From the NCBI RefSeq assembly GCF_003018115.1, contig NZ_CP027457.1: a DNA stretch of 64,000 nt. One strand, given 5' to 3'. This DNA comes from Escherichia coli (lineage in GTDB: Bacteria > Pseudomonadota > Gammaproteobacteria > Enterobacterales > Enterobacteriaceae). The position numbers and the translations under genes are program-made. This document shows, piece after piece, positions 1 to 64,000 of this stretch. The notes below the pieces were generated by a model. It saw nothing but the letters and a program-made list of their open reading frames with translations. It searched no databases and was not told where the DNA came from. How positions within the stretch are numbered: position 1 is the first letter of the stretch; every line of letters begins with the position of its first letter.

Positions 1-74
1 AGCTGCACCGCACCGACGCCAACGGTAATCGTATTAAACTGCGTTTCGCCACGATGCTGGCACGTAAAAAATGA
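1..74 (+). CDS. tehB: 3' end of tellurite-resistance methyltransferase TehB (partial, runs off window start)
   Basis: Open frame from window edge ending ...NGNRIKLRFATMLARKK-stop; position immediately upstream of ydcL as in K-12. Recalled from memory, not searched. Confidence 0.5.
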   Translation, partial: LHRTDANGNRIKLRFATMLARKK

Positions 75-377
75 CCCGGTAAGAACAAAGCGCGTGAAAA
101 TTCCCCACGCTGAGATGGTTTACTGTTCTTCTTTTCGGTAAGCATATTTTTTATCGAAGGGATGTGAAATTAATCACAGTAGTCGAAGTTTTTTAGCAGC
201 TTAACTTACTGAAATTTAACTACTGATGATTGACTTAGCCCCTTTTTCGGCATTGACGATGTCGTCTGAAAAGGGGCTGAAAAATTTATTTTCACCAACA
301 CTTTTTTTTGCCACAACACGAAGCGGCGCTTTTTGCTATAACTTAAAAAGTAATATAATCATCTCAGGAAACTATTC

Positions 378-1051
378 ATGCGTACCACATCATTTGCGAA
401 AGTTGCAGCTTTATGCGGCTTGTTGGCTCTGTCTGGTTGTGCCTCTAAAATCACCCAGCCAGATAAATATTCTGGTTTTTTAAACAATTACTCTGATTTA
501 AAAGAAACAACCTCGGCTACAGGTAAACCGGTTTTACGTTGGGTAGACCCGAGTTTTGATCAAAGCAAATATGACAGCATCGTCTGGAACCCAATCACTT
601 ATTATCCGGTACCGAAACCTTCGACCCAGGTAGGGCAGAAAGTTCTGGATAAAATTTTGAACTATACCAACACCGAAATGAAAGAAGCGATAGCGCAGCG
701 TAAACCACTGGTTACCACCGCTGGGCCGCGTAGTCTGATTTTCCGTGGGGCCATTACCGGTGTAGATACCAGCAAAGAAGGGCTGCAATTCTATGAAGTG
801 GTTCCTGTTGCATTAGTGGTTGCGGGGACGCAAATGAAATGGCTACAGGCCACCGTACCATGGATACTCGCCTCTATTTTGAAGGTGAGCTGATTGATGC
901 AGCGACTAATAAACCGGTTATCAAAGTCGTTCGTCAGGGCGAAGGTAAAGACCTGAATAACGAAAGTACGCCAATGGCTTTCGAAAATATTAAACAAGTT
1001 ATTGATGACATGGCGACCGATGCCACCATGTTTGACGTTAACAAAAAGTAG
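378..1051 (+). pseudogene. ydcL: Lipoprotein YdcL, frameshifted (two overlapping ORFs 378..893 and 839..1051 in different frames)
   Basis: N-terminal signal peptide plus lipobox (LALSGC); both ORFs read as one protein family, joined near ...GTQMK / MATGHRTMD; the shift falls in an A-run (caaatgaaatgg) around 830-840. Confidence 0.6.
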
Positions 1052-1059
1052 TTCCAGAC

Positions 1060-1086
1060 GCGCCATCGTTAGATGGCGCTTTTTAT
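1060..1086 (+). terminator. Rho-independent terminator downstream of ydcL
   Basis: Stem gcgccatc / gatggcgc with a 4-nt loop followed by TTTTTAT. Confidence 0.55.
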
Positions 1087-1347
1087 CCGGTGCGCCGTAA
1101 AACCCCATCCTTCAGGGCGGGGATATAAGGCGCGGTTTTCCACCTGACCAGGTGTTTGCTGTTGTTCAATGTATTGGCGGATGACGGATATTGGCGCACC
1201 TCCGCAGCTACTGGCAAAATAGCCAGGACTCCACAAAACGCCTTTGTAGTAATACCTGACTGCAATATCTGGTCGATCTCGTCGCAGTAACCTACCCGAT
1301 ACGCCTTTGAGGCTGTTTACCAGACTGGATATCGCCAGTTTGGGAGG

Positions 1348-1575
1348 TTAGTTAATTAACAAATGGACGTGATCTGGTTCGCCATCCATTTCAACCAGTT
1401 CAGCTTCAAAATAAGCACATACATTTGAAAAGTAAGTGTGTAGTTTTTCTGTCGCGTCATGGTCAAAAATCTGGCGTCGGTATCTGGTGACAAAGACCAG
1501 GTGAACATGCATCAGGAAAACACAATGCCTTCCACGCCGGATATCGGTTTCTTTTTTCACAGACCAAAGTATCAT
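1348..1575 (-). pseudogene. insP: IS200/IS605-family TnpA (HUH transposase), C-terminally truncated
   Basis: 75 aa with HVHLVFVTRYRRQIF and EPDHVHLLI motifs typical of the TnpA N-terminal half; ends before the catalytic Tyr region. Confidence 0.6.
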
Positions 1576-1582
1576 TTGACCT

Positions 1583-2791
1583 GTGAAACGATTACAGGCA
1601 TTTAAATTCCAGTTAAGACCAGGTGGTCAACAGAAGTGTGAAATGAGGCGCTTCGCAGGCGCATGTCGTTTCGTTTTCAATCGTGCTCTGGCACGTCAGA
1701 ATGAGAATCATGAGGCCGGTAATAAATACATCCCTTACGGGAAAATGGCTTCCTGGCTGGTTGAGTGGAAAAATGCCACTGAAACGCAATGGCTTAAAGA
1801 TTCTCCCTCACAGCCATTGCAACAGTCACTGAAAGACCTTGAGCGGGCTTACAAAAACTTCTTCCGGAAGCGGGCTGCTTTTCCCCGATTCAAAAAGCGG
1901 GGACAGAATGATGCATTCCGCTACCCGCAGGGCGTTAAGCTCGATCAGGAAAACAGCCGTATTTTTCTGCCGAAACTGGGCTGGATGCGCTACCGGAATA
2001 GCCGTCAGGTCACGGGTGTTGTGAAAAATGTCACTGTCAGCCAGTCCTGCGGTAAGTGGTACATCAGTATTCAGACAGAAAGTGAAGTATCAACTCCGGT
2101 TCACCCTTCAGCATCAATGATCGGGCTGGATGCTGGCGTGGCTAAACTCGCCACGCTGTCAGATGGCACAGTCTTTGAGCCTGTAAACAGTTTTCAGAAA
2201 AACCAGAAGACGCTGGCGAGACTTCAGCGACAGTTAAGCCGCAAGGTCAAATTCAGCAACAACTGGCAGAAGCAGAAACGCAAAATACAGCGACTGCATT
2301 CCTGTATCGCAAATATCCGCAGGGACTACCTTCACAAAGTCACAACGGCCGTCAGCAAAAACCACGCAATGATAGTCATTGAGGATTTGAAGGTCAGCAA
2401 CATGTCAAAGTCAGCAGCGGGTACGGTCAGCCAGCCGGGGCGCAATGTCCGGGCAAAATCAGGTTTAAACCGTTCGATACTGGATCAGGGCTGGTATGAA
2501 ATGCGCCGCCAGCTTGAGTACAAGCAGCTCTGGCGTGGCGGTCAGGTGCTTGCTGTTCCGCCAGCGTATACAAGCCAGCGTTGCGCGTACTGTGGTCATA
2601 CAGCGAAAGAGAACCGCCTGTCACAAAGTAAATTCAGATGCCATGTATGTGGATATACAGCGAACGCCGATGTAAATGGCGCTCGTAACATTTTAGCGGC
2701 GGGGCACGCCGTTCTTGCCTGTGGAGAGATGGTGCAGTCAGGCCGCCCGTTGAAGCAGGAACCCACCGAAATGATTCAGGCGACAGCCTGA
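1583..2791 (+). CDS. insQ: IS609 TnpB (OrfB, RuvC-like RNA-guided nuclease family)
   Basis: 402-aa ORF from a GTG start; N-terminal AFKFQLRP motif and C-terminal Cys-rich zinc finger (CAYCGH...CHVCGY). K-12 annotation would start at the internal Met at 1643 (382 aa). Confidence 0.8.
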
Positions 2792-2830
2792 ACGTAGCAG
2801 GGATCCACGTCCTTCAGGGCGTGGAGGATG

Positions 2831-4006
2831 TCAATATCGGTTTCTGTCAGCGATTAAATTCAACACCACGTAACAAACGCCTCCGGCAATTAATCCCCAG
2901 AACGCTGAACCAATCCCGACCAGCGTTAATCCACTTGCCGTTACCAGAAATGCCACCACCGCCGCGTCGCGCTCACGCTCATTATGCAGCGCCTGATACA
3001 AACTGCCGCCAATGGTACTTAACAGCGCCAGACCTGCCAGCATCTGGATCCAACTTACGGGCAGGGCAGCCATCATCCCGGTAATGGCACTACCAAACAG
3101 ACCTGCGAGCAAATAGAAAATGCCTGCAACGGCAGCGGCCAGCCAACGTTGATCTTTATCCGGATGCGCTTCCGGGCTTTGGCAAATAGCTGCGGTGATT
3201 GCCGCAATACCGACGGAATAAACGCCGAAAGGGGAAAAAACCAGTGCCAGCAATCCAGTAAATACAATTAATGGCGAAACAGGAGCCGAATATCCGGCTG
3301 CTTTCATTGCTGCGATACCCGGTGCGTTTTGCGATGCCATCGTCACCAGAAAAAGGGGGAGTGCAACGCTCAGGCTGTGAGCAAACGAAAAATCAGGGGT
3401 AATATAAGTGGGGAGAACGGGTTTAAAGACAACATCAGTTGTGACAACGTCACCTTGCGCGATAACGATCACGATCCCAATAATCATCGCGGCAATTACC
3501 GCATAGCGCGGCGCAACGGCCTTGGTTGCCAGCCATACCAGCAACATACTTCCACACAACGTAAATTGACAGTCCAGACTGGCAAACGCCTGTAAACCAA
3601 AGCGTAATAAAATCCCGGCAAGCATTGCCGCCGCAAGCGAGTGCGGAATAATGCGCATCAGACGAGCAAAGAGTCCCGTTATGCCGCAGAGGACTATTAA
3701 CGCGTTGGTGACAATAAAAACGCCGATGGCTTCGTTAAGTGTTAGTCCCTGCAATCCGGTGACCAACAAAGCCGCGCCAGGCGTTGACCATGCGGTGAGA
3801 ACAGGTACGCGATACCATAATGTCAGAGTCAGCGTACTGACGCCCATTGCCAGCCCCAGCGCCGTCATCCAGCCAGAGATTTGTGCAGTGGAGGCTCCGG
3901 CGACAATCGCTGCTTGCCAGATTATTGCCGCTGAACTGGCGTAGCCAATTAATACCGCCAGAAACCCCGCCAGTAGCGTGGGTGGAGGAACAGAAAACAG
4001 ACGCAT
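2831..4006 (-). CDS. ydcO: BenE-family inner membrane transporter YdcO
   Basis: Highly hydrophobic multi-pass protein; start set to ATG at 4006 (MRLFSVPPPT..., 391 aa) with GAGGTG Shine-Dalgarno; the track ORF extends upstream to 4129. Confidence 0.8.
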   Translation of the reverse strand: MRLFSVPPPTLLAGFLAVLIGYASSAAIIWQAAIVAGASTAQISGWMTALGLAMGVSTLTLTLWYRVPVLTAWSTPGAALLVTGLQGLTLNEAIGVFIVTNALIVLCGITGLFARLMRIIPHSLAAAMLAGILLRFGLQAFASLDCQFTLCGSMLLVWLATKAVAPRYAVIAAMIIGIVIVIAQGDVVTTDVVFKPVLPTYITPDFSFAHSLSVALPLFLVTMASQNAPGIAAMKAAGYSAPVSPLIVFTGLLALVFSPFGVYSVGIAAITAAICQSPEAHPDKDQRWLAAAVAGIFYLLAGLFGSAITGMMAALPVSWIQMLAGLALLSTIGGSLYQALHNERERDAAVVAFLVTASGLTLVGIGSAFWGLIAGGVCYVVLNLIADRNRY

Positions 4007-4097
4007 AGTCACCTCGTGCGTTATAGCGTACAGGCACCGTAGCATTTGTCCGTTATAACGCACAAGTGATAAACTTCCGTTTTGCCGGAGGAGTCGC

Positions 4098-4634
4098 ATG
4101 GAAAATCTCGCTCGCTTTTTATCCACCACACTTAAACAACTACGTCAGCAGCGCGGCTGGAGTCTTTCGCGACTGGCAGAAGCGACGGGCGTTTCTAAAG
4201 CAATGTTAGGACAGATTGAGCGTAATGAGTCCAGCCCGACGGTCGCGACATTATGGAAAATTGCCACTGGGTTGAACGTGCCCTTTTCGACATTTATTTC
4301 TCCGCCACAGTCCGCTACGCCTTCAGTTTATGATCCACAACAGCAGGCGATGGTGATCACTTCGCTGTTTCCTTATGATCCACAACTCTGCTTTGAACAC
4401 TTCTCGATTCAGATGGCACCCGGTGCAATAAGCGAATCGACGCCCCATGAGAAGGGGGTAATCGAACATGTCGTCGTCATTGATGGACAACTTGATCTGT
4501 GCGTTGATGGTGAATGGCAGAGCCTTAATTGTGGGGAAGGCGCTCGATTTGCTGCAGACGTCACGCATATCTATCGTAATGGTGGGGAGCAAATCGTACA
4601 TTTTCATTCCCTCATCCATTACCCGCGCAGTTAA
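4098..4634 (+). CDS. ydcN: HTH (XRE-type)/cupin-domain transcriptional regulator YdcN
   Basis: 178-aa ORF; N-terminal HTH (LSRLAEATGVSKAMLGQIERNESSP); divergent from ydcO. Confidence 0.8.
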   Translation: MENLARFLSTTLKQLRQQRGWSLSRLAEATGVSKAMLGQIERNESSPTVATLWKIATGLNVPFSTFISPPQSATPSVYDPQQQAMVITSLFPYDPQLCFEHFSIQMAPGAISESTPHEKGVIEHVVVIDGQLDLCVDGEWQSLNCGEGARFAADVTHIYRNGGEQIVHFHSLIHYPRS

Positions 4635-4706
4635 GCGGGAAAACTATTTCGCAACGTCGCGCTTGTGGCTAAAATAGCCGCCATTTTTCAGCTACTGGAT
4701 AAGAAT

Positions 4707-6668
4707 GTGACCGTATCTTCTCATCGACTTGAACTGTTAAGCCCGGCACGCGATGCCGCCATTGCCCGCGAAGCTATTTTGCACGGTGCCGATGCTGTTT
4801 ATATCGGCGGCCCTGGTTTTGGTGCCCGTCATAATGCCAGTAATAGCCTGAAAGATATTGCCGAGCTGGTGCCGTTTGCCCATCGTTATGGTGCAAAAAT
4901 TTTCGTCACGCTTAACACCATTTTGCATGATGATGAGCTGGAACCCGCGCAACGGCTGATTACTGACCTCTACCAGACCGGTGTCGATGCGCTGATTGTT
5001 CAGGATATGGGGATTCTGGAACTTGATATTCCGCCGATTGAACTGCACGCCAGTACGCAGTGCGACATTCGTACAGTAGAAAAAGCGAAGTTCCTCTCTG
5101 ATGTTGGCTTCACGCAGATTGTGCTGGCGCGAGAGCTGAATCTTGAGCAGATCCGCGCGATTCACCAGGCCACGGACGCGACCATTGAATTCTTTATTCA
5201 TGGGGCACTGTGCGTGGCCTATTCGGGTCAGTGCTACATTTCTCATGCGCAAACAGGGCGTAGCGCCAACCGTGGCGATTGCTCGCAGGCGTGCCGTTTG
5301 CCATACACATTGAAAGACGATCAGGGGCGGGTGGTTTCCTATGAAAAACATCTGCTGTCGATGAAAGATAACGATCAAACTGCCAACCTCGGCGCGCTGA
5401 TTGATGCTGGTGTACGCTCCTTCAAGATTGAAGGGCGTTACAAAGATATGAGCTACGTGAAGAATATCACCGCCCATTATCGCCAGATGCTGGATGCCAT
5501 TATTGAAGAACGTGGCGATCTGACGCGCGCTTCATCAGGTCGTACTGAACATTTCTTTGTTCCATCGACGGAAAAGACTTTCCATCGTGGTAGCACAGAT
5601 TATTTTGTGAATGCCCGTAAAGGCGATATTGGCGCGTTCGATTCGCCGAAATTTATCGGCCTGCCGGTGGGTGAAGTATTGAAAGTGGCGAAAGATCATC
5701 TCGATGTTGCCGTTACCGAGCCACTGGCAAATGGCGATGGCCTGAACGTGTTGATTAAACGTGAAGTCGTCGGTTTTCGTGCCAATACGGTCGAGAAAAC
5801 CGGAGAAAATCAGTACCGCGTCTGGCCCAATGAAATGCCAGCAGATTTGCACAAAATTCGCCCGCATCACCCACTAAACCGTAATCTTGATCATAACTGG
5901 CAGCAGGCACTGACAAAAACCTCCAGCGAACGTCGGGTGGCGGTAGACATTGAACTGGGCGGCTGGCAGGAACAACTGATTCTGACCCTCACCAGTGAAG
6001 AGGGGGTCAGCATCACGCATACGCTGGATGGGCAGTTCGACGAAGCCAATAACGCCGAAAAAGCAATGAACAATCTGAAGGATGGTCTGGCAAAACTGGG
6101 GCAAACCATCTATTACGCCCGCGATGTGCAAATTAATTTGCCGGGGGCGCTGTTTGTACCAAACAGTCTGTTAAACCAGTTCCGCCGCGAAGCCGCCGAC
6201 ATGCTGGATGCTGCACGTCTTGCCAGTTACCAGCGCGGCAGCCGTAAACCGGTTGCTGATCCTGCGCCGGTTTATCCGCAAACGCATCTGAGTTTCCTCG
6301 CGAACGTTTACAACCAGAAAGCGCGTGAATTTTATCATCGCTATGGTGTGCAGCTGATTGACGCGGCGTATGAGGCACATGAAGAGAAGGGCGAAGTCCC
6401 GGTGATGATCACCAAGCATTGTCTGCGCTTTGCCTTTAATCTGTGCCCGAAACAGGCGAAAGGCAATATCAAAAGCTGGAAGGCGACGCCAATGCAACTG
6501 GTTAACGGCGATGAAGTATTAACGCTAAAGTTTGATTGCCGCCCATGCGAGATGCACGTCATTGGCAAAATCAAAAATCACATACTGAAAATGCCGTTAC
6601 CGGGAAGCGTAGTGGCATCCGTAAGTCCGGATGAGCTGCTGAAAACATTGCCGAAGCGAAAAGGGTAA
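4707..6668 (+). CDS. ydcP: Peptidase U32-family protein YdcP/RlhA
   Basis: Long conserved ORF; start assigned to the second GTG (653 aa); track start 4665 is also GTG. Confidence 0.8.
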   Translation: MTVSSHRLELLSPARDAAIAREAILHGADAVYIGGPGFGARHNASNSLKDIAELVPFAHRYGAKIFVTLNTILHDDELEPAQRLITDLYQTGVDALIVQDMGILELDIPPIELHASTQCDIRTVEKAKFLSDVGFTQIVLARELNLEQIRAIHQATDATIEFFIHGALCVAYSGQCYISHAQTGRSANRGDCSQACRLPYTLKDDQGRVVSYEKHLLSMKDNDQTANLGALIDAGVRSFKIEGRYKDMSYVKNITAHYRQMLDAIIEERGDLTRASSGRTEHFFVPSTEKTFHRGSTDYFVNARKGDIGAFDSPKFIGLPVGEVLKVAKDHLDVAVTEPLANGDGLNVLIKREVVGFRANTVEKTGENQYRVWPNEMPADLHKIRPHHPLNRNLDHNWQQALTKTSSERRVAVDIELGGWQEQLILTLTSEEGVSITHTLDGQFDEANNAEKAMNNLKDGLAKLGQTIYYARDVQINLPGALFVPNSLLNQFRREAADMLDAARLASYQRGSRKPVADPAPVYPQTHLSFLANVYNQKAREFYHRYGVQLIDAAYEAHEEKGEVPVMITKHCLRFAFNLCPKQAKGNIKSWKATPMQLVNGDEVLTLKFDCRPCEMHVIGKIKNHILKMPLPGSVVASVSPDELLKTLPKRKG

Positions 6669-6716
6669 AACGCCAGTTTTCTGGTTACTCACAACTTATT
6701 GAATCTGCATGATATT

Positions 6717-6752
6717 GCCTGCCGGGTAAGGCGTTACGCCGCATCCGGCATC
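6717..6752. repeat. REP (repetitive extragenic palindrome) element
   Basis: gccgggtaaggcgttacgccgcatccggca - classic REP consensus with imperfect dyad. Confidence 0.6.
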
Positions 6753-6759
6753 AAACGAC

Positions 6760-6990
6760 TCAACGTTGTCCCGCTTCTGGTTTGCGCGATTTTTGCCAGT
6801 AAAAATGCTCGCGCAAACCTTCCGCCGACTCTTCCGCCACAGCACGCAATTCATCGCTGTCCGCTTCATGACGCAGCTGATGATCCACATTCTTTACCCA
6901 CACAAATTCATGTCCTTTGTGCCCTGCCATGAGTTGTCCTGAGAACAGCGCACACGTTAATAAGACAACCGATAACGCCTTCGTAAACAT
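6760..6990 (-). CDS. yncJ: Small secreted protein YncJ (DUF2554)
   Basis: 76-aa ORF with N-terminal signal peptide (MFTKALSVVLLTCALFSGQLMA). Confidence 0.7.
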   Translation of the reverse strand: MFTKALSVVLLTCALFSGQLMAGHKGHEFVWVKNVDHQLRHEADSDELRAVAEESAEGLREHFYWQKSRKPEAGQR

Positions 6991-7211
6991 CCTGCCACCT
7001 TTTTTTTACCTTTTGCCGCTATGATGCCGATCGTTTCTTGAGGTTATTATTCAGTTTTGCAAATTAGCGCAAAGAAATTCTGGAATCTTCCTTCCTGATT
7101 TTGCATTGCATTCTGCCGTTGCGGCAATTTAGTGCTATTTTCGAGCAAATTACACACGGAGGTAAACACTAATGTTTACTTTGTTGATATACTCAGCGGC
7201 AGGGAGGCGAT

Positions 7212-7388
7212 GTGAAACAAAGCGAGTTCAGACGTTGGCTCGAATCTCAGGGCGTCGATGTAGCGAATGGCAGCAACCATTTGAAAGTCAGGTTTCATGG
7301 GATGCGCAGTGTCATGCCGCGTCACCCCTGCGATGAGATTAAAGAACCATTGCGTAAAGCAATCCAGAAACAACTCGGTTTGAGTTAA
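7212..7388 (+). CDS. hicA: HicA mRNA interferase toxin (type II toxin-antitoxin)
   Basis: 58-aa ORF from a GTG start (VKQSEFRRWLESQGV...), absent from the track because it is under 60 aa; GGAGG Shine-Dalgarno 5 nt upstream; directly upstream of hicB. Confidence 0.75.
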   Translation: MKQSEFRRWLESQGVDVANGSNHLKVRFHGMRSVMPRHPCDEIKEPLRKAIQKQLGLS

Positions 7389-7433
7389 TCGCCAATTAAA
7401 AAGGTTAATGACATGCGAGAGACAGTCGAAATT

Positions 7434-7850
<417 letters not shown>

Positions 7851-7928
7851 TAACAGTTAATGAAAAGTTGTCATTTTTAACAACTGATATAGACTGCCGA
7901 ATCATCTGCACATAATTACGATTCGATA

Positions 7929-9335
7929 ATGAAAAAATATCAGCAGCTTGCAGAACAATTACGCGAGCAGATTGCGTCTGGTATCTGGCAATCCGGCGAT
8001 CGTTTGCCTTCGTTGCGTGACCAGGTGGCGCTTTCTGGCATGAGCTTTATGACTGTCAGCCATGCCTATCAGTTGCTCGAAAGTCAGGGACATATTATCG
8101 CGCGACCGCAGTCGGGTTATTACGTTGCGCCACAGGCAATAAAAATGCCGAAAGCGCCAGTCATTCCAGTCACTCGAGATGAAGCAGTCGATATCAACAC
8201 CTATATTTTTGATATGTTGCAGGCCAGTCGCGATCCGTCGGTAGTTCCGTTTGCCTCGGCCTTTCCCGACCCGCGACTTTTCCCCCTCCAACAACTAAAC
8301 CGCTCGCTGGCGCAGGTAAGCAAAACCGCCACGGCGATGAGCGTGATTGAAAACTTGCCGCCAGGAAACGCAGAACTGCGTCAGGCTATTGCCCGTCGCT
8401 ATGCCTTACAGGGCATCACCATTTCTCCTGATGAAATTGTCATTACTGCCGGGGCGTTAGAGGCATTAAACCTCAGTTTGCAAGCGGTAACTGAACCGGG
8501 CGATTGGGTGATAGTAGAGAATCCTTGTTTCTACGGCGCGTTGCAGGCGCTGGAGCGGCTACGGCTGAAGGCGTTATCGGTGGCGACGGATGTTAAAGAA
8601 GGGATCGATCTTCAGGCGCTGGAACTGGCGTTGCAGGAGTATCCGGTGAAAGCGTGCTGGCTGATGACTAATAGCCAGAATCCACTCGGATTTACCTTAA
8701 CGCCGCAAAAAAAAGCACAACTGGTGGCGTTGCTCAATCAGTACAACGTAGCGCTGATTGAAGATGACGTTTACAGCGAACTTTATTTTGGACGGGAAAA
8801 ACCGCTGCCTGCGAAAGCGTGGGATCGCCACGATGGCGTTTTGCATTGCTCTTCGTTTTCGAAATGTCTGGTGCCTGGTTTTCGTATTGGTTGGGTCGCC
8901 GCCGGAAAACATGCACGTAAAATTCAACGATTGCAGTTGATGAGTACGCTTTCCACCAGCTCACCGATGCAGCTTGCGCTGGTAGATTACCTTTCCACGC
9001 GCCGATACGACGCCCATCTTCGTCGCCTGCGTCGCCAGCTTGCGGAACGTAAACAACGTGCCTGGCAGGCACTGCTGCGTTATCTGCCTGCGGAAGTGAA
9101 AATTCATCATAATGACAGCGGCTATTTTCTCTGGCTGGAGCTCCCCGAACCGTTAGATGCCGGCGAATTAAGCCTGGCGGCACTGACGCATCATATCAGT
9201 ATTGCGCCGGGTAAAATGTTTTCTACCGGTGAAAACTGGTCACGTTTTTTTCGTTTTAATACCGCGTGGCAGTGGGGAGAACGTGAAGAACAGGCGGTAA
9301 AACAATTAGGCAAACTTATTCAAGAACGGCTGTAA
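7929..9335 (+). CDS. ydcR: MocR/GntR-family regulator with aminotransferase-like domain YdcR
   Basis: 468-aa ORF; N-terminal GntR HTH followed by a PLP-fold domain containing a SFSK motif. Confidence 0.85.
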   Translation: MKKYQQLAEQLREQIASGIWQSGDRLPSLRDQVALSGMSFMTVSHAYQLLESQGHIIARPQSGYYVAPQAIKMPKAPVIPVTRDEAVDINTYIFDMLQASRDPSVVPFASAFPDPRLFPLQQLNRSLAQVSKTATAMSVIENLPPGNAELRQAIARRYALQGITISPDEIVITAGALEALNLSLQAVTEPGDWVIVENPCFYGALQALERLRLKALSVATDVKEGIDLQALELALQEYPVKACWLMTNSQNPLGFTLTPQKKAQLVALLNQYNVALIEDDVYSELYFGREKPLPAKAWDRHDGVLHCSSFSKCLVPGFRIGWVAAGKHARKIQRLQLMSTLSTSSPMQLALVDYLSTRRYDAHLRRLRRQLAERKQRAWQALLRYLPAEVKIHHNDSGYFLWLELPEPLDAGELSLAALTHHISIAPGKMFSTGENWSRFFRFNTAWQWGEREEQAVKQLGKLIQERL

Positions 9336-9579
9336 TAGCGTTTAATTTAATTCCTCTTAGATTGGGTAATATGAATTTCGAATAGCAGTCATATTTCCTA
9401 ACTCCTTGACTATACTCCAGAAGATAACCTTACAGACGGCATAATGCGCGGTAGCTCACAACCTGATTAAATTTTCTCAGGGGCGAAGGTGTGCCTGCAA
9501 GCCGCCGTCTATGGTTAAACAAGGAGATATTTTTACGGCACGGCGGCTGAACAATTAATTACGACAGGAGTAAGACCTT

Positions 9580-10725
9580 ATGAGCAAGACATTTGCCCGC
9601 AGCAGCCTGTGTGCGCTCAGCATGACAATAATGACCGCTCACGCCGCCGAACCGCCTACCAATTTAGATAAACCGGAAGGGCGACTGGATATTATCGCCT
9701 GGCCGGGATATATCGAACGCGGACAAACTGATAAACAATACGACTGGGTAACGCAATTCGAAAAAGAGACAGGCTGCGCGGTGAATGTTAAAACCGCCGC
9801 GACTTCCGATGAAATGGTCAGTCTGATGACCAAAGGGGGTTACGATCTGGTTACGGCATCCGGCGATGCCTCGCTGCGTTTGATTATGGGTAAACGCGTG
9901 CAGCCGATTAATACCGCCTTGATTACCAACTGGAAAACGCTCGATCCGCGCGTGGTTAAAGGCGACTGGTTTAACGTTGGCGGCAAAGTTTACGGTACAC
10001 CTTACCAATGGGGGCCGAACCTGCTGATGTACAACACTAAAACCTTCCCGACGCCGCCGGATAGCTGGCAAGTGGTTTTTGTTGAGCAAAATCTGCAGGA
10101 CGGCAAGAGCAATAAAGGCCGCGTTCAGGCTTATGATGGCCCTATCTACATTGCGGACGCTGCGTTGTTCGTTAAAGCCACTCAGCCGCAGTTGGGCATC
10201 AGCGATCCGTATCAACTCACCGAAGAACAGTACCAGGCGGTGCTGAAAGTGCTGCGCGCTCAACATAGTTTGATCCATCGCTACTGGCATGACACTACCG
10301 TGCAAATGAGCGATTTCAAAAACGAGGGTGTGGTTGCTTCCAGTGCATGGCCCTATCAGGCCAACGCCTTGAAAGCCGAAGGCCAGCCTGTTGCTACCGT
10401 TTTCCCGAAGGAGGGTGTTACCGGTTGGGCTGATACCACCATGCTGCATAGCGAAGCGAAACATCCGGTTTGCGCCTACAAATGGATGAACTGGTCATTA
10501 ACGCCAAAAGTGCAGGGCGATGTGGCGGCCTGGTTTGGCTCGTTACCGGTAGTGCCGGAAGGGTGTAAAGCCAGTCCGTTATTAGGCGAAAAAGGTTGTG
10601 AAACCAACGGTTTTAACTATTTCGACAAAATCGCCTTCTGGAAAACGCCTATAGCAGAAGGGGGCAAGTTTGTTCCCTACAGTCGCTGGACGCAGGATTA
10701 CATTGCCATTATGGGCGGTCGCTAA
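9580..10725 (+). CDS. ydcS: Periplasmic polyamine-type substrate-binding protein YdcS (ABC transporter)
   Basis: 381-aa ORF with signal peptide; first gene of the ydcSTUV-patD cluster. Confidence 0.85.
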   Translation: MSKTFARSSLCALSMTIMTAHAAEPPTNLDKPEGRLDIIAWPGYIERGQTDKQYDWVTQFEKETGCAVNVKTAATSDEMVSLMTKGGYDLVTASGDASLRLIMGKRVQPINTALITNWKTLDPRVVKGDWFNVGGKVYGTPYQWGPNLLMYNTKTFPTPPDSWQVVFVEQNLQDGKSNKGRVQAYDGPIYIADAALFVKATQPQLGISDPYQLTEEQYQAVLKVLRAQHSLIHRYWHDTTVQMSDFKNEGVVASSAWPYQANALKAEGQPVATVFPKEGVTGWADTTMLHSEAKHPVCAYKWMNWSLTPKVQGDVAAWFGSLPVVPEGCKASPLLGEKGCETNGFNYFDKIAFWKTPIAEGGKFVPYSRWTQDYIAIMGGR

Positions 10726-10742
10726 CTTCGCTGGGGTGCTTT

Positions 10743-11756
10743 ATGACGTACGCAGTGGAGTTTGACAACGTCTCGCGGTTGTACGGTGACGTGCGCGCAG
10801 TAGATGGCGTCAGTATTGCGATAAAAGATGGTGAGTTCTTCTCTATGCTGGGGCCGTCCGGCTCCGGCAAAACCACCTGCCTGCGCCTGATTGCTGGCTT
10901 CGAACAGCTTTCCGGCGGGGCTATCTCTATCTTTGGTAAACCCGCCAGCAATCTGCCACCGTGGGAGCGGGACGTGAATACTGTCTTTCAGGACTACGCG
11001 CTATTTCCGCATATGTCGATTCTTGACAATGTCGCCTATGGGCTGATGGTCAAAGGCGTGAATAAAAAGCAGCGGCACGCAATGGCGCAAGAGGCGCTGG
11101 AGAAAGTGGCGTTGGGGTTTGTACAGCAACGTAAACCGTCACAACTTTCTGGTGGTCAGCGCCAGCGGGTTGCTATCGCCAGAGCATTGGTGAATGAACC
11201 GCGCGTATTGCTGTTGGATGAACCGCTCGGCGCACTGGATCTCAAATTGCGTGAGCAGATGCAGCTGGAACTGAAAAAACTGCAACAGTCTCTCGGTATC
11301 ACTTTTATCTTCGTTACCCACGATCAGGGCGAAGCATTATCGATGTCCGATCGTGTGGCGGTTTTCAATAATGGACGCATTGAGCAGGTCGATTCCCCGC
11401 GCGATCTCTATATGCGCCCGCGCACGCCGTTTGTTGCCGGGTTCGTTGGTACATCGAATGTTTTTGATGGACTGATGGCAGAGAAACTTTGTGGCATGAC
11501 GGGAAGCTTCGCCCTGCGGCCGGAACATATCCGCCTCAACACCCCTGGTGAACTGCAGGCCAATGGCACGATCCAGGCGGTGCAATATCAGGGCGCGGCA
11601 ACTCGTTTTGAACTGAAATTGAACGGCGGTGAAAAACTGCTGGTGAGTCAGGCCAATATGACAGGCGAAGAACTGCCTGCCACGCTCACGCCCGGACAAC
11701 AGGTGATGGTTTCCTGGTCGCGTGATGTGATGGTGCCGCTGGTTGAGGAGAGGTGA
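10743..11756 (+). CDS. ydcT: ABC transporter ATP-binding protein YdcT
   Basis: Walker A (GPSGSGKTT), ABC signature (LSGGQRQR), Walker B (LLLDEP). Confidence 0.9.
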   Translation: MTYAVEFDNVSRLYGDVRAVDGVSIAIKDGEFFSMLGPSGSGKTTCLRLIAGFEQLSGGAISIFGKPASNLPPWERDVNTVFQDYALFPHMSILDNVAYGLMVKGVNKKQRHAMAQEALEKVALGFVQQRKPSQLSGGQRQRVAIARALVNEPRVLLLDEPLGALDLKLREQMQLELKKLQQSLGITFIFVTHDQGEALSMSDRVAVFNNGRIEQVDSPRDLYMRPRTPFVAGFVGTSNVFDGLMAEKLCGMTGSFALRPEHIRLNTPGELQANGTIQAVQYQGAATRFELKLNGGEKLLVSQANMTGEELPATLTPGQQVMVSWSRDVMVPLVEER

Positions 11757-12698
11757 ATGGCGATGAACGTATTGCAATCACCTTCACGTCCAGGTCTGGG
11801 TAAGGTGTCCGGTTTCTTCTGGCGGAATCCGGGGCTGGGGCTGTTTTTGCTGCTGCTTGGCCCGCTAATGTGGTTTGGCATTGTCTATTTCGGCTCGCTG
11901 CTAACGCTGTTATGGCAGGGCTTTTATACCTTTGACGATTTCACCATGTCGGTAACGCCGGAACTGACGCTGGCGAACATCCGTGCGCTGTTTAATCCGG
12001 CGAATTACGACATCATTCTCCGCACGCTGACTATGGCTGTGGCAGTCACTATCGCCAGCGCCATTCTGGCTTTTCCAATGGCGTGGTATATGGCGCGCTA
12101 TACCAGCGGGAAAATGAAAGCGTTTTTTTATATTGCGGTAATGTTGCCGATGTGGGCGAGCTACATTGTTAAAGCCTATGCCTGGACGTTATTGCTGGCA
12201 AAAGATGGCGTGGCTCAGTGGTTTTTACAACATCTTGGGCTGGAACCACTGCTGACAGCGTTCCTTACATTACCTGCGGTGGGCGGCAATACGCTGTCAA
12301 CTTCCGGGCTGGGGCGCTTTCTGGTGTTTCTCTATATCTGGCTGCCGTTCATGATCCTGCCCGTGCAGGCGGCGCTTGAGCGTTTGCCGCCGTCATTGTT
12401 GCAGGCGTCAGCTGATCTCGGCGCACGTCCACGACAAACCTTTCGCTATGTGGTGCTGCCGCTGGCGATCCCGGGTATTGCCGCTGGCTCTATCTTTACC
12501 TTCTCACTCACACTGGGCGATTTTATCGTCCCGCAGCTGGTTGGCCCGCCAGGATATTTTATCGGCAATATGGTTTATTCCCAGCAGGGGGCGATTGGCA
12601 ATATGCCGATGGCGGCGGCATTCACCCTGGTGCCGATTGTTCTTATCGCACTGTACCTGGCGTTCGTGAAACGTCTGGGAGCGTTCGATGCACTCTGA
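11757..12698 (+). CDS. ydcU: ABC transporter permease YdcU
   Basis: 313-aa hydrophobic ORF; start abuts the ydcT stop. Confidence 0.85.
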
Positions 12699-13482
12699 AC
12701 GCGCACCGTTTCTCCTCAAACTGGCGGCCTGGGGCGGCGTTGTTTTCCTACATTTTCCCATCCTGATAATCGCCGCCTATGCGTTTAACACTGAAGATGC
12801 GGCATTTAGTTTTCCACCGCAAGGCCTGACGCTGCGCTGGTTTGGCGTGGCAGCACAGCGTAGTGATATTCTTGATTCCGTGACACTGTCACTTAAAGTG
12901 GCAGCGCTGGCGACATTAATCGCGCTGGTGTTAGGGACGCTGGCAGCTGCCGCGCTGTGGCGACGAGACTTTTTCGGCAAAAACGCCATTTCGCTGTTAC
13001 TGCTGCTGCCCATTGCGCTGCCGGGCATTGTCACTGGTCTGGCGTTATTAACCGCCTTTAAAACCATCAATCTGGAGCCGGGATTTTTCACCATCGTGGT
13101 CGGTCATGCGACTTTTTGCGTAGTGGTGGTGTTTAACAATGTCATCGCCCGTTTTCGCCGCACCTCCTGGAGTCTGGTTGAGGCGTCAATGGATCTTGGG
13201 GCCAATGGCTGGCAAACCTTCCGCTACGTAGTGTTGCCGAATCTCAGTTCGGCGTTACTGGCAGGAGGAATGCTGGCGTTTGCCTTGTCGTTCGATGAAA
13301 TCATCGTTACGACCTTTACGGCAGGTCATGAACGAACGTTACCGTTGTGGTTGCTCAATCAGCTTGGGCGACCGCGTGATGTACCGGTAACCAACGTGGT
13401 GGCACTGCTGGTTATGTTGGTAACAACCTTGCCGATCCTGGGGGCCTGGTGGCTAACCCGCGAAGGCGACAATGGTCAATAA
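12688..13482 (+). CDS. ydcV: ABC transporter permease YdcV
   Basis: 264-aa hydrophobic ORF overlapping ydcU by 11 nt (translational coupling). Confidence 0.85.
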
Positions 13483-13503
13483 CCACTGATACAGGAAAAT
13501 GCT

Positions 13504-14928
13504 ATGCAACATAAGTTACTGATTAACGGAGAACTGGTTAGCGGCGAAGGGGAAAAACAGCCTGTCTATAATCCGGCAACGGGGGACGTTTTACTGGAGA
13601 TTGCCGAGGCATCCGCAGAGCAGGTCGATGCTGCTGTGCGCGCGGCAGATGCAGCATTTGCCGAATGGGGGCAAACCACGCCGAAAGTGCGTGCGGAATG
13701 TCTGCTGAAACTGGCTGATGTTATCGAAGAAAATGGTCAGGTTTTTGCCGAACTGGAGTCCCGTAATTGTGGCAAACCGCTGCATAGTGCGTTCAATGAT
13801 GAAATCCCGGCGATTGTCGATGTTTTTCGCTTTTTCGCGGGTGCGGCGCGCTGTCTGAATGGTCTGGCGGCAGGTGAATATCTTGAAGGTCATACTTCGA
13901 TGATCCGTCGCGATCCGTTGGGGGTCGTGGCTTCTATCGCACCGTGGAATTATCCGCTGATGATGGCAGCGTGGAAACTGGCTCCGGCGCTGGCGGCAGG
14001 GAACTGCGTAGTGCTTAAACCATCAGAAATTACCCCGCTGACCGCGTTGAAGTTGGCGGAGCTGGCGAAAGATATCTTCCCGGCAGGCGTGATTAACGTA
14101 CTGTTTGGCAGAGGCAAAACGGTGGGCGATCCGCTGACCGGACATCCTAAAGTGCGGATGGTGTCGCTGACGGGCTCTATCGCCACCGGCGAGCACATCA
14201 TCAGCCATACCGCGCCCTCCATTAAGCGTACTCATATGGAACTTGGTGGCAAAGCGCCAGTGATTGTTTTTGATGATGCGGATATTGAAGCAGTGGTCGA
14301 AGGTGTACGTACATTTGGCTATTACAATGCCGGACAGGATTGTACTGCGGCTTGTCGGATCTACGCGCAAAAAGGCATTTACGATACGCTGGTGGAAAAA
14401 CTGGGTGCTGCGGTGGCAACGTTAAAATCTGGTGCGCCGGATGACGAGTCTACGGAGCTTGGACCTTTAAGCTCGCTGGCGCATCTCGAACGCGTCAGCA
14501 AGGCAGTAGAAGAGGCGAAAGCGACAGGGCATATCAAAGTGATCACCGGTGGTGAAAAGCGCAAGGGTAATGGCTATTACTATGCGCCGACGCTGCTGGC
14601 TGGCGCATTACAGGACGATGCCATCGTGCAAAAAGAGGTATTTGGTCCAGTAGTGAGTGTTACGCCCTTCGACAACGAAGAACAGGTGGTGAACTGGGCG
14701 AATGACAGCCAGTACGGACTTGCATCTTCGGTATGGACGAAAGATGTGGGCAGGGCGCATCGCGTCAGCGCACGGCTGCAATATGGTTGTACCTGGGTCA
14801 ATACCCATTTTATGCTGGTGAGTGAAATGCCGCACGGTGGGCAGAAACTTTCTGGTTACGGCAAGGATATGTCACTTTATGGGCTGGAGGATTACACCGT
14901 CGTCCGCCACGTCATGGTTAAACATTAA
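13504..14928 (+). CDS. patD: Gamma-aminobutyraldehyde dehydrogenase PatD (YdcW/Prr)
   Basis: 474-aa aldehyde dehydrogenase-family ORF with catalytic Cys motif (GQDCTAA) and MELGGKAP. Confidence 0.9.
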
Positions 14929-14967
14929 GGATAATATTGCAGATCGTAAGAGTATGAGATGATCTTG

Positions 14968-15001
14968 CGTACTGTCAGAGCACTGATTTCTCTGACAGTA
15001 C
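14968..15001. terminator. Perfect 13-bp inverted repeat between convergent patD and yncL (bidirectional terminator candidate)
   Basis: cgtactgtcagag - cactgatttc - ctctgacagtacg; no clear T-tract, so terminator function is inferred. Confidence 0.45.
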
Positions 15002-15024
15002 GTGCTGCGTGCAAAATCACTACA

Positions 15025-15120
15025 TCAAATAAACCAGCCAAATCTCATAGAGATAAGAGTAAACAAACCAACAGCAGCAAAGACATTTATCAGTACTACA
15101 GTTCTACTGGAAACATTCAT
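15025..15120 (-). CDS. yncL: 31-aa single-pass membrane small protein YncL
   Basis: Hand-translated minus-strand ORF MNVSSRTVVLINVFAAVGLFTLISMRFGWFI-stop; too short for the track. Confidence 0.65.
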   Translation of the reverse strand: MNVSSRTVVLINVFAAVGLFTLISMRFGWFI

Positions 15121-15314
15121 TTTTGCCACCTTTTATCATTGCCCCTATGTGTATAGTACGGGTTAAGAAAATCCGCAATAATACTCATTCTGAAGATGGA
15201 TAAGGGCAAGTTGCTGTTTGATGATTTTTTCTCAAACCGGTGAAAAAACTTGATGCACGTCAAAAAATGACGCATATTTGCGCGCGTTTTATTCATCTGG
15301 CTGGACGCCCGTAC

Positions 15315-15488
15315 ATGTCTCTCTATCAACATATGCTTGTTTTTTATGCGGTTATGGCAGCAATCGCATTTCTTATCACCTGGTTTCTTTCTCACGATAA
15401 GAAACGCATCCGTTTCTTAAGCGCCTTTCTGGTGGGGGCAACATGGCCGATGAGTTTCCCGGTGGCGCTGTTGTTTTCACTGTTTTAA
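15315..15488 (+). CDS. ortT: Small membrane toxin OrtT (YdcX)
   Basis: 57-aa ORF (MSLYQHMLVFYAVMAAIAFLITWFL...) inside track ORF 15240..15488. Confidence 0.7.
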   Translation: MSLYQHMLVFYAVMAAIAFLITWFLSHDKKRIRFLSAFLVGATWPMSFPVALLFSLF

Positions 15489-15573
15489 ATCTTACTCACT
15501 GGCTTGACGGCACCACGCAGACTTATATCATTTGGATGAATCGATAAATTTCACAAGTGGCTAAGGAGAAAGT

Positions 15574-15807
15574 ATGTCGCATCTGGATGAAGTCATCGCG
15601 CGCGTGGATGCCGCGATTGAAGAGAGCGTCATTGCCCATATGAACGAATTATTAATCGCCCTGAGCGATGACGCGGAGTTAAGTCGGGAAGATCGCTACA
15701 CCCAGCAGCAGCGTTTGCGCACCGCTATTGCTCATCACGGTCGCAAGCATAAAGAAGATATGGAAGCGCGCCATGAACAGTTAACCAAAGGCGGCACCAT
15801 CCTGTGA
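15574..15807 (+). CDS. ydcY: Uncharacterized protein YdcY
   Basis: 77-aa ORF with GGAGA Shine-Dalgarno; conserved position. Confidence 0.75.
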   Translation: MSHLDEVIARVDAAIEESVIAHMNELLIALSDDAELSREDRYTQQQRLRTAIAHHGRKHKEDMEARHEQLTKGGTIL

Positions 15808-16257
15808 TTAAAATGAGCGTCTGGCTACCAACCAGGCGCCAACCACAAGTAAAATTGCGCCACAAATTGGGCCGAACAACGCCCGTAGTGGTACGCCATG
15901 ACTGCGGAAGATATCCAGAACCAGACCGCCAATCAGCTGGCTGGCGACCAGTACTGCAATAGTTGTCGCCGCTCCCACATTCTGATATCCGCTGATACTG
16001 GCGAAGACAAAAAACGATCCCAGCAAGCCAGGTATAAGTGTCCACCAGCGCACGCTGGACACCAGTTCGCCAAACCCCGCCATACCTTGTTTAAACCATA
16101 AAATAGAAACAAAGAGCACAATCCCCACCAGTGAGTTCAGCAACATGGCGATGAGAATGGTAGAGGAGGTCTGGGTGATGCGCACCATCAGCGTGTTCTG
16201 GACTACCAGACCAATTCCGGCGGCAATCAAAAAGGCAAGGGTGAGCGACTGATTCAT
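15808..16257 (-). CDS. ydcZ: DMT-superfamily inner membrane protein YdcZ
   Basis: 149-aa hydrophobic ORF, convergent and abutting ydcY. Confidence 0.8.
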   Translation of the reverse strand: MNQSLTLAFLIAAGIGLVVQNTLMVRITQTSSTILIAMLLNSLVGIVLFVSILWFKQGMAGFGELVSSVRWWTLIPGLLGSFFVFASISGYQNVGAATTIAVLVASQLIGGLVLDIFRSHGVPLRALFGPICGAILLVVGAWLVARRSF

Positions 16258-16772
16258 CCAATCGCGTCCGGTTCAGTGCGTTCGTCGAGTTGCAACTGCA
16301 TAAATGTCAGATCCAGCCAGCGCCCAAATTTAGTGCCCACCTGCGGCATTTGTGCGGTGACGACAAATCCCAGCGACTGGTGCAGATGCAGCGAGGCCTG
16401 ATTTTGCGATTCGATCCCGGCGACCATGACATGCTTCCCGCAATCCCGCGCTTCATCAATCAATCGGCTTAACAATTTACGCCCCAGACCTTTGCCCTGA
16501 TGATCGGGATGGACATAAACCGAATGTTCCACGGTATGGCGAAAACCATCGAAACTACGCCAGTCGCCAAATGAGGCATATCCCGTCACTACGCCATCTT
16601 CTTCACTTACCAGCACCGGATAACCTGCTATGGTCCGCGCTTCAAACCAGGCAATGCGGTTATCTGCATCAACCGTTTGGTCATTCCAGATAGCCGCCGT
16701 ATACAACACGGCGTGGTTATAAATTTCCGCAATGGCAGCACAATCGGCTTTGCGGGCAAAACGGATGGACAT
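16254..16772 (-). CDS. mnaT: GNAT-family N-acetyltransferase MnaT (YncA)
   Basis: Start set to ATG at 16772 (MSIRFARKADC..., 172 aa); overlaps the ydcZ start by 4 nt. Confidence 0.8.
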   Translation of the reverse strand: MSIRFARKADCAAIAEIYNHAVLYTAAIWNDQTVDADNRIAWFEARTIAGYPVLVSEEDGVVTGYASFGDWRSFDGFRHTVEHSVYVHPDHQGKGLGRKLLSRLIDEARDCGKHVMVAGIESQNQASLHLHQSLGFVVTAQMPQVGTKFGRWLDLTFMQLQLDERTEPDAIG

Positions 16773-16952
16773 GTCTGGCCTCGATAAAATAATGATGATG
16801 ATGTTATCAATACTATCGAAAACAGCCCGAAGCAACGGATTCCTCGATGAAATTATTGCGTGTTGCAGAGGGGATGTGACGGCTGCAAACAAAACCAATC
16901 CCGTGAGCCTGCTACTATTGATGGATTCATGCCAAAAGCACAGGAGAGCATT

Positions 16953-17990
16953 ATGGGGCAACAAAAGCAGCGTAATCGACGTTGGGTTCTGGCCTCGCGT
17001 CCACATGGCGCACCGGTTCCGGAGAATTTCCGTCTTGAAGAAGATGATGTCGCCACACCGGGTGAAGGACAGGTGTTACTGCGCACAGTTTATTTGTCCC
17101 TGGACCCGTATATGCGTGGACGTATGAGCGATGAGCCATCTTATTCACCGCCTGTTGATATTGGCGGCGTGATGGTCGGCGGCACGGTGAGCCGTGTTGT
17201 GGAGTCGAATCATCCTGATTATCAGCCTGGCGACTGGGTGCTGGGCTACAGTGGATGGCAGGACTATGACATATCCAGTGGTGATGATCTGGTGAAACTT
17301 GGCGATCATCCGCAAAATCCATCGTGGTCGCTGGGTGTGCTGGGGATGCCAGGCTTTACCGCTTATATGGGGCTGCTGGATATCGGTCAGCCTAAAGAGG
17401 GCGAAACGTTGGTGGTAGCTGCGGCGACAGGTCCTGTGGGAGCAACGGTGGGGCAAATCGGCAAACTTAAAGGTTGCAGGGTGGTGGGGGTTGCCGGTGG
17501 CGCGGAAAAATGCCGCCATGCTATCGAGGTGCTGGGCTTCGATGTTTGTCTTGATCACCACGCGGATGATTTTGCCGAACAACTGGTGAAAGCGTGCCCA
17601 AAAGGTATTGATATCTATTATGAAAACGTGGGCGGTAAGGTATTTGATGCAGTGCTACCATTACTTAATACATCTGCGCGCATTCCCGTTTGTGGCTTAG
17701 TGAGCAGCTATAACGCTACAGAGCTACCACCCGGTCCGGATCGTTTACCCCTGTTGATGGCAACGGTGCTGAAAAAACGTATTCGCTTGCAAGGGTTTAT
17801 TATCGCTCAGGATTATGGTCACCGCATCCATGAGTTTCAGAAGGAGATGGGGCAATGGGTGAAAGAGGATAAAATCCACTACCACGAAGATATTACTGAT
17901 GGTTTAGAGAATGCGCCACAGACGTTTATCGGCCTGCTGAAGGGTAAAAACTTCGGCAAAGTGGTGATCCGCGTCGCGGGTGATGATTAA
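16953..17990 (+). CDS. curA: NADPH-dependent curcumin/dihydrocurcumin reductase CurA (YncB)
   Basis: Medium-chain dehydrogenase/reductase fold with nucleotide-binding glycine motif (AAATGPVGATVGQ); start at internal ATG (MGQQKQRNRR..., 345 aa). Confidence 0.85.
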   Translation: MGQQKQRNRRWVLASRPHGAPVPENFRLEEDDVATPGEGQVLLRTVYLSLDPYMRGRMSDEPSYSPPVDIGGVMVGGTVSRVVESNHPDYQPGDWVLGYSGWQDYDISSGDDLVKLGDHPQNPSWSLGVLGMPGFTAYMGLLDIGQPKEGETLVVAAATGPVGATVGQIGKLKGCRVVGVAGGAEKCRHAIEVLGFDVCLDHHADDFAEQLVKACPKGIDIYYENVGGKVFDAVLPLLNTSARIPVCGLVSSYNATELPPGPDRLPLLMATVLKKRIRLQGFIIAQDYGHRIHEFQKEMGQWVKEDKIHYHEDITDGLENAPQTFIGLLKGKNFGKVVIRVAGDD

Positions 17991-18187
17991 AGTTTCAACG
18001 GCGGCGTAAGCCGCCATAAAAATCCAGGCAAAAAGCTTATTTTCAGCTTTAATTAACTAACCACGTCATTGTTCTGCTGCTAATAACAACAAAGGTGGGT
18101 GGTTTATGATTATTCACTTTAATACACCAGGTGAACTCCTTCTGCCGTGCAGGCAGGGTTGGACAGAAAACACGCGAAGGAATTAAA

Positions 18188-18853
18188 ATGCCTGGAATGG
18201 GAAAAATGAAACATGTCAGTTTGACTCTGCAGGTTGAGAACGACCTGAAACATCAGCTTAGTATTGGCGCATTAAAACCTGGCGCACGCCTGATTACTAA
18301 AAATCTGGCGGAGCAATTAGGTATGAGTATTACACCTGTGCGTGAAGCATTATTACGTCTGGTTTCGGTGAATGCGCTTTCTGTCGCACCTGCACAAGCA
18401 TTTACAGTTCCGGAAGTGGGGAAACGTCAATTAGACGAAATCAATCGGATCCGCTACGAACTGGAATTAATGGCAGTTGCTCTGACTGTTGAAAACCTCA
18501 CCCCGCAAGACCTGGCGGAACTCCAGGAATTGCTCGAGAAATTACAGCAGGCGCAAGAAAAGGGCGACATGGAACAAATCATTAATGTAAACAGGCTATT
18601 TCGCTTAGCGATTTATCATCGCTCAAATATGCCCATCCTGTGTGAGATGATTGAGCAACTGTGGGTCAGGATGGGGCCTGGTTTACATTATCTCTATGAA
18701 GCGATTAATCCAGCGGAATTACGGGAGCATATAGAAAACTATCATCTGTTACTCGCTGCGTTAAAAGCAAAAGACAAAGAGGGATGCAGACATTGTCTTG
18801 CTGAAATTATGCAACAAAATATTGCTATTTTATACCAGCAATACAATCGTTAA
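18188..18853 (+). CDS. mcbR: GntR-family transcriptional regulator McbR (YncC)
   Basis: Start at ATG 18188 (MPGMGKMKH..., 221 aa) after an AAGGA Shine-Dalgarno. Confidence 0.8.
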   Translation: MPGMGKMKHVSLTLQVENDLKHQLSIGALKPGARLITKNLAEQLGMSITPVREALLRLVSVNALSVAPAQAFTVPEVGKRQLDEINRIRYELELMAVALTVENLTPQDLAELQELLEKLQQAQEKGDMEQIINVNRLFRLAIYHRSNMPILCEMIEQLWVRMGPGLHYLYEAINPAELREHIENYHLLLAALKAKDKEGCRHCLAEIMQQNIAILYQQYNR

Positions 18854-18858
18854 AGTAA

Positions 18859-18880
18859 ATGCCCGGCAAATACCGGGCAT
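18859..18880. terminator. Hairpin between convergent mcbR and yncD (bidirectional terminator candidate)
   Basis: gcccgg caaata ccgggc flanked by A/T runs. Confidence 0.5.
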
Positions 18881-18888
18881 CAAGGTAA

Positions 18889-20991
18889 TTACTCAAATCT
18901 CCACGCAATATTCATGCCGACACCATAATTTCGTCCGGGCGAAGGTTCGTAATATCGCCCGTTTGACTCATTGACAATGACAGAACCAACGTATTCTTTA
19001 TCGAATAAATTATCGACACGACCAAATAAATCCACAGTTAAATTGTGGTAATTGTATTTATACCCGGTGAATAAGCCGACGAGAGTATAAGACGGCGCTT
19101 TTGCCGTATTTTCATCATCTGCCATAATATCGCCCATATAACGCGCTTCCGTGCCTGCATACCAACCATCTTCCGGTACATAACCTATCGACGCAAAGCC
19201 CATATTACGGGCGATCCCTGGCATCCGATTACCGTTACAATCCTGTTCATTGCAAACATTGCTGCGATAGGTCGCATCAAGCCAGGTCCAGGACGCGTTT
19301 ACGCGAAAATCTCCTGCGAAACGTTGATCCCATGCCAGTTCAGCGCCTTGACGACGGGTCTTTCCGGCATTTTTGTAAGTCGTACGCCCACCGCTACTGC
19401 TATCGACAACAATTTCATCATCAGTGTCGGTCTGAAACAATGCGAGACTAAGCAGCCCATCACCAATACGCGTTTTACTGCCGATCTCAATTGTATCGTT
19501 GGTGGATGGTTTTAAACCAAAGTTCATACCGCTTTGCCCATCAGCACGATAAGACAGCTCATTAATCGTCGGCGTTTCAAAACCTCGCCCGGCTGCCAGA
19601 TAGATATTCCAGGCATCGGTCATTGCATATTTTAACGAACCGGCAGGTAGCCATTTATGATAACTGGCATCACCGCTGTCATCGCCGTTACCCGGAGTAA
19701 CGTAATGGTCGTTGGAATCAAACCACACGGAGCTGTAGCGCACGCCAGCATCCAGCGACAGTTTTTCGCTCAGCTGCCACTGCGTCTGTAAATAGGGATC
19801 GATGTTCCACATCAGATTGCGTTCGTCGCGACGCAACTCACCTTTTTGCCCGTACTCCGGCATGCCGCTATTCAGGCGGAAGTTATTGTAGCCCTTGCGG
19901 TTTTCACTCATGTTTTCGTAGTTCAGGCCGGTAGTGAACGTGACCGGAACGCCCAGTTCACCACGGTGTGTCCAGCGGCTGTCTATCCCCTGGTAATGGC
20001 GTTGCAGGGTAATCACGCCGCCCGCATGTGACGGGTTAAGTTGTGGTGCCATGGGTATTGACTGGTACTGGGTCGTTTCTCGCTCTCCGGCATACATCAT
20101 CACACTCATATCATCTTGCGCGCTCAGGCTACGTTCATAGCGCAACCCAGCCTGAGTTTGCTTGATGGTTTTTCGCGTGTCGTACTGTTCAGCGCGTGGC
20201 GCGTGTTGCGGATTCGCCTTCCATTCTGCTTCGGTTAGCCCACCTGGGTCATCTGCTTTGATATCCACGCTATTGAAAATCAGGCTTACTTTGCTGGCGT
20301 CATCAATGCGTACGCCCAGTTTGGCATTGGCTAAATTTTTCTGTGCGCCGCTATGGTCACGATAGCCGTGGGTCGTAAAACGCGTGGTTGAGACGGTGTA
20401 ATCGACATCGCCGGGCTGTGTGCCGTCGCCCGTTGCACCCGTTGCTTTGAGCCCATAGCGCCAGCTGCCAAAACTGCCGTAGTAACTGCTGGCTTCAATG
20501 GTTGGTGGCTGTTGCCCGGTCTGGGTGGTGACATTCATTACACCGCCAGACGCGTTGCCATACAGGGCAGAGAAGGGGCCACGCAGCACTTCCACATTTT
20601 GCACACTGCTTAAATCGATGTTGGATGTTTGCCCTTGCCCGTCGGGCATGGTAGCGGGAATACCGTCCACATACAGGCGAATACCGCGAATTCCGTAAGT
20701 GGAGCGGGAGCCAAATCCGCGAATCGACAGCTGTAAATCTTGCGCATAGTTCTGCCGATTTTGTACCTGCAAACCAGGCACGCTGGTCAGTGATTCGGAC
20801 AAGTTAATGCGCGGTGTTGCCAGGCGCATCTCCTCGCCATCCACCACGCTTACTGCTGCTGGGGTATCCAGTTCTGAAACCACCTGCGGTGCGGCACTGA
20901 CAATCATGGTCTGTTCATCAGCGGCAAAAACAACGGGGGAAAGGGCAAGTAGTGCGGGCAAAACGGTCTGTCGGACGGAAAAAATCTTCAT
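18889..20991 (-). CDS. yncD: TonB-dependent outer membrane receptor YncD
   Basis: 700-aa ORF with signal peptide, plug domain and C-terminal aromatic residue (…WRFE) typical of TonB-dependent beta-barrels. Confidence 0.9.
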   Translation of the reverse strand: MKIFSVRQTVLPALLALSPVVFAADEQTMIVSAAPQVVSELDTPAAVSVVDGEEMRLATPRINLSESLTSVPGLQVQNRQNYAQDLQLSIRGFGSRSTYGIRGIRLYVDGIPATMPDGQGQTSNIDLSSVQNVEVLRGPFSALYGNASGGVMNVTTQTGQQPPTIEASSYYGSFGSWRYGLKATGATGDGTQPGDVDYTVSTTRFTTHGYRDHSGAQKNLANAKLGVRIDDASKVSLIFNSVDIKADDPGGLTEAEWKANPQHAPRAEQYDTRKTIKQTQAGLRYERSLSAQDDMSVMMYAGERETTQYQSIPMAPQLNPSHAGGVITLQRHYQGIDSRWTHRGELGVPVTFTTGLNYENMSENRKGYNNFRLNSGMPEYGQKGELRRDERNLMWNIDPYLQTQWQLSEKLSLDAGVRYSSVWFDSNDHYVTPGNGDDSGDASYHKWLPAGSLKYAMTDAWNIYLAAGRGFETPTINELSYRADGQSGMNFGLKPSTNDTIEIGSKTRIGDGLLSLALFQTDTDDEIVVDSSSGGRTTYKNAGKTRRQGAELAWDQRFAGDFRVNASWTWLDATYRSNVCNEQDCNGNRMPGIARNMGFASIGYVPEDGWYAGTEARYMGDIMADDENTAKAPSYTLVGLFTGYKYNYHNLTVDLFGRVDNLFDKEYVGSVIVNESNGRYYEPSPGRNYGVGMNIAWRFE

Positions 20992-21124
20992 GAAAAAAGC
21001 CAGGTTAAGAATGGGAAAACGCCGTTATGGTAATGAAATTGTAAATTTATGGAAAACGAAACGGCACGATACGTTAAGTAATTGAGAAAATTGTAGTCGT
21101 AACGGCAAGAAATGCTCCACATTT

Positions 21125-21145
21125 GAGAAAATAATGATTACCATT
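21125..21145. promoter_or_regulatory. Candidate Fur box in the yncD-yncE divergent promoter region
   Basis: gagaaaataatgattaccatt resembles the Fur consensus GATAATGATAATCATTATC; both flanking genes are iron-related by family. Site inferred by eye. Confidence 0.4.
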
Positions 21146-21232
21146 CCCATTTATAACAAGAGCGTAACGATGATTACGCTTAGCGAAGCATTGTGAAGCA
21201 GCAAAAATATCGGTTCATCAAAGGGAGTCGTC

Positions 21233-22294
21233 ATGCATTTACGTCATCTGTTTTCATCGCGCCTGCGTGGTTCATTACTGTTAGGTTCATTGCTTGTTGC
21301 TTCATCATTCAGTACGCAGGCCGCAGAAGAAATGCTGCGTAAAGCGGTAGGTAAAGGTGCCTACGAAATGGCTTATAGCCAGCAAGAAAACGCACTGTGG
21401 CTCGCCACTTCGCAAAGCCGCAAACTGGATAAAGGTGGCGTGGTTTATCGTCTTGATCCGGTCACTCTGGAAGTGACGCAGGCGATCCATAACGATCTCA
21501 AGCCGTTTGGTGCCACCATCAATAACACGACTCAGACGTTGTGGTTTGGTAACACCGTAAACAGCGCGGTCACGGCGATAGATGCCAAAACGGGCGAAGT
21601 GAAAGGCCGTCTGGTGCTGGATGATCGTAAGCGCACGGAAGAGGTGCGCCCGCTGCAACCGCGTGAGCTGGTAGCTGATGATGCCACGAACACCGTTTAC
21701 ATCAGTGGTATTGGTAAAGAGAGCGTGATTTGGGTCGTTGATGGCGAGAATATCAAACTGAAAACCGCCATCCAGAACACCGGTAAAATGAGTACCGGTC
21801 TGGCGCTGGATAGCAAAGGCAAACGTCTTTACACCACTAACGCTGACGGCGAATTGATTACCATCGACACCGCCGACAATAAAATCCTCAGCCGTAAAAA
21901 GCTGCTGGATGACGGCAAAGAGCACTTCTTTATCAACATTAGCCTTGATACCGCCAGGCAGCGTGCATTTATCACCGATTCTAAAGCCGCAGAAGTGTTA
22001 GTGGTCGATACCCGTAATGGCAATATTCTGGCGAAGGTTGCGGCACCGGAATCACTGGCTGTGCTGTTTAACCCAGCGCGTAATGAAGCCTACGTAACGC
22101 ATCGTCAGGCAGGTAAAGTCAGTGTGATTGACGCGAAAAGCTATAAAGTGGTGAAAACGTTCGATACGCCGACTCATCCGAACAGCCTGGCGCTGTCTGC
22201 CGATGGCAAAACGCTGTATGTCAGTGTAAAACAAAAATCCACTAAACAGCAGGAAGCTACCCAGCCGGACGATGTGATTCGTATTGCGCTGTAA
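21233..22294 (+). CDS. yncE: Periplasmic beta-propeller protein YncE
   Basis: 353-aa ORF with signal peptide. Confidence 0.85.
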   Translation: MHLRHLFSSRLRGSLLLGSLLVASSFSTQAAEEMLRKAVGKGAYEMAYSQQENALWLATSQSRKLDKGGVVYRLDPVTLEVTQAIHNDLKPFGATINNTTQTLWFGNTVNSAVTAIDAKTGEVKGRLVLDDRKRTEEVRPLQPRELVADDATNTVYISGIGKESVIWVVDGENIKLKTAIQNTGKMSTGLALDSKGKRLYTTNADGELITIDTADNKILSRKKLLDDGKEHFFINISLDTARQRAFITDSKAAEVLVVDTRNGNILAKVAAPESLAVLFNPARNEAYVTHRQAGKVSVIDAKSYKVVKTFDTPTHPNSLALSADGKTLYVSVKQKSTKQQEATQPDDVIRIAL

Positions 22295-22377
22295 TAGATT
22301 TGGCGAGGGTGAAAACGGAGAGACTTGCCTGACTTTTTTCACGCCGTATCCGGCACTTTCGTCAGTAATCTGAATTT

Positions 22378-22402
22378 GCCCGGCACGTAGCCGGGCAATT
22401 TT
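22378..22402. terminator. Bidirectional rho-independent terminator between yncE and ansP
   Basis: gcccggc acgta gccgggc followed by AATTTT and preceded by its complement. Confidence 0.6.
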
Positions 22403-22406
22403 GCAA

Positions 22407-23906
22407 TTAACTCGCCGTTTCAGGCTTAAACACAATTTCCTGTTTTTCTTCATCTTCCTCGACGACTGGCGCAGTGCTGTGAATTTCGGCAACGCGTTTG
22501 CGCACACCAAACCAACCCACAACCAGCAGAAGGCCAATAATCGGCAGCGAAGCAATGGTATAAGTCCCGTTCGGGTAATCGAACGCCATCAGCACCAGTA
22601 CGCTCAGCAAAAACAATAACGTCAGCCAGGAAGTGAAGGGGGCACCGGGGAGTTTAAAACTGACATCTGCCGCTTTACCTTCTTTAATAGCCTTACGCAG
22701 ACGCATCTGGCAAACGATGATAAACGCCCATGAAGCGATGATTCCCAGCGACGCGAAGTTCAACACAATCTCAAATACGCGTGACGGCACCAGATAGTTG
22801 AGGAATACGCCGACGACATACACAACCAGTGTCGCCAGAATCCCGGCATACGGCACATGCTGACGGCTCATTTTCGCCATAAAACTCGGTGCGGAACCGC
22901 CCATCGCCATTGAGCGCAGAATACGCCCGGTGCAGTACAGGCCTGAGTTCAGGCTGGAGAGTGCAGCGGTCAGCACCACAATATTCATAATGCTGCCGAT
23001 ATACGGCACGCCAAGTTTAGAGAAGAAAGTCACAAAAGGACTCTGCCCGGCCTGGTATGCATTCCACGGCAGCAATAGCACCAGCAGAACCACCGAACCC
23101 ACATAGAACAGACCGATACGCCAAATAACACTGTTGATCGCTTTCGGCACCATCGTCTGTGGATCTTTACATTCACCAGCCGCAGTACCTACCAGTTCAA
23201 TCGATGCAAAGGCAAAAACCACCCCCTGGATAAGCACCAGTGCAGGCAGCAGCCCGTGCGGGAAGAAACCGCCATTATCGGTAATTAAATGGAACCCTGT
23301 GGTATTACCATCCAGCGGCTGACCACTACCGAGGAACACCGTACCCACCACCAGGAAGATCACAATAGCGAGCACTTTAATGAGTGCAAACCAGAACTCC
23401 ATCTCTGCGAACCATTTCACACCGATCATGTTCATGGTGCCTACGATGGTCAGCGCAGCGAGCGCAAAGACCCACTGCGGCACGTCGCCAAACGCCCCCC
23501 AGTAATGCATATACAGCGCTACAGCGGTGATATCGACAATCCCCGTCATCGCCCAGTTGATGAAATACATCCAGCCAGCAACATAAGCGGCTTTCTCACC
23601 CAAAAACTCACGGGCATAAGAGACAAAACTGCCACTGGAAGGGCGGTGTAACACCAGCTCACCCAATGCACGTAGAATAAAAAATGAAAACAGGCCGCAG
23701 ATCAAATAGACCAGTGCCAGTGCGGGCCCCGCCATTTGCAGTCGGGCTCCTGCACCTAAAAACAAGCCGGTGCCAATCGCGCCGCCAATGGCGATCATCT
23801 GTACCTGGCGATTGCCCATCGCTTTGTGATACCCCTCTTCGTGGGCATTAAGCCAGCGGCGTTTCGCGGCGTGTTGATCTGAAGTGTCGGTGTCGTGTTT
23901 ACTCAT
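22407..23906 (-). CDS. ansP: L-asparagine permease AnsP (APC family)
   Basis: Start at ATG 23906 (MSKHDTDTSD..., 499 aa) with GGGAGAG Shine-Dalgarno; 12-TM amino-acid permease pattern. Confidence 0.85.
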   Translation of the reverse strand: MSKHDTDTSDQHAAKRRWLNAHEEGYHKAMGNRQVQMIAIGGAIGTGLFLGAGARLQMAGPALALVYLICGLFSFFILRALGELVLHRPSSGSFVSYAREFLGEKAAYVAGWMYFINWAMTGIVDITAVALYMHYWGAFGDVPQWVFALAALTIVGTMNMIGVKWFAEMEFWFALIKVLAIVIFLVVGTVFLGSGQPLDGNTTGFHLITDNGGFFPHGLLPALVLIQGVVFAFASIELVGTAAGECKDPQTMVPKAINSVIWRIGLFYVGSVVLLVLLLPWNAYQAGQSPFVTFFSKLGVPYIGSIMNIVVLTAALSSLNSGLYCTGRILRSMAMGGSAPSFMAKMSRQHVPYAGILATLVVYVVGVFLNYLVPSRVFEIVLNFASLGIIASWAFIIVCQMRLRKAIKEGKAADVSFKLPGAPFTSWLTLLFLLSVLVLMAFDYPNGTYTIASLPIIGLLLVVGWFGVRKRVAEIHSTAPVVEEDEEKQEIVFKPETAS

Positions 23907-24172
23907 TGCTCTCCCTGATTGCTTTAATGAAAAAGTCATATAAGTTGCCATGAACAATGTTTATTCATCCTGGCGATGATAGTTATCACCATTATTCTTT
24001 ATGGGTATAAAACTATCGGCGCAGCATCCTACCCGTTATCGATAAACGATGCAAAACATCCCCTTACAATCCTGAAGGGGAATAATACAACTGACGAAAA
24101 AATGACAAATCCTTTTGCTGGTTAACCTGTGTACTGTCCTACACTTAATCTTTAAAAGATTGTGAGGGGCAT

Positions 24173-24790
24173 ATGATTAAGGTGTATGGCGTACCCGGAT
24201 GGGGCTCTACAATCAGTGAGCTGATGCTAACACTGGCTGATATTCCTTATCAGTTCTTTGATGTCAGTGGTTTTGACCACGAGGGAACTTCACGCGAGTT
24301 ATTGAAAACCCTGAACCCGTTGTGTCAGATTCCGACACTGGCGCTGGAAAATGACGAGATTATGACGGAGACAGCGGCGATTGCATTGATGGTTCTCGAT
24401 CGTCGCCCGGACCTTGCGCCACCGGTTGGGCGCGCCGAACGTCAGCTGTTTCAACGGCTATTGGTCTGGCTGGTTGCTAATGTCTATCCAACATTCACTT
24501 TCGCCGATTACCCTGAGCGTTGGGCTCCTGACGCACCTGAACAGTTAAAGAAGAATGTTATTGAATATCGAAAATCGCTTTATATCTGGTTGAATTCGCA
24601 GCTCACTGCTGAACCTTATGCGTTTGGTGAGCAACTAACGCTGGTGGACTGTTATCTTTGCACTATGCGCACATGGGGGCCTGGGCATGAATGGTTTCAG
24701 GATAATGCCACGAATATCAGTGCGATTGCTGATGCTGTATGTCAGTTACCGAAATTACAAGAAGTATTAAAAAGGAATGAAATTATTTGA
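24173..24790 (+). CDS. yncG: Glutathione S-transferase-like protein YncG
   Basis: 205-aa ORF with GST-type N-terminal thioredoxin-like fold signature. Confidence 0.8.
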   Translation: MIKVYGVPGWGSTISELMLTLADIPYQFFDVSGFDHEGTSRELLKTLNPLCQIPTLALENDEIMTETAAIALMVLDRRPDLAPPVGRAERQLFQRLLVWLVANVYPTFTFADYPERWAPDAPEQLKKNVIEYRKSLYIWLNSQLTAEPYAFGEQLTLVDCYLCTMRTWGPGHEWFQDNATNISAIADAVCQLPKLQEVLKRNEII

Positions 24791-24865
24791 GTGGGATACC
24801 AGAAGATTATGTTATTTATTATTCAGTAACTTTATCCACAATGATGGGCGTAATTAATTAAATTC

Positions 24866-25078
24866 ATGGTATGTTTTTTAATTTATATCACTCTCCTTTT
24901 CATTCAGCGTGTCTATTTCATTTCCTCTGAAAAGAAACTAACTATTCACATTGTGCAGATGGTTCAGTTGTTATCACAGGCATTCTATAATCTCAAAATG
25001 TTTTTAATGATGGATATGCTCGGAGTTGGAGATGCAATTAATATTAATACAAATAAAAATATCCGGCAGGTATGCTAA
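24866..25078 (+). CDS. yncH: Small uncharacterized protein, possibly YncH
   Basis: 70-aa ORF in the AT-rich region upstream of the vgrG/rhs island; assignment by position and length only. Confidence 0.4.
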   Translation: MVCFLIYITLLFIQRVYFISSEKKLTIHIVQMVQLLSQAFYNLKMFLMMDMLGVGDAININTNKNIRQVC

Positions 25079-25897
25079 AAGGATAAATGGCGTTCTCTGT
25101 ATTTATTCGCAATTATCTGTAGGACAAATATGGAGAGCTTGATGAGTCAGAGCTAAAACAGCAATTGATTAATAAACATGTTGATTTATTCAAGAAAATG
25201 GATGTATTTTAAATGTTGATTCTTAATATAACCTAATCAATAGATTATCAAGTGAGAGCTACACATTATTGGAGGGGCAGGGGAAAACACCATTTTGGGA
25301 ACAATGCATCAGGTACTCTTACCACTGAAGCAAGATCATCCGGCACCAGGTGGTGGTGCAGTGCTTTGGAAATGGTCCCCTCGGGGGAGTTGTCATTATT
25401 TTCTATGCTATTTGCTTATTATATTCATCAGGTGAATTTAATAAATTCCTAATTTGAAATATCCACTATTAAGCTAGTGTTTAACGACGTTAAGATGGCA
25501 ATGTGCAGATCATGTTATCAGGGTGGGGCGGTAGCGTATATTCCTTATACAAACCATCATTCATTTCAATGATTGTTATTGAATTATTTATTGTTGTGAA
25601 TAAAAAGACATTATGAATATTGGTTTGACTTTGCATATCAGGTTTTTTATTACTCGCTGTAATGTACGAGCCTGTCGTGAATAACGTCGAGAACCCATCC
25701 GTTGCGTTTGTGATTATTTTGTTGACTAAACAGACACCCGTTTCTCTGAAGTAAAATCCCAGACTAAATCATCACATAACCATGACATTTTTCTGATATT
25801 CCCCGGTAACGCCAGATGTCGACTCGCTTATCTCATCCGCCCGACATGTTGTACATGCAATATGTGCGGATTATTATTCATTTTCACGGAGGTTGCT

Positions 25898-28006
25898 ATG
25901 TCAACCGGATTACGTTTCACACTGGAAGTGGACGGCCTGCCACCGGACGCTTTTGCGGTGGTTTCCTTTCATCTCACCCAGTCACTCTCTTCACTCTTTT
26001 CCCTCGATCTCTCCCTGGTCAGCCAGCAGTTTCTCTCCCTTGAATTTGCGCAGGTGCTGGACAAAATGGCCTACCTGACAATATGGCAGGGTGATGATGT
26101 ACAGCGCCGGGTGAAAGGTGTGGTGACCTGGTTTGAACTGGGGGAGAACGACAAAAACCAGATGCTGTACAGCATGAAGGTGCACCCGCCGCTGTGGCGT
26201 GCCGGTCTGCGCCAGAACTTCCGTATCTTCCAGAACGAGGACATCAAAAGCATCCTCGGCACGATATTGCAGGAAAACGGGGTGACCGAGTGGAGTCCGC
26301 TGTTCAGTGAACCGCATCCTTCCCGTGAGTTTTGTGTCCAGTACGGTGAGACTGATTACGATTTCCTGTGCCGGATGGCGGCGGAGGAAGGCATCTTCTT
26401 TTATGAGGAGCATGCTTACAAAAGTACCGACCAGAGCCTGGTGCTGTGCGACACGGTCCGCCATCTGCCCGAATCTTTTGAAATCCCCTGGAACCCGAAC
26501 CCCCGTACCGAGGTGAGCACCCTCTGCATCAGCCAGTTTCGCTACAGCGCACAAATCCGCCCTTCTTCCGTGGTGACCAAAGACTACACCTTTAAACGCC
26601 CCGGCTGGGCAGGACGTTTTGATCAGGAAGGCCAGCACCAGGATTACCAGCGCACGCAGTATGAGGTGTATGACTACCCCGGACGTTTCAAGGGCGCCCA
26701 CGGGCAGAACTTTGCCCGCTGGCAGATGGAGGGCTGGCGAAACAATGCAGAAACCGCGCGGGGAATGAGTCGCTCGCCGGAGATATGGCCGGGACGGCGA
26801 ATTGTGCTGACGGGGCATCCGCAGGCGAACCTGAACCGGGAATGGCAGGTGGTGGCGAGCGATCTTCACGGCGAACAGCCGCAGGCGGTACCGGGACGCA
26901 GGGGTTCAGGCACCACGCTGGATAACCATTTTGCGGTAATACCGGCAGACCGGACATGGCGACCACAGCCGTTGCTGAAACCGCTGGTGGATGGCCCGCA
27001 GAGCGCCGTCGTGACGGGACCGGCAGGCGAGGAAATCTTCTGCGACGAACATGGTCGCGTGCGGGTGAAATTTAACTGGGACCGCTATAACCCGTCAAAC
27101 CAGGACAGTTCATGCTGGATCCGTGTGGCACAGGCGTGGGCAGGCACCGGCTTTGGCAACCTGGCGATACCGCGTGTGGGTCAGGAGGTGATTGTGGACT
27201 TCCTCAACGGCGATCCGGACCAGCCGATTATTATGGGGCGTACCTACCACCAGGAAAACCGCACACCCGGCAGCCTGCCGGGGACGAAGACGCAGATGAC
27301 CATTCGTTCGAAAACCTATAAGGGCAGCGGGTTTAATGAACTGAAGTTTGACGATGCGACAGGGAAAGAACAGGTCTACATCCACGCGCAGAAGAACATG
27401 AACACCGAGGTGCTGAATAACCGCACCACGGATGTGATAAACAACCATGCTGAGACCATTGGCAACAATCAGATGATTGCGGTTACCAACAATCAGATAC
27501 AGACGGTGGGCGTTAACCAGATAGAGACGGTGGGCAGTAACCAGATCATTAACGTGGGTTCTGTTCAGGTGGAAACGATTGGACTTGTTCGTGCGCTGAC
27601 CGTGGGCGTGGCGTACCAGACGACGGTAGGTGGCATTATGAACACTTCGGTGGCTCTGATGCAGTCCTCGCAGATCGGTTTGCATAAATCGTTGAGGGTC
27701 GGGCTGGGTTATGACGTCAAAGTCGGAAATAACGTTACCTTCACCGTTGGTAAAACGAAAAAGGATGATACCGGGCAGACCGCGATTTACTCCGCCGGTG
27801 AGCATCTGGAGCTCTGCTGTGGTAAGGCAAAGCTGGTGCTGACAAAGGACGGTCAAATTTTTCTCAACGGCACAAAAATTCATTTGCAGGGTAAGGAGCA
27901 GGTTAATGGTGACTCACTGTTGATTAACTGGAACTGTGCAGCCTCGAAATCCCCACCGAAGACCCCTGATGAAAAGCAGGATACGCCGGATATGAGAGAG
28001 TACTGA
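25898..28006 (+). CDS. vgrG: Type VI secretion spike protein VgrG (Rhs-element vgr gene)
   Basis: Start at ATG 25898 (MSTGLRFTLEVDG...) after GGAGG; gp27/gp5-like regions and C-terminal Val-Gly repeats (IQTVGVNQIETVGSNQIINVGSVQVETIG). Confidence 0.85.
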   Translation: MSTGLRFTLEVDGLPPDAFAVVSFHLTQSLSSLFSLDLSLVSQQFLSLEFAQVLDKMAYLTIWQGDDVQRRVKGVVTWFELGENDKNQMLYSMKVHPPLWRAGLRQNFRIFQNEDIKSILGTILQENGVTEWSPLFSEPHPSREFCVQYGETDYDFLCRMAAEEGIFFYEEHAYKSTDQSLVLCDTVRHLPESFEIPWNPNPRTEVSTLCISQFRYSAQIRPSSVVTKDYTFKRPGWAGRFDQEGQHQDYQRTQYEVYDYPGRFKGAHGQNFARWQMEGWRNNAETARGMSRSPEIWPGRRIVLTGHPQANLNREWQVVASDLHGEQPQAVPGRRGSGTTLDNHFAVIPADRTWRPQPLLKPLVDGPQSAVVTGPAGEEIFCDEHGRVRVKFNWDRYNPSNQDSSCWIRVAQAWAGTGFGNLAIPRVGQEVIVDFLNGDPDQPIIMGRTYHQENRTPGSLPGTKTQMTIRSKTYKGSGFNELKFDDATGKEQVYIHAQKNMNTEVLNNRTTDVINNHAETIGNNQMIAVTNNQIQTVGVNQIETVGSNQIINVGSVQVETIGLVRALTVGVAYQTTVGGIMNTSVALMQSSQIGLHKSLRVGLGYDVKVGNNVTFTVGKTKKDDTGQTAIYSAGEHLELCCGKAKLVLTKDGQIFLNGTKIHLQGKEQVNGDSLLINWNCAASKSPPKTPDEKQDTPDMREY

Positions 28007-28073
28007 TCCCGTACCTGTTCGATATTCATTAACAAACCAGCATTAAAAATAAACAGAAGAAGGAATTTGAATC

Positions 28074-31000
28074 ATGAGCGGAAAACCAGCGGCGCGTCAG
28101 GGAGATATGACTCAGTATGGCGGTCCCATTGTCCAGGGTTCGGCAGGTGTAAGAATTGGCGCGCCAACTGGCGTGGCGTGCTCGGTGTGTCCGGGCGGGA
28201 TGACCTCGGGCAACCCGGTGAACCCGCTGCTCGGTGCAAAAGTACAGCCCGGCGAGACGGACCTTGCGCTGCCCGGCCCGCTGCCGTTCATTCTCTCCCG
28301 CACCTACAGCAGCTACCGGACCCGGACGCCTGCACCGGTGGGCGTTTTCGGCCCCGGCTGGAAAGCGCCTTCTGATATCCGCTTACAGCTACGTGATGAC
28401 GGACTGATACTCAACGACAACGGCGGGCGGAGCATTCACTTTGAGCCGCTGCTGCCAGGGGAGGCGGTGTACAGCCGCAGCGAGTCCCTGTGGCTGGTGC
28501 GCGGTGGTAAGGCAGCACAGCCGGACGGCCATACGCTGGCACGGCTGTGGGCGTCGCTGCCGCCGGATATCCGGTTAAGCCCGCATCTTTACCTGGCGAC
28601 CAACAGCGCACAGGGGCCGTGGTGGATACTGGGGTGGTCTGAGCGGGTGCCGGGTGCTGAGGACGTACTGCCAGCGCCGCTGCCGCCGTACCGGGTGCTT
28701 ACCGGGATGGCGGACCGCTTCGGGCGGACGCTGACGTACCGGCGTGACGGACGGTGCCGGGCGTGAGTTCCGTCTGGTGCTGACCACACAGGCGCAGCGG
28801 GCGGAAGAGGCCCGGCAGCAGGCGGTCGTCGCCGGAGCAAAACGACCGGACATTCCTGATTCACTGCCGGAGAGCACAGAGTACGGCCCCGACAGGGGTA
28901 TCCGTCTTTCAGCGGTGTGGCTGATGCACGACCCGGCATACCCGGAGAATCTGCCCGGTGCGCCACTGGCGCGGTACACGTATACGGAAGCCGGTGAACT
29001 GCTGGCGGTATATGACCGCAGCAATACGCAGGTGCGTGCTTTCACGTATGACCCGCAGCACCCGGGCCGGATGGTGGCGCACCGTTACGCGGGAAGGCCG
29101 GAGATGCGCTACCGCTACGACGATACGGGGCGGGTGGTGGAGCAACTGAACCCGGCAGGGTTAAGCTACCGCTATCTTTATGAGCAGGACCGCATCACCG
29201 TCACCGACAGCCTGAACCGGCGTGAGGTGCTGCATACAGAAGGCGGGGCCGGGCTGAAGCGGGTGGTGAAAAAAGAACTGGCGGACGGCAGCGTCACGCG
29301 CAGCGGGTATGACCCGGTGGGGCGGCTTACGGCGCAGACGGACGCGGCGGGACGGCGGACAGAGTACGGTCTGAATGTGGTGTCAGTCGACATCACGGAT
29401 ATCACCACGCCGGACGGGCGGGAGACGAAATTTTACTATAACGACGGGAACCAGTTAACGGCAGTGGTGTACCCGGACGGGCTGGAGAGCAGCCGGGCAT
29501 ATGATGAGCTGGACAGGCTGGTAACGGAGACATCGCGCAGCGGGGAGACAGTACGCTACCGCTATGATGATGCGCACAGTGAATTACCGGCCACAACAAC
29601 AGATGCGACGGGCAGCACCCGGCAGATGACGTGGAGCCGCTACGGTCAGTTGCTGGCGTTCACCGACTGCTCGGGCTACCAGACCCGCTATGAATACGAC
29701 CGCTTCGGCCAGATGACGGCGGTCCACCGCGAGGAAGGCATCAGCCTTTACCGCCGCTATGACAACCGTGGCCGGTTAATCTCGGTGAAAGACGCACAGG
29801 GCCATGAAACGCGGTATGAATACAACGCCGCAGGCGACCTGACTGCCCTCATTACCCCGGACGGCAACCGGAGCGAGACACAGTACGATGCGTGGGGAAA
29901 GGCGGTCAGCACCACGCAGGGCGGGCTGACGCGCAGTATGGAATACGACCTTGCCGGACGCATCACCACGCTGACCAACGAGAACGGCAGCCGGAGTGAG
30001 TTTACCTACGATGCGCTTGACCGGCTGGTACAGCAGCGCGGCTTTGACGGGCGGACGCAACGTTACCACTATGACCTGACCGGAAAACTCACGCAGAGTG
30101 AAGATGAGGGGCTTGTCACCCTCTGGCACTACGACGAATCGGACCGCCTCACTCACCGCACGGTGAACGGCGAACCGGCAGAGCAGTGGCAGTATGATGG
30201 CCACGGCTGGCTGACAGAAATCAGCCACCTGAGCGAAGGCCATCAGGTGGCGGTGCATTACGGTTATGATGATAAGGGCCGCCTGGCCGGGGAGCGCCAG
30301 ACGGTGCATAACCCGGAGACGGGGGAACTGCTGTGGCAGCATGAGACAGAGCACGCATACAACGAACAGGGGCTGGCAAACCGCGTCACGCCGGACGGCC
30401 TGCCGCGGGTGGAGTGGCTGACCTACGGCAGCGGTTATCTTGCGGGGATGAAGCTGGGCGGGACACCTCTGGTCGAGTATACGCGGGACCGCCTGCACCG
30501 GGAAACTGCGCGCAGCTTTGGTAACGGAACGGGCAGTACAGCCGCATATGAACTGACCAGCACTTACACCCCCGCAGGCCGGTTACAGAGCCAGCACCTG
30601 AACAGCCTGATGTATGACCGTGACTACGTGTGGAATGACAACGGCGACCTGGTGCGCATCAGCGGCCCGCGACAGACGCGGGAATACGGCTACAGCGCCA
30701 CGGGCAGGCTGGAGAGCGTGCGCACCCTCGCACCGGACCTGGACATCCGCATCCCGTATGCCACCGACCCGGCGGGAAACCGGCTGCCGGACCCGGAGCT
30801 ACACCCGGACAGCACGCTCACGGCGTGGCCGGATAACCGCATCGCGGAGGATGCGCACTATGTTTACCACTATGATGAATACGGCAGGCTGACGGAGAAG
30901 ACGGACCGCATCCCGGCGGGTGTGATACGGACGGACGACGAGCGGACCCACCACTACCACTACGACAGCCAGCACCGTCTGGTGTTCTACACGCGGATAC

Positions 31001-32250
31001 AGCATGGCGAGCCGCAGGTGGAGAGCCGCTACCTCTGTGACCCGCTGGGACGGCGAATGGCGAAACGGGTATGGCGGCGGGAGCGTGACCTGACAGGATG
31101 GATGTCGCTGTCGCGTAAACCGGAGGTGACGTGGTATGGCTGGGACGGAGACAGGCTGACGACGGTACAGACAGACCAGACCCGTATCCAGACGGTCTAC
31201 CAGCCGGGGAGCTTCACGCCGCTCATCCGTATCGAGACAGAGAACGGCGAACGGGAGAAAATGCAGCGCCGCAGCCTAGCGGAGAAGTTACAGTCGGAAG
31301 GGAGTGAGGACGGTCACGGTGTGGTGTTCCCGGCTGAGCTGGTGAGGATGCTGGACAGGCTGGAGGAAGAAATCCGGGCAGGCCGCGTGAGCAGTGAAAG
31401 CCGGGCGTGGCTTGCGCAGTGCGGGCTGACGGTGGAGCAACTGGCCAGACAGGTGGAGCCGGAATACACACCGGCGCGAAAAGTTCATCTTTATCACTGC
31501 GACCACCGGGGCCTGCCGCTGGCGCTCATCAGCGAAGACGGCAATACGGCGTGGCGCGGGGAGTATGATGAATGGGGCAACCAGCTTAATGAGGAGAACC
31601 CGCATCATGTGTATCAGCCATACCGCCTGCCGGGGCAGCAGTATGATGAGGAGTCGGGGCTGTACTATAACCGCAACCGGTACTATGATCCGTTGCAGGG
31701 GAGGTATATTACCCAGGATCCGATTGGGCCAGTGGGGGGGTGGAATCCCTATAGTTATGTGCTTAATAATCCAGCCCAGTTTATTGACCCAACAGGTTTA
31801 ACTCAAGAGGACAATTGGACCTATGGTGAGGTAGGTAATAGCTGTGTTACGAGTCAACGCGATTTTACTCCCCCGCCCGGACTTGCGGATATGAAAGCCA
31901 GCATTGGCGCTGCCTGCTCAAGAAACAATGCTTCCAGAAACTGCCACCCCGTAGATGGTAGTAATGCTTCTGCACCATCGGATAAAGCCGCATGGGAAAA
32001 TATTCAAAATGCGACAAATGGTAAAGATTTATCTGGTGGTGGAAATATGTTTTGTGTAGGAAATGAGGACTGTGCGGTTGTTCATAGCTGTCGTGAAATA
32101 GTTAATGCTCGACACCCGGCAGGACGAGTGCGTGAACGTGTAACTCCGTTAACAACGTCAGGAACAGCAACGCTCAATGGAACAACAGTTTACTTTTATA
32201 ATGATCCCCGGAATGGTAATTGTCCTGCTCACGAATATATTCCTCAATAA
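28074..32250 (+). pseudogene. rhsE: PAAR-Rhs polymorphic toxin, copy 1, split by a frameshift near 28740-28766 (ORFs 28074..28766 and 28744..32250)
   Basis: N-terminal PAAR-like region, YD-repeat core, DPxGL boundary. Relative to copy 2 about 38 nt (encoding ...[12 protein letters not shown]...) is missing, shifting the frame. Symbol by K-12 position only. Confidence 0.7.
31801..32250 (+). other. Rhs copy 1 C-terminal variable toxin domain (CT1), function unknown
   Basis: About 149 aa following DPTGL at 31786..31800; drop in GC content; Cys-rich; no motif recognised. Confidence 0.6.
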
Positions 32251-32300
32251 AGAAAGGTGGCCAGACTAAGCTCTAGCCACATTTTTTGGAGATCCTTTTC

Positions 32301-32924
32301 ATGAAAAGGTTTTTTATAACATGTTGCGTTATGACATTATTTTTATTTGTTAAATGTAAAGCAGCGTGTGTAACTTCCTTATATGAGGTTCAGCAATCGC
32401 TCTTTACATACATTTATTTGATTAGACAAGACCCTGTTCATTTTGATTCATATATTAAGAATGTGCATAACGAATTAAAAATATTCCATGATATTGATAA
32501 AGCCATGAATATAGCCTCAGATATGGTCAAAATTATTGATATAAAGACCCGTTTATCATTTAATAATGATTTATATATATTACAAGGGGAGCGACAGTAT
32601 GCAATAGTTAAGAGTGAAGGGGAAAGTAGTCAATTAAAATCATCAGCATTTATCATATCTAATTACCCACCATTTAAAAACAAAGTTCTGTTAATTTTAT
32701 CCGCTACTAGTCCCGTTCAGTTGGTTATATTGTCTTTTGATCAATGTCTTAATGTGGAGGTGTTATTTGATTCAATGTCTCCAGTTTTCGCTAAGTATAG
32801 AGAAGATATTAGTGCAACATTACCATTATGGAAGGTTATTTTGACAAAAAATGATATAGAATTATATGAGTACCATAGAACAAATCCATACTCACTTAAC
32901 AAATTATTGAGCATGTCAAAATAA
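32301..32924 (+). CDS. Putative immunity protein for Rhs CT1 (signal peptide/lipoprotein-like)
   Basis: AT-rich ORF directly downstream of rhs; start at ATG 32301 (MKRFFITCCVMTLFLF...) after GGAG; hydrophobic N-terminus with Cys. Confidence 0.6.
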   Translation: MKRFFITCCVMTLFLFVKCKAACVTSLYEVQQSLFTYIYLIRQDPVHFDSYIKNVHNELKIFHDIDKAMNIASDMVKIIDIKTRLSFNNDLYILQGERQYAIVKSEGESSQLKSSAFIISNYPPFKNKVLLILSATSPVQLVILSFDQCLNVEVLFDSMSPVFAKYREDISATLPLWKVILTKNDIELYEYHRTNPYSLNKLLSMSK

Positions 32925-33121
32925 CGGTCAAGTATTCAACGTTGTAATATTATTCCTTTTGCTGAGTGTCTCGAACGGCTAAAGTTGACGTAAAATGCCA
33001 CGTTTTGTGGGCAAACCGAATCGGTTAAAAAGCATGGTCCGGGAAAAGCTAAACATCAGCGCTATCGGTGCCAAATGTGCAGCAGGCCTTTCCAGCCTGA
33101 TTACCAGGGCAGGGCGGGATC

Positions 33122-34410
33122 AGGGAAAGATCATCAGAAGTTCACTTTTTGTACTAAATAATTTGCATTTTATATTTAAAAATTGAGATATTCCTCATTA
33201 CCTGAAGCTGTTTTTTATTGCTTATACATGATCAAATACTCCTTACATAATTAAGGAGAACAAAATGGAACTTAAAAAATTGATGGAACATATTTCTATT
33301 ATCCCTGATTACAGACAAGCCTGGAAAGTGGAACATAAATTATCGGATATTCTACTGTTGACTATTTGTGCCGTTATTTCTGGTGCAGAAAGCTGGGAAG
33401 ATATAGAGGATTTTGGTGAAACACATCTCGATTTTTTGAAGCAATATGGTGATTTTGAAAATGGTATTCCTGTTCACGATACCATTGCCAGAGTTGTATC
33501 CTGTATCAGTCCTGCAAAATTTCACGAGTGCTTTATTAACTGGATGCGTGACTGCCATTCTTCAGATGATAAAGACGTCATTGCAATTGATGGAAAAACG
33601 CTCCGGCACTCTTATGACAAGAGTCGCCGCAGGGGAGCGATTCATGTCATTAGTGCGTTCTCAACAATGCACAGTCTGGTCATCGGACAGATCAGGACGG
33701 ATGAGAAATCTAATGAGATTACAGCTATCCCAGAACTTCTTAACATGCTGGATATTAAAGGAAAAATCATCACAACTGATGCGATGGGTTGCCAGAAAGA
33801 TATTGCAGAGAAGATACAAAAACAGGGAGGTGATTATTTATTCGCGGTAAAAGGAAACCAGGGGCGGCTAAATAAAGCCTTTGAGGAAAAATTTCCGCTG
33901 AAAGAATTAAATAATCCAGAGAATGACAGTTACGCAATTAGTGAAAAGAGTCACGGCAGAGAAGAAATCCGTCTTCATATTGTTTGCGATGTCCCTGATG
34001 AACTTATTGATTTCACGTTTGAATGGAAAGGGCTAAAGAAATTATGCGTGGCAGTCTCCTTTCGGTCCATAATAGCAGAACAAAAGAAAGAGCCAGAAAT
34101 GACGGTCAGATATTATATCAGTTCTGTTGATTTAACCGCAGAGAAGTTCGCCACAGCAATCCGAAACCACTGGCACGTGGAGAATAAGCTGCACTGGCGT
34201 CTGGACGTGGTAATGAATGAAGACGACTGCAAAATAAGAAGAGGAAATGCAGCAGAATTATTTTCAGGGATACGGCACATCGCTATTAATATTTTGACTA
34301 ATGATAAGGTATTCAAGGCAGGGTTAAGACGTAAGATGCGAAAAGCAGCCATGGACAGAAACTATCTGGCGTCAGTCCTTGCGGGGAGCGGGCTTTCGTA
34401 ATCTTGCCCT
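33122..34410 (+). mobile_element. H-repeat (H-rpt, ISAs1-family) element, copy 1
   Basis: About 1.29 kb unit bounded by imperfect inverted repeats AGGGAAAGAT ... ATCTTGCCCT; three near-identical copies in the window. Confidence 0.8.
33265..34401 (+). CDS. ISAs1-family transposase (H repeat-associated protein), copy 1
   Basis: 378-aa [31 protein letters not shown]...; DDE-type transposase family. Confidence 0.85.
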
Positions 34411-35114
34411 GGGGCAACCTGCTTAATGAGGAGAACCCACATCACCTGTATCAGCCATACCGCCTGCCGGGGCAGCAGCATGATGAGGAGTCAGGGCTTT
34501 ATTATAACCGTCACCGGTACTATGACCCGCTACAGGGGAGGTATATCACCCAGGATCCAATCGGGCTAAGAGGTGAATGGAATCTGTATAAATATCCATT
34601 AAACCCTGTTCGGTTTATAGATTCTTTGGGTTTAAAATTCCATGTTAACGGTGATCCAAGTGATTTTAATCAGGCTGTTGAGTATTTAAAACAAGATTCA
34701 CGAATGAAAGAAGCTATAGATTTTTTATCAAGCTCTGAAGAAACCATAAAGATAGAGTATATTGATGAAACCGACGTTAGATTTGACCTGGATAAAATGA
34801 CTATATATTGGAATAGTAAGGCGGCTTTATTTTGTTCAACTGATTTAAAATCGAAATCACAATCACCTGCATTAGGTTTGGGGCATGAGTTTGCTCATGC
34901 GCACTTATATCTTATTGATAAGGATGGTTATATGGGGCTTGTGAGACGTGCGGATGAACAATATAAAAATAAAGAAGAGGCGAGAGTTATCACTTTAATT
35001 GAACAGCATGCGGCGAAAACTTTAGGTGAGTGTACCAGAACAGCATATAATGGAGTGTATTATCGTGTGAATACACCAACGCAGACGGCAACAATAAATG
35101 GCACGCCAGAATAG
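34404..35114 (+). CDS. Orphan Rhs C-terminal fragment with HExxH (zincin-like metallopeptidase) toxin domain (orphan CT-a)
   Basis: Begins at the H-rpt right end with the rhs core 3' end ([18 protein letters not shown]...DPIGL...[13 protein letters not shown]), then a divergent domain containing [10 protein letters not shown]; probably lacks its own start codon. Confidence 0.65.
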
Positions 35115-35575
35115 TGAGATTTTTCATGATGAAATATTTGATGGCTTTATTGTCTCTATTTTCTGCTTCGGTATTGGGGATGGGGCGAGTGAATGATTTA
35201 TGTGGAATAGATAGTGTGAAAACGATAGAAATAATTAATCTTCCAGCATATGTTACCACCTTAACCCCGCTTAGCAAGGAAGGTCTCAAGAGAATATACA
35301 AACATAAAGTGGTGGTGAATGGGGTTAGCGATTTTTATGCTGGTGAGATAATTGATCTATTGCAAATGAAGTATTTCAGGAAGGAGGAGGATAACGATAT
35401 AAGATGGGGGGTTAACATTGTTTCGAATAAAAATAATAAATGTGAAATTTATTTTGATGGTTTTGGTGAATGTGGAAGCGTGAATGGCATTAATGTATGT
35501 TTTGAAAAAAATGAAATGATATATTGGATTAAAAAAGAAATCCCTTTTCTGTCGCAAGAAATAGATGGGCTTTAA
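35114..35575 (+). CDS. Putative secreted immunity protein for orphan CT-a
   Basis: ORF overlapping the toxin stop; likely start at ATG about 35126 (MMKYLMALLSLFSASVLG..., signal peptide); AT-rich. Confidence 0.6.
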   Translation: MRFFMMKYLMALLSLFSASVLGMGRVNDLCGIDSVKTIEIINLPAYVTTLTPLSKEGLKRIYKHKVVVNGVSDFYAGEIIDLLQMKYFRKEEDNDIRWGVNIVSNKNNKCEIYFDGFGECGSVNGINVCFEKNEMIYWIKKEIPFLSQEIDGL

Positions 35576-35651
35576 ATGGTAGGGCAATATTCAAAGACAG
35601 TATAGGTAACTATTTGTATGGACATGTAAGGTAAAAGAAAAGGAATAAACC

Positions 35652-38600
35652 ATGAGCGGAAAACCGGCGGCGCGGCAGGGCGACATGACCCGCAAGGGAC
35701 TGGATATTGTGCAGGGTTCAGCGGGTGTGCTGATAGGTGCGCCGACGGGAGTGGCCTGTTCGGTGTGTCCGGGAGGGATTACCTATGCTAACCCGGTGAA
35801 CCCGGTGCTGGGTGCGAAGGTGCTGCCGGGCGAGACGGACCTTGCGCTGCCCTGCCCGCTGCCGTTTATTCTTTTCCGCGCCTACAGCAGCTACCGGACC
35901 AGAACACCCGCGCCGGTGGGGGTGTTTGGTCCCGGCTGGAAAGCGCCCTTCGATATCCGCTTACAGATACGCGATGAAGGCCTGATACTCAACGACAGCG
36001 GCGGCAGGAGCATTCACTTTGAGCCGCTGTTTCCCGGCGAGATAAGCTACAGCCGCAGCGAGTCACTCTGGCTGGCGCGGGGCGGAGTAGCGGCGCAGCA
36101 CAGTTCGCAGCCGCTAAGCGCGCTCTGGCAGGTGCTGCCGGAAGATGTTCGCCTGAGTCCGCATGTGTACCTGGCGACAAACAGCCTTCAGGGGCCGTGG
36201 TGGATACTCAGCTGGCCGGAGCGGGTGCCGGGGGCGGACGAGGTGCTGCCGCCGGAGCCGCCCGCATACCGGGTGCTGACGGGCGTGGTGGACGGCTTCG
36301 GGCGGACGCTGGCCTTTCACCGGGCAGCGGAGGGTGACGTGGCGGGCGCGGTGACGGGGGTGACGGACGGCGCGGGCCGCCGTTTTCACCTGGTGCTGAC
36401 CACACAGGCGCAGCGGGCGGAAGAGGCCCGTAAACCGCACACCGCTTCGTTATCTTCCCCTGACAGTCCCCGCCCTCTCTCAGCTCCTTCCTTCCCCGAC
36501 ACGCTGCCCGCCGGTACAGAGTACGGTGCCGATAACGGTATCCGGCTGGAGGCGGTATGGCTGACACACGACCCGGCATACCCGGATGAACAGCCGACTG
36601 CGCCGCTGGCGCGCTACACGTACACGGCCGGTGGTGAACTGCGGGCGGTGTATGACCGCAGCGGGACGCAGGTGCGCGGGTTTACTTATGATGCGGAGCA
36701 CGCCGGGCGGATGGTGGCGCACCATTATGCGGGTAGGCCGGAGAGCCGCTACCGGTATGATGATACCGGTCGGGTGACGGAGCAGGTCAACCCGGAGGGG
36801 CTGGACTACCGCTTTGAGTACGGAGAGAGCCGGGTAATCATCACGGACAGCCTGAACCGGCGGGAGGTGCTGTACACGGAAGGCGAGGGTGGCCTGAAGC
36901 GGGTGGTGAAGAAGGAGCATGCCGACGGGAGCATCACCCGCAGCGAGTATGATGAGGCGGGGAGGCTGAAGGCGCAGACGGATGCGGCGGGGCGGCGGAC
37001 GGAGTACCGGCTGCATATGGCGTCTGGAAAGCTGACTTCAGTGGTACTGCCGGACGGCAGGACGGTACGGTATGGTTACAACAACCAGTTGCAACTGACG
37101 TCAGTGACATATCCGGATGGTTTACGCAGCAGCCGGAAATATGACCGTCAGGGCAGGCTGGCGGAAGAGACCTCGCGCAACGGTAACATTACGCGCTGGT
37201 TTTATGATTCTTCCCGCAGTGGCCTGCCCTGTGCGGTGGAAGACGGAACCGGGGTGAGGCGGAGAATAACGCGAAACCGGTACGGTCAGCTTCAGGCGTT
37301 TACGGACTGCTCGGGGTACACGACGCGGTATGAGTATGACCGGTACGGTCAACAAATCGCCGTTCACCGGGAAGAAGGCATCAGCACTTACAGCAGTTAT
37401 AACCCGCGCGGTCAACTGGTCAGTCAGAGGGATGCGCAGGGGCGTGAAACCCGTTATGAGTACAGCGCCGCAGGAGACCTGACAGCAACGGTATCACCGG
37501 ACGGTAAACGCAGCACCATCGCATATGATAAACGCGGGCGTCCGGTGAGTGTGACGGAAGGCGGTCTGACGCGCAGCATGGGGTATGACGCTGCCGGGCG
37601 CATCACCGTGCTGACCAACGAGAACGGCAGCCAGTCCACGTTCCGGTATGACCCGGTTGACAGGCTGACTGAACAGCGCGGTTTTGACGGCCGGACGCAA
37701 CGTTACCACTATGACCTGACCGGAAAACTCACACAGAGTGAAGACGAGGGGCTTATCACCCTCTGGCACTACGATGCGTCGGACCGCATCACGCACCGGA
37801 CGGTGAACGGCGACCCGGCAGAGCAGTGGCAGTATGATGAGCACGGGTGGTTAACCACCCTCAGCCATACCAGTGAAGGCCACCGCGTGTCGGTCCACTA
37901 CGGCTATGACGATAAAGGCCGCCTGACCAGTGAGCGCCAGACGGTGGAGAACCCGGAGACGGAGGAACTGCTGTGGCAGCATGAGACAGAGCACGCATAC
38001 AACGAGCAGGGGCTGGCAAACCGCGTCACGCCGGACAGCCTGCCGCCGGTGGAGTGGCTGACGTATGGCAGCGGCTATCTGGCGGGCATGAAGCTGGGCG
38101 GGACGCCGCTGCTGGAGTTCACGCGCGACCGCCTGCACCGTGAGACGGTGCGCAGCTTCGGCAGCAGGGCAGGCAGTAATGCCGCATATGAACTGACCAG
38201 CACATACACCCCCGCAGGCCAGTTACAGAGTCAGCACCTGAACAGCCTGGTATATGACCGTGACTACGGGTGGAATGACAACGGCGACCTGGTGCGCATC
38301 AGCGGCCCGCGACAGACGCGGGAATACGGCTACAGTGCCACGGGCAGGCTGGAGAGCGTGCGCACCCTCGCACCGGACCTGGACATCCGCATCCCGTATG
38401 CCACGGACCCGGCGGGCAACCGGCTGCCGGACCCGGAGCTGCACCCGGACAGTACCCTCACAGTGTGGCCGGATAACCGCATCGCGAAGGATGCGCACTA
38501 TGTTTACCACTACGATGAATACGGCAGACTGACGGAGAAGACGGACCGCATCCCGGCGGGTGTGATACGGACGGACGACGAGCGGACCCATCACTACCAT

Positions 38601-39845
38601 TACGACAGCCTGCACCGCCTGGTCCATTACATCCGTATCCAATATGAGGAGCCACTGGTGGAGAGCCGCTACCTCTATGATCCGCTGGGCCGCCGGACGG
38701 GTAAACGGGTGTGGCGGCGGGAGCGTGACCTGACGGGGTGGATGTCGCTGTCGCGTAAACCGGAGATGACATGGTACGGCTGGGACGGAGACCGCCTGAC
38801 GACGGTACAGACAGACACCACGCGAATCCAGACGGTCTACCTGCCGGGGAGCTTCACGCCGCTCATCCGCATCGAAACGGAGAACGGCGAACGGGAGAAA
38901 GCGCAGCGTCGCAGTCTGGCGGAGAAGTTACAGTCGGAAGGGAGTGAGGACGGTCACGGTGTGGTGTTCCCGCCTGAACTGGTGATGATGCTGGACAGGC
39001 TGGAGGGAGAGATACGGGCAGACCGCGTGAGCCGTGAAAGTCGCCAGTGGCTGGCGCAGTGCGGACTGACGGTGGAGCAACTGGCCAGACAGGTGGAGCC
39101 GGAATACACACCGGCGCGAAAAGTTCATCTCTATCACTGCGACCACCGTGGCCTGCCGCTGGCGCTCATCAGCGAAGACGGCAATATAGCGTGGAACGCG
39201 GAGTATGATGAGTGGGGCAACATGCTGAACGAGGAGAACCCGCATCACCTGTATCAGCCATACCGCCTTCCGGGTCAGCAGTACGATGAGGAGTCGGGGC
39301 TGTACTATAACCGGAACCGGTACTATGATCCGTTGCAGGGGAGGTATATCACCCAGGACCCGATAGGGCTGATGGGGGGATGGAACCCTTACCTTTATCC
39401 GTTAAATCCTGTCACAAATACTGACCCTCAGGGGTTAGAAGCGATTCTTCCTGGTCCGTTCCCCTTCCCAATTCCATTGCCAAAAAGTCCTGTACAGCAG
39501 GAAGCAGATGCAAATGCAGCAAAAACATTGACAAAATGGTGGAAAAACTTTGGAGATGCCATTAATAATCCGCCACCTCCTGGTAATTGTTCTAATGATT
39601 ATTATGAACATCTGAAAAATCAAAAAGAAGCTATTTGCAACCAAAAAAGAAAGTGTTACCCAACCGATAGTTGTGAAACTATACTTCAGAAAGGTGTGTA
39701 TGGTCTTGCTTGTGTATCAGCAAGGAATAATATTATGAATCAATGTTTTAATGGAGGTGATTTACGGCATCAGCTTGAAAGAGAAACGGTCAGGGGAACT
39801 ATGATGTCATGTACTACATTGGCTGTAATAAAAGGATGTTTATAA
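35652..39845 (+). CDS. Intact PAAR-Rhs polymorphic toxin, copy 2 (1397 aa)
   Basis: AAGGA Shine-Dalgarno; N-terminal PAAR-like region (CSVCPGG), YD repeats, conserved ...PxxxxDPxGL boundary (DPQGL at 39423..39437), variable C-terminus. Confidence 0.9.
39438..39845 (+). other. Rhs copy 2 C-terminal toxin domain (CT2), Cys-rich, function unknown
   Basis: About 135 aa after DPQGL; Pro-rich linker then Cys-rich segment (CSNDYYEHL...[14 protein letters not shown]...CVSARNN...C); AT-rich. Confidence 0.6.
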
Positions 39846-40370
39846 ATGGGAAAAGACGAGATCATAGATTATATTCAGAAAACGTTTTCTGAATATCCAG
39901 ATTATTTGAAAAATGGGGTCGTTGATGAAGACAACATTGCATATTGCCATGACGCTATAAACCTTTTTTCTGGAAAGAGTTGGATTGAATTAATGGCCAG
40001 TGATCTTTACCATTCTGAAGATGCTGTCATGTGTCTCACTAAACCAGCATTCTCATATTATATTGCAGCCTATTTAAAACTTTTTATTGAAAATTATTAC
40101 GAAGCTGATGCTTTAGTGGATACTATTTTAAATATGCTCACTCCTCCTGTTAGGAATGGTATCCCCAGCACTACATGGATAGCAAAAAATCTTGATTGCT
40201 TTAGTCGTAATAAAAGGGTGGCTATTTCTTTTACATTCCAATATTTATGTAATGAATATAATGATCCAAATACTGAAAAGGCGTTAAATATATATTGGGG
40301 ACAGTATCTGAATGAATCATTGCTTATTAAAAATGTACAGAACTCTAAAAATAAATGTAAATCACAGTAA
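39846..40370 (+). CDS. Putative cytoplasmic immunity protein for Rhs CT2
   Basis: 174-aa ORF whose ATG overlaps the rhs stop (TAAATG); no signal peptide; AT-rich. Confidence 0.65.
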   Translation: MGKDEIIDYIQKTFSEYPDYLKNGVVDEDNIAYCHDAINLFSGKSWIELMASDLYHSEDAVMCLTKPAFSYYIAAYLKLFIENYYEADALVDTILNMLTPPVRNGIPSTTWIAKNLDCFSRNKRVAISFTFQYLCNEYNDPNTEKALNIYWGQYLNESLLIKNVQNSKNKCKSQ

Positions 40371-40374
40371 GACA

Positions 40375-40575
40375 GAATCAAGCAGAAATCGTGGGCGTGG
40401 TTCGCACCCTGACGGAGGGTGTAGCGTGTACTAGATCACAGTGAGCGACATCAAAGCTTGGTCACGTTCTGGCATTACGATGAAGCCGACCGCCTGACGC
40501 ACCGTACCGTGAATGATGAAGATGCCGAGTGCTGGCAGTACAACGAACGGGGCTAGCTGACGGAAAAAGACGAGC
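40375..40575 (+). repeat. Degenerate vgrG-like and rhs-core-like sequence relics
   Basis: 40380..40440 translates to ...EIVGVVRTLTEGVA... (VgrG VG-repeat-like); 40455..40570 translates to [32 protein letters not shown]-stop (Rhs core-like, compare 30115..30230). Confidence 0.55.
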
Positions 40576-40582
40576 AGCGCAT

Positions 40583-41870
40583 AGGGAAAGATCATCAGAA
40601 GTTCACTTTTTGTACTAAATAATTCGCATTTTATGTTTAAAAATTGAGATATTCCTCATTACCTGAAGCTGTTTTTATTGCTTATACATGATCAAATACT
40701 CCTTACATAATTAAGGAGAACAAAATGGAACTTAAAAAACTGATGAAACATATTTCTATTATCCCCGATTACAGACAAGCCAGGAAAGTAGAACATAAAT
40801 TGTCAGATATTCTACTGTTGACTATTTGTGCCGTTATTTCTGGTGCAGAAGGCTGGGAAGATATAGAGGATTTTGGGGAAACACATCTCGATTTTTTGAA
40901 GCAATATGGTGATTTTGAAAATGGCATTCCTGTTCACGATACCATTGCCAGAGTTGTATCCTGTATCAGTCCTGCAAAATTTCACGAGTGCTTTATTAAC
41001 TGGATGCGTGACTGCCATTCTTCAGATGATAAAGACTTCATTGCAATTGATGGAAAAACGCTCCGGCACTCTTATGACAAGAGTCGCCGCAGGGGAGCGA
41101 TTCATGTCATTAGTGCGTTCTCAACAATGCACAGTCTGGTCATCGGACAGATCAAGACGGATGAGAAATCTAATGAGATTACAGCTATCCCAGAACTTCT
41201 TAACATGCTGGATATTAAAGGAAAAATCATCACAACTGATGTGATGGGTTGCCAGAAAGATATTGCAGAGAAGATACAAAAACAGGGAGGTGATTATTTA
41301 TTCGCGGTAAAAGGAAACCAGGGGCGGCTAAATAAAGCCTTTGAGGAAAAATTTCCGCTGAAAGAATTAAATAATCCAGAGCATGACAGTTACGCAATCA
41401 GTGAAAAGAGTCACAGCAGAGAAGAAATCCGTCTTCATATTGTTTGCGATGTCCCTGATGAACTTATTGATTTCACGTTTGAATGGAAAGAGCTGAAGAA
41501 ATTATGCGTGGCAGTCTCCTTTCGGTCAATAATAGCAGAACAAAAGAAAGAGCCAGAAATGACGGTCAGATATTATATCAGTTCTGCTGATTTAACCGCA
41601 GGGAAGTTCGCCACAGCAATCCGAAGCCACTGGCACGTGGAGAATAAGCTGCACTGGCGTCTGGACGTGGTAATGAATGAAGACGACTGCAAAATAAGAA
41701 GAGGAAATGCAGCAGAATTATTTTCAGGGATACGGCACATTGCTATTAATATTTTGACGAATGATAAGGTATTCAAGGCAGGGTTAAGACGTAAGATGCG
41801 AAAAGCAGCCATGGACAGAAACTATCTGGCGTCAGTCCTTGTGGGGAGCGGGCTTTCGTAATCTTGCCCT
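40583..41870 (+). mobile_element. H-repeat (ISAs1-family) element, copy 2
   Basis: Same terminal sequences as copy 1. Confidence 0.8.
40725..41861 (+). CDS. ISAs1-family transposase (H repeat-associated protein), copy 2
   Basis: 378-aa ORF nearly identical to copy 1 with a few substitutions. Confidence 0.85.
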
Positions 41871-42486
41871 GCCAGGGCAGCAACACGATGAGGAGTCGGG
41901 GCTGTATTATAACCGTCACCGGTACTACGATCCGTTGCAGGGGTGGTATATCATCCAGGACCCGATTGGGCTGAAGGGGGGATGGAATCTGTACCAATAT
42001 CCGCTGAATCCAGTGCAACACGTTGATCCATTAGGGCTTAGTACTATGATAATAGGTAACGGCCCCGTTCCTGATAATCCTTTTGGGCATGCTGCGGCGG
42101 CAAATCGATATGGATTAATGAGTTCGGGAACTGGGGATGAGATGGGAGCCTCTGTCTCTGATTATTTTAAAAAGATGCAACCCCGCAGAGATACCTGGAT
42201 TTGGATAATAGATACAACAGATGAAGAAGAACAATGTATGATGAATAAGGCAATAGACCTTAATAAAAAACTAAAAACTATTAACCTCGGGCCTCTTCCT
42301 GTTTTAAATAATTGTTTTAGCCGAACGAACATGATTTTTGAGGCGTGCGGGTTTAACAACCCCTCTATGAATACAAATGCGCCTATAAGCCTACAAGTGC
42401 TCGGTGAGCTTTATGGATATCAAAGATATATTATGCCTAAAGGTCCTTTCACTGGATTCCCATTTGAATTTCAAGAGGTAAAGTAA
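41839..42486 (+). CDS. Orphan Rhs C-terminal fragment with unknown toxin domain (orphan CT-b)
   Basis: From the H-rpt right end: [35 protein letters not shown]...[13 protein letters not shown], then a divergent about 149-aa domain ([10 protein letters not shown]..., two Cys). Confidence 0.6.
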
Positions 42487-42885
42487 ATGGAAATGCTTGG
42501 GAAGATATTATTGATAATTATTTCCATGATAATTATATCTTGTGATTATTATAATGCTGGCATGGACTATCAAGATAATATAGCCCTCGAGCAAGTCGTA
42601 ACATGGGATTCTGATAATATATTCACACCTAATATCTTTGAACATAATGGAAGATGTTTTATGAAGAAAAATGAAACATGGATGTTATTAAATGGAGATG
42701 CAACACCAAACATTAGAACAATGAGCAATAAGAAAATAGAATGCCTGGAGAAGAGTGAAGTAGAATGGGCTAGTAGGGTTTGCGACAGTATCACAGACAA
42801 GGAAAGGGAAAATCTGAAGGCATTAATATGTAGCAAACCAGCTAAATCAGTTAATACAGGCAAAAGACCAGCGTTAGGATATTGA
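42487..42885 (+). CDS. Putative lipoprotein immunity protein for orphan CT-b
   Basis: 132-aa ORF abutting the toxin stop; N-terminal hydrophobic segment ending in a lipobox-like IISC. Confidence 0.6.
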   Translation: MEMLGKILLIIISMIIISCDYYNAGMDYQDNIALEQVVTWDSDNIFTPNIFEHNGRCFMKKNETWMLLNGDATPNIRTMSNKKIECLEKSEVEWASRVCDSITDKERENLKALICSKPAKSVNTGKRPALGY

Positions 42886-42917
42886 AACCGGCACTGCACT
42901 CTATCACTATTACAATC

Positions 42918-44205
42918 AGGGAAAGATCATCAGAAGTTCACTCTTTGTACTAAATAATTCGCATTTTATGTTTAAAAATTGAGATATTCCTCATTACCTG
43001 AAGCTGTTTTTATTGCTTATACATGATCAAATACTCCTTACATAATTAAGGAGAACAAAATGGAACTTAAAAAACTGATGGAACATATTTCTATTATCCC
43101 CGATTACAGACAAGCCTGGAAAGTAGAACATAAATTGTCAGATATTCTACTGTTGACTATTTGTGCCGTCATTTCTGGTGCAGAGGGTTGGGAAGATATA
43201 GAGGATTTTGGTGAAACACATCTCGATTTTTTGAAGCAATATGGTGATTTTGAAAATGGTATTCCTGTTCACGATACCATTGCCAGAGTTGTATCCTGTA
43301 TCAGTCCTGCAAAATTTCACGAGTGCTTTATTAACTGGATGCGTGACTGCCATTCTTCAGATGATAAAGACGTCATTGCAATTGATGGAAAAACGCTCCG
43401 GCACTCTTATGACAAGAGTCGCCGCAGGGGAGCGATTCATGTCATTAGTGCGTTCTCAACAATGCACAGTCTGGTCATCGGACAGATCAAGACGGATGAG
43501 AAATCTAATGAGATTACAGCTATCCCAGAACTTCTTAACATGCTGGATATTAAAGGAAAAATCATCACAACTGATGCGATGGGTTGCCAGAAAGATATTG
43601 CAGAGAAGATACAAAAACAGGGAGGTGATTATTTATTCGCGGTAAAAGGAAACCAGGGGCGGCTAAATAAAGCCTTTGAGGAAAAATTTCCGCTGAAAGA
43701 ATTAAATAATCCAGAGCATGACAGTTACGCAATCAGTGAAAAGAGTCACAGCAGAGAAGAAATCCGTCTTCATATTGTTTGCGATGTCCCTGATGAACTT
43801 ATTGATTTCACGTTTGAATGGAAAGGGCTGAAGAAATTATGCGTGGCAGTCTCCTTTCGGTCCATAATAGCAGAACAAAAGAAAGAGCCAAAAATGACGG
43901 TCAGATATTATATCAGTTCTGCTGATTTAACCGCAGAGAAGTTCGCCACAGCAATCCGAAACCACTGGCACGTGGAGAATAAGCTGCACTGGCGTCTGGA
44001 CGTGGTAGTGAATGAAGACGACTGCAAAATAAGAAGAGGAAATGCAGCAGAATTATTTTCAGGGATACGGCACATTGCTATTAATATTTTGACGAATGAT
44101 AAGGTATTCAAGGCAGGGTTAAGACGTAAGATGCGAAAAGCAGCCATGGACAGAAACTATCTGGCGTCAGTCCTTGCGGGGAGCGGGCTTTCGTAATCTT
44201 GCCCT
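42918..44205 (+). mobile_element. H-repeat (ISAs1-family) element, copy 3
   Basis: Same terminal sequences; right flank is the native pptA upstream region. Confidence 0.8.
43060..44196 (+). CDS. ydcC: ISAs1-family transposase (H repeat-associated protein), copy 3
   Basis: 378-aa ORF; symbol by position next to pptA as in K-12. Confidence 0.8.
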
Positions 44206-44506
44206 GGTTCGTTAAGTTTTTCTGCATTGCCGGTAATTTTGGCATCTTCTTTGTCCGTGGCTTGTTTCAGCGTCTATAATGGGCATTAATAAATTGGCAA
44301 GCCGGGAACTTGATGTTTTCTTAATGGCATGTTGGCGAAGAATATATTCTGCAAGTTAACGTTTTTGTTGGCGCTTTATTTAAAACGGGGTAGTACAAAT
44401 ATGTACAAATTCAAGTAGGCATTATTGTCGTAAAAAAGCATCACCGGACACATGACATTCACAACGTGTGTTAATTTTACTGACATCTTTCCAAAGGAGC
44501 ACAATC

Positions 44507-44734
44507 ATGCCGCACATAGACATTAAATGTTTTCCACGTGAACTGGACGAACAACAAAAAGCAGCACTTGCTGCAGATATTACCGACGTTATTATTCGCC
44601 ATCTGAACAGTAAAGACAGTTCGATAAGCATTGCTCTACAACAGATTCAACCAGAATCATGGCAAGCTATCTGGGACGCCGAAATCGCGCCCCAAATGGA
44701 GGCTTTGATAAAGAAACCTGGTTACAGCATGTAA
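44507..44734 (+). CDS. pptA: Tautomerase PptA (4-oxalocrotonate tautomerase family)
   Basis: 75-aa [16 protein letters not shown]... with catalytic Pro2; AAGGAG Shine-Dalgarno. Confidence 0.8.
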
Positions 44735-44737
44735 TGC

Positions 44738-45307
44738 TTAACCTGCCGTAACTCGCTTGCCGCTGGTAACGAAGGTGCCAGCGCCTAAATGATGTAGTGT
44801 ATTGAGTTTATCATCATCAAACTGCCAGCGGCCTTCGACAAATACTCGTGCGTCTGCCGCTGCCGATACCACTTCGCCAAATAGCGTATCGTATTTTTCT
44901 TGCGCGGAGGTCGCAGGTAGCAATCGGCACTCCATCCACGCCAGACATTTTTCCTCGACCAGCGGCAAACCAAGCACCGGGCCTTTCACCACCGGAATGC
45001 CGTAGCAATTAAATTTATCTTCTTCACGACCCGACACACTTCCCACCGCCCACGTCCAGTTAGTTGCTGCAACGCCCGGGATAACGATGCCAAACTTACC
45101 GTTACGTTCAATCAACTCCCTGGTCCATGTCGATTTATCTACCACAATCGCCACGCGTGGAGGTTCAAACTCCACCGGCATTGACCAGGCTGCAGCCATA
45201 ATGTTACGCCGCTGGGATTGCTCATCGAAACTGGTGATCATGACAGTTGGGCCATGATTTAACAGACGGCTGGCATGGTGTAATTCGACGGGGATAAATC
45301 GGCTCAT
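44738..45307 (-). CDS. yddH: Flavin reductase-like protein YddH
   Basis: Start at ATG 45307 (MSRFIPVELHH..., 189 aa). Confidence 0.75.
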   Translation of the reverse strand: MSRFIPVELHHASRLLNHGPTVMITSFDEQSQRRNIMAAAWSMPVEFEPPRVAIVVDKSTWTRELIERNGKFGIVIPGVAATNWTWAVGSVSGREEDKFNCYGIPVVKGPVLGLPLVEEKCLAWMECRLLPATSAQEKYDTLFGEVVSAAADARVFVEGRWQFDDDKLNTLHHLGAGTFVTSGKRVTAG

Positions 45308-45479
45308 GGTATCGCCTCGCGAAGAAGGTTTTTTTAAGCGTAGCCCGTAACGCAATAAGTAACGAAATTAACGGGATTGGCGATTTGCGAACGTGATGCA
45401 TGTCCGCGATCGCACAAAATAGCCGGTGCGGCGTCTATTCCAGGTTATAAGTTGAGAAAACCACTAAGGGAAACGCCTG

Positions 45480-46325
45480 ATGACGCCCATTCTGAATCAC
45501 TATTTTGCCCGTATTAACTGGTCGGGAGCTGCTGCGGTCAATATTGATACGCTTCGTGCATTGCACCTGAAACACAATTGCACCATTCCGTTTGAAAACC
45601 TCGACGTTTTGCTGCCGAGGGAAATGCAGCTTGATGATCAATCGCTGGAAGAGAAACTGGTGATAGCCCGTCGTGGCGGTTACTGTTTTGAGCAGAATGG
45701 CGTGTTTGAGCGGGTGTTACGCGAGCTGGGGTTTAACGTTCGCAGCTTGTTAGGGCGTGTAGTGTTATCAAATCCGCCAGCATTACCGCCGCGCACCCAT
45801 CGTTTGCTGTTGGTGGAACTGGAAGAGGAAAAATGGATTTCTGATGTCGGTTTCGGTGGGCAGACGCTAACCGCGCCGATTCGTTTAGTTCCCGATCTCG
45901 TGCAGACCACGCCACACGGAGAGTATCGGTTGTTGCAGGAGGGTGATGATTGGGTGTTGCAGTTTAATCATCATCAGCACTGGCAGTCGATGTACCGTTT
46001 TGATCTCTGCGAGCAGCAACAAAGCGATTATGTGATGGGCAATTTCTGGTCGGCGCACTGGCCACAGTCGCATTTTCGCCATCATTTGCTGATGTGCCGC
46101 CATTTGCCGGACGGCGGCAAGCTGACACTGACCAATTTTCATTTTACCCATTATGAAAATGGGCACGCGGTGGAGCAGCGAAATCTACCGGATGTGGCGT
46201 CGTTATATGCCGTGATGCAGGAACAGTTTGGTCTGGGCGTGGATGATGCGAAACATGGCTTTACCGTGGATGAGTTAGCGCTGGTGATGGCAGCGTTTGA
46301 TACGCACCCGGAGGCGGGAAAATAA
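45480..46325 (+). CDS. nhoA: Arylamine N-acetyltransferase NhoA
   Basis: 281-aa ORF with NAT-family catalytic Cys context (RRGGYCFEQN). Confidence 0.85.
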   Translation: MTPILNHYFARINWSGAAAVNIDTLRALHLKHNCTIPFENLDVLLPREMQLDDQSLEEKLVIARRGGYCFEQNGVFERVLRELGFNVRSLLGRVVLSNPPALPPRTHRLLLVELEEEKWISDVGFGGQTLTAPIRLVPDLVQTTPHGEYRLLQEGDDWVLQFNHHQHWQSMYRFDLCEQQQSDYVMGNFWSAHWPQSHFRHHLLMCRHLPDGGKLTLTNFHFTHYENGHAVEQRNLPDVASLYAVMQEQFGLGVDDAKHGFTVDELALVMAAFDTHPEAGK

Positions 46326-46330
46326 TTTAT

Positions 46331-46412
46331 GTCAGGTTGCCGGATGCGGCGTAAATGCCTTATCCGGCATACATTAGCCCGGTTGTAGACCTGACAGGCG
46401 AAGCGCATCAGA
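46331..46412. repeat. REP element cluster (BIME-like)
   Basis: gccggatgcggcgtaaatgccttatccggc followed by a second palindromic unit (gacctgacaggcgaagcgcatcagac). Confidence 0.6.
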
Positions 46413-46420
46413 CAACGGTT

Positions 46421-47314
46421 TCAGAGTTCAATTGCCCATTCGGCATGAAACAAAATCACCGCTGTGCCTGAAATGGTGACTTTTTCCGGTTGGTTATCAC
46501 GAATTGTCACCGTCACTTCAATCACGCCGTCACGCCCCAATGCGCGCCCCTGATGGCCTTTAACACGCAGCACCTTGCCATCGTGGGGCAATACGTTGTG
46601 ATGTACCAACCATGCACCCATCGGGCCATTGGCATTGCCAGTCACCGGATCTTCCACAATACCAATGGCAGGCGAGAACATACGACCATCGGTTTCGTTT
46701 TTGCCTGGGCGGATCTGGAACGGGAAGAAACCATTGCAGCCAATCTGTTTGCTGATAGCGGTCAGCGCATTAAGGTCAGGCGAAAGGGCGTCGATATCCA
46801 CTTCCGGTTTCAGTGGGATCATCACTTTTGAGTGTCCTGTGGTTGCCACCTGAATTGGCAAGCCTGGCAGAATATCGTCCTCAGTGAGATGAAGCGCGTT
46901 GATAATCGCCGCACGTGTTTCACCTTCCAGCGGTGGCTCAAAGCCCGGCGTACCTTGTTCCAGCGAAATACGATAACCATCGTGGTGCTTTTCGATAGTC
47001 ACGCGATGTTTTCCTGCCAGCGATGTTTGCCAGACCGTGCAATTTCCTAAACCTAACACCTTCGCACGTACATAGTGCGCAGCTACTGTCGCGTGACCAC
47101 AAATCGGAACCTCAACGGTTGGCGTAAAGTAGCGGATGCGCACATCGCTGTCGTCGCTGTGCAGCAGAAAAGCAGTTTCCGAATGACCTAATTCGCGGGC
47201 GATAAGCTGCATTTGCACTTCGCTAAGATTATCGGCGGGGAAAACAACACCGGCAGAATTGCCGCGAAATGGTTGAGAGGTAAAAGCATCGACGTGGTAA
47301 ACCTGCGGTTTCAT
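46421..47314 (-). CDS. yddE: PhzF-family isomerase YddE
   Basis: 297-aa ORF; PhzF/DapF-like fold. Confidence 0.85.
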   Translation of the reverse strand: MKPQVYHVDAFTSQPFRGNSAGVVFPADNLSEVQMQLIARELGHSETAFLLHSDDSDVRIRYFTPTVEVPICGHATVAAHYVRAKVLGLGNCTVWQTSLAGKHRVTIEKHHDGYRISLEQGTPGFEPPLEGETRAAIINALHLTEDDILPGLPIQVATTGHSKVMIPLKPEVDIDALSPDLNALTAISKQIGCNGFFPFQIRPGKNETDGRMFSPAIGIVEDPVTGNANGPMGAWLVHHNVLPHDGKVLRVKGHQGRALGRDGVIEVTVTIRDNQPEKVTISGTAVILFHAEWAIEL

Positions 47315-47392
47315 TAACGTTCTCCTGTGACTGGAGAACTATCATAGCCTGCAAGTGGCCGGAGAGCGAAGGGCTATCCGGCCAGGGTGAAA

Positions 47393-48073
47393 TTATCGCC
47401 GCGAACGCACAATTTGATATCGACGAGTAAAGTACTCAAACGGCGCGCTCCACACATGCACCAGTCGGGTGAACGGGAATAGCAGGAAGATGGTCATTCC
47501 CAACACCAGATGTAGGCGGAAGACGAACGCTACGCCGTTGAGCATCTCTGACGATCCACCACGGAAAGTGACAATGCTTTGCGCCCAACCCACCAGCTTC
47601 ATCATTTCGCTACCATCAGGATACTGTGCTGAAAACGGTATGGTGCTTAGCCCCAACAGACACTGGACCAGCAAAATGCTCATGATGATGATATCCGGCG
47701 TAGTGGAAGTGGCACGCACACGCTGATTTGTCAGCCTGCGCCACAGCAGTCCTGCGCCGCCAATCAACGTCAACACACCGCAAATACCGCCGAGCACCAT
47801 CGCCATTAGTTGTTTCGCTGCCACTGGCAAAAACCACGCGTACATCCAGTGCGGCGTTAACATGCCGAACAGGTGCCCGAAGAAAATCCCCAAAATGCCA
47901 ATATGGAACAGATTCGACCATATCACCATCCCGCGTTTATCGAGCATCTGACTTGAGGAGGCGCGCCAGGTGTACTGCCCGTAGTCGTAGCGCAGCCAGC
48001 TGCCGAGGAAAAATACCGTCGCACAAATGTACGGGTAGATATCGTAAAAAAAGACGTTCAGATACTGAATCAT
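47393..48073 (-). CDS. narV: Respiratory nitrate reductase 2 gamma subunit NarV
   Basis: 226-aa hydrophobic heme b subunit; last gene of narZYWV. Confidence 0.9.
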
Positions 48074-48765
48074 TTCCCACCTCCCGCACTGATGTCGACA
48101 TATTGCGGCGCGACATCCTGGCTAAAGCGTCGCTGATATTGATTAAGCGGCGAGCTGTCACACGCCGTGGCGTTATCTTCAATAAACTTCACCTGTTCCT
48201 CTTCCCACACCGCATCCAGCGCCTGGGGGGTGTCATCACGCTCCTCACTGCGAATTTGTTTTGTGACACTGTCACTTGAAAGGGAGCTTCCTGCCAGTTG
48301 CAGCAGGGCGTCAAACAACGAAGACCAGGGTGCCTCGCGCTGTTTTAAGCGTCCGCCAAGCAGGGCGAGGATCGGCGCAACATTGAGTAATCCTTCTTTC
48401 GCCTGATCGTCAGGCAGTACGCTTAAGTACTCCAGATACAGCGGTAGATAATCGGGCAGTTCCCGACAATCCAGCTGCAGGCCGACCTTTTCATACTCCG
48501 CCAGCAGGTCCACCATTGCCTGGCCGCGATCGCGGGACTCGGCATGAACATGTTCGAACAGCAGCAGCGACGTGGTGCGCCCGCGGTCAAACACTTCGCA
48601 CCATTCGGCCTGTTTATCCAGCAGCGGCGCGTTAAGCAGGTTGCGGGTGAAATCCGTAAGCATCGGCGCGTCGCGGCGGATCAACGCCAGCGCGTCCTCC
48701 TTACATTCCCACAACAGCTCATCCGGATACTCCATCAACAGACCGATCACTTTGAGGATCTGCAT
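48070..48765 (-). CDS. narW: Nitrate reductase 2 assembly chaperone NarW
   Basis: 231-aa ORF; 4-nt overlap with narV. Confidence 0.9.
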
Positions 48766-50309
48766 TATTCGCCCTCCGCTTTGTCGCGCACTTCGGTGAT
48801 GTTGATGGCATCGATACGGCTACTGTTGAACAGGTTGAATTTGCTGTCCGAGCCGTGACAACCGTCGCCAAAGGTAAAACCGCAGCCGTTGCGTTCAGCG
48901 AAGGCATCGCCCGCCATTTCCCGATGACTGGTTGGAATGACAAAACGGTCTTCATAGTTGGCAATGGCGAGATAGCGATACATCTCTTCGACCTGGAGGA
49001 CGCTCAGGCCTACTTCGTCGATGGCACGAGTATCAGTAACGCCTTCCACGGTTTGTGAACGCATATAGTGGCGCATAGCCATCATCCGTTTCAGCGCCCG
49101 CAGTACCGGACCGGTATCACCGGCACTCAACATATTGGCAAGATATTGCACCGGAATACGCAGGCTTTCGATGGCGGGTAGCACGCCTTCGCTTTTCGGC
49201 AAACCGCCCGCATCAGCGTAAGACTGAATCGGTGACAGCGGAGGAACGTACCAGACCATCGGCAGGGTGCGGTATTCAGGGTGCAACGGTAGCGCCAGTT
49301 TCCAGTCCATCGCCATTTTGTAGACTGGCGAACGCTGGGCCGCTTCAATCACGTTTTGTGGAATACCTTGTTTCAGGGCTTCCTCGATCACTGAGGGATC
49401 GTGTGGATCGAGGAACACTTCGCACTGGCGCTCATAGAGGTCAACTTCGCGCTCGGTGCTTGCCGCTTCCTCAATGCGGTCGGCGTCGTAAAGCAGCACG
49501 CCCAGATACCGGATGCGACCCACGCAGGTTTCTGAGCATACGGTTGGTTGGCCTGACTCAATTCGCGGATAACAGAAGATACATTTTTCTGACTTGCCGC
49601 TTTTCCAGTTGAAGTAGATTTTTTTGTACGGACAACCGCTAATGCACAAACGCCAGCCACGGCATTTATCCTGATCAATCAGCACAATGCCGTCTTCTTC
49701 GCGTTTGTAGATAGCGCCGCTTGGGCAGGTCGCCACGCAACTGGGATTGAGGCAGTGTTCGCACAGGCGCGGCAGGTACATCATGAAGGTGTTTTCAAAC
49801 TGCCCGTACATCTCCTTTTGCATGGCCTCGAAGTTGCGGTCGCGGGCACGTTTTTCAAACTCGCCGCCCAGCAGTTCTTCCCAGTTTGGCCCCCAGATCA
49901 CTTTGTCCATCCGCTTACCGTCAATCAGCGAACGCGGGCGAGCAGTAGGGATATGTTTGCCTTTCGGTGCGCTATGCAAATGTTCGTAGTCGAAGGTGAA
50001 AGGTTCGTAGTAATCATCAATCTGCGGCACCACCGGGTTGGCGAAGATTTTGGTTATTACACCCATCTTGCTGCCCAGACGCGGGCGTATCTTGCCATTC
50101 ACATCACGCACCCAGCCGCCTTGCCACTCTTCCTGATCTTCCCAGTTTTTCGGATAACCAATGCCCGGTTTGGTTTCGACGTTGTTAAACCATGCGTACT
50201 CCATACCTTCGCGTCCGGTCCAGACGTTTTTACAGGTCACCGAACAGGTATGGCAGCCGATACATTTATCGAGATTAAGCACCATGCCGACTTGCGAACG
50301 TATTTTCAT
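48765..50309 (-). CDS. narY: Respiratory nitrate reductase 2 beta (Fe-S) subunit NarY
   Basis: 514-aa ORF with multiple ferredoxin-type Cys clusters. Confidence 0.9.
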   Translation of the reverse strand: MKIRSQVGMVLNLDKCIGCHTCSVTCKNVWTGREGMEYAWFNNVETKPGIGYPKNWEDQEEWQGGWVRDVNGKIRPRLGSKMGVITKIFANPVVPQIDDYYEPFTFDYEHLHSAPKGKHIPTARPRSLIDGKRMDKVIWGPNWEELLGGEFEKRARDRNFEAMQKEMYGQFENTFMMYLPRLCEHCLNPSCVATCPSGAIYKREEDGIVLIDQDKCRGWRLCISGCPYKKIYFNWKSGKSEKCIFCYPRIESGQPTVCSETCVGRIRYLGVLLYDADRIEEAASTEREVDLYERQCEVFLDPHDPSVIEEALKQGIPQNVIEAAQRSPVYKMAMDWKLALPLHPEYRTLPMVWYVPPLSPIQSYADAGGLPKSEGVLPAIESLRIPVQYLANMLSAGDTGPVLRALKRMMAMRHYMRSQTVEGVTDTRAIDEVGLSVLQVEEMYRYLAIANYEDRFVIPTSHREMAGDAFAERNGCGFTFGDGCHGSDSKFNLFNSSRIDAINITEVRDKAEGE

Positions 50310-53300
50310 TTTTTCGCCTCCTGTACCTGATCGCGACCTTCATCATCCAGCCAGTTAACGTTTTTCATCTTGCGGATCATGATGAATTCGTCGCGGTTCG
50401 AACCGACGGTGCCGTAGTAGTTAAAGCCCCAGGCCAGCTGTGCGTAACCGCCAATCATATGCGTTGGTTTCGGACAAACGCGGGTGACCGAGTTATGAAT
50501 ACCGCCGCGCATGCCAGTTACTTCCGAACCAGGAATATTCATAATGCGTTCCTGAGCGTGATACATCATGGTCATACCCGGCGGTACACGTTGGCTGACC
50601 ACCGCGCGGGCCGTCAGCGCGCCATTGGCGTTAAACACTTCCACCCAGTCGTTATCGACAATGGTTAGTTCACGGGCATCGGTTTCGCTGATCCAGACAA
50701 TCGGTCCACCGCGAGAGAGCGTCAGCATTAGCAGGTTTTCACTGTAGGTTGAGTGAATGCCCCATTTCTGGTGCGGCGTCAGGAAGTTAAGTGCTTTTTC
50801 CGGGAAGCCGTTTGGCGGGATCTGGCGCATCTCTCTGACGCTACGGGTGTCGATAGGCGGGCGATAAGCCACCAGGCTTTCACCAAAAGCACGCATCCAC
50901 GGATGATCCTGATAGAGCTGCTGGCGTCCCGACAGCGTGCGCCACGGAATTAACTCATGAACGTTGGTGTATCCCGCATTATAGGAGACGTGATCGCTTT
51001 CCAGACCAGACCATGTGGGGCTGGAGATAATTTTACGCGGCTGCGCCTGAATATCGCGAAAGCGAATCTTCTCGTCCTCTTTGTGCAGCGCCAGATGGGT
51101 ATGTTCGCGTCCGGTGATCTCGCCCAGCGCCTGCCACGCTTTAACTGCAACATGACCGTTTGTTTCTGGTGCCAGTGCCAGAATCACTTCTGAAGCGTCA
51201 ATGGCGGTGTCAATCAGCGGACGCCCCTGCGCTGGGCCATCACGCTTGGTGTAATTGAGTTTACCGAGGAAATCGATTTCATCCTGCGTATTCCACGAAA
51301 TCCCTTTACCGCCGTTGCCAAGTTTGTCCATCAATGGCCCGAGCGAGGTAAAGCGTTCATAGGTAGCAGGGTAGTCGCGCTCCACCGCCACAATATTGGG
51401 TGCGGTTTTACCTGGAATCAGATCGCATTCGCCTTTGCGCCAGTCGAGGACTTCACACGGCTGTGAGAGCTCTGCCGGAGAGTCGTGCAGCAGTGGTTGT
51501 AATACCACGTCGGTTTCTTTGCCAAGATGACCCACGCACACTTGCGAAAATGCTTTGGCAATACCTTTGTAGATTTCCCAGTCGCTGCGTGACTCCCAGG
51601 CCGGATCGACTGCCGCAGAAAGTGGATGAATAAACGGATGCATATCCGAGGTATTCATATCGTCTTTTTCGTACCAGGTGGCGGTAGGCAGAACAATATC
51701 GGAGAACAGGCAGGTGCTGGACATGCGGAAGTCGAGCGTCACCAGCAGGTCGAGCTTGCCTTCAATCGCCGCAGTTTGCCACTCGACTTCTTCCGGTTTG
51801 ATCCCGTCGCTGGCACCGAGTTCCTCGCCCTGAATCCCGCTTTCGGTCCCCAGCAGATACTTCTGCATATACTCGTGGCCTTTGCCGGAGGAGCCAAGCA
51901 GGTTAGAACGCCAGACAAACAAATTACGCGGATGATTGCTGCCGCTATCTGGTTGTTCGCAGGCCATACGTAAATCGCCCGATTTCAGCGCCTGGGCGGT
52001 AAATTCTGTGGGGGATAATCCTGCTTTGTCGGCTTCAGCTTTAATCCCGAGCGGGTTACGCCCCAGCTGCGGCGCAGAGGGCAGCCAGCCCATACGTTCG
52101 GCGCGAACGTTGAAATCAATCAGATGACCGCTGTACTTACTGGCATCGGCGAGCGGTGAAAGTAACTCCTGCGCAGAGACTTTTTCATAGCGCCATTGGC
52201 TGGAATGATTGTAGAAAAACGAGGTACTGTTCATCTGGCGCGGTGGGCGGTTCCAGTCGAGCGCAAAGGCCAGCGGCAACCAGCCGGTTTGTGGGCGCAG
52301 TTTTTCCTGACCGACATAGTGCGCCCAGCCGCCGCCGCTTTGCCCGACACAACCGCAGAAGATCAGCATATTGATCATCCCACGGTAGTTCATATCCATG
52401 TGATACCAGTGGTTGACGCCAGCACCGAGGATAATCATTGAGCGCCCATGCGTTTTATGGGCGGTATCGGCAAATTCGCGGGCGATGGTTTCAATATACT
52501 GGCGCGGTACGCCGGTAATTTGCTCACCCCAGGCTGGGGTGTACGGTTTGATTTCAGCGTAATCTTTCGCGCTGTTTTCATCTTCCAGCCCGCGATCGAG
52601 GCCGTAATTCGCCAGTACCAAATCATAAACGCTGACCACCGGACAGGTGTTGCCATCGACTAACGTCAGGTTTTTAACGGGCAATTGGCGCACCAGCACC
52701 GGATTGTGTTTTACGCTGCGAAAATGCGGATTTTCAATGCCGCCAAAGTAGGGGAAGGCCACGCCTGCAACAGCGTCATGTTGACCGAGCAGGGTTAACG
52801 TCAATTCGGTTTCCGTACCGGCGGCAATGGATTCCAGATTCCATTTGCCTTTTTCTCCCCAGCGGAAACCAATCGAACCGTTCGGCACTACCAATTCACC
52901 TGCGGTATTAACTGCTACGGTTTTCCACTGCGGATTGTTGCTTTCGCCCAGTCCATCCACCAGGTCAGACGCACGGATCATGCGCCCGGGAACGTAGCTA
53001 CCATCGTCGCGAGGCTCCAGCATTACCAGCATCGGCATGTCGCTATAGCGGCGGCAGTAGTTGATAAAGTAGTCGCTGGGATTATCGAGATGAAACTCTT
53101 TTAAAATCACATGGCCCATTGCCATCGCCAGGGCGCTATCAGTGCCTTGTTTTGGTGCCAGCCACTGGTCGCACAATTTGGCCACTTCAGAGTAGTCAGG
53201 GGTAATGGCGATAGTTTTGGTGCCTTTGTAGCGTACTTCGGTAAAGAAGTGGGCGTCCGGCGTACGTGTCTGCGGTACGTTAGACCCCCAGGCGATGATG

Positions 53301-54046
53301 TAACTGGAGTTATACCAGTCGGCAGATTCCGGTACGTCGGTTTGCTCGCCCCAGGTCATCGGCGAGGCGGGCGGCAGGTCGCAATACCAGTCGTAGAAGC
53401 TTAAACAGGTGCCACCTAATAGTGACAGATAACGTGTTCCGGCGGCGTAAGAAACCATCGACATCGCCGGGATCGGCGAGAAACCGGCAACGCGATCCGG
53501 GCCGTAGGTTTTGATGGTCCAGACGTTAGCGGCGGCAATCAGCTGGTTTAGTTCCTGCCAGTTGGAGCGGATAAACCCGCCGCGCCCACGCACTTGTTTG
53601 TAGCTCAGGCACTTTTGCGGATCGTTCATAATCGATGCCCACGCCAGTACCGGATCGCTGTGTTGTTTGAGGGCTTCGCGCCACAGTTCAATCAGTCGTT
53701 TACGAATGAGCGGGTATTTCAGGCGGTTAGCGCTGTAAAGATACCAGGAGTAACTTGCGCCACGCGGGCAGCCGCGAGGTTCATGATTGGGCAGGTCAGG
53801 GCGAGTGCGCGGGTAGTCGGTCTGTTGGATTTCCCAGGTCACCAGACCATTTTTAACGTAGATTTTCCAGCTACAGGAGCCTGTACAGTTAACACCGTGG
53901 GTGGAACGCACGATTTTGTCGAACTGCCAACGCTGGCGATAGCTGTCCTCCCAGTCGCGGTTGCTATGCATCACCTGTCCGTGACCATCGGCAAAGGTTT
54001 CGCCCTTTTGTTTGAAGTAGCGAAAGCGATCCAAAAGTTTACTCAT
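50306..54046 (-). CDS. narZ: Respiratory nitrate reductase 2 alpha (molybdopterin) subunit NarZ
   Basis: Start at ATG 54046 (MSKLLDRFRYFKQKGE..., 1246 aa) with GGAG; track ORF extends to 54169. Confidence 0.9.
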   Translation of the reverse strand: MSKLLDRFRYFKQKGETFADGHGQVMHSNRDWEDSYRQRWQFDKIVRSTHGVNCTGSCSWKIYVKNGLVTWEIQQTDYPRTRPDLPNHEPRGCPRGASYSWYLYSANRLKYPLIRKRLIELWREALKQHSDPVLAWASIMNDPQKCLSYKQVRGRGGFIRSNWQELNQLIAAANVWTIKTYGPDRVAGFSPIPAMSMVSYAAGTRYLSLLGGTCLSFYDWYCDLPPASPMTWGEQTDVPESADWYNSSYIIAWGSNVPQTRTPDAHFFTEVRYKGTKTIAITPDYSEVAKLCDQWLAPKQGTDSALAMAMGHVILKEFHLDNPSDYFINYCRRYSDMPMLVMLEPRDDGSYVPGRMIRASDLVDGLGESNNPQWKTVAVNTAGELVVPNGSIGFRWGEKGKWNLESIAAGTETELTLTLLGQHDAVAGVAFPYFGGIENPHFRSVKHNPVLVRQLPVKNLTLVDGNTCPVVSVYDLVLANYGLDRGLEDENSAKDYAEIKPYTPAWGEQITGVPRQYIETIAREFADTAHKTHGRSMIILGAGVNHWYHMDMNYRGMINMLIFCGCVGQSGGGWAHYVGQEKLRPQTGWLPLAFALDWNRPPRQMNSTSFFYNHSSQWRYEKVSAQELLSPLADASKYSGHLIDFNVRAERMGWLPSAPQLGRNPLGIKAEADKAGLSPTEFTAQALKSGDLRMACEQPDSGSNHPRNLFVWRSNLLGSSGKGHEYMQKYLLGTESGIQGEELGASDGIKPEEVEWQTAAIEGKLDLLVTLDFRMSSTCLFSDIVLPTATWYEKDDMNTSDMHPFIHPLSAAVDPAWESRSDWEIYKGIAKAFSQVCVGHLGKETDVVLQPLLHDSPAELSQPCEVLDWRKGECDLIPGKTAPNIVAVERDYPATYERFTSLGPLMDKLGNGGKGISWNTQDEIDFLGKLNYTKRDGPAQGRPLIDTAIDASEVILALAPETNGHVAVKAWQALGEITGREHTHLALHKEDEKIRFRDIQAQPRKIISSPTWSGLESDHVSYNAGYTNVHELIPWRTLSGRQQLYQDHPWMRAFGESLVAYRPPIDTRSVREMRQIPPNGFPEKALNFLTPHQKWGIHSTYSENLLMLTLSRGGPIVWISETDARELTIVDNDWVEVFNANGALTARAVVSQRVPPGMTMMYHAQERIMNIPGSEVTGMRGGIHNSVTRVCPKPTHMIGGYAQLAWGFNYYGTVGSNRDEFIMIRKMKNVNWLDDEGRDQVQEAKK

Positions 54047-54080
54047 GACATGACTCCTGCTCCAGGAATGAATTGGGATC

Positions 54081-54136
54081 TGATGCCTTGTCGGATGCGA
54101 CACGGTTGTAGCCTGATAAGACGTGTCAGGCATCGA
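54081..54136. repeat. REP-like palindromic element between narU and narZ
   Basis: cggatgcgacacg ... tagcctgataagacgtgtcaggcatc. Confidence 0.45.

Positions 54137-64000: not shown

Follow-up and report, generated by a model that had tools for sequence, protein, structure and literature searches.

A candidate SleB-like Rhs toxin domain and its putative periplasmic immunity protein at an Escherichia coli vgrG-rhs locus

Organization and occurrence of the rhs1 module

The window analysed here is the whole of a 64,000-nucleotide stretch of DNA from Escherichia coli (contig NZ_CP027457.1 of assembly GCF_003018115.1), and the module described lies within it at the yncG/yncH-vgrG-rhs locus of E. coli (Table 1). 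It consists of the 3' end of rhs1 and the gene that follows. The reading frame spanning 28744-32250 runs through a PxxxxDPxGL demarcation of the YD core at 31771-31800, and then continues as a variable C-terminal domain (CT1) of exactly 149 codons (31801-32247) and a stop codon, with seven cysteine residues and the C-terminus CPAHEYIPQ; the original prediction of a 149-residue tail after DPTGL with several cysteines is thus correct in its details. The AT-rich reading frame reported downstream is also present and follows CT1 after a gap of 50 nt, with a product that begins MKRFFITCCVMTLFLFVKCKAACV. In the NCBI annotation of identical DNA the start of this immunity gene is placed ten codons later, and Salmonella orthologues keep the longer N-terminus.

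Linkage of the module to a type VI secretion system (T6SS) is evident both from the vgrG gene immediately upstream and from the PAAR-like N-terminus of rhs1. The GC content falls in steps from the rhs core through CT1 to the immunity ORF, as is usual for a displaced Rhs tip. To the right of the module, the ISEc1 transposase gene separates it from the next orphan rhs CT/immunity pair.

Table 1. Features of the rhs1 module and its surroundings; positions are those of the window, and a slash within a sequence marks the predicted cleavage site.
Feature	Coordinates	Strand	Basis
vgrG (T6SS spike), 714 aa, directly 5' of rhs1	25862..28006	+	ORF; strain 2824 equivalent annotated 'type VI secretion system Vgr family protein'
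rhs1 5' fragment, PAAR-like N-terminus, severed by frameshift	28074..28766	+	ORF; alignment with intact allele (L004)
rhs1 YD-repeat core, 62% GC, ends at demarcation motif (DPTGL = 31786-31800)	28744..31800	+	ORF, sequence
CT1 toxin domain (predicted), 149 aa + stop, 46% GC	31801..32250	+	ORF, family alignment, AF2 model
Hairpin and U-tract between CT1 stop and immunity ribosome-binding site; weak terminator/attenuator-like	32257..32287	+	dG -14.4 kcal/mol, z -1.76; alone not significant
Ribosome-binding site GGAG, 9 nt ahead of ATG 32301	32288..32291	+	sequence
Predicted Sec signal peptide of immunity protein, MKRFFITCCVMTLFLFVKCKA/A, without lipobox	32301..32363	+	rule-based reading
Immunity ORF, 207 aa, 29.5% GC, motif LLILSATSPVQLVILSFDQ..VLFDS	32301..32924	+	ORF, homologue comparison
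IS1 transposase fragment	32966..33116	+	coordinates transferred from annotation of identical strain F9792 region (L001)
ISEc1 (ISAs1-family, 'H-repeat') transposase	33265..34401	+	ORF, annotation

The full-length rhs reading frame is not intact in this genome. Compared with strain 2824, where the allele is intact, rhs1 lacks 38 bp between two ACCGGCGTGA repeats (junction 28737/28738) and the frame is shifted, so that rhs1 is disrupted and the immunity ORF is left whole, a possibility that had been raised earlier. Because rhs1 is broken, the module is a remnant here: rhs1 is a pseudogene, and the toxin is probably not delivered.

Of 5426 complete E. coli genomes, 11 contain the segment with CT1 and the immunity gene, always as a complete, chromosomal copy with at least 99.6% identity. 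It had been suggested that the immunity gene may persist alone as protection against kin, but an immunity gene lacking CT1 occurs in none of the 5426 genomes, both being present in each of the 11 carriers. Five complete genomes have the 1124-bp segment with 100% identity, and in strain 2824, in which full-length rhs is intact, the identity is 99.8%. The carrier protein is annotated as a full 'RHS element core protein' in at least three of the 11 genomes (2824, TB06051, and YZMc3-1). Searches with tblastn gave no match to CT1 on plasmids or phages.

Relatives of CT1 and of the immunity protein

When 1.84 billion cluster representatives were searched exhaustively with HMMER, about 75 proved to be related to CT1, 67 of them at E<1e-10. 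The nearest is the tip of a Salmonella orphan Rhs protein (89% identical), and the remainder are 35-55% identical and mainly metagenomic, such that the domain is found in Enterobacteria (E. coli and Salmonella) and in many uncultured bacteria. Its position is always at the C-terminus or close by. Motif rules place it at an Rhs/YD C-terminus in 26 of the approximately 75 relatives and with a DUF4157-type HExxH domain in 17, two of which were confirmed as PF13699 (eCIS_core); under similarly simple rules, several relatives have an N-terminal Sec or lipoprotein signal together with an extra C-terminal domain. This spread over Rhs, DUF4157/eCIS_core, and Sec/lipoprotein carriers marks CT1 as a typical polymorphic toxin domain. 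No PAAR fusion is present among the 75. One relative (P0073) looked by eye like a phage MuF-type fusion. A word-indexed protein search returned close enterobacterial copies only, with ten matches even when a profile was used, and a scan of genome contigs found two loci only, in metagenome-assembled genomes of Acidobacteriota and Planctomycetota.

CT1, the immunity ORF, and the 62-member CT1 alignment have no meaningful match in Pfam, NCBIfam, PADLOC, PHROGs, or PDB sequences, which agrees with the earlier view that CT1 has no recognizable motif, and no known nuclease family was matched. When the 62 aligned members of the CT1 family were searched against Pfam, no family was matched at E<=10, Hydrolase_2 included. 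That the two reading frames are more than chance is indicated by the CT1 relatives at E<1e-10 and by paired downstream relatives both in Salmonella and in unrelated metagenomic Rhs loci. CT1 and its immunity protein represent families not yet described, although a toxin tip on an Rhs protein with a matching immunity gene is as such an ordinary kind of element.

The proposed pairing of toxin and immunity gene at the Rhs terminus is supported, and the linkage is conserved. An immunity homologue lies 3' of the toxin gene in all seven other Rhs-linked loci that were examined, two from Salmonella (L002 and L003) and five from unrelated metagenomes (L005, L006, L009, L010, and L023), and the Salmonella gene downstream of the nearest CT1 relative is 68% identical to the window immunity ORF. 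No immunity homologue was found downstream of two DUF4157-linked relatives (L007 and L022) or of one Sec-exported stand-alone relative. Members of the immunity family share the motif L-L-I-L-S-x-x-S-P-x-x-x-x-I ... Y/F-D-S, with S134, P138, D157, and S158 invariant. A structural model of the immunity protein (pLDDT 74) gave no informative match in the fold search.

Signal peptides and lipoboxes were scored by simple rules. The N-terminus of the immunity protein (MKR-FFITCCVMTLFLFV-KCKA/ACV) has a charged n-region, a hydrophobic h-region, and a small-x-small site, and so has the features of a Sec signal peptide cleaved by signal peptidase I (SPase I). The cleavage site is conserved, with CKA/A in the window and ...ECKA/EC in two Salmonella orthologues (P0008 and P0009), and a similar signal architecture is seen in these two and in L005, L006, L010, and L023. 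In all of the seven loci but L009, the homologue has a signal peptide in which a hydrophobic core lies between a charged n-region and an AXA-like site; the L009 homologue as called has none. A lipobox ([LVI][ASTVI][GAS]C, in strict or permissive form) is absent from the window ORF and from P0008, P0009, L005, and L010; the L006 homologue carries a permissive one (IGGC) and might be a lipoprotein. The candidate cysteine is preceded by K-A-A in the window ORF and by K-A-E in the Salmonella orthologues, i.e. by residues charged at -3 and in Salmonella also at -1, and a lysine at -3 (with the additional glutamate at -1) is incompatible with a lipobox. The original prediction of an envelope location for the immunity protein is upheld, but its description as lipoprotein-like is not, as the window ORF and its Salmonella orthologues have an SPase I-type site in place of a lipobox. 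From these N-terminal features we infer export of the immunity protein to the periplasm, where it would be soluble rather than lipid-anchored. An exported immunity protein makes it most likely that the toxin acts in the periplasm, as had been proposed.

Conserved residues and predicted fold of CT1

In the alignment of 62 CT1 family sequences (A1), G11 and S36 are invariant, and E12, W67, D78, C41, C50, C87, C93, and the F134-Y135 pair are at least 90% conserved; E12, which is the glutamate of a YGE motif, is present in 61 of the 62. The cysteines behave as pairs. Residues 41 and 50 are both cysteine in 59 sequences, neither is in three, and in none is there only one of them; 87 and 93 are both present in 61 of 62; and for 99 and 143 the corresponding counts are 50 with both, four with one, and eight with neither. 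A further pair that is missing from the window CT1 shows similar coupling. Given that the cysteines are gained and lost as pairs, we predict that CT1 contains three disulfides, C41-C50 (31915/31942), C87-C93 (32053/32071), and C99-C143 (32089/32221), and that Cys17 (31843) is an unpaired, lineage-specific free cysteine. The predicted disulfides argue for function in an oxidising compartment. A catalytic Cys/His arrangement or Ser/Asp/His triad was also considered and rejected, as H97 is present in just 37 of the 62 sequences and the cysteines co-vary as pairs.

An AlphaFold2 model of CT1 computed with A1 as input (pLDDT 92, pTM 0.87) places a small beta region after three helices. The original prediction had named no activity for CT1. 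In a Foldseek search of AFDB50 the only significant match is the E. coli protein itself; the 49 non-self matches are weak (E 0.16 to 8.5), and about 18 of them carry an annotation as SleB/CwlJ-like cell wall hydrolase. By fold the model matches SleB best, although weakly, and only about 85 of 151 residues align. The first helix carries W-T-Y-G-E in CT1 and A-V-Y-G-E in SleB (4f55 sequence), and the glutamate of this YGE motif is the sole invariant glutamate across 11 SleB-like sequences (SleB and ten phage SleB-like endolysins). The chain numbering of 4f55 puts both E157 of Bacillus cereus SleB and E151 of Bacillus anthracis SleB, which we take to be the catalytic residues, on this same glutamate. 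More than a thousand phages that infect Gram-negative hosts use SleB-like domains as endolysins.

An hhalign comparison of the CT1 family with the 11-sequence SleB-like alignment is collinear over 99 columns and brings the YGE motifs together, but its score of 14.6 (E 0.13) is not above shuffled controls, being reached by four of 60 column-shuffled alignments. With scores lying within the range of the shuffled controls, the hhalign matches to SleB alone and to the SleB-like alignment were dropped as evidence for homology. Because the profile score is no better than that of the shuffles, we regard the assignment of CT1 as a SleB-like enzyme that cleaves peptidoglycan glycan strands as moderately supported, and not as a demonstrated membership.

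Proposed function and comparison with known systems

We favor a combined reading, which we judge to be somewhat probable, in which CT1 is the toxin tip of a VgrG-linked T6SS Rhs protein and acts in the periplasm as a SleB-like glycan-strand cleaver, with the next ORF encoding its cognate immunity protein. The shell formed by an Rhs protein encloses the CT, which is set free after the DPxGL motif and delivered by injection into an adjacent Gram-negative cell. An intact, VgrG-loaded Rhs protein would in this manner carry CT1 into the neighbouring cell, where the small globular domain with its three predicted disulfides would fold, or stay oxidised, in the periplasm. There it would most likely, on moderate support, cut the glycan strands of peptidoglycan as do SleB/CwlJ-type lytic transglycosylases, with the YGE glutamate (codon 31828-31830) as the candidate general acid, and the predicted outcome is loss of shape and lysis of the target cell. 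Self-protection would come from the immunity protein, which would bind and block CT1 in the periplasm of the producing cell and its kin.

The part of this reading that is most open to challenge is the chemistry. CT1 may be periplasmic and yet no glycan-strand cleaver, its likeness to SleB being coincidental or too remote and its target being peptide cross-links, lipid II, the membrane, or a periplasmic protein; we consider this possible but doubtful. In its favor, both the fold similarity and the profile similarity to SleB are below significance and the structural alignment is partial, the invariant S36 and the near-invariant D78 and W67 have no assigned role, and the cysteine-rich beta half has no verifiable SleB counterpart. 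For the SleB-like assignment there is the best fold match and the shared YGE glutamate in helix 1. It is also conceivable, and in our view unlikely, that CT1 founds an undescribed and widespread superfamily of disulfide-rich toxins with Rhs, eCIS-associated DUF4157, and Sec/lipoprotein carriers, in which the SleB likeness is superficial, the envelope chemistry is new, and the immunity proteins of the Rhs loci have a new periplasmic fold.

The other challenges concern location. The hydrophobic, cysteine-containing N-terminus of the immunity protein and the IGGC sequence of its distant homologue in L006 are what might be expected of an outer- or inner-membrane lipoprotein, but strict and permissive lipobox patterns alike are absent from the window ORF, from the two Salmonella orthologues, and from L005 and L010, and the conserved cysteine is preceded by K-A-A or K-A-E and by the conserved small-x-small CKA site, so that we consider lipid anchoring very unlikely. 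We give still less credence to a cytoplasm-acting CT1 (a nuclease, deaminase, ADP-ribosyltransferase, or the like) followed by an unrelated ORF or one coding for a membrane protein, and regard it as extremely improbable. Nucleases are common among E. coli Rhs CTs and CT1 carries no annotation that speaks against such an activity; however, CT1 has no nuclease or other Pfam or NCBIfam match, its three cysteine pairs co-vary as expected of disulfides, the toxin and exported immunity homologues show strict linkage in Rhs loci, and some members of the CT1 family are themselves Sec- or lipoprotein-exported.

The favored reading, a periplasmic SleB-like Rhs toxin with an exported immunity partner, can be compared with several known systems. 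The C-termini of enterobacterial Rhs proteins are reportedly polymorphic toxins, in work that is said to go back to Koskiniemi et al. in 2013 and Zhang et al. in 2012. The window has the same arrangement as these systems, with a YD core, the PxxxxDPxGL motif, a low-GC CT with its immunity gene, and orphan arrays separated by ISEc1. The enterobacterial Rhs CTs that have been characterised are mostly cytoplasm-acting nucleases, whereas CT1 is proposed to act in the periplasm, and neither it nor its immunity protein belongs to a family held in Pfam, NCBIfam, PADLOC, or PHROGs. The DUF4157/eCIS_core toxins (PF13699) are connected with CT1 through the 17 relatives that have this domain at their N-terminus; the DUF4157-linked loci examined are without an immunity gene, whereas the window protein is Rhs-linked.

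Periplasmic action on glycan strands has precedents among T6SS effectors. Tge1 (Tse3) and its relatives are periplasm-acting, glycan-cleaving effectors neutralised by a periplasmic immunity protein (Tgi), and the logic is the same as that proposed for CT1 and its immunity protein; the folds differ, and the muramidase fold of Tge1-3 is not shared by the CT1 model. The SleB/CwlJ lytic transglycosylases and the SleB-like phage endolysins (Hydrolase_2) resemble CT1 in the Y-x-E of helix 1 and in having three helices followed by a beta region, and their substrate is peptidoglycan. They differ from CT1 in that no profile similarity is detected and in lacking its predicted three disulfides and cysteine-rich beta part, and they are housekeeping or lysis enzymes, whereas CT1 would be a delivered toxin with an immunity partner.

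Of the known systems the nearest is the T6EC3/T6IC3 pair of Acinetobacter rudis CIP 110305, a T6SS effector with its immunity protein, in which the effector has partial structural similarity to SleB (4F55/4FET) and is without sequence annotation (Mol Syst Biol 2024; PMC11148199). T6EC3 proved toxic when it was directed to the periplasm; an immunity protein that naturally carries a signal peptide neutralises it, and the substitution E108Q, at the glutamate that matches the catalytic glutamate of SleB, inactivates it (PMC11148199). It is a PAAR-fused protein of 290 aa whose sole homologue in the authors' set is a Vibrio VgrG fusion (PMC11148199). Compared by description only, T6EC3 and CT1 have in common a T6SS association, a partial SleB likeness, and a signal peptide on the immunity protein (predicted in the case of the window), and differ in that T6EC3 is fused to PAAR and CT1 to Rhs. 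The analysis provides an unannotated toxin domain with a testable function and a named candidate catalytic residue, and defines a previously unannotated immunity family. If confirmed, CT1 would be a single toxin domain common to Rhs/T6SS carriers, eCIS-associated DUF4157 carriers, and Sec-exported lipoproteins, and, alongside T6EC3, a second and sequence-distinct SleB-like effector that cleaves the cell wall.

Disruption of rhs1 and expression of the immunity gene

Relative to the intact allele of E. coli strain 2824, the vgrG-linked gene rhs1 has lost 38 bp (junction 28737/28738) and is thereby inactivated; 10-bp direct repeats (ACCGGCGTGA) flank the deletion, and the loss looks like a slipped-strand or microhomology event. 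On identical DNA, RefSeq starts the downstream immunity gene at Met11 (32331; 197 aa) rather than at 32301, and this shorter form loses the charged n-region of the predicted signal peptide. The ribosome binding site belongs to the upstream ATG at 32301, and this start agrees with the Salmonella orthologues. The hairpin in the spacer between the toxin domain (CT1) and the immunity gene has an A-tract upstream and a folding energy that departs from shuffled sequences by only z = -1.76; in the transcript it could have an attenuating or a stabilising role.

Additional rhs modules

Features of the rhs region
Feature	Coordinates	Location or description
Hairpin GUGGCCAGA/UCUAGCCAC, then U6	32257-32287	Between CT1 stop and immunity ribosome binding site
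Orphan rhs tip and downstream ORF	34404-35575	After ISEc1
Second rhs gene and following ORF	35652-40370	rhs gene intact; 1397 aa
Two more ISEc1 (H-repeat) transposase copies	40725-44196	On either side of orphan rhs tip
Orphan rhs tip	41839-42486	Between ISEc1 copies

The C-terminal region of the first orphan tip contains an HEFAH motif and weakly matches Peptidase_M91 (E 0.063). Because the ORF downstream (35114-35575) begins with a signal-peptide-like N-terminus, the two may constitute a second periplasm-related pair. The C-terminal region of the second rhs gene matches Pfam Ntox16 (E 2e-12), and the 174-aa ORF that follows is without a signal peptide. Downstream of the other orphan tip, a small ORF (42487-42885) has an N-terminus ending in a lipobox-like ...IIISC.

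CT1 relatives in other carriers

All Rhs-linked CT1 relatives examined have an adjoining immunity homologue, whereas the two DUF4157/eCIS_core-linked loci (L007 and L022) do not, which suggests that the eCIS-associated versions differ in self-protection logic or in targets. In a Planctomycetota MAG (L008, 2758-5165) an insertion seems to have interrupted the CT1 homologue, which now lies in two ORFs separated by ~1.5 kb. The family also includes predicted lipoproteins (LAGC, ISAC, LLGC; among cluster representatives P0050, P0056, P0058 and P0059) with an extra C-terminal domain of ~100 aa. These recall the membrane-bound lytic transglycosylases, and they may be housekeeping rather than toxic proteins.

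Follow-up and report, generated by a model that had tools for sequence, protein, structure and literature searches.

The window, by which we mean the whole stretch of 64 kb that was analysed, holds the E. coli RhsE locus (yncH-vgrG-rhs…ydcC-pptA-nhoA), and its three copies of the insertion sequence H-rpt are best explained, with a probability that we put at roughly 0.6, by deletions adjacent to the end of the element that would have truncated downstream rhs genes into orphan cassettes, together with recombination of the H-rpt copies with one another. The presence of H-rpt in RhsE adds little in itself because it was already known; in the Rhs loci of E. coli K-12 it has been a textbook feature since the 1990s, and the association with Rhs has been known since 1993. 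Nested truncations of one tip, CT2, and deletions in non-rhs DNA that are flush with the ends of the element are together evidence from natural populations that a supposedly inactive insertion sequence acts on DNA. Deletions at the H-rpt ends also offer a testable route from full-length Rhs toxins to silent orphan cassettes, a step that published displacement models omit.

Organization of the RhsE locus

The host strain of E. coli is closely related to ETEC O169:H41. The chain of genes is vgrG, rhs1 with an immunity ORF, H-rpt 1, an orphan tail with tip and immunity ORF, rhs2 with an immunity ORF, H-rpt 2, an orphan tail with CT2 and imm2, H-rpt 3 and pptA; all features are on the plus strand, and the three H-rpt copies have the orientation of the rhs genes. 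At the head of RhsE, the type VI secretion spike gene vgrG (25862–28006) is an ORF of 714 aa, and the aligned stretch is annotated as VgrG in genomes L002 and L005. It is followed by rhs1 (28074–32250), with a full-length core that aligns to the rhs genes of L002 and D8 and a tip of its own, but the ORF list shows it broken into two overlapping ORFs, 28074–28766 and 28744–32250, and it is therefore probably a pseudogene. The putative immunity ORF 3' of rhs1 (32286–32924, 212 aa) gave no Pfam match, and its counterpart is annotated as hypothetical in L001 and D8. Next is an IS1-family insA remnant (32966–33120) for which the annotation in the same two genomes is partial IS1 transposase; it has a translation containing KHQRYRCQMCSRPFQ, and stops exactly where the left end of H-rpt 1 begins.

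H-rpt 1 (33121–34411, 1291 bp, transposase 33265–34401) is followed by orphan fragment 1 (34412–35114), which by profiles and by alignment to both cores is a core tail from Rhs residue ~1189 with a toxin tip, and by a putative immunity ORF related to 'dsORF-h1' (35114–35575). The ORF of orphan 1, 34404–35114, begins at a TTG inside the right inverted repeat (IRR). Such ORFs, running from the end of the insertion sequence into an orphan, were set aside as uninformative, two of the three frames being open through the IRR. The intact rhs2 (35652–39845) encodes 1397 aa and matches NF041261 with 2605 bits, and PF15523 (Ntox16) is found in its C-terminal 181 aa. Its putative immunity ORF (39846–40370) has a weak match to DUF6714 below the cut-off. 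A diverged remnant of the middle of an rhs core (40455–40570, core nt ~2040–2150), recognized by its translation and by local alignment to 30111–30220 of rhs1, sits 11 nt to the left of H-rpt 2.

H-rpt 2 (40582–41871, 1290 bp, transposase 40725–41861) starts with T instead of C and has a complete IRR. Orphan fragment 2 (41872–42486, within the ORF 41839–42486) matches the RHS_core profile and consists of a core tail from Rhs residue ~1207 and CT2, followed by the putative immunity ORF imm2 (42487–42885). H-rpt 3 (42917–44206, 1290 bp, transposase 43060–44196) occupies the position of ydcC (H-rptE), and to its right comparison with other genomes shows the native flank with pptA (44207–44734, pptA from 44507). 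The preliminary description, made from the letters of the window, was thus right in placing three direct repeats here, each about 1.29 kb long, and in having copies 1 and 2 followed by 3' sequence of the rhs core (the second reading ...LPGQQ...) and copy 3 by native flank.

Identity of the repeats

The three direct repeats are copies of H-rpt, named ISEc1 in ISfinder, an insertion sequence of the ISAs1 family. The transposase profiles and the annotation agree on this identity, as had been proposed. Each copy is 1290–1291 bp long with an intact ORF for a transposase of 378 aa (1134 bp, or 1137 nt with the stop codon); the reference size of H-rpt is 1291 bp with an ORF of 1134 bp, and ISAs1-family elements are about 1.2–1.5 kb. 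All three transposases cover 314 of the 314 positions of NF033564 with 406–415 bits (cut-off 70), and PF13808 and PF01609 were confirmed in that of copy 1. The expected terminal inverted repeats are present and 11 bp long, CAGGGAAAGAT on the left (IRL) matching the reverse complement of ATCTTGCCCTG (IRR) at 10 of 11 positions. The left one starts with CAGGG, or TAGGG in copy 2, so that the CAGGG/TAGGG previously regarded as the left flank is really the first five bases of the element. Megablast matches from thousands of genomes end at these terminal bases.

H-rpt has matches in 5342 of 5426 E. coli genomes, at a median of 5 places, and is annotated as ISEc1 or ydcC in thousands of them. Pooled differences of the transposase from the consensus are synonymous in 124 cases and non-synonymous in 57, indicating that the ORF is under purifying selection. 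We know of no experimental demonstration of H-rpt transposition. The single DDE transposase, the length and the terminal inverted repeats starting with CAGGG are as in the ISAs1 family (ISAs1 of Aeromonas salmonicida), but the target-site duplication of 8–10 bp is absent at every copy examined. An identical right end of 22 nt is present in genomes of Oceanimonas and Oceanisphaera (Aeromonadaceae), and in a scan of species representatives the H-rpt end also turned up in Citrobacter, Pseudocitrobacter, Aeromonadaceae and Escherichia other than E. coli, with no rhs core within 600 nt of the right ends.

E. coli K-12 reportedly carries H-rptB (yhhI), H-rptE (ydcC) and H-rptC1-3 in its Rhs elements (Zhao et al. 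1993, J Bacteriol 175:2799). The window copies are 97.8–98.2% identical to ydcC and yhhI and are likewise co-oriented downstream of an rhs core, copy 3 being at the place of ydcC beside pptA. Different from K-12, copies 1 and 2 sit directly on rhs tails that are truncated at the 5' end, and the right flank of the window retains 210 bp that K-12 has lost. RhsC of K-12 also has several copies within one Rhs element, but these are tandem and defective, whereas those in the window are full-length with intact ORFs and toxin cassettes between them.

Junctions and flanks of the three copies

It had been thought that the three copies share one insertion point in the tail of the rhs core, and alignment of the copies and their junctions speaks against this, showing different junction positions. 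The junction of copy 1 (J1) is at core positions 31573/39213, Rhs residue ~1189, and that of copy 2 (J2) at 31626/39266, residue ~1207, which is 53 nt away and in a different orphan cassette, while copy 3 lies outside rhs. Each orphan starts flush with the end of a complete IRR, and the two come from different rhs genes at different core positions. The left flanks are unrelated, namely the IS1-family remnant (copy 1), the diverged mid-core remnant (copy 2) and the 3' side of an immunity ORF (copy 3). A stretch of 17 nt to the left of copy 2, common to many genomes, was rejected as a chance BLAST extension.

At all three window copies the 5' half of the core is absent from the left side, and no target-site duplication was found in 15 full-length copies, in further copies or in composite left/right pairs, which argues that none of the three is a simple insertion, and, with the differing junctions and unrelated left flanks, that they do not go back to one insertion site. 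Rearrangement of the flanks subsequent to insertion would account for the missing target duplications. In a test for composite transposons, in the window and in S792, no copy had on its left a flank that recurs on the right of another. The IRR and the core overlap by 4 nt (CCTG) at J2 and by 2 nt (TG) at J1, so that a microhomology deletion would yield the same sequence at these two junctions.

The orphan cassettes and their tips

In the profile search, orphan 1 covers RHS_core positions 1187–1261 and TIGR03696 positions 3–76, and orphan 2 covers RHS_core 1202–1261; TIGR03696 scores 87 and 74 bits on the two. Their tips gave no match in Pfam, and a small ORF, putatively for immunity, follows each. 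Tips related to that of orphan 1, with ~86% identity, are found on full-length rhs genes in ~1000 genomes. Orphan 2 is the tip of the resident rhsE, which other strains still have in full length; it is 98% identical to the tip of the main rhs in strains UCPROB-002 and 789. The imm2 ORF lies within blocks of 97.8–99.8% identity that carry WP_000425544.1 in L002, L053, L054 and L055, and in these four other genomes that protein is always beside CT2. An H-rpt-bounded CT2-imm2 cassette was found both at the pptA locus and at a second chromosomal site, the yafV locus.

These cassettes resemble the orphan rhs-CT/rhsI modules described earlier (PMC3150448, PMC2935791) in having a short 3' core fragment, a variable tip and a small ORF downstream of a full-length rhs gene. 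They differ in being bounded on the 5' side by the outermost base of an insertion sequence, and in that one tip has a nested series of such limits. Neither Poole et al. 2011 (PMC3150448) nor Jackson et al. 2009 (PMC2935791) discusses H-rpt or deletions at the ends of insertion sequences, and in the literature on H-rpt, ISEc1 and ISAs1 we found no mechanistic treatment of a connection with orphan tips.

Junctions in other genomes

Sampling by hand covered about 15 loci, with junctions chosen for a complete IRR. Rhs cores of the same orientation adjoin an intact IRR at residues ~392, 788, 909, 1082, 1189 and 1207; the last two of these six positions are those of the window, and the other four come from further E. 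coli genomes. L002 and L054 carry the CT2-imm2 tip on a full-length rhs, and the tip is cut at residue ~788 in D8, ~1082 in S792 and ~1207 in the window, the retained DNA being 98.8–99.8% identical. The H-rpts adjoining the three truncations differ by 2.6–3.9%, so that a single progressive series would need later exchange of sequence, or else the events were independent.

A similar nesting is seen at pptA, where the IRR is joined to 44207 in the window, L001 and L002, to 44418 in K-12 and 90-3040 (44207–44417 is missing in K-12), and to 44678 inside pptA in R9, where 44207–44677 is missing. An H-rpt-free genome retains the sequence from 44274 onward, indicating that the long right-flank allele is the ancestral one. 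Losses on the other side also start at the element; D8 has lost 49 nt of the IS1 remnant that the window retains, starting exactly at the IRL, and there is an IRL-side loss of 105 nt in the window versus L002, D8 and S792. In RhsC of K-12, partial and full H-rpts are joined exactly at both inverted repeats.

A search for empty sites, from yncH to pptA with a chimeric query, showed the flanks close together in only 44 genomes. Among the shortened right flanks sampled from it, exclusive of the IS1-bearing H171 and H201, there was one H-rpt-flush deletion (R9, L048), the rest being gene replacements or degraded remnants (L047, L049) and none a clean empty site. In D8, the end point of the 3-kb deletion that removed H-rpt 3 lies 2 nt inside the IRR, at a GCCxxGG similarity; this deletion was probably microhomology-mediated and was not counted as evidence for the transposase.

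Divergence between the copies

The description of the three transposases as differing by only a few residues was loose, as the copies differ by 18–28 nt (1.4–2.2%) and 7–13 amino acids. Nor do they look recent or homogenised, being no closer to one another (18–28 differences) than to copies elsewhere, with 16–17 differences to another locus in other strains. Six variants are common to copies 2 and 3 and are lacking in copy 1, and five of these occur in no other sampled copy. Copy 1 and a copy of 90-3040 have the same junction and differ at 33 sites, with the adjoining 1.19 kb being 99.9% identical. The two flanking copies of S792 are 13 nt apart and differ by 38–59 nt from all others. From such jumps in divergence at the H-rpt borders we infer that copies within a genome exchange sequence by homologous recombination. 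The suggestion that the repeats drive deletion or duplication of toxin modules is plausible and has indirect support from the jumps and from the CT2-imm2 cassette at a second locus; no simple H-rpt × H-rpt recombinant of the window's arrangement was found.

Origin of the orphan cassettes

In the explanation that we favour, the transposase would join the IRR to a nearby downstream target by intramolecular transposition, or adjacent deletion, which would strip the next rhs gene of its 5' part without creating a target duplication. Joining of this kind at either end of H-rpt would nibble away adjacent DNA to an extent differing by strain, and the H-rpt copies would act as portable homology by which H-rpt-bounded toxin/immunity cassettes are moved or deleted. 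Adjacent deletions by intramolecular transposition are classical for IS1, IS10 and IS903, and the alleles described here have the same characters, namely one intact end, a variable loss of neighbouring DNA, no target duplication and nested strain alleles, with the difference that here the process is deduced from comparative sequence alone. To our knowledge adjacent deletion has not been demonstrated for any element of the ISAs1 family.

Simple transposition is the strongest competitor, although we consider it unlikely. Independent co-oriented H-rpts would have inserted into rhs cores, and the 5' half and the target duplication would have been lost later, either because H-rpt copies recombined with each other or because incoming DNA, with H-rpt as its right homology arm, took the place of the left side. 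This would agree with the mosaic, unrelated left flanks, with the mid-core remnant directly to the left of copy 2, and with the divergence discontinuities at the borders, which show that copies recombine; insertion followed by H-rpt × H-rpt recombination would moreover give products identical to, and indistinguishable from, those of an adjacent deletion. However, it requires at least six independent insertions into rhs in one orientation, three of them into one CT2-bearing gene, and separate insertions at 44418 and 44678 beside an existing copy, and a target duplication or a split core with both halves was not seen among the copies checked.

Still less probable is C-terminal displacement through homologous recombination with circular intermediates that carry tips (Jackson et al. 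2009), in which H-rpt would be a passive passenger at the end of the incoming segments. This model, described in PMC2935791, would account for orphan 2 as a resident tip moved downstream of newly acquired rhs material and for the orphan tips on full-length genes elsewhere. It does not predict that the orphan core fragments all start flush with the end of a complete IRR, nor the nested flush deletions in non-rhs DNA (pptA, the IS1 remnant), and the paper does not mention H-rpt and reports that clade I E. coli loci are generally without dissociated tips. Slippage or microhomology deletions independent of the transposase and coinciding with the H-rpt border would fit the overlaps at J1 and J2 and the ending of the D8 deletion, but are very improbable, as the ydcC junctions of K-12 and R9 lack microhomology and yet fall at the final G of the IRR, and random slippage is not expected to put several independent junctions on one nucleotide.

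A wider reading, which we advance tentatively and hold at somewhat less than even odds, is that H-rpt/ISEc1 has, or recently had, enzymatic activity in natural E. coli and produces most of the orphan rhs toxin/immunity cassettes in loci of the RhsA-E type, with the units shuffled between loci such as pptA and yafV. The nested end-flush deletions and the purifying selection on the ORF are indirect signs of transposition. The ends of an active H-rpt would delete into the next rhs gene to give an H-rpt-capped unit of tail, tip and immunity gene, and the bounding homologies of 1.3 kb could let such units move between Rhs loci. Read-through from the promoter of the transposase may, in addition, lead to transcription of an H-rpt-capped orphan unit.

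Layout of the RhsE locus

The 25.8-46.5 kb part of the window is the E. coli RhsE locus, with flanks that align with yncH and pptA-yddH-nhoA-yddE in thousands of E. coli genomes. Among complete genomes the closest is that of an ETEC isolate (NZ_LR882990.1), with an identical layout and 98.9% identity, and sub-regions of the locus have 99.8-100% matches in O169:H41 strains. The locus starts with vgrG (25862-28006), followed by the first of two long rhs genes, rhs1 (28074-32250), which is broken into two ORFs, 28074-28766 and 28744-32250, that overlap at 28744-28766; this vgrG-proximal gene is therefore probably a pseudogene. A deletion of about 2.5 kb is seen in NZ_LR882990.1 (L001 5297-9120), where window 26609-29130 is missing and a truncated vgrG is fused to a truncated rhs1. 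Downstream of rhs1 there is a putative immunity ORF (32286-32924), an IS1-family insA remnant (about 32966-33120) and H-rpt copy 1 (33121-34411), the latter joined to orphan 1, a 5'-truncated rhs tail with its tip (34412-35114) and an immunity-like ORF (35114-35575). The second long gene, rhs2 (35652-39845), is intact and is followed by an immunity-like ORF (39846-40370), a diverged rhs mid-core remnant (about 40455-40570), H-rpt copy 2 (40582-41871), orphan 2 with the toxin tip CT2 (41872-42486), its putative immunity ORF imm2 (42487-42885) and H-rpt copy 3 (42917-44206), with native flank and pptA on its right. The Pfam search found Ntox16 (PF15523, E = 2.8e-12) in the rhs2 tip (39300-39845) and nothing significant in the three remaining tips or in any putative immunity ORF, with a single weak DUF6714 match below threshold.

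The H-rpt element

The preliminary description of three near-identical repeats of H-rpt (ISAs1) type is borne out. The copies are 1291, 1290 and 1290 bp long, all co-oriented, and the intact ORF of 378 aa in each gives a full-length match to an ISAs1-family transposase profile with 406-415 bits. Inverted repeats of 11 bp form the ends (CAGGGAAAGAT and ATCTTGCCCTG) and agree at 10 of 11 positions; matching genes in RefSeq are annotated as ISEc1, ydcC or yhhI. The element size of 1291 bp and the 1134-bp ORF are those reportedly published for H-rpt by Zhao et al. in 1993. Since matches from thousands of other genomes end precisely on the terminal inverted-repeat bases, the CAGGG/TAGGG that had been taken for a left flank is the start of H-rpt itself. 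Of 5426 complete E. coli genomes, 5342 have one copy or more; the median is five places per genome, and all places together number roughly 25,000.

An earlier suggestion that the three copies are recent or homogenised is not supported, as they differ pairwise by 18-28 substitutions (1.4-2.2%, 7-13 amino acids), and copies 1 and 3 are separated from yafV T6SS locus copies in other strains by an equal or smaller distance (16-18 differences). Six variants are common to copies 2 and 3 and absent from copy 1, five of them found in no other sampled copy. Twelve copies pooled against their consensus show 124 synonymous and 57 non-synonymous differences, indicating that the transposase ORF is under purifying selection. 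Copy 1 and its counterpart in strain 90-3040, which has the identical junction, have 33 differing sites, against 99.9% identity in the adjoining 1.19 kb, and H-rpts beside near-identical CT2 cassettes are 2.6-3.9% divergent; this jump in divergence at the H-rpt border points to sequence exchange between copies. The two H-rpts around CT2-imm2 at the yafV locus of DETEC-S792 (L055 10001-14112) differ mutually by 13 nt and from every other copy compared by 38-59, which suggests local gene conversion or local duplication.

Junctions with the rhs core

The copies do not share one insertion point in the rhs core tail, as had been proposed. At junction 1 the right inverted repeat (IRR) of copy 1 is followed by GGGCAACCTGCTTAATGAG, corresponding to core position 31573 in rhs1 and 39213 in rhs2 (Rhs residue about 1189), and at junction 2 that of copy 2 is followed by CCAGGGCAGCAAC, corresponding to 31626 and 39266 (residue about 1207), which is 53 nt further along the core. 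The two orphan tails belong to separate cassettes with dissimilar tips, and the right end of copy 3 adjoins non-rhs DNA. The left flanks of the three copies are mutually unrelated, and also unrelated to the core sequence expected ahead of the junctions. No target-site duplication was found in a set of 15 full-length copies drawn from E. whittamii and seven E. coli genomes (the window included), nor at further copies, nor for any left/right pairing within one locus. None of the three copies is thus a simple insertion into the core tail. Both junctions are rare, occurring in 8 and 9 of 5426 genomes.

On the left side, the divergent insA fragment (window 32966-33120; L053 11896-12000 in strain D8) ends flush with the left end of copy 1, and D8 has the same junction with the fragment 49 nt shorter. 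The mid-core remnant of about 115 nt (40455-40570) lies 11 nt left of copy 2, has an in-frame stop and about 70% identity to rhs1 30111-30220, and is what is left of some other rhs gene of greater divergence, cut at the H-rpt left end.

Truncations and deletions flush with the element ends

Among the E. coli loci compared, a hand-picked sample, an intact IRR is joined to 5'-truncated rhs cores in the same orientation, at six distinct points: residue about 392 in 13KWH46, 788 in D8, 909 in LD91-1, 1082 in DETEC-S792, 1189 in the window, LR882990 and 90-3040, and 1207 in the window and LR882990. The CT2 tip forms a series of its own. In UCPROB-002 and strain 789 the end of a full-length rhs, with its immunity gene, has 98% identity to window 41869-42916. 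In D8, also in the RhsE locus, this tip is cut at about residue 788, and in S792, in the yafV locus with an H-rpt on either side, at about residue 1082; the retained DNA is 98.8-99.8% identical. By these alignments orphan 2 is the resident rhsE tip.

Losses also start exactly from the ends of H-rpt outside rhs. At the right end of ydcC the IRR is joined to 44207 in the window, LR882990 and UCPROB-002, to 44418 in K-12 and 90-3040 with 210 bp lost, and to 44678 inside pptA in strain R9, where the entire Rhs element on the left is also absent. An H-rpt-free genome keeps the sequence from 44274 onward, indicating that the long right-flank allele is ancestral. Left of copy 3 the window has lost 105 nt that UCPROB-002, D8 and S792 keep. 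K-12 RhsC has H-rpt(1-381), a full H-rpt and H-rpt(25-...) in succession, with joins exact at both inverted repeats, and in other strains fragments 12, 26 and 521 nt long lie ahead of full copies. One D8 deletion is not flush with the IRR; it ends 2 nt inside the repeat and looks microhomology-driven.

In Escherichia sp. MOD1-EC7003 (L035 about 3000-3063) one H-rpt right end adjoins vgrG C-terminal repeat-like sequence (...HVSLVEGKHSLVVKGDLAR...), and such truncation may affect vgrG as well. Three right ends have the common flank GGTAGGAGGCCCTCC (L006 from 13510, L054 from 12557 and L029 from 152), followed in L006 and L054 by a small hypothetical ORF, a DUF3969 ORF and an rhs of full length; the L029 contig is 1,250 nt long. 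This placement of H-rpt ahead of an intact rhs is recurrent, and it is the state that a model of adjacent deletion would require before truncation.

Proposed mechanism

The common pattern is that of intact H-rpt ends, loss of neighbouring DNA of variable length exactly from these ends, and a constant orientation relative to rhs. Together with the missing target-site duplications and the nested truncations of one gene, it is the classical mark of adjacent deletion by an IS through intramolecular transposition. The right end of an H-rpt located between cassettes would be joined to a target within the next rhs gene, removing its 5' part, with one such event giving junction 1 and a separate event junction 2. 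Insertion followed by recombination between two H-rpts would give the same products. Deletion driven by microhomology is another, much less likely explanation, to which the overlap of the IRR with the core by 4 nt at junction 2 and 2 nt at junction 1, and the D8 end point inside the repeat, would conform. The CT2 cassette bounded by H-rpts at two loci is the product expected from recombination through the 1.3-kb H-rpt homologies. A promoter-like site is predicted ahead of each transposase gene, and no terminator-like site was found between its stop codon and the orphan, so read-through expression of the orphans and immunity ORFs is possible.

The 1993 description reportedly presented H-rpt as an IS-like element found in RhsB, RhsC and RhsE, where it lies downstream of the core, and to our knowledge its transposition was never observed there. 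That description is echoed in PMC3032704. PMC3150448 and PMC2935791 cover orphan rhs-CT/rhsI modules and C-terminal displacement without any mention of H-rpt, and according to PMC2935791 dissociated tips are mostly absent from clade I E. coli loci. The finding amounts to a known element in an established association, arranged in a strain-specific way; the nested end-flush deletions are an incremental, testable addition.

Related ends and introns

The exact 22-nt H-rpt right end GGGCTTTCGTAATCTTGCCCTG is found in several copies per genome in Oceanisphaera and Oceanimonas (Aeromonadaceae; L010, L013-L016, L022-L028), where the remainder of the elements is only about 75% similar to H-rpt or unalignable, indicating a strongly conserved, putative transposase-binding end common to distant ISAs1-family members. 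A group II intron (ltrA) is located inside H-rpt copies at differing insertion points (L002 9910-13169, L004 3814-6994 and L053 15581-15837): in UCPROB-002 between positions 14 and 26, close to the left end, and in E. coli 042 near position 1087, and in D8 the H-rpt is reduced to its first 14 nt and a piece of the intron.

What the first reader, a model, noticed from the sequence alone, without database searches (positions are those of the whole stretch)
40375..40575. Scrambled relics of a divergent vgrG and rhs core between imm2 and H-rpt copy 2
About 60 nt translate to a VgrG VG-repeat-like peptide and about 115 nt to an Rhs core-like peptide roughly 75 percent identical to the 30115..30230 region, with an in-frame stop. 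The divergence suggests they come from a different Rhs subfamily, a footprint of past recombination.
Basis: seen in the sequence. Interest (0 to 1): 0.45.

Follow-up and report, generated by a model that had tools for sequence, protein, structure and literature searches.

The report
Decayed vgrG–rhs stub after imm2
The 212 bases between the imm2 immunity gene and the second H-rpt insertion sequence are a dead, heavily deleted leftover of a Citrobacter-like vgrG–rhs gene pair that arrived together with the toxin/immunity cassette and was then cut short by the insertion sequence. This is ordinary debris of an Rhs locus, not a working element.

Summary
Window 40373-40451 is homologous to the C-terminal repeat region of vgrG: it scores above 500 of 500 shuffles against two vgrG genes. 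Window 40452-40561 is an Rhs core piece, 73% identical to 30111-30220, with an in-frame TAG at 40554-40556. It is joined to the second piece through an 11-nt YD-repeat microhomology.

The three pieces lie in native vgrG-then-rhs order, so the relic is internally deleted rather than scrambled. It ends at 40582, and ISEc1/H-rpt copy 2 starts at 40583.

The same imm2-stop/vgrG' junction and vgrG'/rhs' junction recur downstream of imm2 homologues in contigs from other enterobacterial genera. In those contigs the cassette is 88-93% identical to the window while housekeeping genes are 76-78% identical. In one contig (L007) the rhs' part continues into a full orphan: core 3' end, Ntox16 toxin and immunity gene. 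The fragment is therefore the 5' stub of an orphan module imported with the Ntox16/imm2 cassette.

Its closest intact relatives are Citrobacter Rhs and VgrG genes. It diverges no more slowly than imm2 third codon positions and carries a frameshift and a stop codon. I found no regulatory or RNA signal in it. Interest is low.

The parts
39372..39845 (+). C-terminal toxin domain of rhs2 (Ntox16), the left part of the imported cassette
   Evidence: Pfam Ntox16 E=1.9e-12. Other E. coli Rhs cores stop matching at about 39428-39446. The homologous cassettes in L005 and L019 begin at 39375 and 39212 respectively.
39846..40370 (+). imm2, the putative immunity gene of the Ntox16 toxin (weak DUF6714 match)
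   Evidence: 174-aa ORF. There are 14 homologue clusters at 66-99% identity. Pfam DUF6714 scores E=0.0046, below the curated cutoff.
40373..40451 (+). S1: vgrG-derived piece, about codons 553-580 of C. freundii VgrG (568-592 of the window's VgrG), starting 2 nt after the imm2 stop codon
   Evidence: Shuffle test 0/500 against two vgrG genes. blastx 14/18 to CfVgrG aa 555-572. The L005 copy is in frame and 16/24 identical to the window's VgrG.
40426..40429 (+). 2-bp GT insertion (GTGT where the relatives have GT) that shifts the vgrG' reading frame
   Evidence: Alignments with L005, L019, L007 and both vgrG genes.
40452..40561 (+). S2: Rhs core piece with two YD repeats, about codons 687-724 of C. 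freundii Rhs (699-735 of rhs2)
   Evidence: blastn 73% to 30111-30220. blastx 29/38 (76%) to CfRhs aa 688-725. 84% nt to C. freundii rhs and 82% to C. amalonaticus rhs. Breakpoints.
40554..40556 (+). In-frame TAG stop (TGG in L005 and in intact Rhs genes)
40551..40561 (+). 11-nt microhomology GGCTAGCTGAC at which two YD repeats of the parent Rhs core were joined, deleting about 650 nt
   Evidence: Both C. freundii repeats carry GGC(T/A)GGCTGAC, at L002 about 8057-8067 and about 8711-8721. The two segments also lie about 650 nt apart in C. amalonaticus.
40562..40582 (+). S3: first 21 nt (..EKDEQRI) of a downstream Rhs core segment, about codons 943-949 of C. freundii Rhs. It continues in L005, L007, L010 and L018 but is cut here.
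   Evidence: Alignment with L005, which continues for about 320 nt more of Rhs core. It matches the 'GRLTEKDERGIRDGGSHSH' type of the S. bongori Rhs P0016 and C. freundii rhs L002 8697-8736 at 80%.
40583..41871 (+). H-rpt / ISEc1 copy 2 (ISAs1 family), which truncates the relic. Its left end lacks the terminal C of the CAGGG terminus seen in the other copies.
   Evidence: Alignment of the left and right ends of three window copies plus an E. coli 042 copy. Pfam DDE_Tnp_1 and DDE_Tnp_1_assoc on ORF 40725-41861. PGAP calls it an ISAs1 family transposase.
41872..42885 (+). Orphan rhs 3' core end plus CT (41872-42486) and its putative immunity ORF (42487-42885), to the right of the IS. It is not contiguous with the relic: about 250 core codons are missing between them.
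   Evidence: The core part is 84-86% identical to the resident cores and 76-78% to the L007 orphans.

Best explanation
The 212 bp at 40371-40582 are a non-functional fossil. They are the 5' stub of an orphan vgrG'-rhs' module that is physically linked to the Ntox16-CT/imm2 toxin-immunity cassette.

Inferred history:
1. In a Citrobacter-like enterobacterium, an rhs-CT(Ntox16)/imm2 pair lay upstream of a vgrG-rhs pair.
2. One deletion joined the imm2 stop codon to about codon 553 of vgrG.
3. A second deletion joined about codon 580 of vgrG to about codon 687 of rhs.
4. A third, in-frame deletion between two YD repeats (11-nt microhomology) removed about 216 rhs codons.
5. The resulting unit (CT, imm2, vgrG', rhs' and onward) spread horizontally among Enterobacteriaceae. 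It replaced the tip of rhs2 at the RhsE locus (yncH-pptA) of the E. coli O169:H41 lineage, by C-terminal displacement.
6. In this lineage ISEc1/H-rpt now abuts the stub after the seventh codon of the third piece, and the rest of the orphan is gone. The cause was either insertion with an adjacent deletion or recombination between H-rpt copies.
7. A 2-bp insertion and a TGG-to-TAG change accumulated afterwards.

Shown directly: the homologies, the breakpoints, the shared junctions in other genera, the IS boundary, and a rate of divergence consistent with neutrality. Inferred: the order of the deletions, the direction of transfer, and how the IS removed the distal part.
For: Locus and rarity:
- The window is the RhsE locus (yncH..pptA) of E. 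coli O169:H41-type strains. CT, imm2 and the relic occur in only 5 of 5,426 complete E. coli genomes.

The same relic elsewhere:
- It follows imm2 homologues in L005/L006, L019, L012, L013/L014, L015, L010, L018 and L007. All share the same imm-stop/vgrG' junction, and those long enough share the same vgrG'/rhs' junction.
- L005 continues past the window's IS breakpoint with about 320 nt more of Rhs core.
- In L007 the rhs' part is a 436-aa ORF with RHS and Ntox16 domains, followed by an immunity-sized ORF.

Independent erosion from a fuller ancestor:
- L009 keeps vgrG aa about 583-652, joined to S3 at 'DGG'.
- L008 jumps to Rhs aa about 1109.
- L019 is cut at the window equivalent of about 40470 by an element encoding HTH and DDE_3 transposase domains.

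Horizontal transfer:
- The cassette is 88% (L005) and 93% (L019) identical to the window, while their housekeeping genes are 75.6% and 77-78% identical to E. coli.

Parent subfamily:
- S2 is 82-84% nt identical to Citrobacter rhs, against 73-79% for the E. coli cores.
- The peptide RTVNDE..E.WQYNERGW occurs, among 100,044 species representatives, only in two Citrobacter genomes.

No sign of function:
- S1 identity is no higher than imm2 third-codon-position identity in five pairs.
- Different copies carry different indels and stops.
- No promoter, terminator or Rfam signal lies inside the relic.
- The longest exact match to the resident rhs or vgrG genes is 12 nt.

IS boundary and a modern analogue:
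- The IS boundary is exact at 40582/40583.
- In strain F9792 a 2.5-kb deletion at this same locus fuses vgrG to rhs1 (window 26608 joined to 29131), which PGAP annotates as two pseudogenes.
Against: - No genome was found that still has the proposed intact ancestor, imm2 followed by a full vgrG-rhs pair. The imm2 family is absent from all GTDB species representatives.
- The best Citrobacter parents are only 82-84% identical, so the true donor lineage is unidentified.
- C. freundii carries the same CT/imm pair (imm gene 89% nt identical to the window's) with no relic after it, so linkage is not universal. The relic could have been added to the cassette later rather than being ancestral to it.
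- The YD-to-YD junction is inferred to be a deletion by comparison with five Rhs cores. A parent that natively lacks those 216 codons is not excluded.
- Most supporting contigs are short, unnamed metagenome or SRA assemblies.
Confidence: 0.85

Rival explanations
1. Decay in situ: a second, divergent vgrG-rhs pair once sat at this E. coli locus downstream of imm2, and was deleted and shuffled here by local recombination.
For: - The locus is a mosaic with three H-rpt copies, an IS1 fragment and orphan CT/immunity pairs.
- A vgrG-rhs deletion fusion is segregating at this very locus in strain F9792.
Against: - The identical imm-stop/vgrG' and vgrG'/rhs' junctions, and in L005 the S2/S3 junction too, are present in contigs whose housekeeping genes are only 76-78% identical to E. 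coli. The junctions therefore predate arrival in E. coli.
- The pieces are collinear, not shuffled.
Confidence: 0.07
2. Retained functional element: the vgrG'/rhs' stub is kept because it serves the cassette. It might act as a 3' homology arm for capture next to vgrG-rhs loci, as a 3' UTR or terminator for imm2, or as a small ORF (for example the minus-strand 54-aa ORF at 40431-40595).
For: - The stub directly abuts the imm2 stop codon in at least 8 sequence variants that span 73-100% imm identity.
- It is a GC-rich island (55%) within AT-rich DNA.
Against: - S1 diverges as fast as or faster than imm2 third codon positions: 90 vs 94%, 78 vs 90%, 73 vs 84%, 70 vs 72.5%, 72 vs 72%.
- Copies differ by a 2-bp insertion, an 11-bp deletion, a 66-nt deletion, stops and IS truncations.
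- No terminator or promoter lies inside the stub, and no Rfam family matches.
- The longest exact match to resident genes is 12 nt. From my own knowledge, not tested here, efficient RecA recombination needs about 25 nt.
- The minus-strand ORF runs into the IS and is broken by the indels in L005.
- C. freundii keeps the CT/imm pair without the stub.
Confidence: 0.05
3. Chance resemblance, or part of the insertion sequence: the similarity is fortuitous, or the 212 bp belong to, or were transduced by, H-rpt/ISEc1.
For: - The vgrG-like peptide match to the resident VgrG is short (10/16).
- megablast hits of other E. coli H-rpt copies appeared to begin 18 nt left of the IS end.
Against: - The shuffle tests gave 0/500, and the Rhs piece scores E=3e-12.
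- Orthologous copies in other contigs keep longer in-frame VgrG and Rhs sequence.
- Alignment of four ISEc1 left ends shows homology starting only at 40583. The 18-nt extension was a spurious blast extension.
- In L005 the relic continues with Rhs core and no IS.
Confidence: 0.01

Closest known systems
Orphan ('dissociated') rhs core-fragment/CT/immunity modules downstream of full-length rhs genes, as in the C-terminal displacement model (Jackson et al. 2009, PMC2935791; also Poole et al. 2011, PMC3150448)
   Same: - It lies just downstream of a full-length rhs and its immunity gene, in a GC-poor tail, as a GC-rich partial core.
- Its homologue in L007 is a complete orphan: core 3' end, Ntox16 CT and immunity gene.
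- Such fragments are described as silent and often frameshifted, and core fragments without any associated tip are also reported.
   Different: - In the published pattern the orphan's core is nearly identical to the upstream rhs core. Here it is only 62-71% aa identical and belongs to a Citrobacter-like subfamily.
- It carries a vgrG-derived piece at its 5' end.
- In the window it has lost the PxxxxDPxGL region, the toxin and the immunity gene to an IS.
H-rpt (ISEc1, ISAs1 family) elements embedded in E. coli Rhs elements next to partial core sequences. This was described for K-12 RhsB, RhsC and RhsE by the Hill laboratory. I recall it from memory and those papers were not read here.
   Same: An H-rpt copy sits between an upstream Rhs-derived fragment and a downstream 3' core/CT/immunity unit. 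Three copies in direct orientation occur in one Rhs locus.
   Different: The fragment to the left of this H-rpt is foreign (Citrobacter-like) and includes vgrG sequence. No target-site duplication is visible, and the terminal C of the IS is missing, so the present junction is probably secondary.
vgrG'-rhs' pseudogene fusion by deletion at the same locus in E. coli F9792 (tssI pseudogene A5T63_RS08265 and RHS pseudogene A5T63_RS08270)
   Same: A deletion joins the interior of vgrG directly to the interior of rhs in native order, leaving two pseudogene stubs.
   Different: The F9792 fusion is recent, keeps kilobases of both genes and involves the resident E. coli genes. The relic is old, keeps only 79 + 110 + 21 nt, and derives from a different subfamily.

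Membership tests
Orphan rhs-CT/immunity module (dissociated tip) | [quoted passage not shown] | tested here: met
   It follows rhs2 (35652-39845) and imm2 (39846-40370).
Orphan rhs-CT/immunity module (dissociated tip) | Contains the 3' end of the core with the hyperconserved PxxxxDPxGL region, followed by a CT toxin domain | tested here: not met
   The window copy ends at Rhs codon about 949 at the IS boundary. The homologue in L007 does have RHS and Ntox16 domains.
Orphan rhs-CT/immunity module (dissociated tip) | Followed by a cognate immunity gene | tested here: not met
   ISEc1 follows directly at 40583. L007 has a 161-aa ORF after the orphan CT.
Orphan rhs-CT/immunity module (dissociated tip) | Core fragment (nearly) identical to the core of the rhs gene immediately upstream (Jackson 2009) | tested here: not met
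   23/37 aa and 79% nt over 52 nt to rhs2. The longest exact match is 12 nt.
VgrG / TssI gene | Open reading frame with the gp27-like and gp5-like domains and the C-terminal beta-helix repeats | tested here: not met
   Only about 26 codons, homologous to VgrG aa about 553-580, are present, and they are frameshifted by +2 bp. This is a fragment derived from a vgrG, not a gene.
Rhs core (YD-repeat shell) | Sequence homology to the YD-repeat core at a defined position | tested here: met
   76% aa to C. freundii Rhs aa 688-725, and 71% and 62% to the resident cores at the equivalent position.
Rhs core (YD-repeat shell) | Intact ORF encoding a complete shell | tested here: not met
   About 44 codons in all, with a TAG at 40554-40556 and an internal deletion of about 216 codons. 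Pfam RHS_repeat scores only E=0.096 on the longer L005 peptide.
ISEc1 / H-rpt (ISAs1 family) | The sequence lies inside the element's terminal inverted repeats and is shared by other copies | tested here: not met
   Four copies align only from 40583 onward, and their left flanks are unrelated.

The most novel reading that the evidence does not exclude
The vgrG' stub that abuts the imm2 stop codon in at least eight diverged cassette variants might not be mere debris. It could be the surviving right-hand homology arm of a cassette-exchange mechanism, in which a toxin/immunity unit is swapped by a double crossover: left in the rhs core, right in the next vgrG-rhs module of a tandem array. If so, Rhs tips would spread as units defined by 'core...CT-imm...vgrG'.
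Probability: 0.05. Interest if true: 0.5.

Novelty: new member of a known kind. Interest (0 to 1): 0.15.

Why it matters
Mainly for annotation and locus history. It explains a GC-rich, unannotated or 'hypothetical pseudogene' patch (PGAP tag A5T63_RS27035) in the RhsE locus of ETEC O169:H41. It shows that the Ntox16/imm2 tip of rhs2 was acquired horizontally as a block with its downstream debris, probably from a Citrobacter-like donor. It also gives a marker, the three junctions, for tracing that cassette across Enterobacteriaceae. It illustrates, with several independently eroded copies, how orphan Rhs modules decay through YD-repeat microhomology deletions, vgrG-to-rhs deletions and IS truncation. 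It reveals no new mechanism.

Tried and rejected
- **Protein search with the L005 relic ORF.** It returned only 3 hits: itself, a partial S. bongori Rhs at 69%, and a JGI Rhs at 58%. The word-indexed search missed even the C. freundii Rhs, so it could not be used to find the parent.
- **Peptide-pattern scan of GTDB species representatives for the imm2 family.** 22 pattern matches, none confirmed. No named genome gave context.
- **Degenerate DNA scan for the S2 peptide.** Only two Citrobacter genomes matched, both 81-82% identical. This names the subfamily but not the donor.
- **Shared left flank of H-rpt.** Many E. coli megablast hits began at 40565, which suggested this. The alignment showed it was a spurious extension.
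- **Are the relic and the orphan to the right of H-rpt 2 two halves of one module split by a simple insertion?** Rejected. About 250 core codons are missing between them, there is no target duplication, and the right-hand core piece is no closer to the L007-type orphan (76-78%) than to the resident cores (84-86%).
- **Functional readings.** The promoter/terminator scan, the Rfam search and the comparison with imm2 third codon positions gave no support for any of them.

Full report
**Setting.** The window is the RhsE locus (yncH ... pptA) of an E. coli O169:H41-type (ETEC) chromosome. In window coordinates the layout is:
- vgrG 25862-28006
- a PAAR-like N-terminal rhs ORF 28074-28766, overlapping the rest of rhs1 at 28744-32250
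- imm1 32286-32924
- H-rpt/ISEc1 copy 1, about 33122-34412
- an orphan rhs 3' end/CT 34404-35114 with an immunity ORF 35114-35575
- full-length rhs2 35652-39845, whose tip is an Ntox16 toxin domain
- imm2 39846-40370
- the finding, 40371-40582
- H-rpt copy 2, 40583-41871
- another orphan CT 41872-42486 with an immunity ORF 42487-42885
- H-rpt copy 3, 42918-about 44208, then pptA

The Rhs-like part aligns to rhs1 (40456-40566 against 30111-30220) at 73% over 111 nt, E=3e-12. Its translation, [37 protein letters not shown], matches rhs1 aa 455-492 at 27/38 and rhs2 aa 699-735 at 23/37. The stop is TAG at 40554-40556.

The vgrG-like part is weak as a peptide match to the resident VgrG (10/16). 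As DNA it aligns to the orthologous position of both the resident vgrG and a Citrobacter freundii vgrG, with scores that none of 500 dinucleotide-preserving shuffles reached (30.5 vs 10.5 +/- 1.4, and 17.5 vs 10.5 +/- 1.2). The alignment shows a 2-bp GT insertion at 40426-40429 that breaks the frame. A related copy in L005 lacks that insertion and reads QAEIVDVVRALTDGVAYQSTVGDI, 16/24 identical to the window's VgrG aa 569-592.

**Anatomy at nucleotide resolution.**
- S1, 40373-40451, is vgrG codons about 553-580 in C. freundii numbering. It begins 2 nt after the imm2 stop codon.
- S2, 40452-40561, is Rhs core codons about 687-724.
- S3, 40562-40582, is Rhs core codons about 943-949 (LTEKDEQRI).

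S2 and S3 are joined inside an 11-nt stretch, GGCTAGCTGAC, that both YD repeats of Citrobacter Rhs genes share. In C. freundii and C. amalonaticus (nt), and in the L005 and E. coli Rhs proteins (aa), the two segments lie about 650 nt (about 216-220 codons) apart. I therefore read this junction as an in-frame deletion between YD repeats. All three pieces are on the same strand and in native vgrG-then-rhs order, so the relic is internally deleted, not scrambled.

The relic ends at 40582. Alignment of the three H-rpt copies and an E. coli 042 copy shows that IS homology begins at 40583 (AGGGAAAGATC...). Copy 2 lacks the terminal C of the CAGGG end that the others have. The right IS end is at 41871, followed directly by ...[14 protein letters not shown] of an Rhs 3' core.

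**Where else is it?** Among 5,426 complete E. coli genomes the 212 bp occur only in five O169:H41-type genomes, at 100% identity. The next best match is 78.6%, to an Rhs core. The CT and imm2 are equally restricted: other E. coli Rhs genes stop matching at about 39430-39446.

Searching with imm2 found 14 homologue clusters. I fetched their contigs and scanned metagenomes with a degenerate imm2 3'-end pattern. The relic is a regular companion of this immunity gene:
- L012 is identical to the window as far as the contig goes.
- L019 carries a cassette 93% identical to the window.
- L005/L006 are 88% identical.
- L013/L014, L015, L010, L018 and L007 have imm proteins 73-89% identical.

All have the same imm-stop/vgrG' junction, and those long enough have the same vgrG'/rhs' junction.

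**What the longer copies show.**
- In L005 the relic runs on past the window's IS breakpoint for about 320 nt of further Rhs core...IRDGGSHSHYYHYDNRHR...[11 protein letters not shown].... This is the type seen in a Salmonella bongori Rhs.
- In L007 the rhs' part is an intact 436-aa ORF with RHS and Ntox16 domains, followed by a 161-aa ORF. L018 is the same arrangement with frameshifts.

The fragment is thus the 5' end of an orphan rhs-CT/immunity module that happens to carry a vgrG-derived piece at its head.

**Independent erosion.**
- L007, L010 and L018 lack about 66 nt between the first and second YD repeat of S2.
- L009 keeps a different vgrG segment (aa about 583-652, 83% nt to C. freundii vgrG), joined to S3 at 'DGG'.
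- L008 jumps from the first few vgrG' bases to Rhs aa about 1109.
- L019 is cut at the equivalent of window about 40470 by an element whose ORFs carry HTH and DDE_3 transposase domains.
- L005 has an 11-bp deletion in S2, a lost imm stop codon and an early stop in imm.
- C. freundii (L002-L004, L021) has the CT/imm pair on a full-length rhs with no relic after it.

Together these point to a fuller ancestor, imm2 | vgrG(553 onward) ... rhs, that has been whittled down differently in different lineages.

**Horizontal transfer and origin.** The housekeeping genes in L005 (nadA-pnuC-zitB) are 75.6% identical to E. coli, and those in L019 (ligA, yfeH, xapAB) are 77-78% identical. Both contigs therefore come from other genera. 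Their cassettes, relic included, are 88% and 93% identical to the window and sit at different chromosomal sites. So the relic's junctions predate its arrival in E. coli, and it was imported with the Ntox16/imm2 tip.

S2 is 84% nt (76% aa) identical to C. freundii Rhs and 82% to C. amalonaticus Rhs, against 73-79% nt (62-71% aa) for the E. coli cores. Its diagnostic peptide occurs, among 100,044 species representatives, only in two Citrobacter genomes. The exact donor was not found.

**Function.** Nothing points to one.
- S1 is no better conserved than imm2 third codon positions in five comparisons.
- Copies differ by frameshifts, deletions, stops and IS truncations.
- No promoter- or terminator-like site falls inside the relic, and no Rfam family matches.
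- The longest exact match to the resident rhs or vgrG genes is 12 nt. From general knowledge this is too short for efficient homologous recombination, so the stub cannot act as an orphan-activation substrate here. In any case nothing is left downstream of it to activate.
- PGAP annotates part of it (window 40452-40553) as a partial 'hypothetical protein' pseudogene.

**How it fits what is known.** Jackson et al. 2009 describe GC-poor regions downstream of rhs genes holding fragmentary cores and displaced tips, silent and often frameshifted, including core fragments with no associated tip. They explain these by insertion of exogenous tips, which they call C-terminal displacement. This fragment belongs to that kind.

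It differs in three details:
- Its core piece is foreign to the upstream rhs rather than near-identical to it.
- It has a vgrG-derived head.
- It fails the tests for being an orphan module itself, having no DPxGL region, toxin or immunity gene.

A present-day analogue of the vgrG-to-rhs deletion is visible at this same locus: strain F9792 lacks window 26609-29130, which fuses vgrG to rhs1.

**Verdict.** The corrections are that the pieces are collinear rather than scrambled, that there are three of them, that the relic was imported ready-made with the cassette, and that ISEc1 truncates it. It is a new example of a well-known kind of Rhs-locus debris, and interest is low.

Noticed in passing
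window 39871-39896: A perfect 26-nt palindrome, ATATTCAGAAAACGTTTTCTGAATAT, lies in the 5' part of imm2 (codons 9-17, YIQKTFSEY). It is perfect in the window, L009 and L019, has 1 arm mismatch in L002, L013, L014 and L021, and has 2-4 in the more distant homologues, with no compensatory changes seen. By my rough estimate (4^-13 x 64,000 positions), about 1e-3 such palindromes are expected by chance in 64 kb. Its function is unknown.
   Followed up: partly
window 26609-29130 vs L001 (E. coli F9792) about 5832-5838: Strain F9792 has a 2.5-kb deletion relative to the window that fuses vgrG (about codon 249) to rhs1 through about 7 nt of overlap. PGAP annotates the products as tssI and RHS pseudogenes. 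The vgrG-rhs1 region of F9792 is also only 97.4-98.3% identical to the window, although the imm2/relic region is 99.8-100% identical.
   Followed up: partly
window 28074-28766 and 28744-32250: rhs1 appears split. A 230-aa PAAR-like N-terminal ORF ([17 protein letters not shown]...) overlaps the start of a 1168-aa ORF carrying the rest of the core, which suggests a frameshifted rhs1 in this strain.
   Followed up: no
window about 32966-33116: A partial, frameshifted IS1 transposase fragment (PGAP annotation of the equivalent F9792 position) sits between imm1 and the left end of H-rpt copy 1.
   Followed up: no
window 40580-40585: H-rpt copy 2 starts AGGGAAAG..., preceded by T, whereas copies 1 and 3 and an E. 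coli 042 copy start CAGGGAAAG.... The terminal base of the left inverted repeat is missing or mutated, and no target-site duplication flanks any of the three copies.
   Followed up: partly
window 35652-39430: Over the 3' part of its core that I tested (38600-39446), rhs2 is only 87-89% identical to the best Rhs core in any other complete E. coli genome (RhsD-like). The whole rhs2 gene, not just its tip, may therefore be a recent import. I did not test the rest of the gene.
   Followed up: no
L007 1-5745: This contig carries two successive Ntox16-type CT/immunity units and at least two further rhs 3'-core fragments (about 3186-3505 and 4196-4495), that is, an array of orphans built on related toxins.
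   Followed up: no
   Followed up: partly

Follow-up and report, generated by a model that had tools for sequence, protein, structure and literature searches.

In the 64,000-nucleotide stretch of Escherichia coli DNA analysed here (the window), a 1,046-bp cassette (41872-42917) lies in the vgrG-rhsE island between two direct copies of an ISAs1 element. The cassette contains a 56-codon Rhs core tail, an intact 148-aa C-terminal (CT) toxin domain and a 132-aa open reading frame (ORF), all on the plus strand. On its left, the second ISAs1-family element of the window (ISEc1/H-repeat; 40583..41871, plus strand; NCBIfam transpos_ISAs1, E 7e-122) adjoins the orphan rhs fragment with its right end, and on its right the cassette is closed by the third copy (42918..44206, plus strand), next to which lies pptA. 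The spacer between the immunity stop and this last element, as read from the sequence, is 32 bp long (42886..42917). The second copy, as a 1,289-bp repeat, shares 97.8-98.7% identity with those at 33122-34411 and 42918-44206, and ISAs1 copies bound each orphan in the window, an interleaving also known from the classical E. coli arrangement of rhs with H-repeats. The core tail (41872..42039, plus strand; LPGQQ...DPLGL) belongs to an ORF (41839-42486) that reads in frame through the ISAs1 right end at 41871 and is Rhs-derived from 41872. Residues 8-67 of this ORF match the RHS_core model NF041261 (positions 1202-1261 of 1261) and TIGR03696 (E 2e-31 and 1e-20, respectively), in both cases through to the last position of the model, and the match ends at DPLGL (42025-42039, plus strand), the DPxGL autoproteolysis motif formed by the last codons of the tail. 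A tail of the PxxxxDPxGL type, that of the Rhs C-terminal module, is therefore found directly before the variable CT. The YD-repeat shell and the PAAR/delivery region were not found in the orphan protein, and a fragment that lacks both and abuts an ISAs1 end is an orphan Rhs-CT, as the original prediction had proposed from the core tail ending in DPLGL; the span then given, 41871-42885, is correct to within one base. The CT and immunity gene are AT-rich (34% GC) against a GC-rich core, and an AT-rich tip on a GC-rich core is usual for Rhs. The region is best explained as a displaced orphan Rhs-CT and immunity cassette, severed from any Rhs shell by ISAs1 insertion.

The divergent domain expected after DPLGL is present, with a length of 148 aa (42040-42483; 42040..42486 with the stop, plus strand) and not the 149 aa first proposed. 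It contains three Cys, has no hydrophobic segment by hydropathy and, as predicted, is unrelated to the CT of the first orphan (BLASTP E = 4). A frameshift in the toxin, which would have made it a pseudogene, is ruled out by comparison with the Rhs-fused copies, against which both ORFs are intact and the toxin ORF is full length. The family to which the domain belongs comprises 334 clusters, and the domain is C-terminal in 150 of 166 hits. In a 42-sequence alignment (25-84% identity) Cys92 (codon 42313..42315, plus strand; NNCFSRTN) is invariant and His17 (codon 42088..42090, plus strand; FGHAAA) nearly so, with His17 being invariant among close relatives. Both residues are kept in 153 of the 166 family hits, where the His precedes the Cys, the spacing being 75 residues in the window CT and 64-91 across the family. 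The structural model of the CT places the two residues, the predicted catalytic His and nucleophile, at the start of a strand (17-22) and at the N-terminus of a helix (92-102), respectively. Polar candidates for completing a triad after the His strand are Ser28 (at least 90% conserved) and the invariant Asn13 and Arg50, the spacing of which is unlike the +17 of TseH and Lnb.

At the sequence level the CT has no Pfam, NCBIfam or PDB match, and a profile of the family alignment (A4) gave only chance matches against PDB sequences. An OCRE match of the toxin ORF was rejected because it falls in the Rhs tail, and YjhT/NANM matches were rejected as noise. The remote homology search proposed as a check in the original prediction yielded the fold model and the Lnb_N link of the relatives, and no direct sequence-level match of the CT. 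Lnb_N (PF13387) is the sole Pfam family matched, being reached by 4 of the 42 CT relatives at E<=1e-3 (best E 2e-6), and the window CT gives nothing against it even at E<=10. In a structure search the CT model matches the permuted NlpC/P60 fold of TseH, YiiX, Lnb and Tox-Act1, RID being another match. Among the non-Rhs Foldseek matches, DUF4105 models come first (E 3e-6 to 1e-4), and TseH is the second-best structural match. The model has the papain-like alpha+beta core of the solved permuted NlpC/P60 members and falls in their branch (YiiX, TseH, RID, Lnb/DUF4105), not with canonical P60 or Tae. This model makes the CT a predicted papain-like Cys-His enzyme from the circularly permuted NlpC/P60 group; the prediction concerns a common E. 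coli Rhs tip so far without name or domain annotation.

The closest characterised toxin is that of Tox-Act1/Imm-Act1, the Salmonella SPI-6 T6SS effector STox_15 (PLoS Biol 2026, PMC12994826). The two toxins share the character of an antibacterial polymorphic-toxin domain without Pfam match, a circularly permuted NlpC/P60 core with His before Cys, and a membrane-associated immunity protein. Their local motifs are similar, namely GH-A, NNC-T... and, about 20 residues on, P[IV]SLQ; the NNCFSRTN of the CT resembles NNCTTHS, the Tox-Act1 motif that holds the mutated C151. Homologues of Tox-Act1 are carried on Rhs, PAAR or CdiA-type proteins (S3A table of PMC12994826). The HMM score between the CT family and Tox-Act1 is 7-8 bits, over NNC...P[IV]SLQ, and hhalign of A4 against five genuine Tox-Act1 orthologues was not significant (probability 1%, E 0.046). 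His and Cys are 75 residues apart in the window CT and 108 in Tox-Act1, the domain has 148 aa against about 250 aa, and Tox-Act1 is stand-alone or PAAR-fused whereas the window CT is an Rhs tip. Imm-Act1 homologues are two-TM proteins of about 90 aa, whereas the immunity protein of the window is a predicted lipoprotein of 132 aa from an unrelated family. None of six accessions or organism names taken from CT hits occurs in the supplementary files of PMC12994826, and organism names from two additional comparisons likewise led to no Tox-Act1 entry. The example that this study gives from E. coli, QMP79959.1 (CP057959), which is placed in its DUF4105b sheet, was not found in the E. coli collection searched. 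In metagenomes, a back-translated pattern of the Tox-Act1 His43 region found nothing and the Cys151 pattern found 9 loci.

TseH of the Vibrio cholerae T6SS pair TseH/TsiH (PDB 6v98, Pfam DUF6695; triad His64-Glu81-Cys172) is 6% identical to the CT, which has no DUF6695 match, and differs in carrier and immunity. Lnb/DUF4105, the Bacteroides lipoprotein N-acyltransferase, is a periplasm-facing Cys enzyme handling acyl chains, but it has a housekeeping role and five TM helices, while the window CT is a soluble toxin tip. YiiX/YaeF (Peptidase_C92; PDB 2if6, 3kw0) are 8-12% identical to the CT, which has no C92 Pfam match, and are not toxins. Outside this fold, the Tle/Tli pairs of type VI secretion are similar in combining a lipid-targeting, periplasm-acting effector with an exported and often lipidated immunity protein; Tle enzymes belong to the serine lipases or are of the PLD type, whereas the toxin of the window has a predicted papain-like Cys-His fold on Rhs. 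A Stenotrophomonas Rhs preprint considered as a related system was rejected as unrelated.

The putative cognate immunity gene (42487..42885, plus strand) begins with an ATG at 42487, directly after the toxin TAA, and has AGAGG 8 nt upstream. The N-terminus of its 132-aa product reads MEMLGKILLIIISMIIISC followed by DYY, and 42487..42546 (plus strand) encodes a predicted signal peptide and lipobox (MEMLGKILLIIISMIIIS-C19) and then Asp20 at position +2. The lipobox-like start noticed in the original prediction holds under rule-based lipoprotein patterns: LIIISMIIISC, with Cys19 and Lys6, agrees with PROSITE PS51257 ({DERK}(6)-[LIVMFWSTAG](2)-[LIVMFYSTAGCQ]-[AGS]-C; Cys placed at 15-35 and K/R among the first 7), as it does with the pattern of G+LPPv2. 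PS51257 is passed by 5 of the 159 first-ATG ORFs in the window, three of these being the same out-of-frame IS ORF and one looking like a genuine lipoprotein. There is a single, N-terminal hydrophobic segment (Kyte-Doolittle maximum 3.65 at residue 12), and S18-C19-D20 is invariant in 8 immunity homologues, the most distant at 58% identity, whose h-region is variable. One member of an immunity cluster bears the UniProt name 'Lipoprotein'. The mature protein has four invariant Cys besides that of the lipobox and is probably steadied by two disulfides. Its structure prediction is poor (pLDDT 59), and searches of Pfam, NCBIfam and PDB sequences with the immunity protein gave nothing meaningful. 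In E. coli, Asp at +2 causes lipoproteins to avoid the Lol system and to be retained in the inner membrane; judged from its sequence, the immunity protein is predicted to be a lipoprotein kept in the inner membrane via Asp20 and facing the periplasm. In the E. coli genomes examined this ORF always lies 3' of this CT, and the pair co-occurs in 543 genomes; it is present in Salmonella as well. The fold and family of the toxin, the bounding by ISAs1, the usual full-length Rhs carrier and the retention predicted from Asp at +2 were not part of the original prediction.

The same kind of immunity protein recurs across the family. Next to distant relatives of the CT, 26 of 26 downstream ORFs have an N-terminal membrane anchor or lipobox, a feature of 10% of control ORFs. 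Asp occupies +2 in six of those that bear a lipobox, and the other members of this immunity family have a TM anchor. By hhalign, the immunity protein of the window aligns with the 13-sequence anchored immunity family of the distant relatives at a moderate probability of 81%, and the alignment with a single distant downstream ORF was negative. The membrane or lipobox anchoring of all 26 of these ORFs supports action of the toxin outside the cytoplasm, and the candidate periplasm-acting toxin of the original prediction is supported both by them and by the permuted NlpC/P60 model. Rhs tips are mostly nucleases or other toxins acting in the cytoplasm, and TseH and Tox-Act1 are toxic solely in the periplasm (PMC12994826). 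Tox-Act1 requires its His and Cys and yields lyso-PG and lyso-PE, phospholipase activity of TseH was seen in the assay of the same study, and every tested member of the permuted branch, TseH included, acts on acyl chains (PMC12994826). By pure analogy with these enzymes, the substrate of the CT would be membrane phospholipid. The permuted NlpC/P60 placement would extend the envelope-lipid toxin type of Tox-Act1 and TseH to an Rhs-borne family of 334 clusters, and it is accompanied by a matching immunity family that is systematically inner-membrane-anchored.

The same cassette and fold could also belong to a peptidoglycan amidase or endopeptidase that is blocked by a periplasmic lipoprotein. 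The NlpC/P60 superfamily fold is that of the classical Tse1/Tae effectors, TseH was originally described as a cell-wall hydrolase (PMC12994826), and a periplasmic lipoprotein immunity is compatible with either target. This target is nevertheless fairly unlikely, given that the CT model matches the permuted branch and not canonical P60/Tae, that the tested members of this branch act on acyl chains, and that an immunity family that Asp+2 lipoboxes or TM segments fix to the inner membrane suits a membrane lipid better than the sacculus. A second possibility keeps the acyl chemistry and changes the target: the toxin could be an acyltransferase or deacylase acting on lipoproteins or another acylated envelope molecule, and not on bulk phospholipid. 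Kinship with Lnb, which N-acylates lipoproteins via Cys148, argues for it, since no Pfam family other than Lnb_N is matched by any relative and DUF4105 models lead the non-Rhs Foldseek matches. RID, which is an N-epsilon-fatty-acyltransferase, is also among the structural matches. Lipoproteins have been raised as possible targets of Tox-Act1 as well (PMC12994826), but Tox-Act1, the single assayed member of the family, behaves as a phospholipase and the window CT itself lacks the Lnb_N match, which leaves a lipoprotein target distinctly unlikely. In a more specific and very doubtful form, an Lnb-like acyl-transferring toxin would mis-acylate or de-acylate lipoproteins, or modify another periplasmic target with phospholipid as the donor, and the immunity family, tethered throughout to the inner membrane by an Asp+2 lipid anchor or a TM helix, would serve as a decoy or competitive substrate at the level of the membrane and not simply as a plug of the active site. 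If true, this would be a new T6SS killing mechanism in about 10% of E. coli.

The module is present in 566 of 5,426 complete E. coli genomes (about 10%), and in 31 of 40 sampled rows it is annotated under a full 'RHS element core protein'; elsewhere in E. coli this CT mostly serves as the principal toxin of a full-length Rhs and as chief effector of the vgrG-rhsE island. In strain DA33137, where the chromosomal site is the same, vgrG is immediately followed by a 1,409-aa Rhs with this CT and immunity at its end. Between the window and Rhs-fused copies, the toxin differs by 3 aa and the immunity protein by 2 aa. In such full-length strains, a PAAR-Rhs beside vgrG would be capped by this CT. Release of the CT by autoproteolysis within the cage is established Rhs biology, and self-cleavage at DPLGL would accordingly free the toxin inside the Rhs cage before its delivery by type VI secretion into a neighbouring cell. 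On arrival the CT would act in the periplasm, on the outer face of the inner membrane, where Cys92 may form an acyl-thioester, by analogy with Tox-Act1, TseH, LRAT/PLAAT, RID and Lnb. The toxin would most likely strip or transfer fatty-acyl chains of membrane phospholipids in the manner of a phospholipase A, and the lysolipids produced would lead to lysis. The immunity protein would undergo export, receive its lipid on Cys19, stay in the inner membrane owing to Asp at +2 and block the toxin where it acts.

In the window itself, the orphan toxin gene may be regarded as an archived copy. The only in-frame upstream start of its ORF is a TTG inside the IS end, an internal ATG at 42046 (MIIGNGP...) has a weak SD-like TAGGG 9 nt upstream, and a promoter and terminator scan performed no better than on shuffled sequences (8 promoter-like sites vs 5.0 +/- 1.9). 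With neither a delivery module nor convincing start signals for the toxin, the immunity gene is most likely the working part of the cassette; the toxin has no means of delivery here. The orphan immunity gene would most likely guard against the roughly one in ten E. coli that carry the toxin, and for the window strain this would mean resistance to neighbours firing it and no extra weapon. The proposal as a whole, an orphan phospholipase-like Rhs-CT with a periplasmic lipoprotein immunity of which the latter is the working part, is judged to have a somewhat better than even chance of being right.

Translation from the ATG at 42046 would, on the other hand, make the orphan toxin and its immunity a toxin-antitoxin-like pair inside the producer. 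PGAP calls a 146-aa ORF from the exactly corresponding ATG in F9792, the Met is conserved, several metagenomic homologues (P0003, P0007) are given this start by gene callers, and the title of PMC7043789 presents RHS-elements, for the Salmonella orphan rhs, as 'type II toxin-antitoxin modules'. A toxin made in the cytoplasm would, however, never come into contact with a lipoprotein antidote in the periplasm, enzymes of the Tox-Act1 type are harmless in the cytoplasm, and the weak TAGGG comes with no promoter signal above chance, so that such a pair is highly improbable.

The orphan modules of Salmonella LT2 (PMC3967940) and the CDI/Rhs orphans (PMC3150448) are similar, with a short core-tail fragment, CT and immunity 3' of the main rhs, and the idea common to orphan modules is that toxins are stored silently and the immunity genes form a protective reserve. 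Unlike in these systems, the core homology in the window is very short and diverged (86% identity over 144 bp with 39266-39409 of the main rhs, the longest identical stretch being 22 bp) and two direct IS copies bracket the cassette. Given this short homology, exchange with the main rhs by recombination, of the sort selected in Salmonella, looks inefficient. This scarcity of homology, together with the flanking IS copies, the missing delivery domain and an in-frame loss of 39 bp from the immunity gene of closely related O169:H41 strains, would fit a cassette that is inert debris of IS-driven rearrangement, with neither gene expressed or selected in the window strain. Against it stand the intactness of both ORFs, which share 97.9-100% identity with copies from vgrG-Rhs loci that look active, the good SD and start codon retained by the immunity gene, and the protective orphan immunity genes known from the Rhs/CDI orphan literature, which together render inert debris very improbable. 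The cassette is real, common and of a recently recognised kind.

The cassette at 41872-42917 is an orphan Rhs tip, an ordinary architectural type, whose toxin (CT-b) belongs to a widespread, uncharacterised family, its mechanistic kind having been defined only recently, partnered by an immunity family predicted to be anchored in the inner membrane. Rhs-derived DNA starts at 41872, straight after the IS terminal ...ATCTTGCCCTG, and 56 core codons are kept, which align with the far C-terminal end of the RHS_core and Rhs_assc_core models and terminate at DPLGL (42025-42039). CT-b follows at 42040-42483 (148 aa, then TAA), and the immunity ORF starts at 42487, the base directly after the toxin stop codon, with an AGAGG Shine-Dalgarno sequence 8 nt upstream. 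The cassette is real as described in the original prediction, with coordinates off by at most one base, and sequence comparison agrees that CT-b has no relation to CT-a, the first orphan tip of the island. The toxin domain carries no frameshift relative to the CT ending the 1,409-aa Rhs of strain DA33137, from which the window differs by 3 residues in the toxin and 2 in the immunity protein. Both the earlier observation and its interpretation are supported, and are made sharper here.

CT-b had no match in Pfam, NCBIfam or PDB sequences, and a word-based search turned up no more than about 19 close relatives, in Enterobacteriaceae. When 1.84 billion representatives were searched with a profile, 334 clusters were recovered (133 at E<=1e-10). 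The domain is C-terminal in 150 of the 166 retrieved family matches, and the carrier proteins, many with RHS/YD-shell Pfam domains, reach 2,489 aa. Across 42 aligned sequences (25-84% identity) Asn13, Gly16, Gly25, Gly30, Arg50 and Cys92 are invariant and His17 nearly so, with both His and Cys present in 153/166 family matches at a spacing of 64-91 residues. In the AlphaFold2 model (pLDDT 79.6, pTM 0.80) His17 opens a strand and Cys92 lies at a helix N-terminus. Rhs tips headed the Foldseek hits against AFDB50; after them came a large number of DUF4105/'Lnb N-terminal periplasmic domain' proteins (E 3e-6 to 1e-3), together with a YaeF/YiiX C92 enzyme. At the level of sequence, Pfam Lnb_N was matched by 4/42 toxin relatives (best E 2e-6) and PPPDE, weakly, by two of the 42. 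Taken together, the model geometry, the AFDB50 hits and the Pfam matches lead us to predict that CT-b is a circularly permuted NlpC/P60 (papain-like) Cys-His enzyme, with the caveat on the fold that Foldseek of the model against the PDB gave no match. One metagenomic contig (L005) encodes a toxin relative and an unrelated neighbouring toxin, at 3001-3687 and 4060-4743, which share, at their start, a Sec-type signal peptide and a minimal Rhs tail (MK..LLFLTTQAHAVLFWARPYNPNLQRW.TRDPIGEQGG); this suggests secreted mini-Rhs cassettes in tandem.

The closest characterised toxin is Tox-Act1, a Salmonella SPI-6 T6SS effector with a permuted NlpC/P60 core (PMC12994826, PLoS Biol 2026). Its toxicity is confined to the periplasm and requires His43 and Cys151, its action releases lyso-PG, lyso-PE and free fatty acids, and a two-TM immunity protein neutralises it. 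The authors' tree makes it the sister of DUF4105/Lnb, with TseH as a further relative; they detected phospholipase activity for TseH too, and their homologue table holds many Rhs-, PAAR- and CdiA-fused proteins (PMC12994826). Lnb is a Bacteroides lipoprotein N-acyltransferase working via Cys148. The published Tox-Act1 mutagenesis primers (PMC12994826) were back-translated into search patterns, and the Cys151 pattern led to nine PAAR-Tox-Act1 loci whose neighbouring genes encode two-TM proteins resembling Imm-Act1. Profile-profile comparison of the CT-b family with Tox-Act1 was not significant (hhalign probability 1%), and the HMM comparison reached only 7-8 bits, over common NNC-x-T... and P[IV]SLQ motifs. 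The two also differ in His-Cys spacing (75 in CT-b, 108 in Tox-Act1), in domain size and in immunity type, a predicted lipoprotein as against a two-TM protein. CT-b is therefore filed as a toxin of the permuted NlpC/P60 kind, and not as a proven Tox-Act1 clade member. In table S3 of the same study, the E. coli Rhs QMP79959.1, cited as a Tox-Act1 homologue in the text, sits in the DUF4105b (Firmicutes) sheet, and the TseH sheet holds two Salmonella Rhs tips; the permuted NlpC/P60 tips of enterobacterial Rhs proteins are therefore of no fewer than three different types.

That the toxin acts in the periplasm, as originally proposed, gains support independent of this analogy. In a set of distant relatives (28 genomic loci and two metagenomic ones), all 26 downstream ORFs examined have a hydrophobic N-terminal anchor, as against 10% of control ORFs from the same loci (binomial p about 1e-26, with a crude control and loci that are not phylogenetically independent), a pattern that supports action of the family outside the cytoplasm. 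A lipobox is present in about a dozen, with Asp at +2 in five (six with the window's immunity protein). Thirteen form one family, TM-anchored or lipidated, with an EYSxLQ...W(I/V)xLN signature; its link to the window immunity protein (hhalign probability 81%, E 1e-5) is suggestive only, since the signal region contributes to the score. Other relatives are followed by ankyrin-repeat lipoproteins or small TM-anchored proteins. The former (…GANVEAHAxDGWTPLT…), just downstream of toxin homologues at loci L015, L016, L024 and L028, would be a second, unrelated type of putative immunity protein against toxins of this fold.

The lipobox-like start noted earlier for the immunity ORF holds up, as its N-terminus, MEMLGKILLIIISMIIISC followed by DYY, passes both the PROSITE PS51257 and G+LPPv2 patterns, with Cys19 as the lipobox cysteine, and its one strong hydrophobic segment is N-terminal. 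Among eight homologues (down to 58% identity) Ser18-Cys19-Asp20 is invariant while the hydrophobic region drifts, and Cys 57, 86, 99 and 115 are also invariant, which fits an exported, disulfide-bonded protein; UniProt calls one member of the cluster 'Lipoprotein'. Because Asp at +2 is the classical signal for Lol avoidance in E. coli, the immunity protein is predicted to be retained in the inner membrane, facing the periplasm. Its structure model was too weak for use. In O169:H41 genomes, elsewhere 99.8-100% identical to the window, 39 bp of the immunity gene (window 42574-42612) are missing, leaving in NZ_CP024273 (locus L002, 10626-10985) a protein of 119 aa without DNIALEQVVTWDS, compared with the full 132 aa in the window; the deleted segment overlaps the motif that the window protein shares with the distant immunity family.

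The window holds the E. coli vgrG-rhsE island, bordered by yncG/yncH and pptA-yddH-nhoA-yddE-narV; F9792 and other ETEC O169:H41 genomes are almost identical to it. After vgrG (25862-28006) comes an rhs (28074-32250) that a frameshift close to codon 229 splits into ORFs 28074-28766 and 28744-32250, so that it looks inactivated, then an ORF at 32286-32924 with a hydrophobic, Cys-rich N-terminus (MKRFFITCCVMTLFLFVKCKAAC), ISAs1 copy 1 (33122-34411) and orphan CT-a with its immunity ORF (34412-35575). An HExxH-type motif makes the CT-a toxin a candidate zinc metallopeptidase; the ORF that follows it (35114-35575) has a signal-peptide-like start, MKYLMALLSLFSASVLG, without a lipobox. The intact main Rhs (1,397 aa, 35652-39845) and its immunity ORF (39846-40370) make up 35652-40370, and the cassette lies between ISAs1 copies 2 (40583-41871) and 3 (42918-44206, with pptA next). 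Three of the four immunity-position ORFs look exported, the main Rhs immunity alone appearing cytoplasmic. Rhs core DNA is about 60-70% GC and the tips AT-rich (about 34% GC), the usual Rhs pattern.

Among 5,426 complete E. coli genomes, 566 carry this pair of CT and immunity gene; in 31/40 sampled rows it sits under a full 'RHS element core protein', one fused example (DA33137) lying directly past vgrG at the same locus. In the window it is severed from Rhs: upstream, a TTG within the IS end is the sole in-frame start, the PGAP call in F9792 starts instead at an internal ATG (42046), and promoter-like sites are no commoner than chance. We infer that the toxin gene survives as an archived copy, with selection acting on the immunity gene. 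Capture of orphan tips by the main rhs through recombination has been seen in Salmonella (PMC3967940). Here such capture should be inefficient, because homology between the cassette and the resident main rhs is short and diverged (144 bp at 86%, longest exact run 22 bp). The three direct ISAs1 copies are far better substrates for recombination. These ISAs1/ISEc1 (H-repeat) copies, of 1,289-1,290 bp and 97.8-98.7% identical, each encode an intact 378-aa transposase, and copies 2 and 3 flank the cassette in a composite-element-like arrangement. To the left of copy 2 lies an rhs YD-repeat fragment (40440-40582), and to the left of copy 1 an IS1 InsA-like fragment (32960-33121), both annotated as pseudogenes in F9792.
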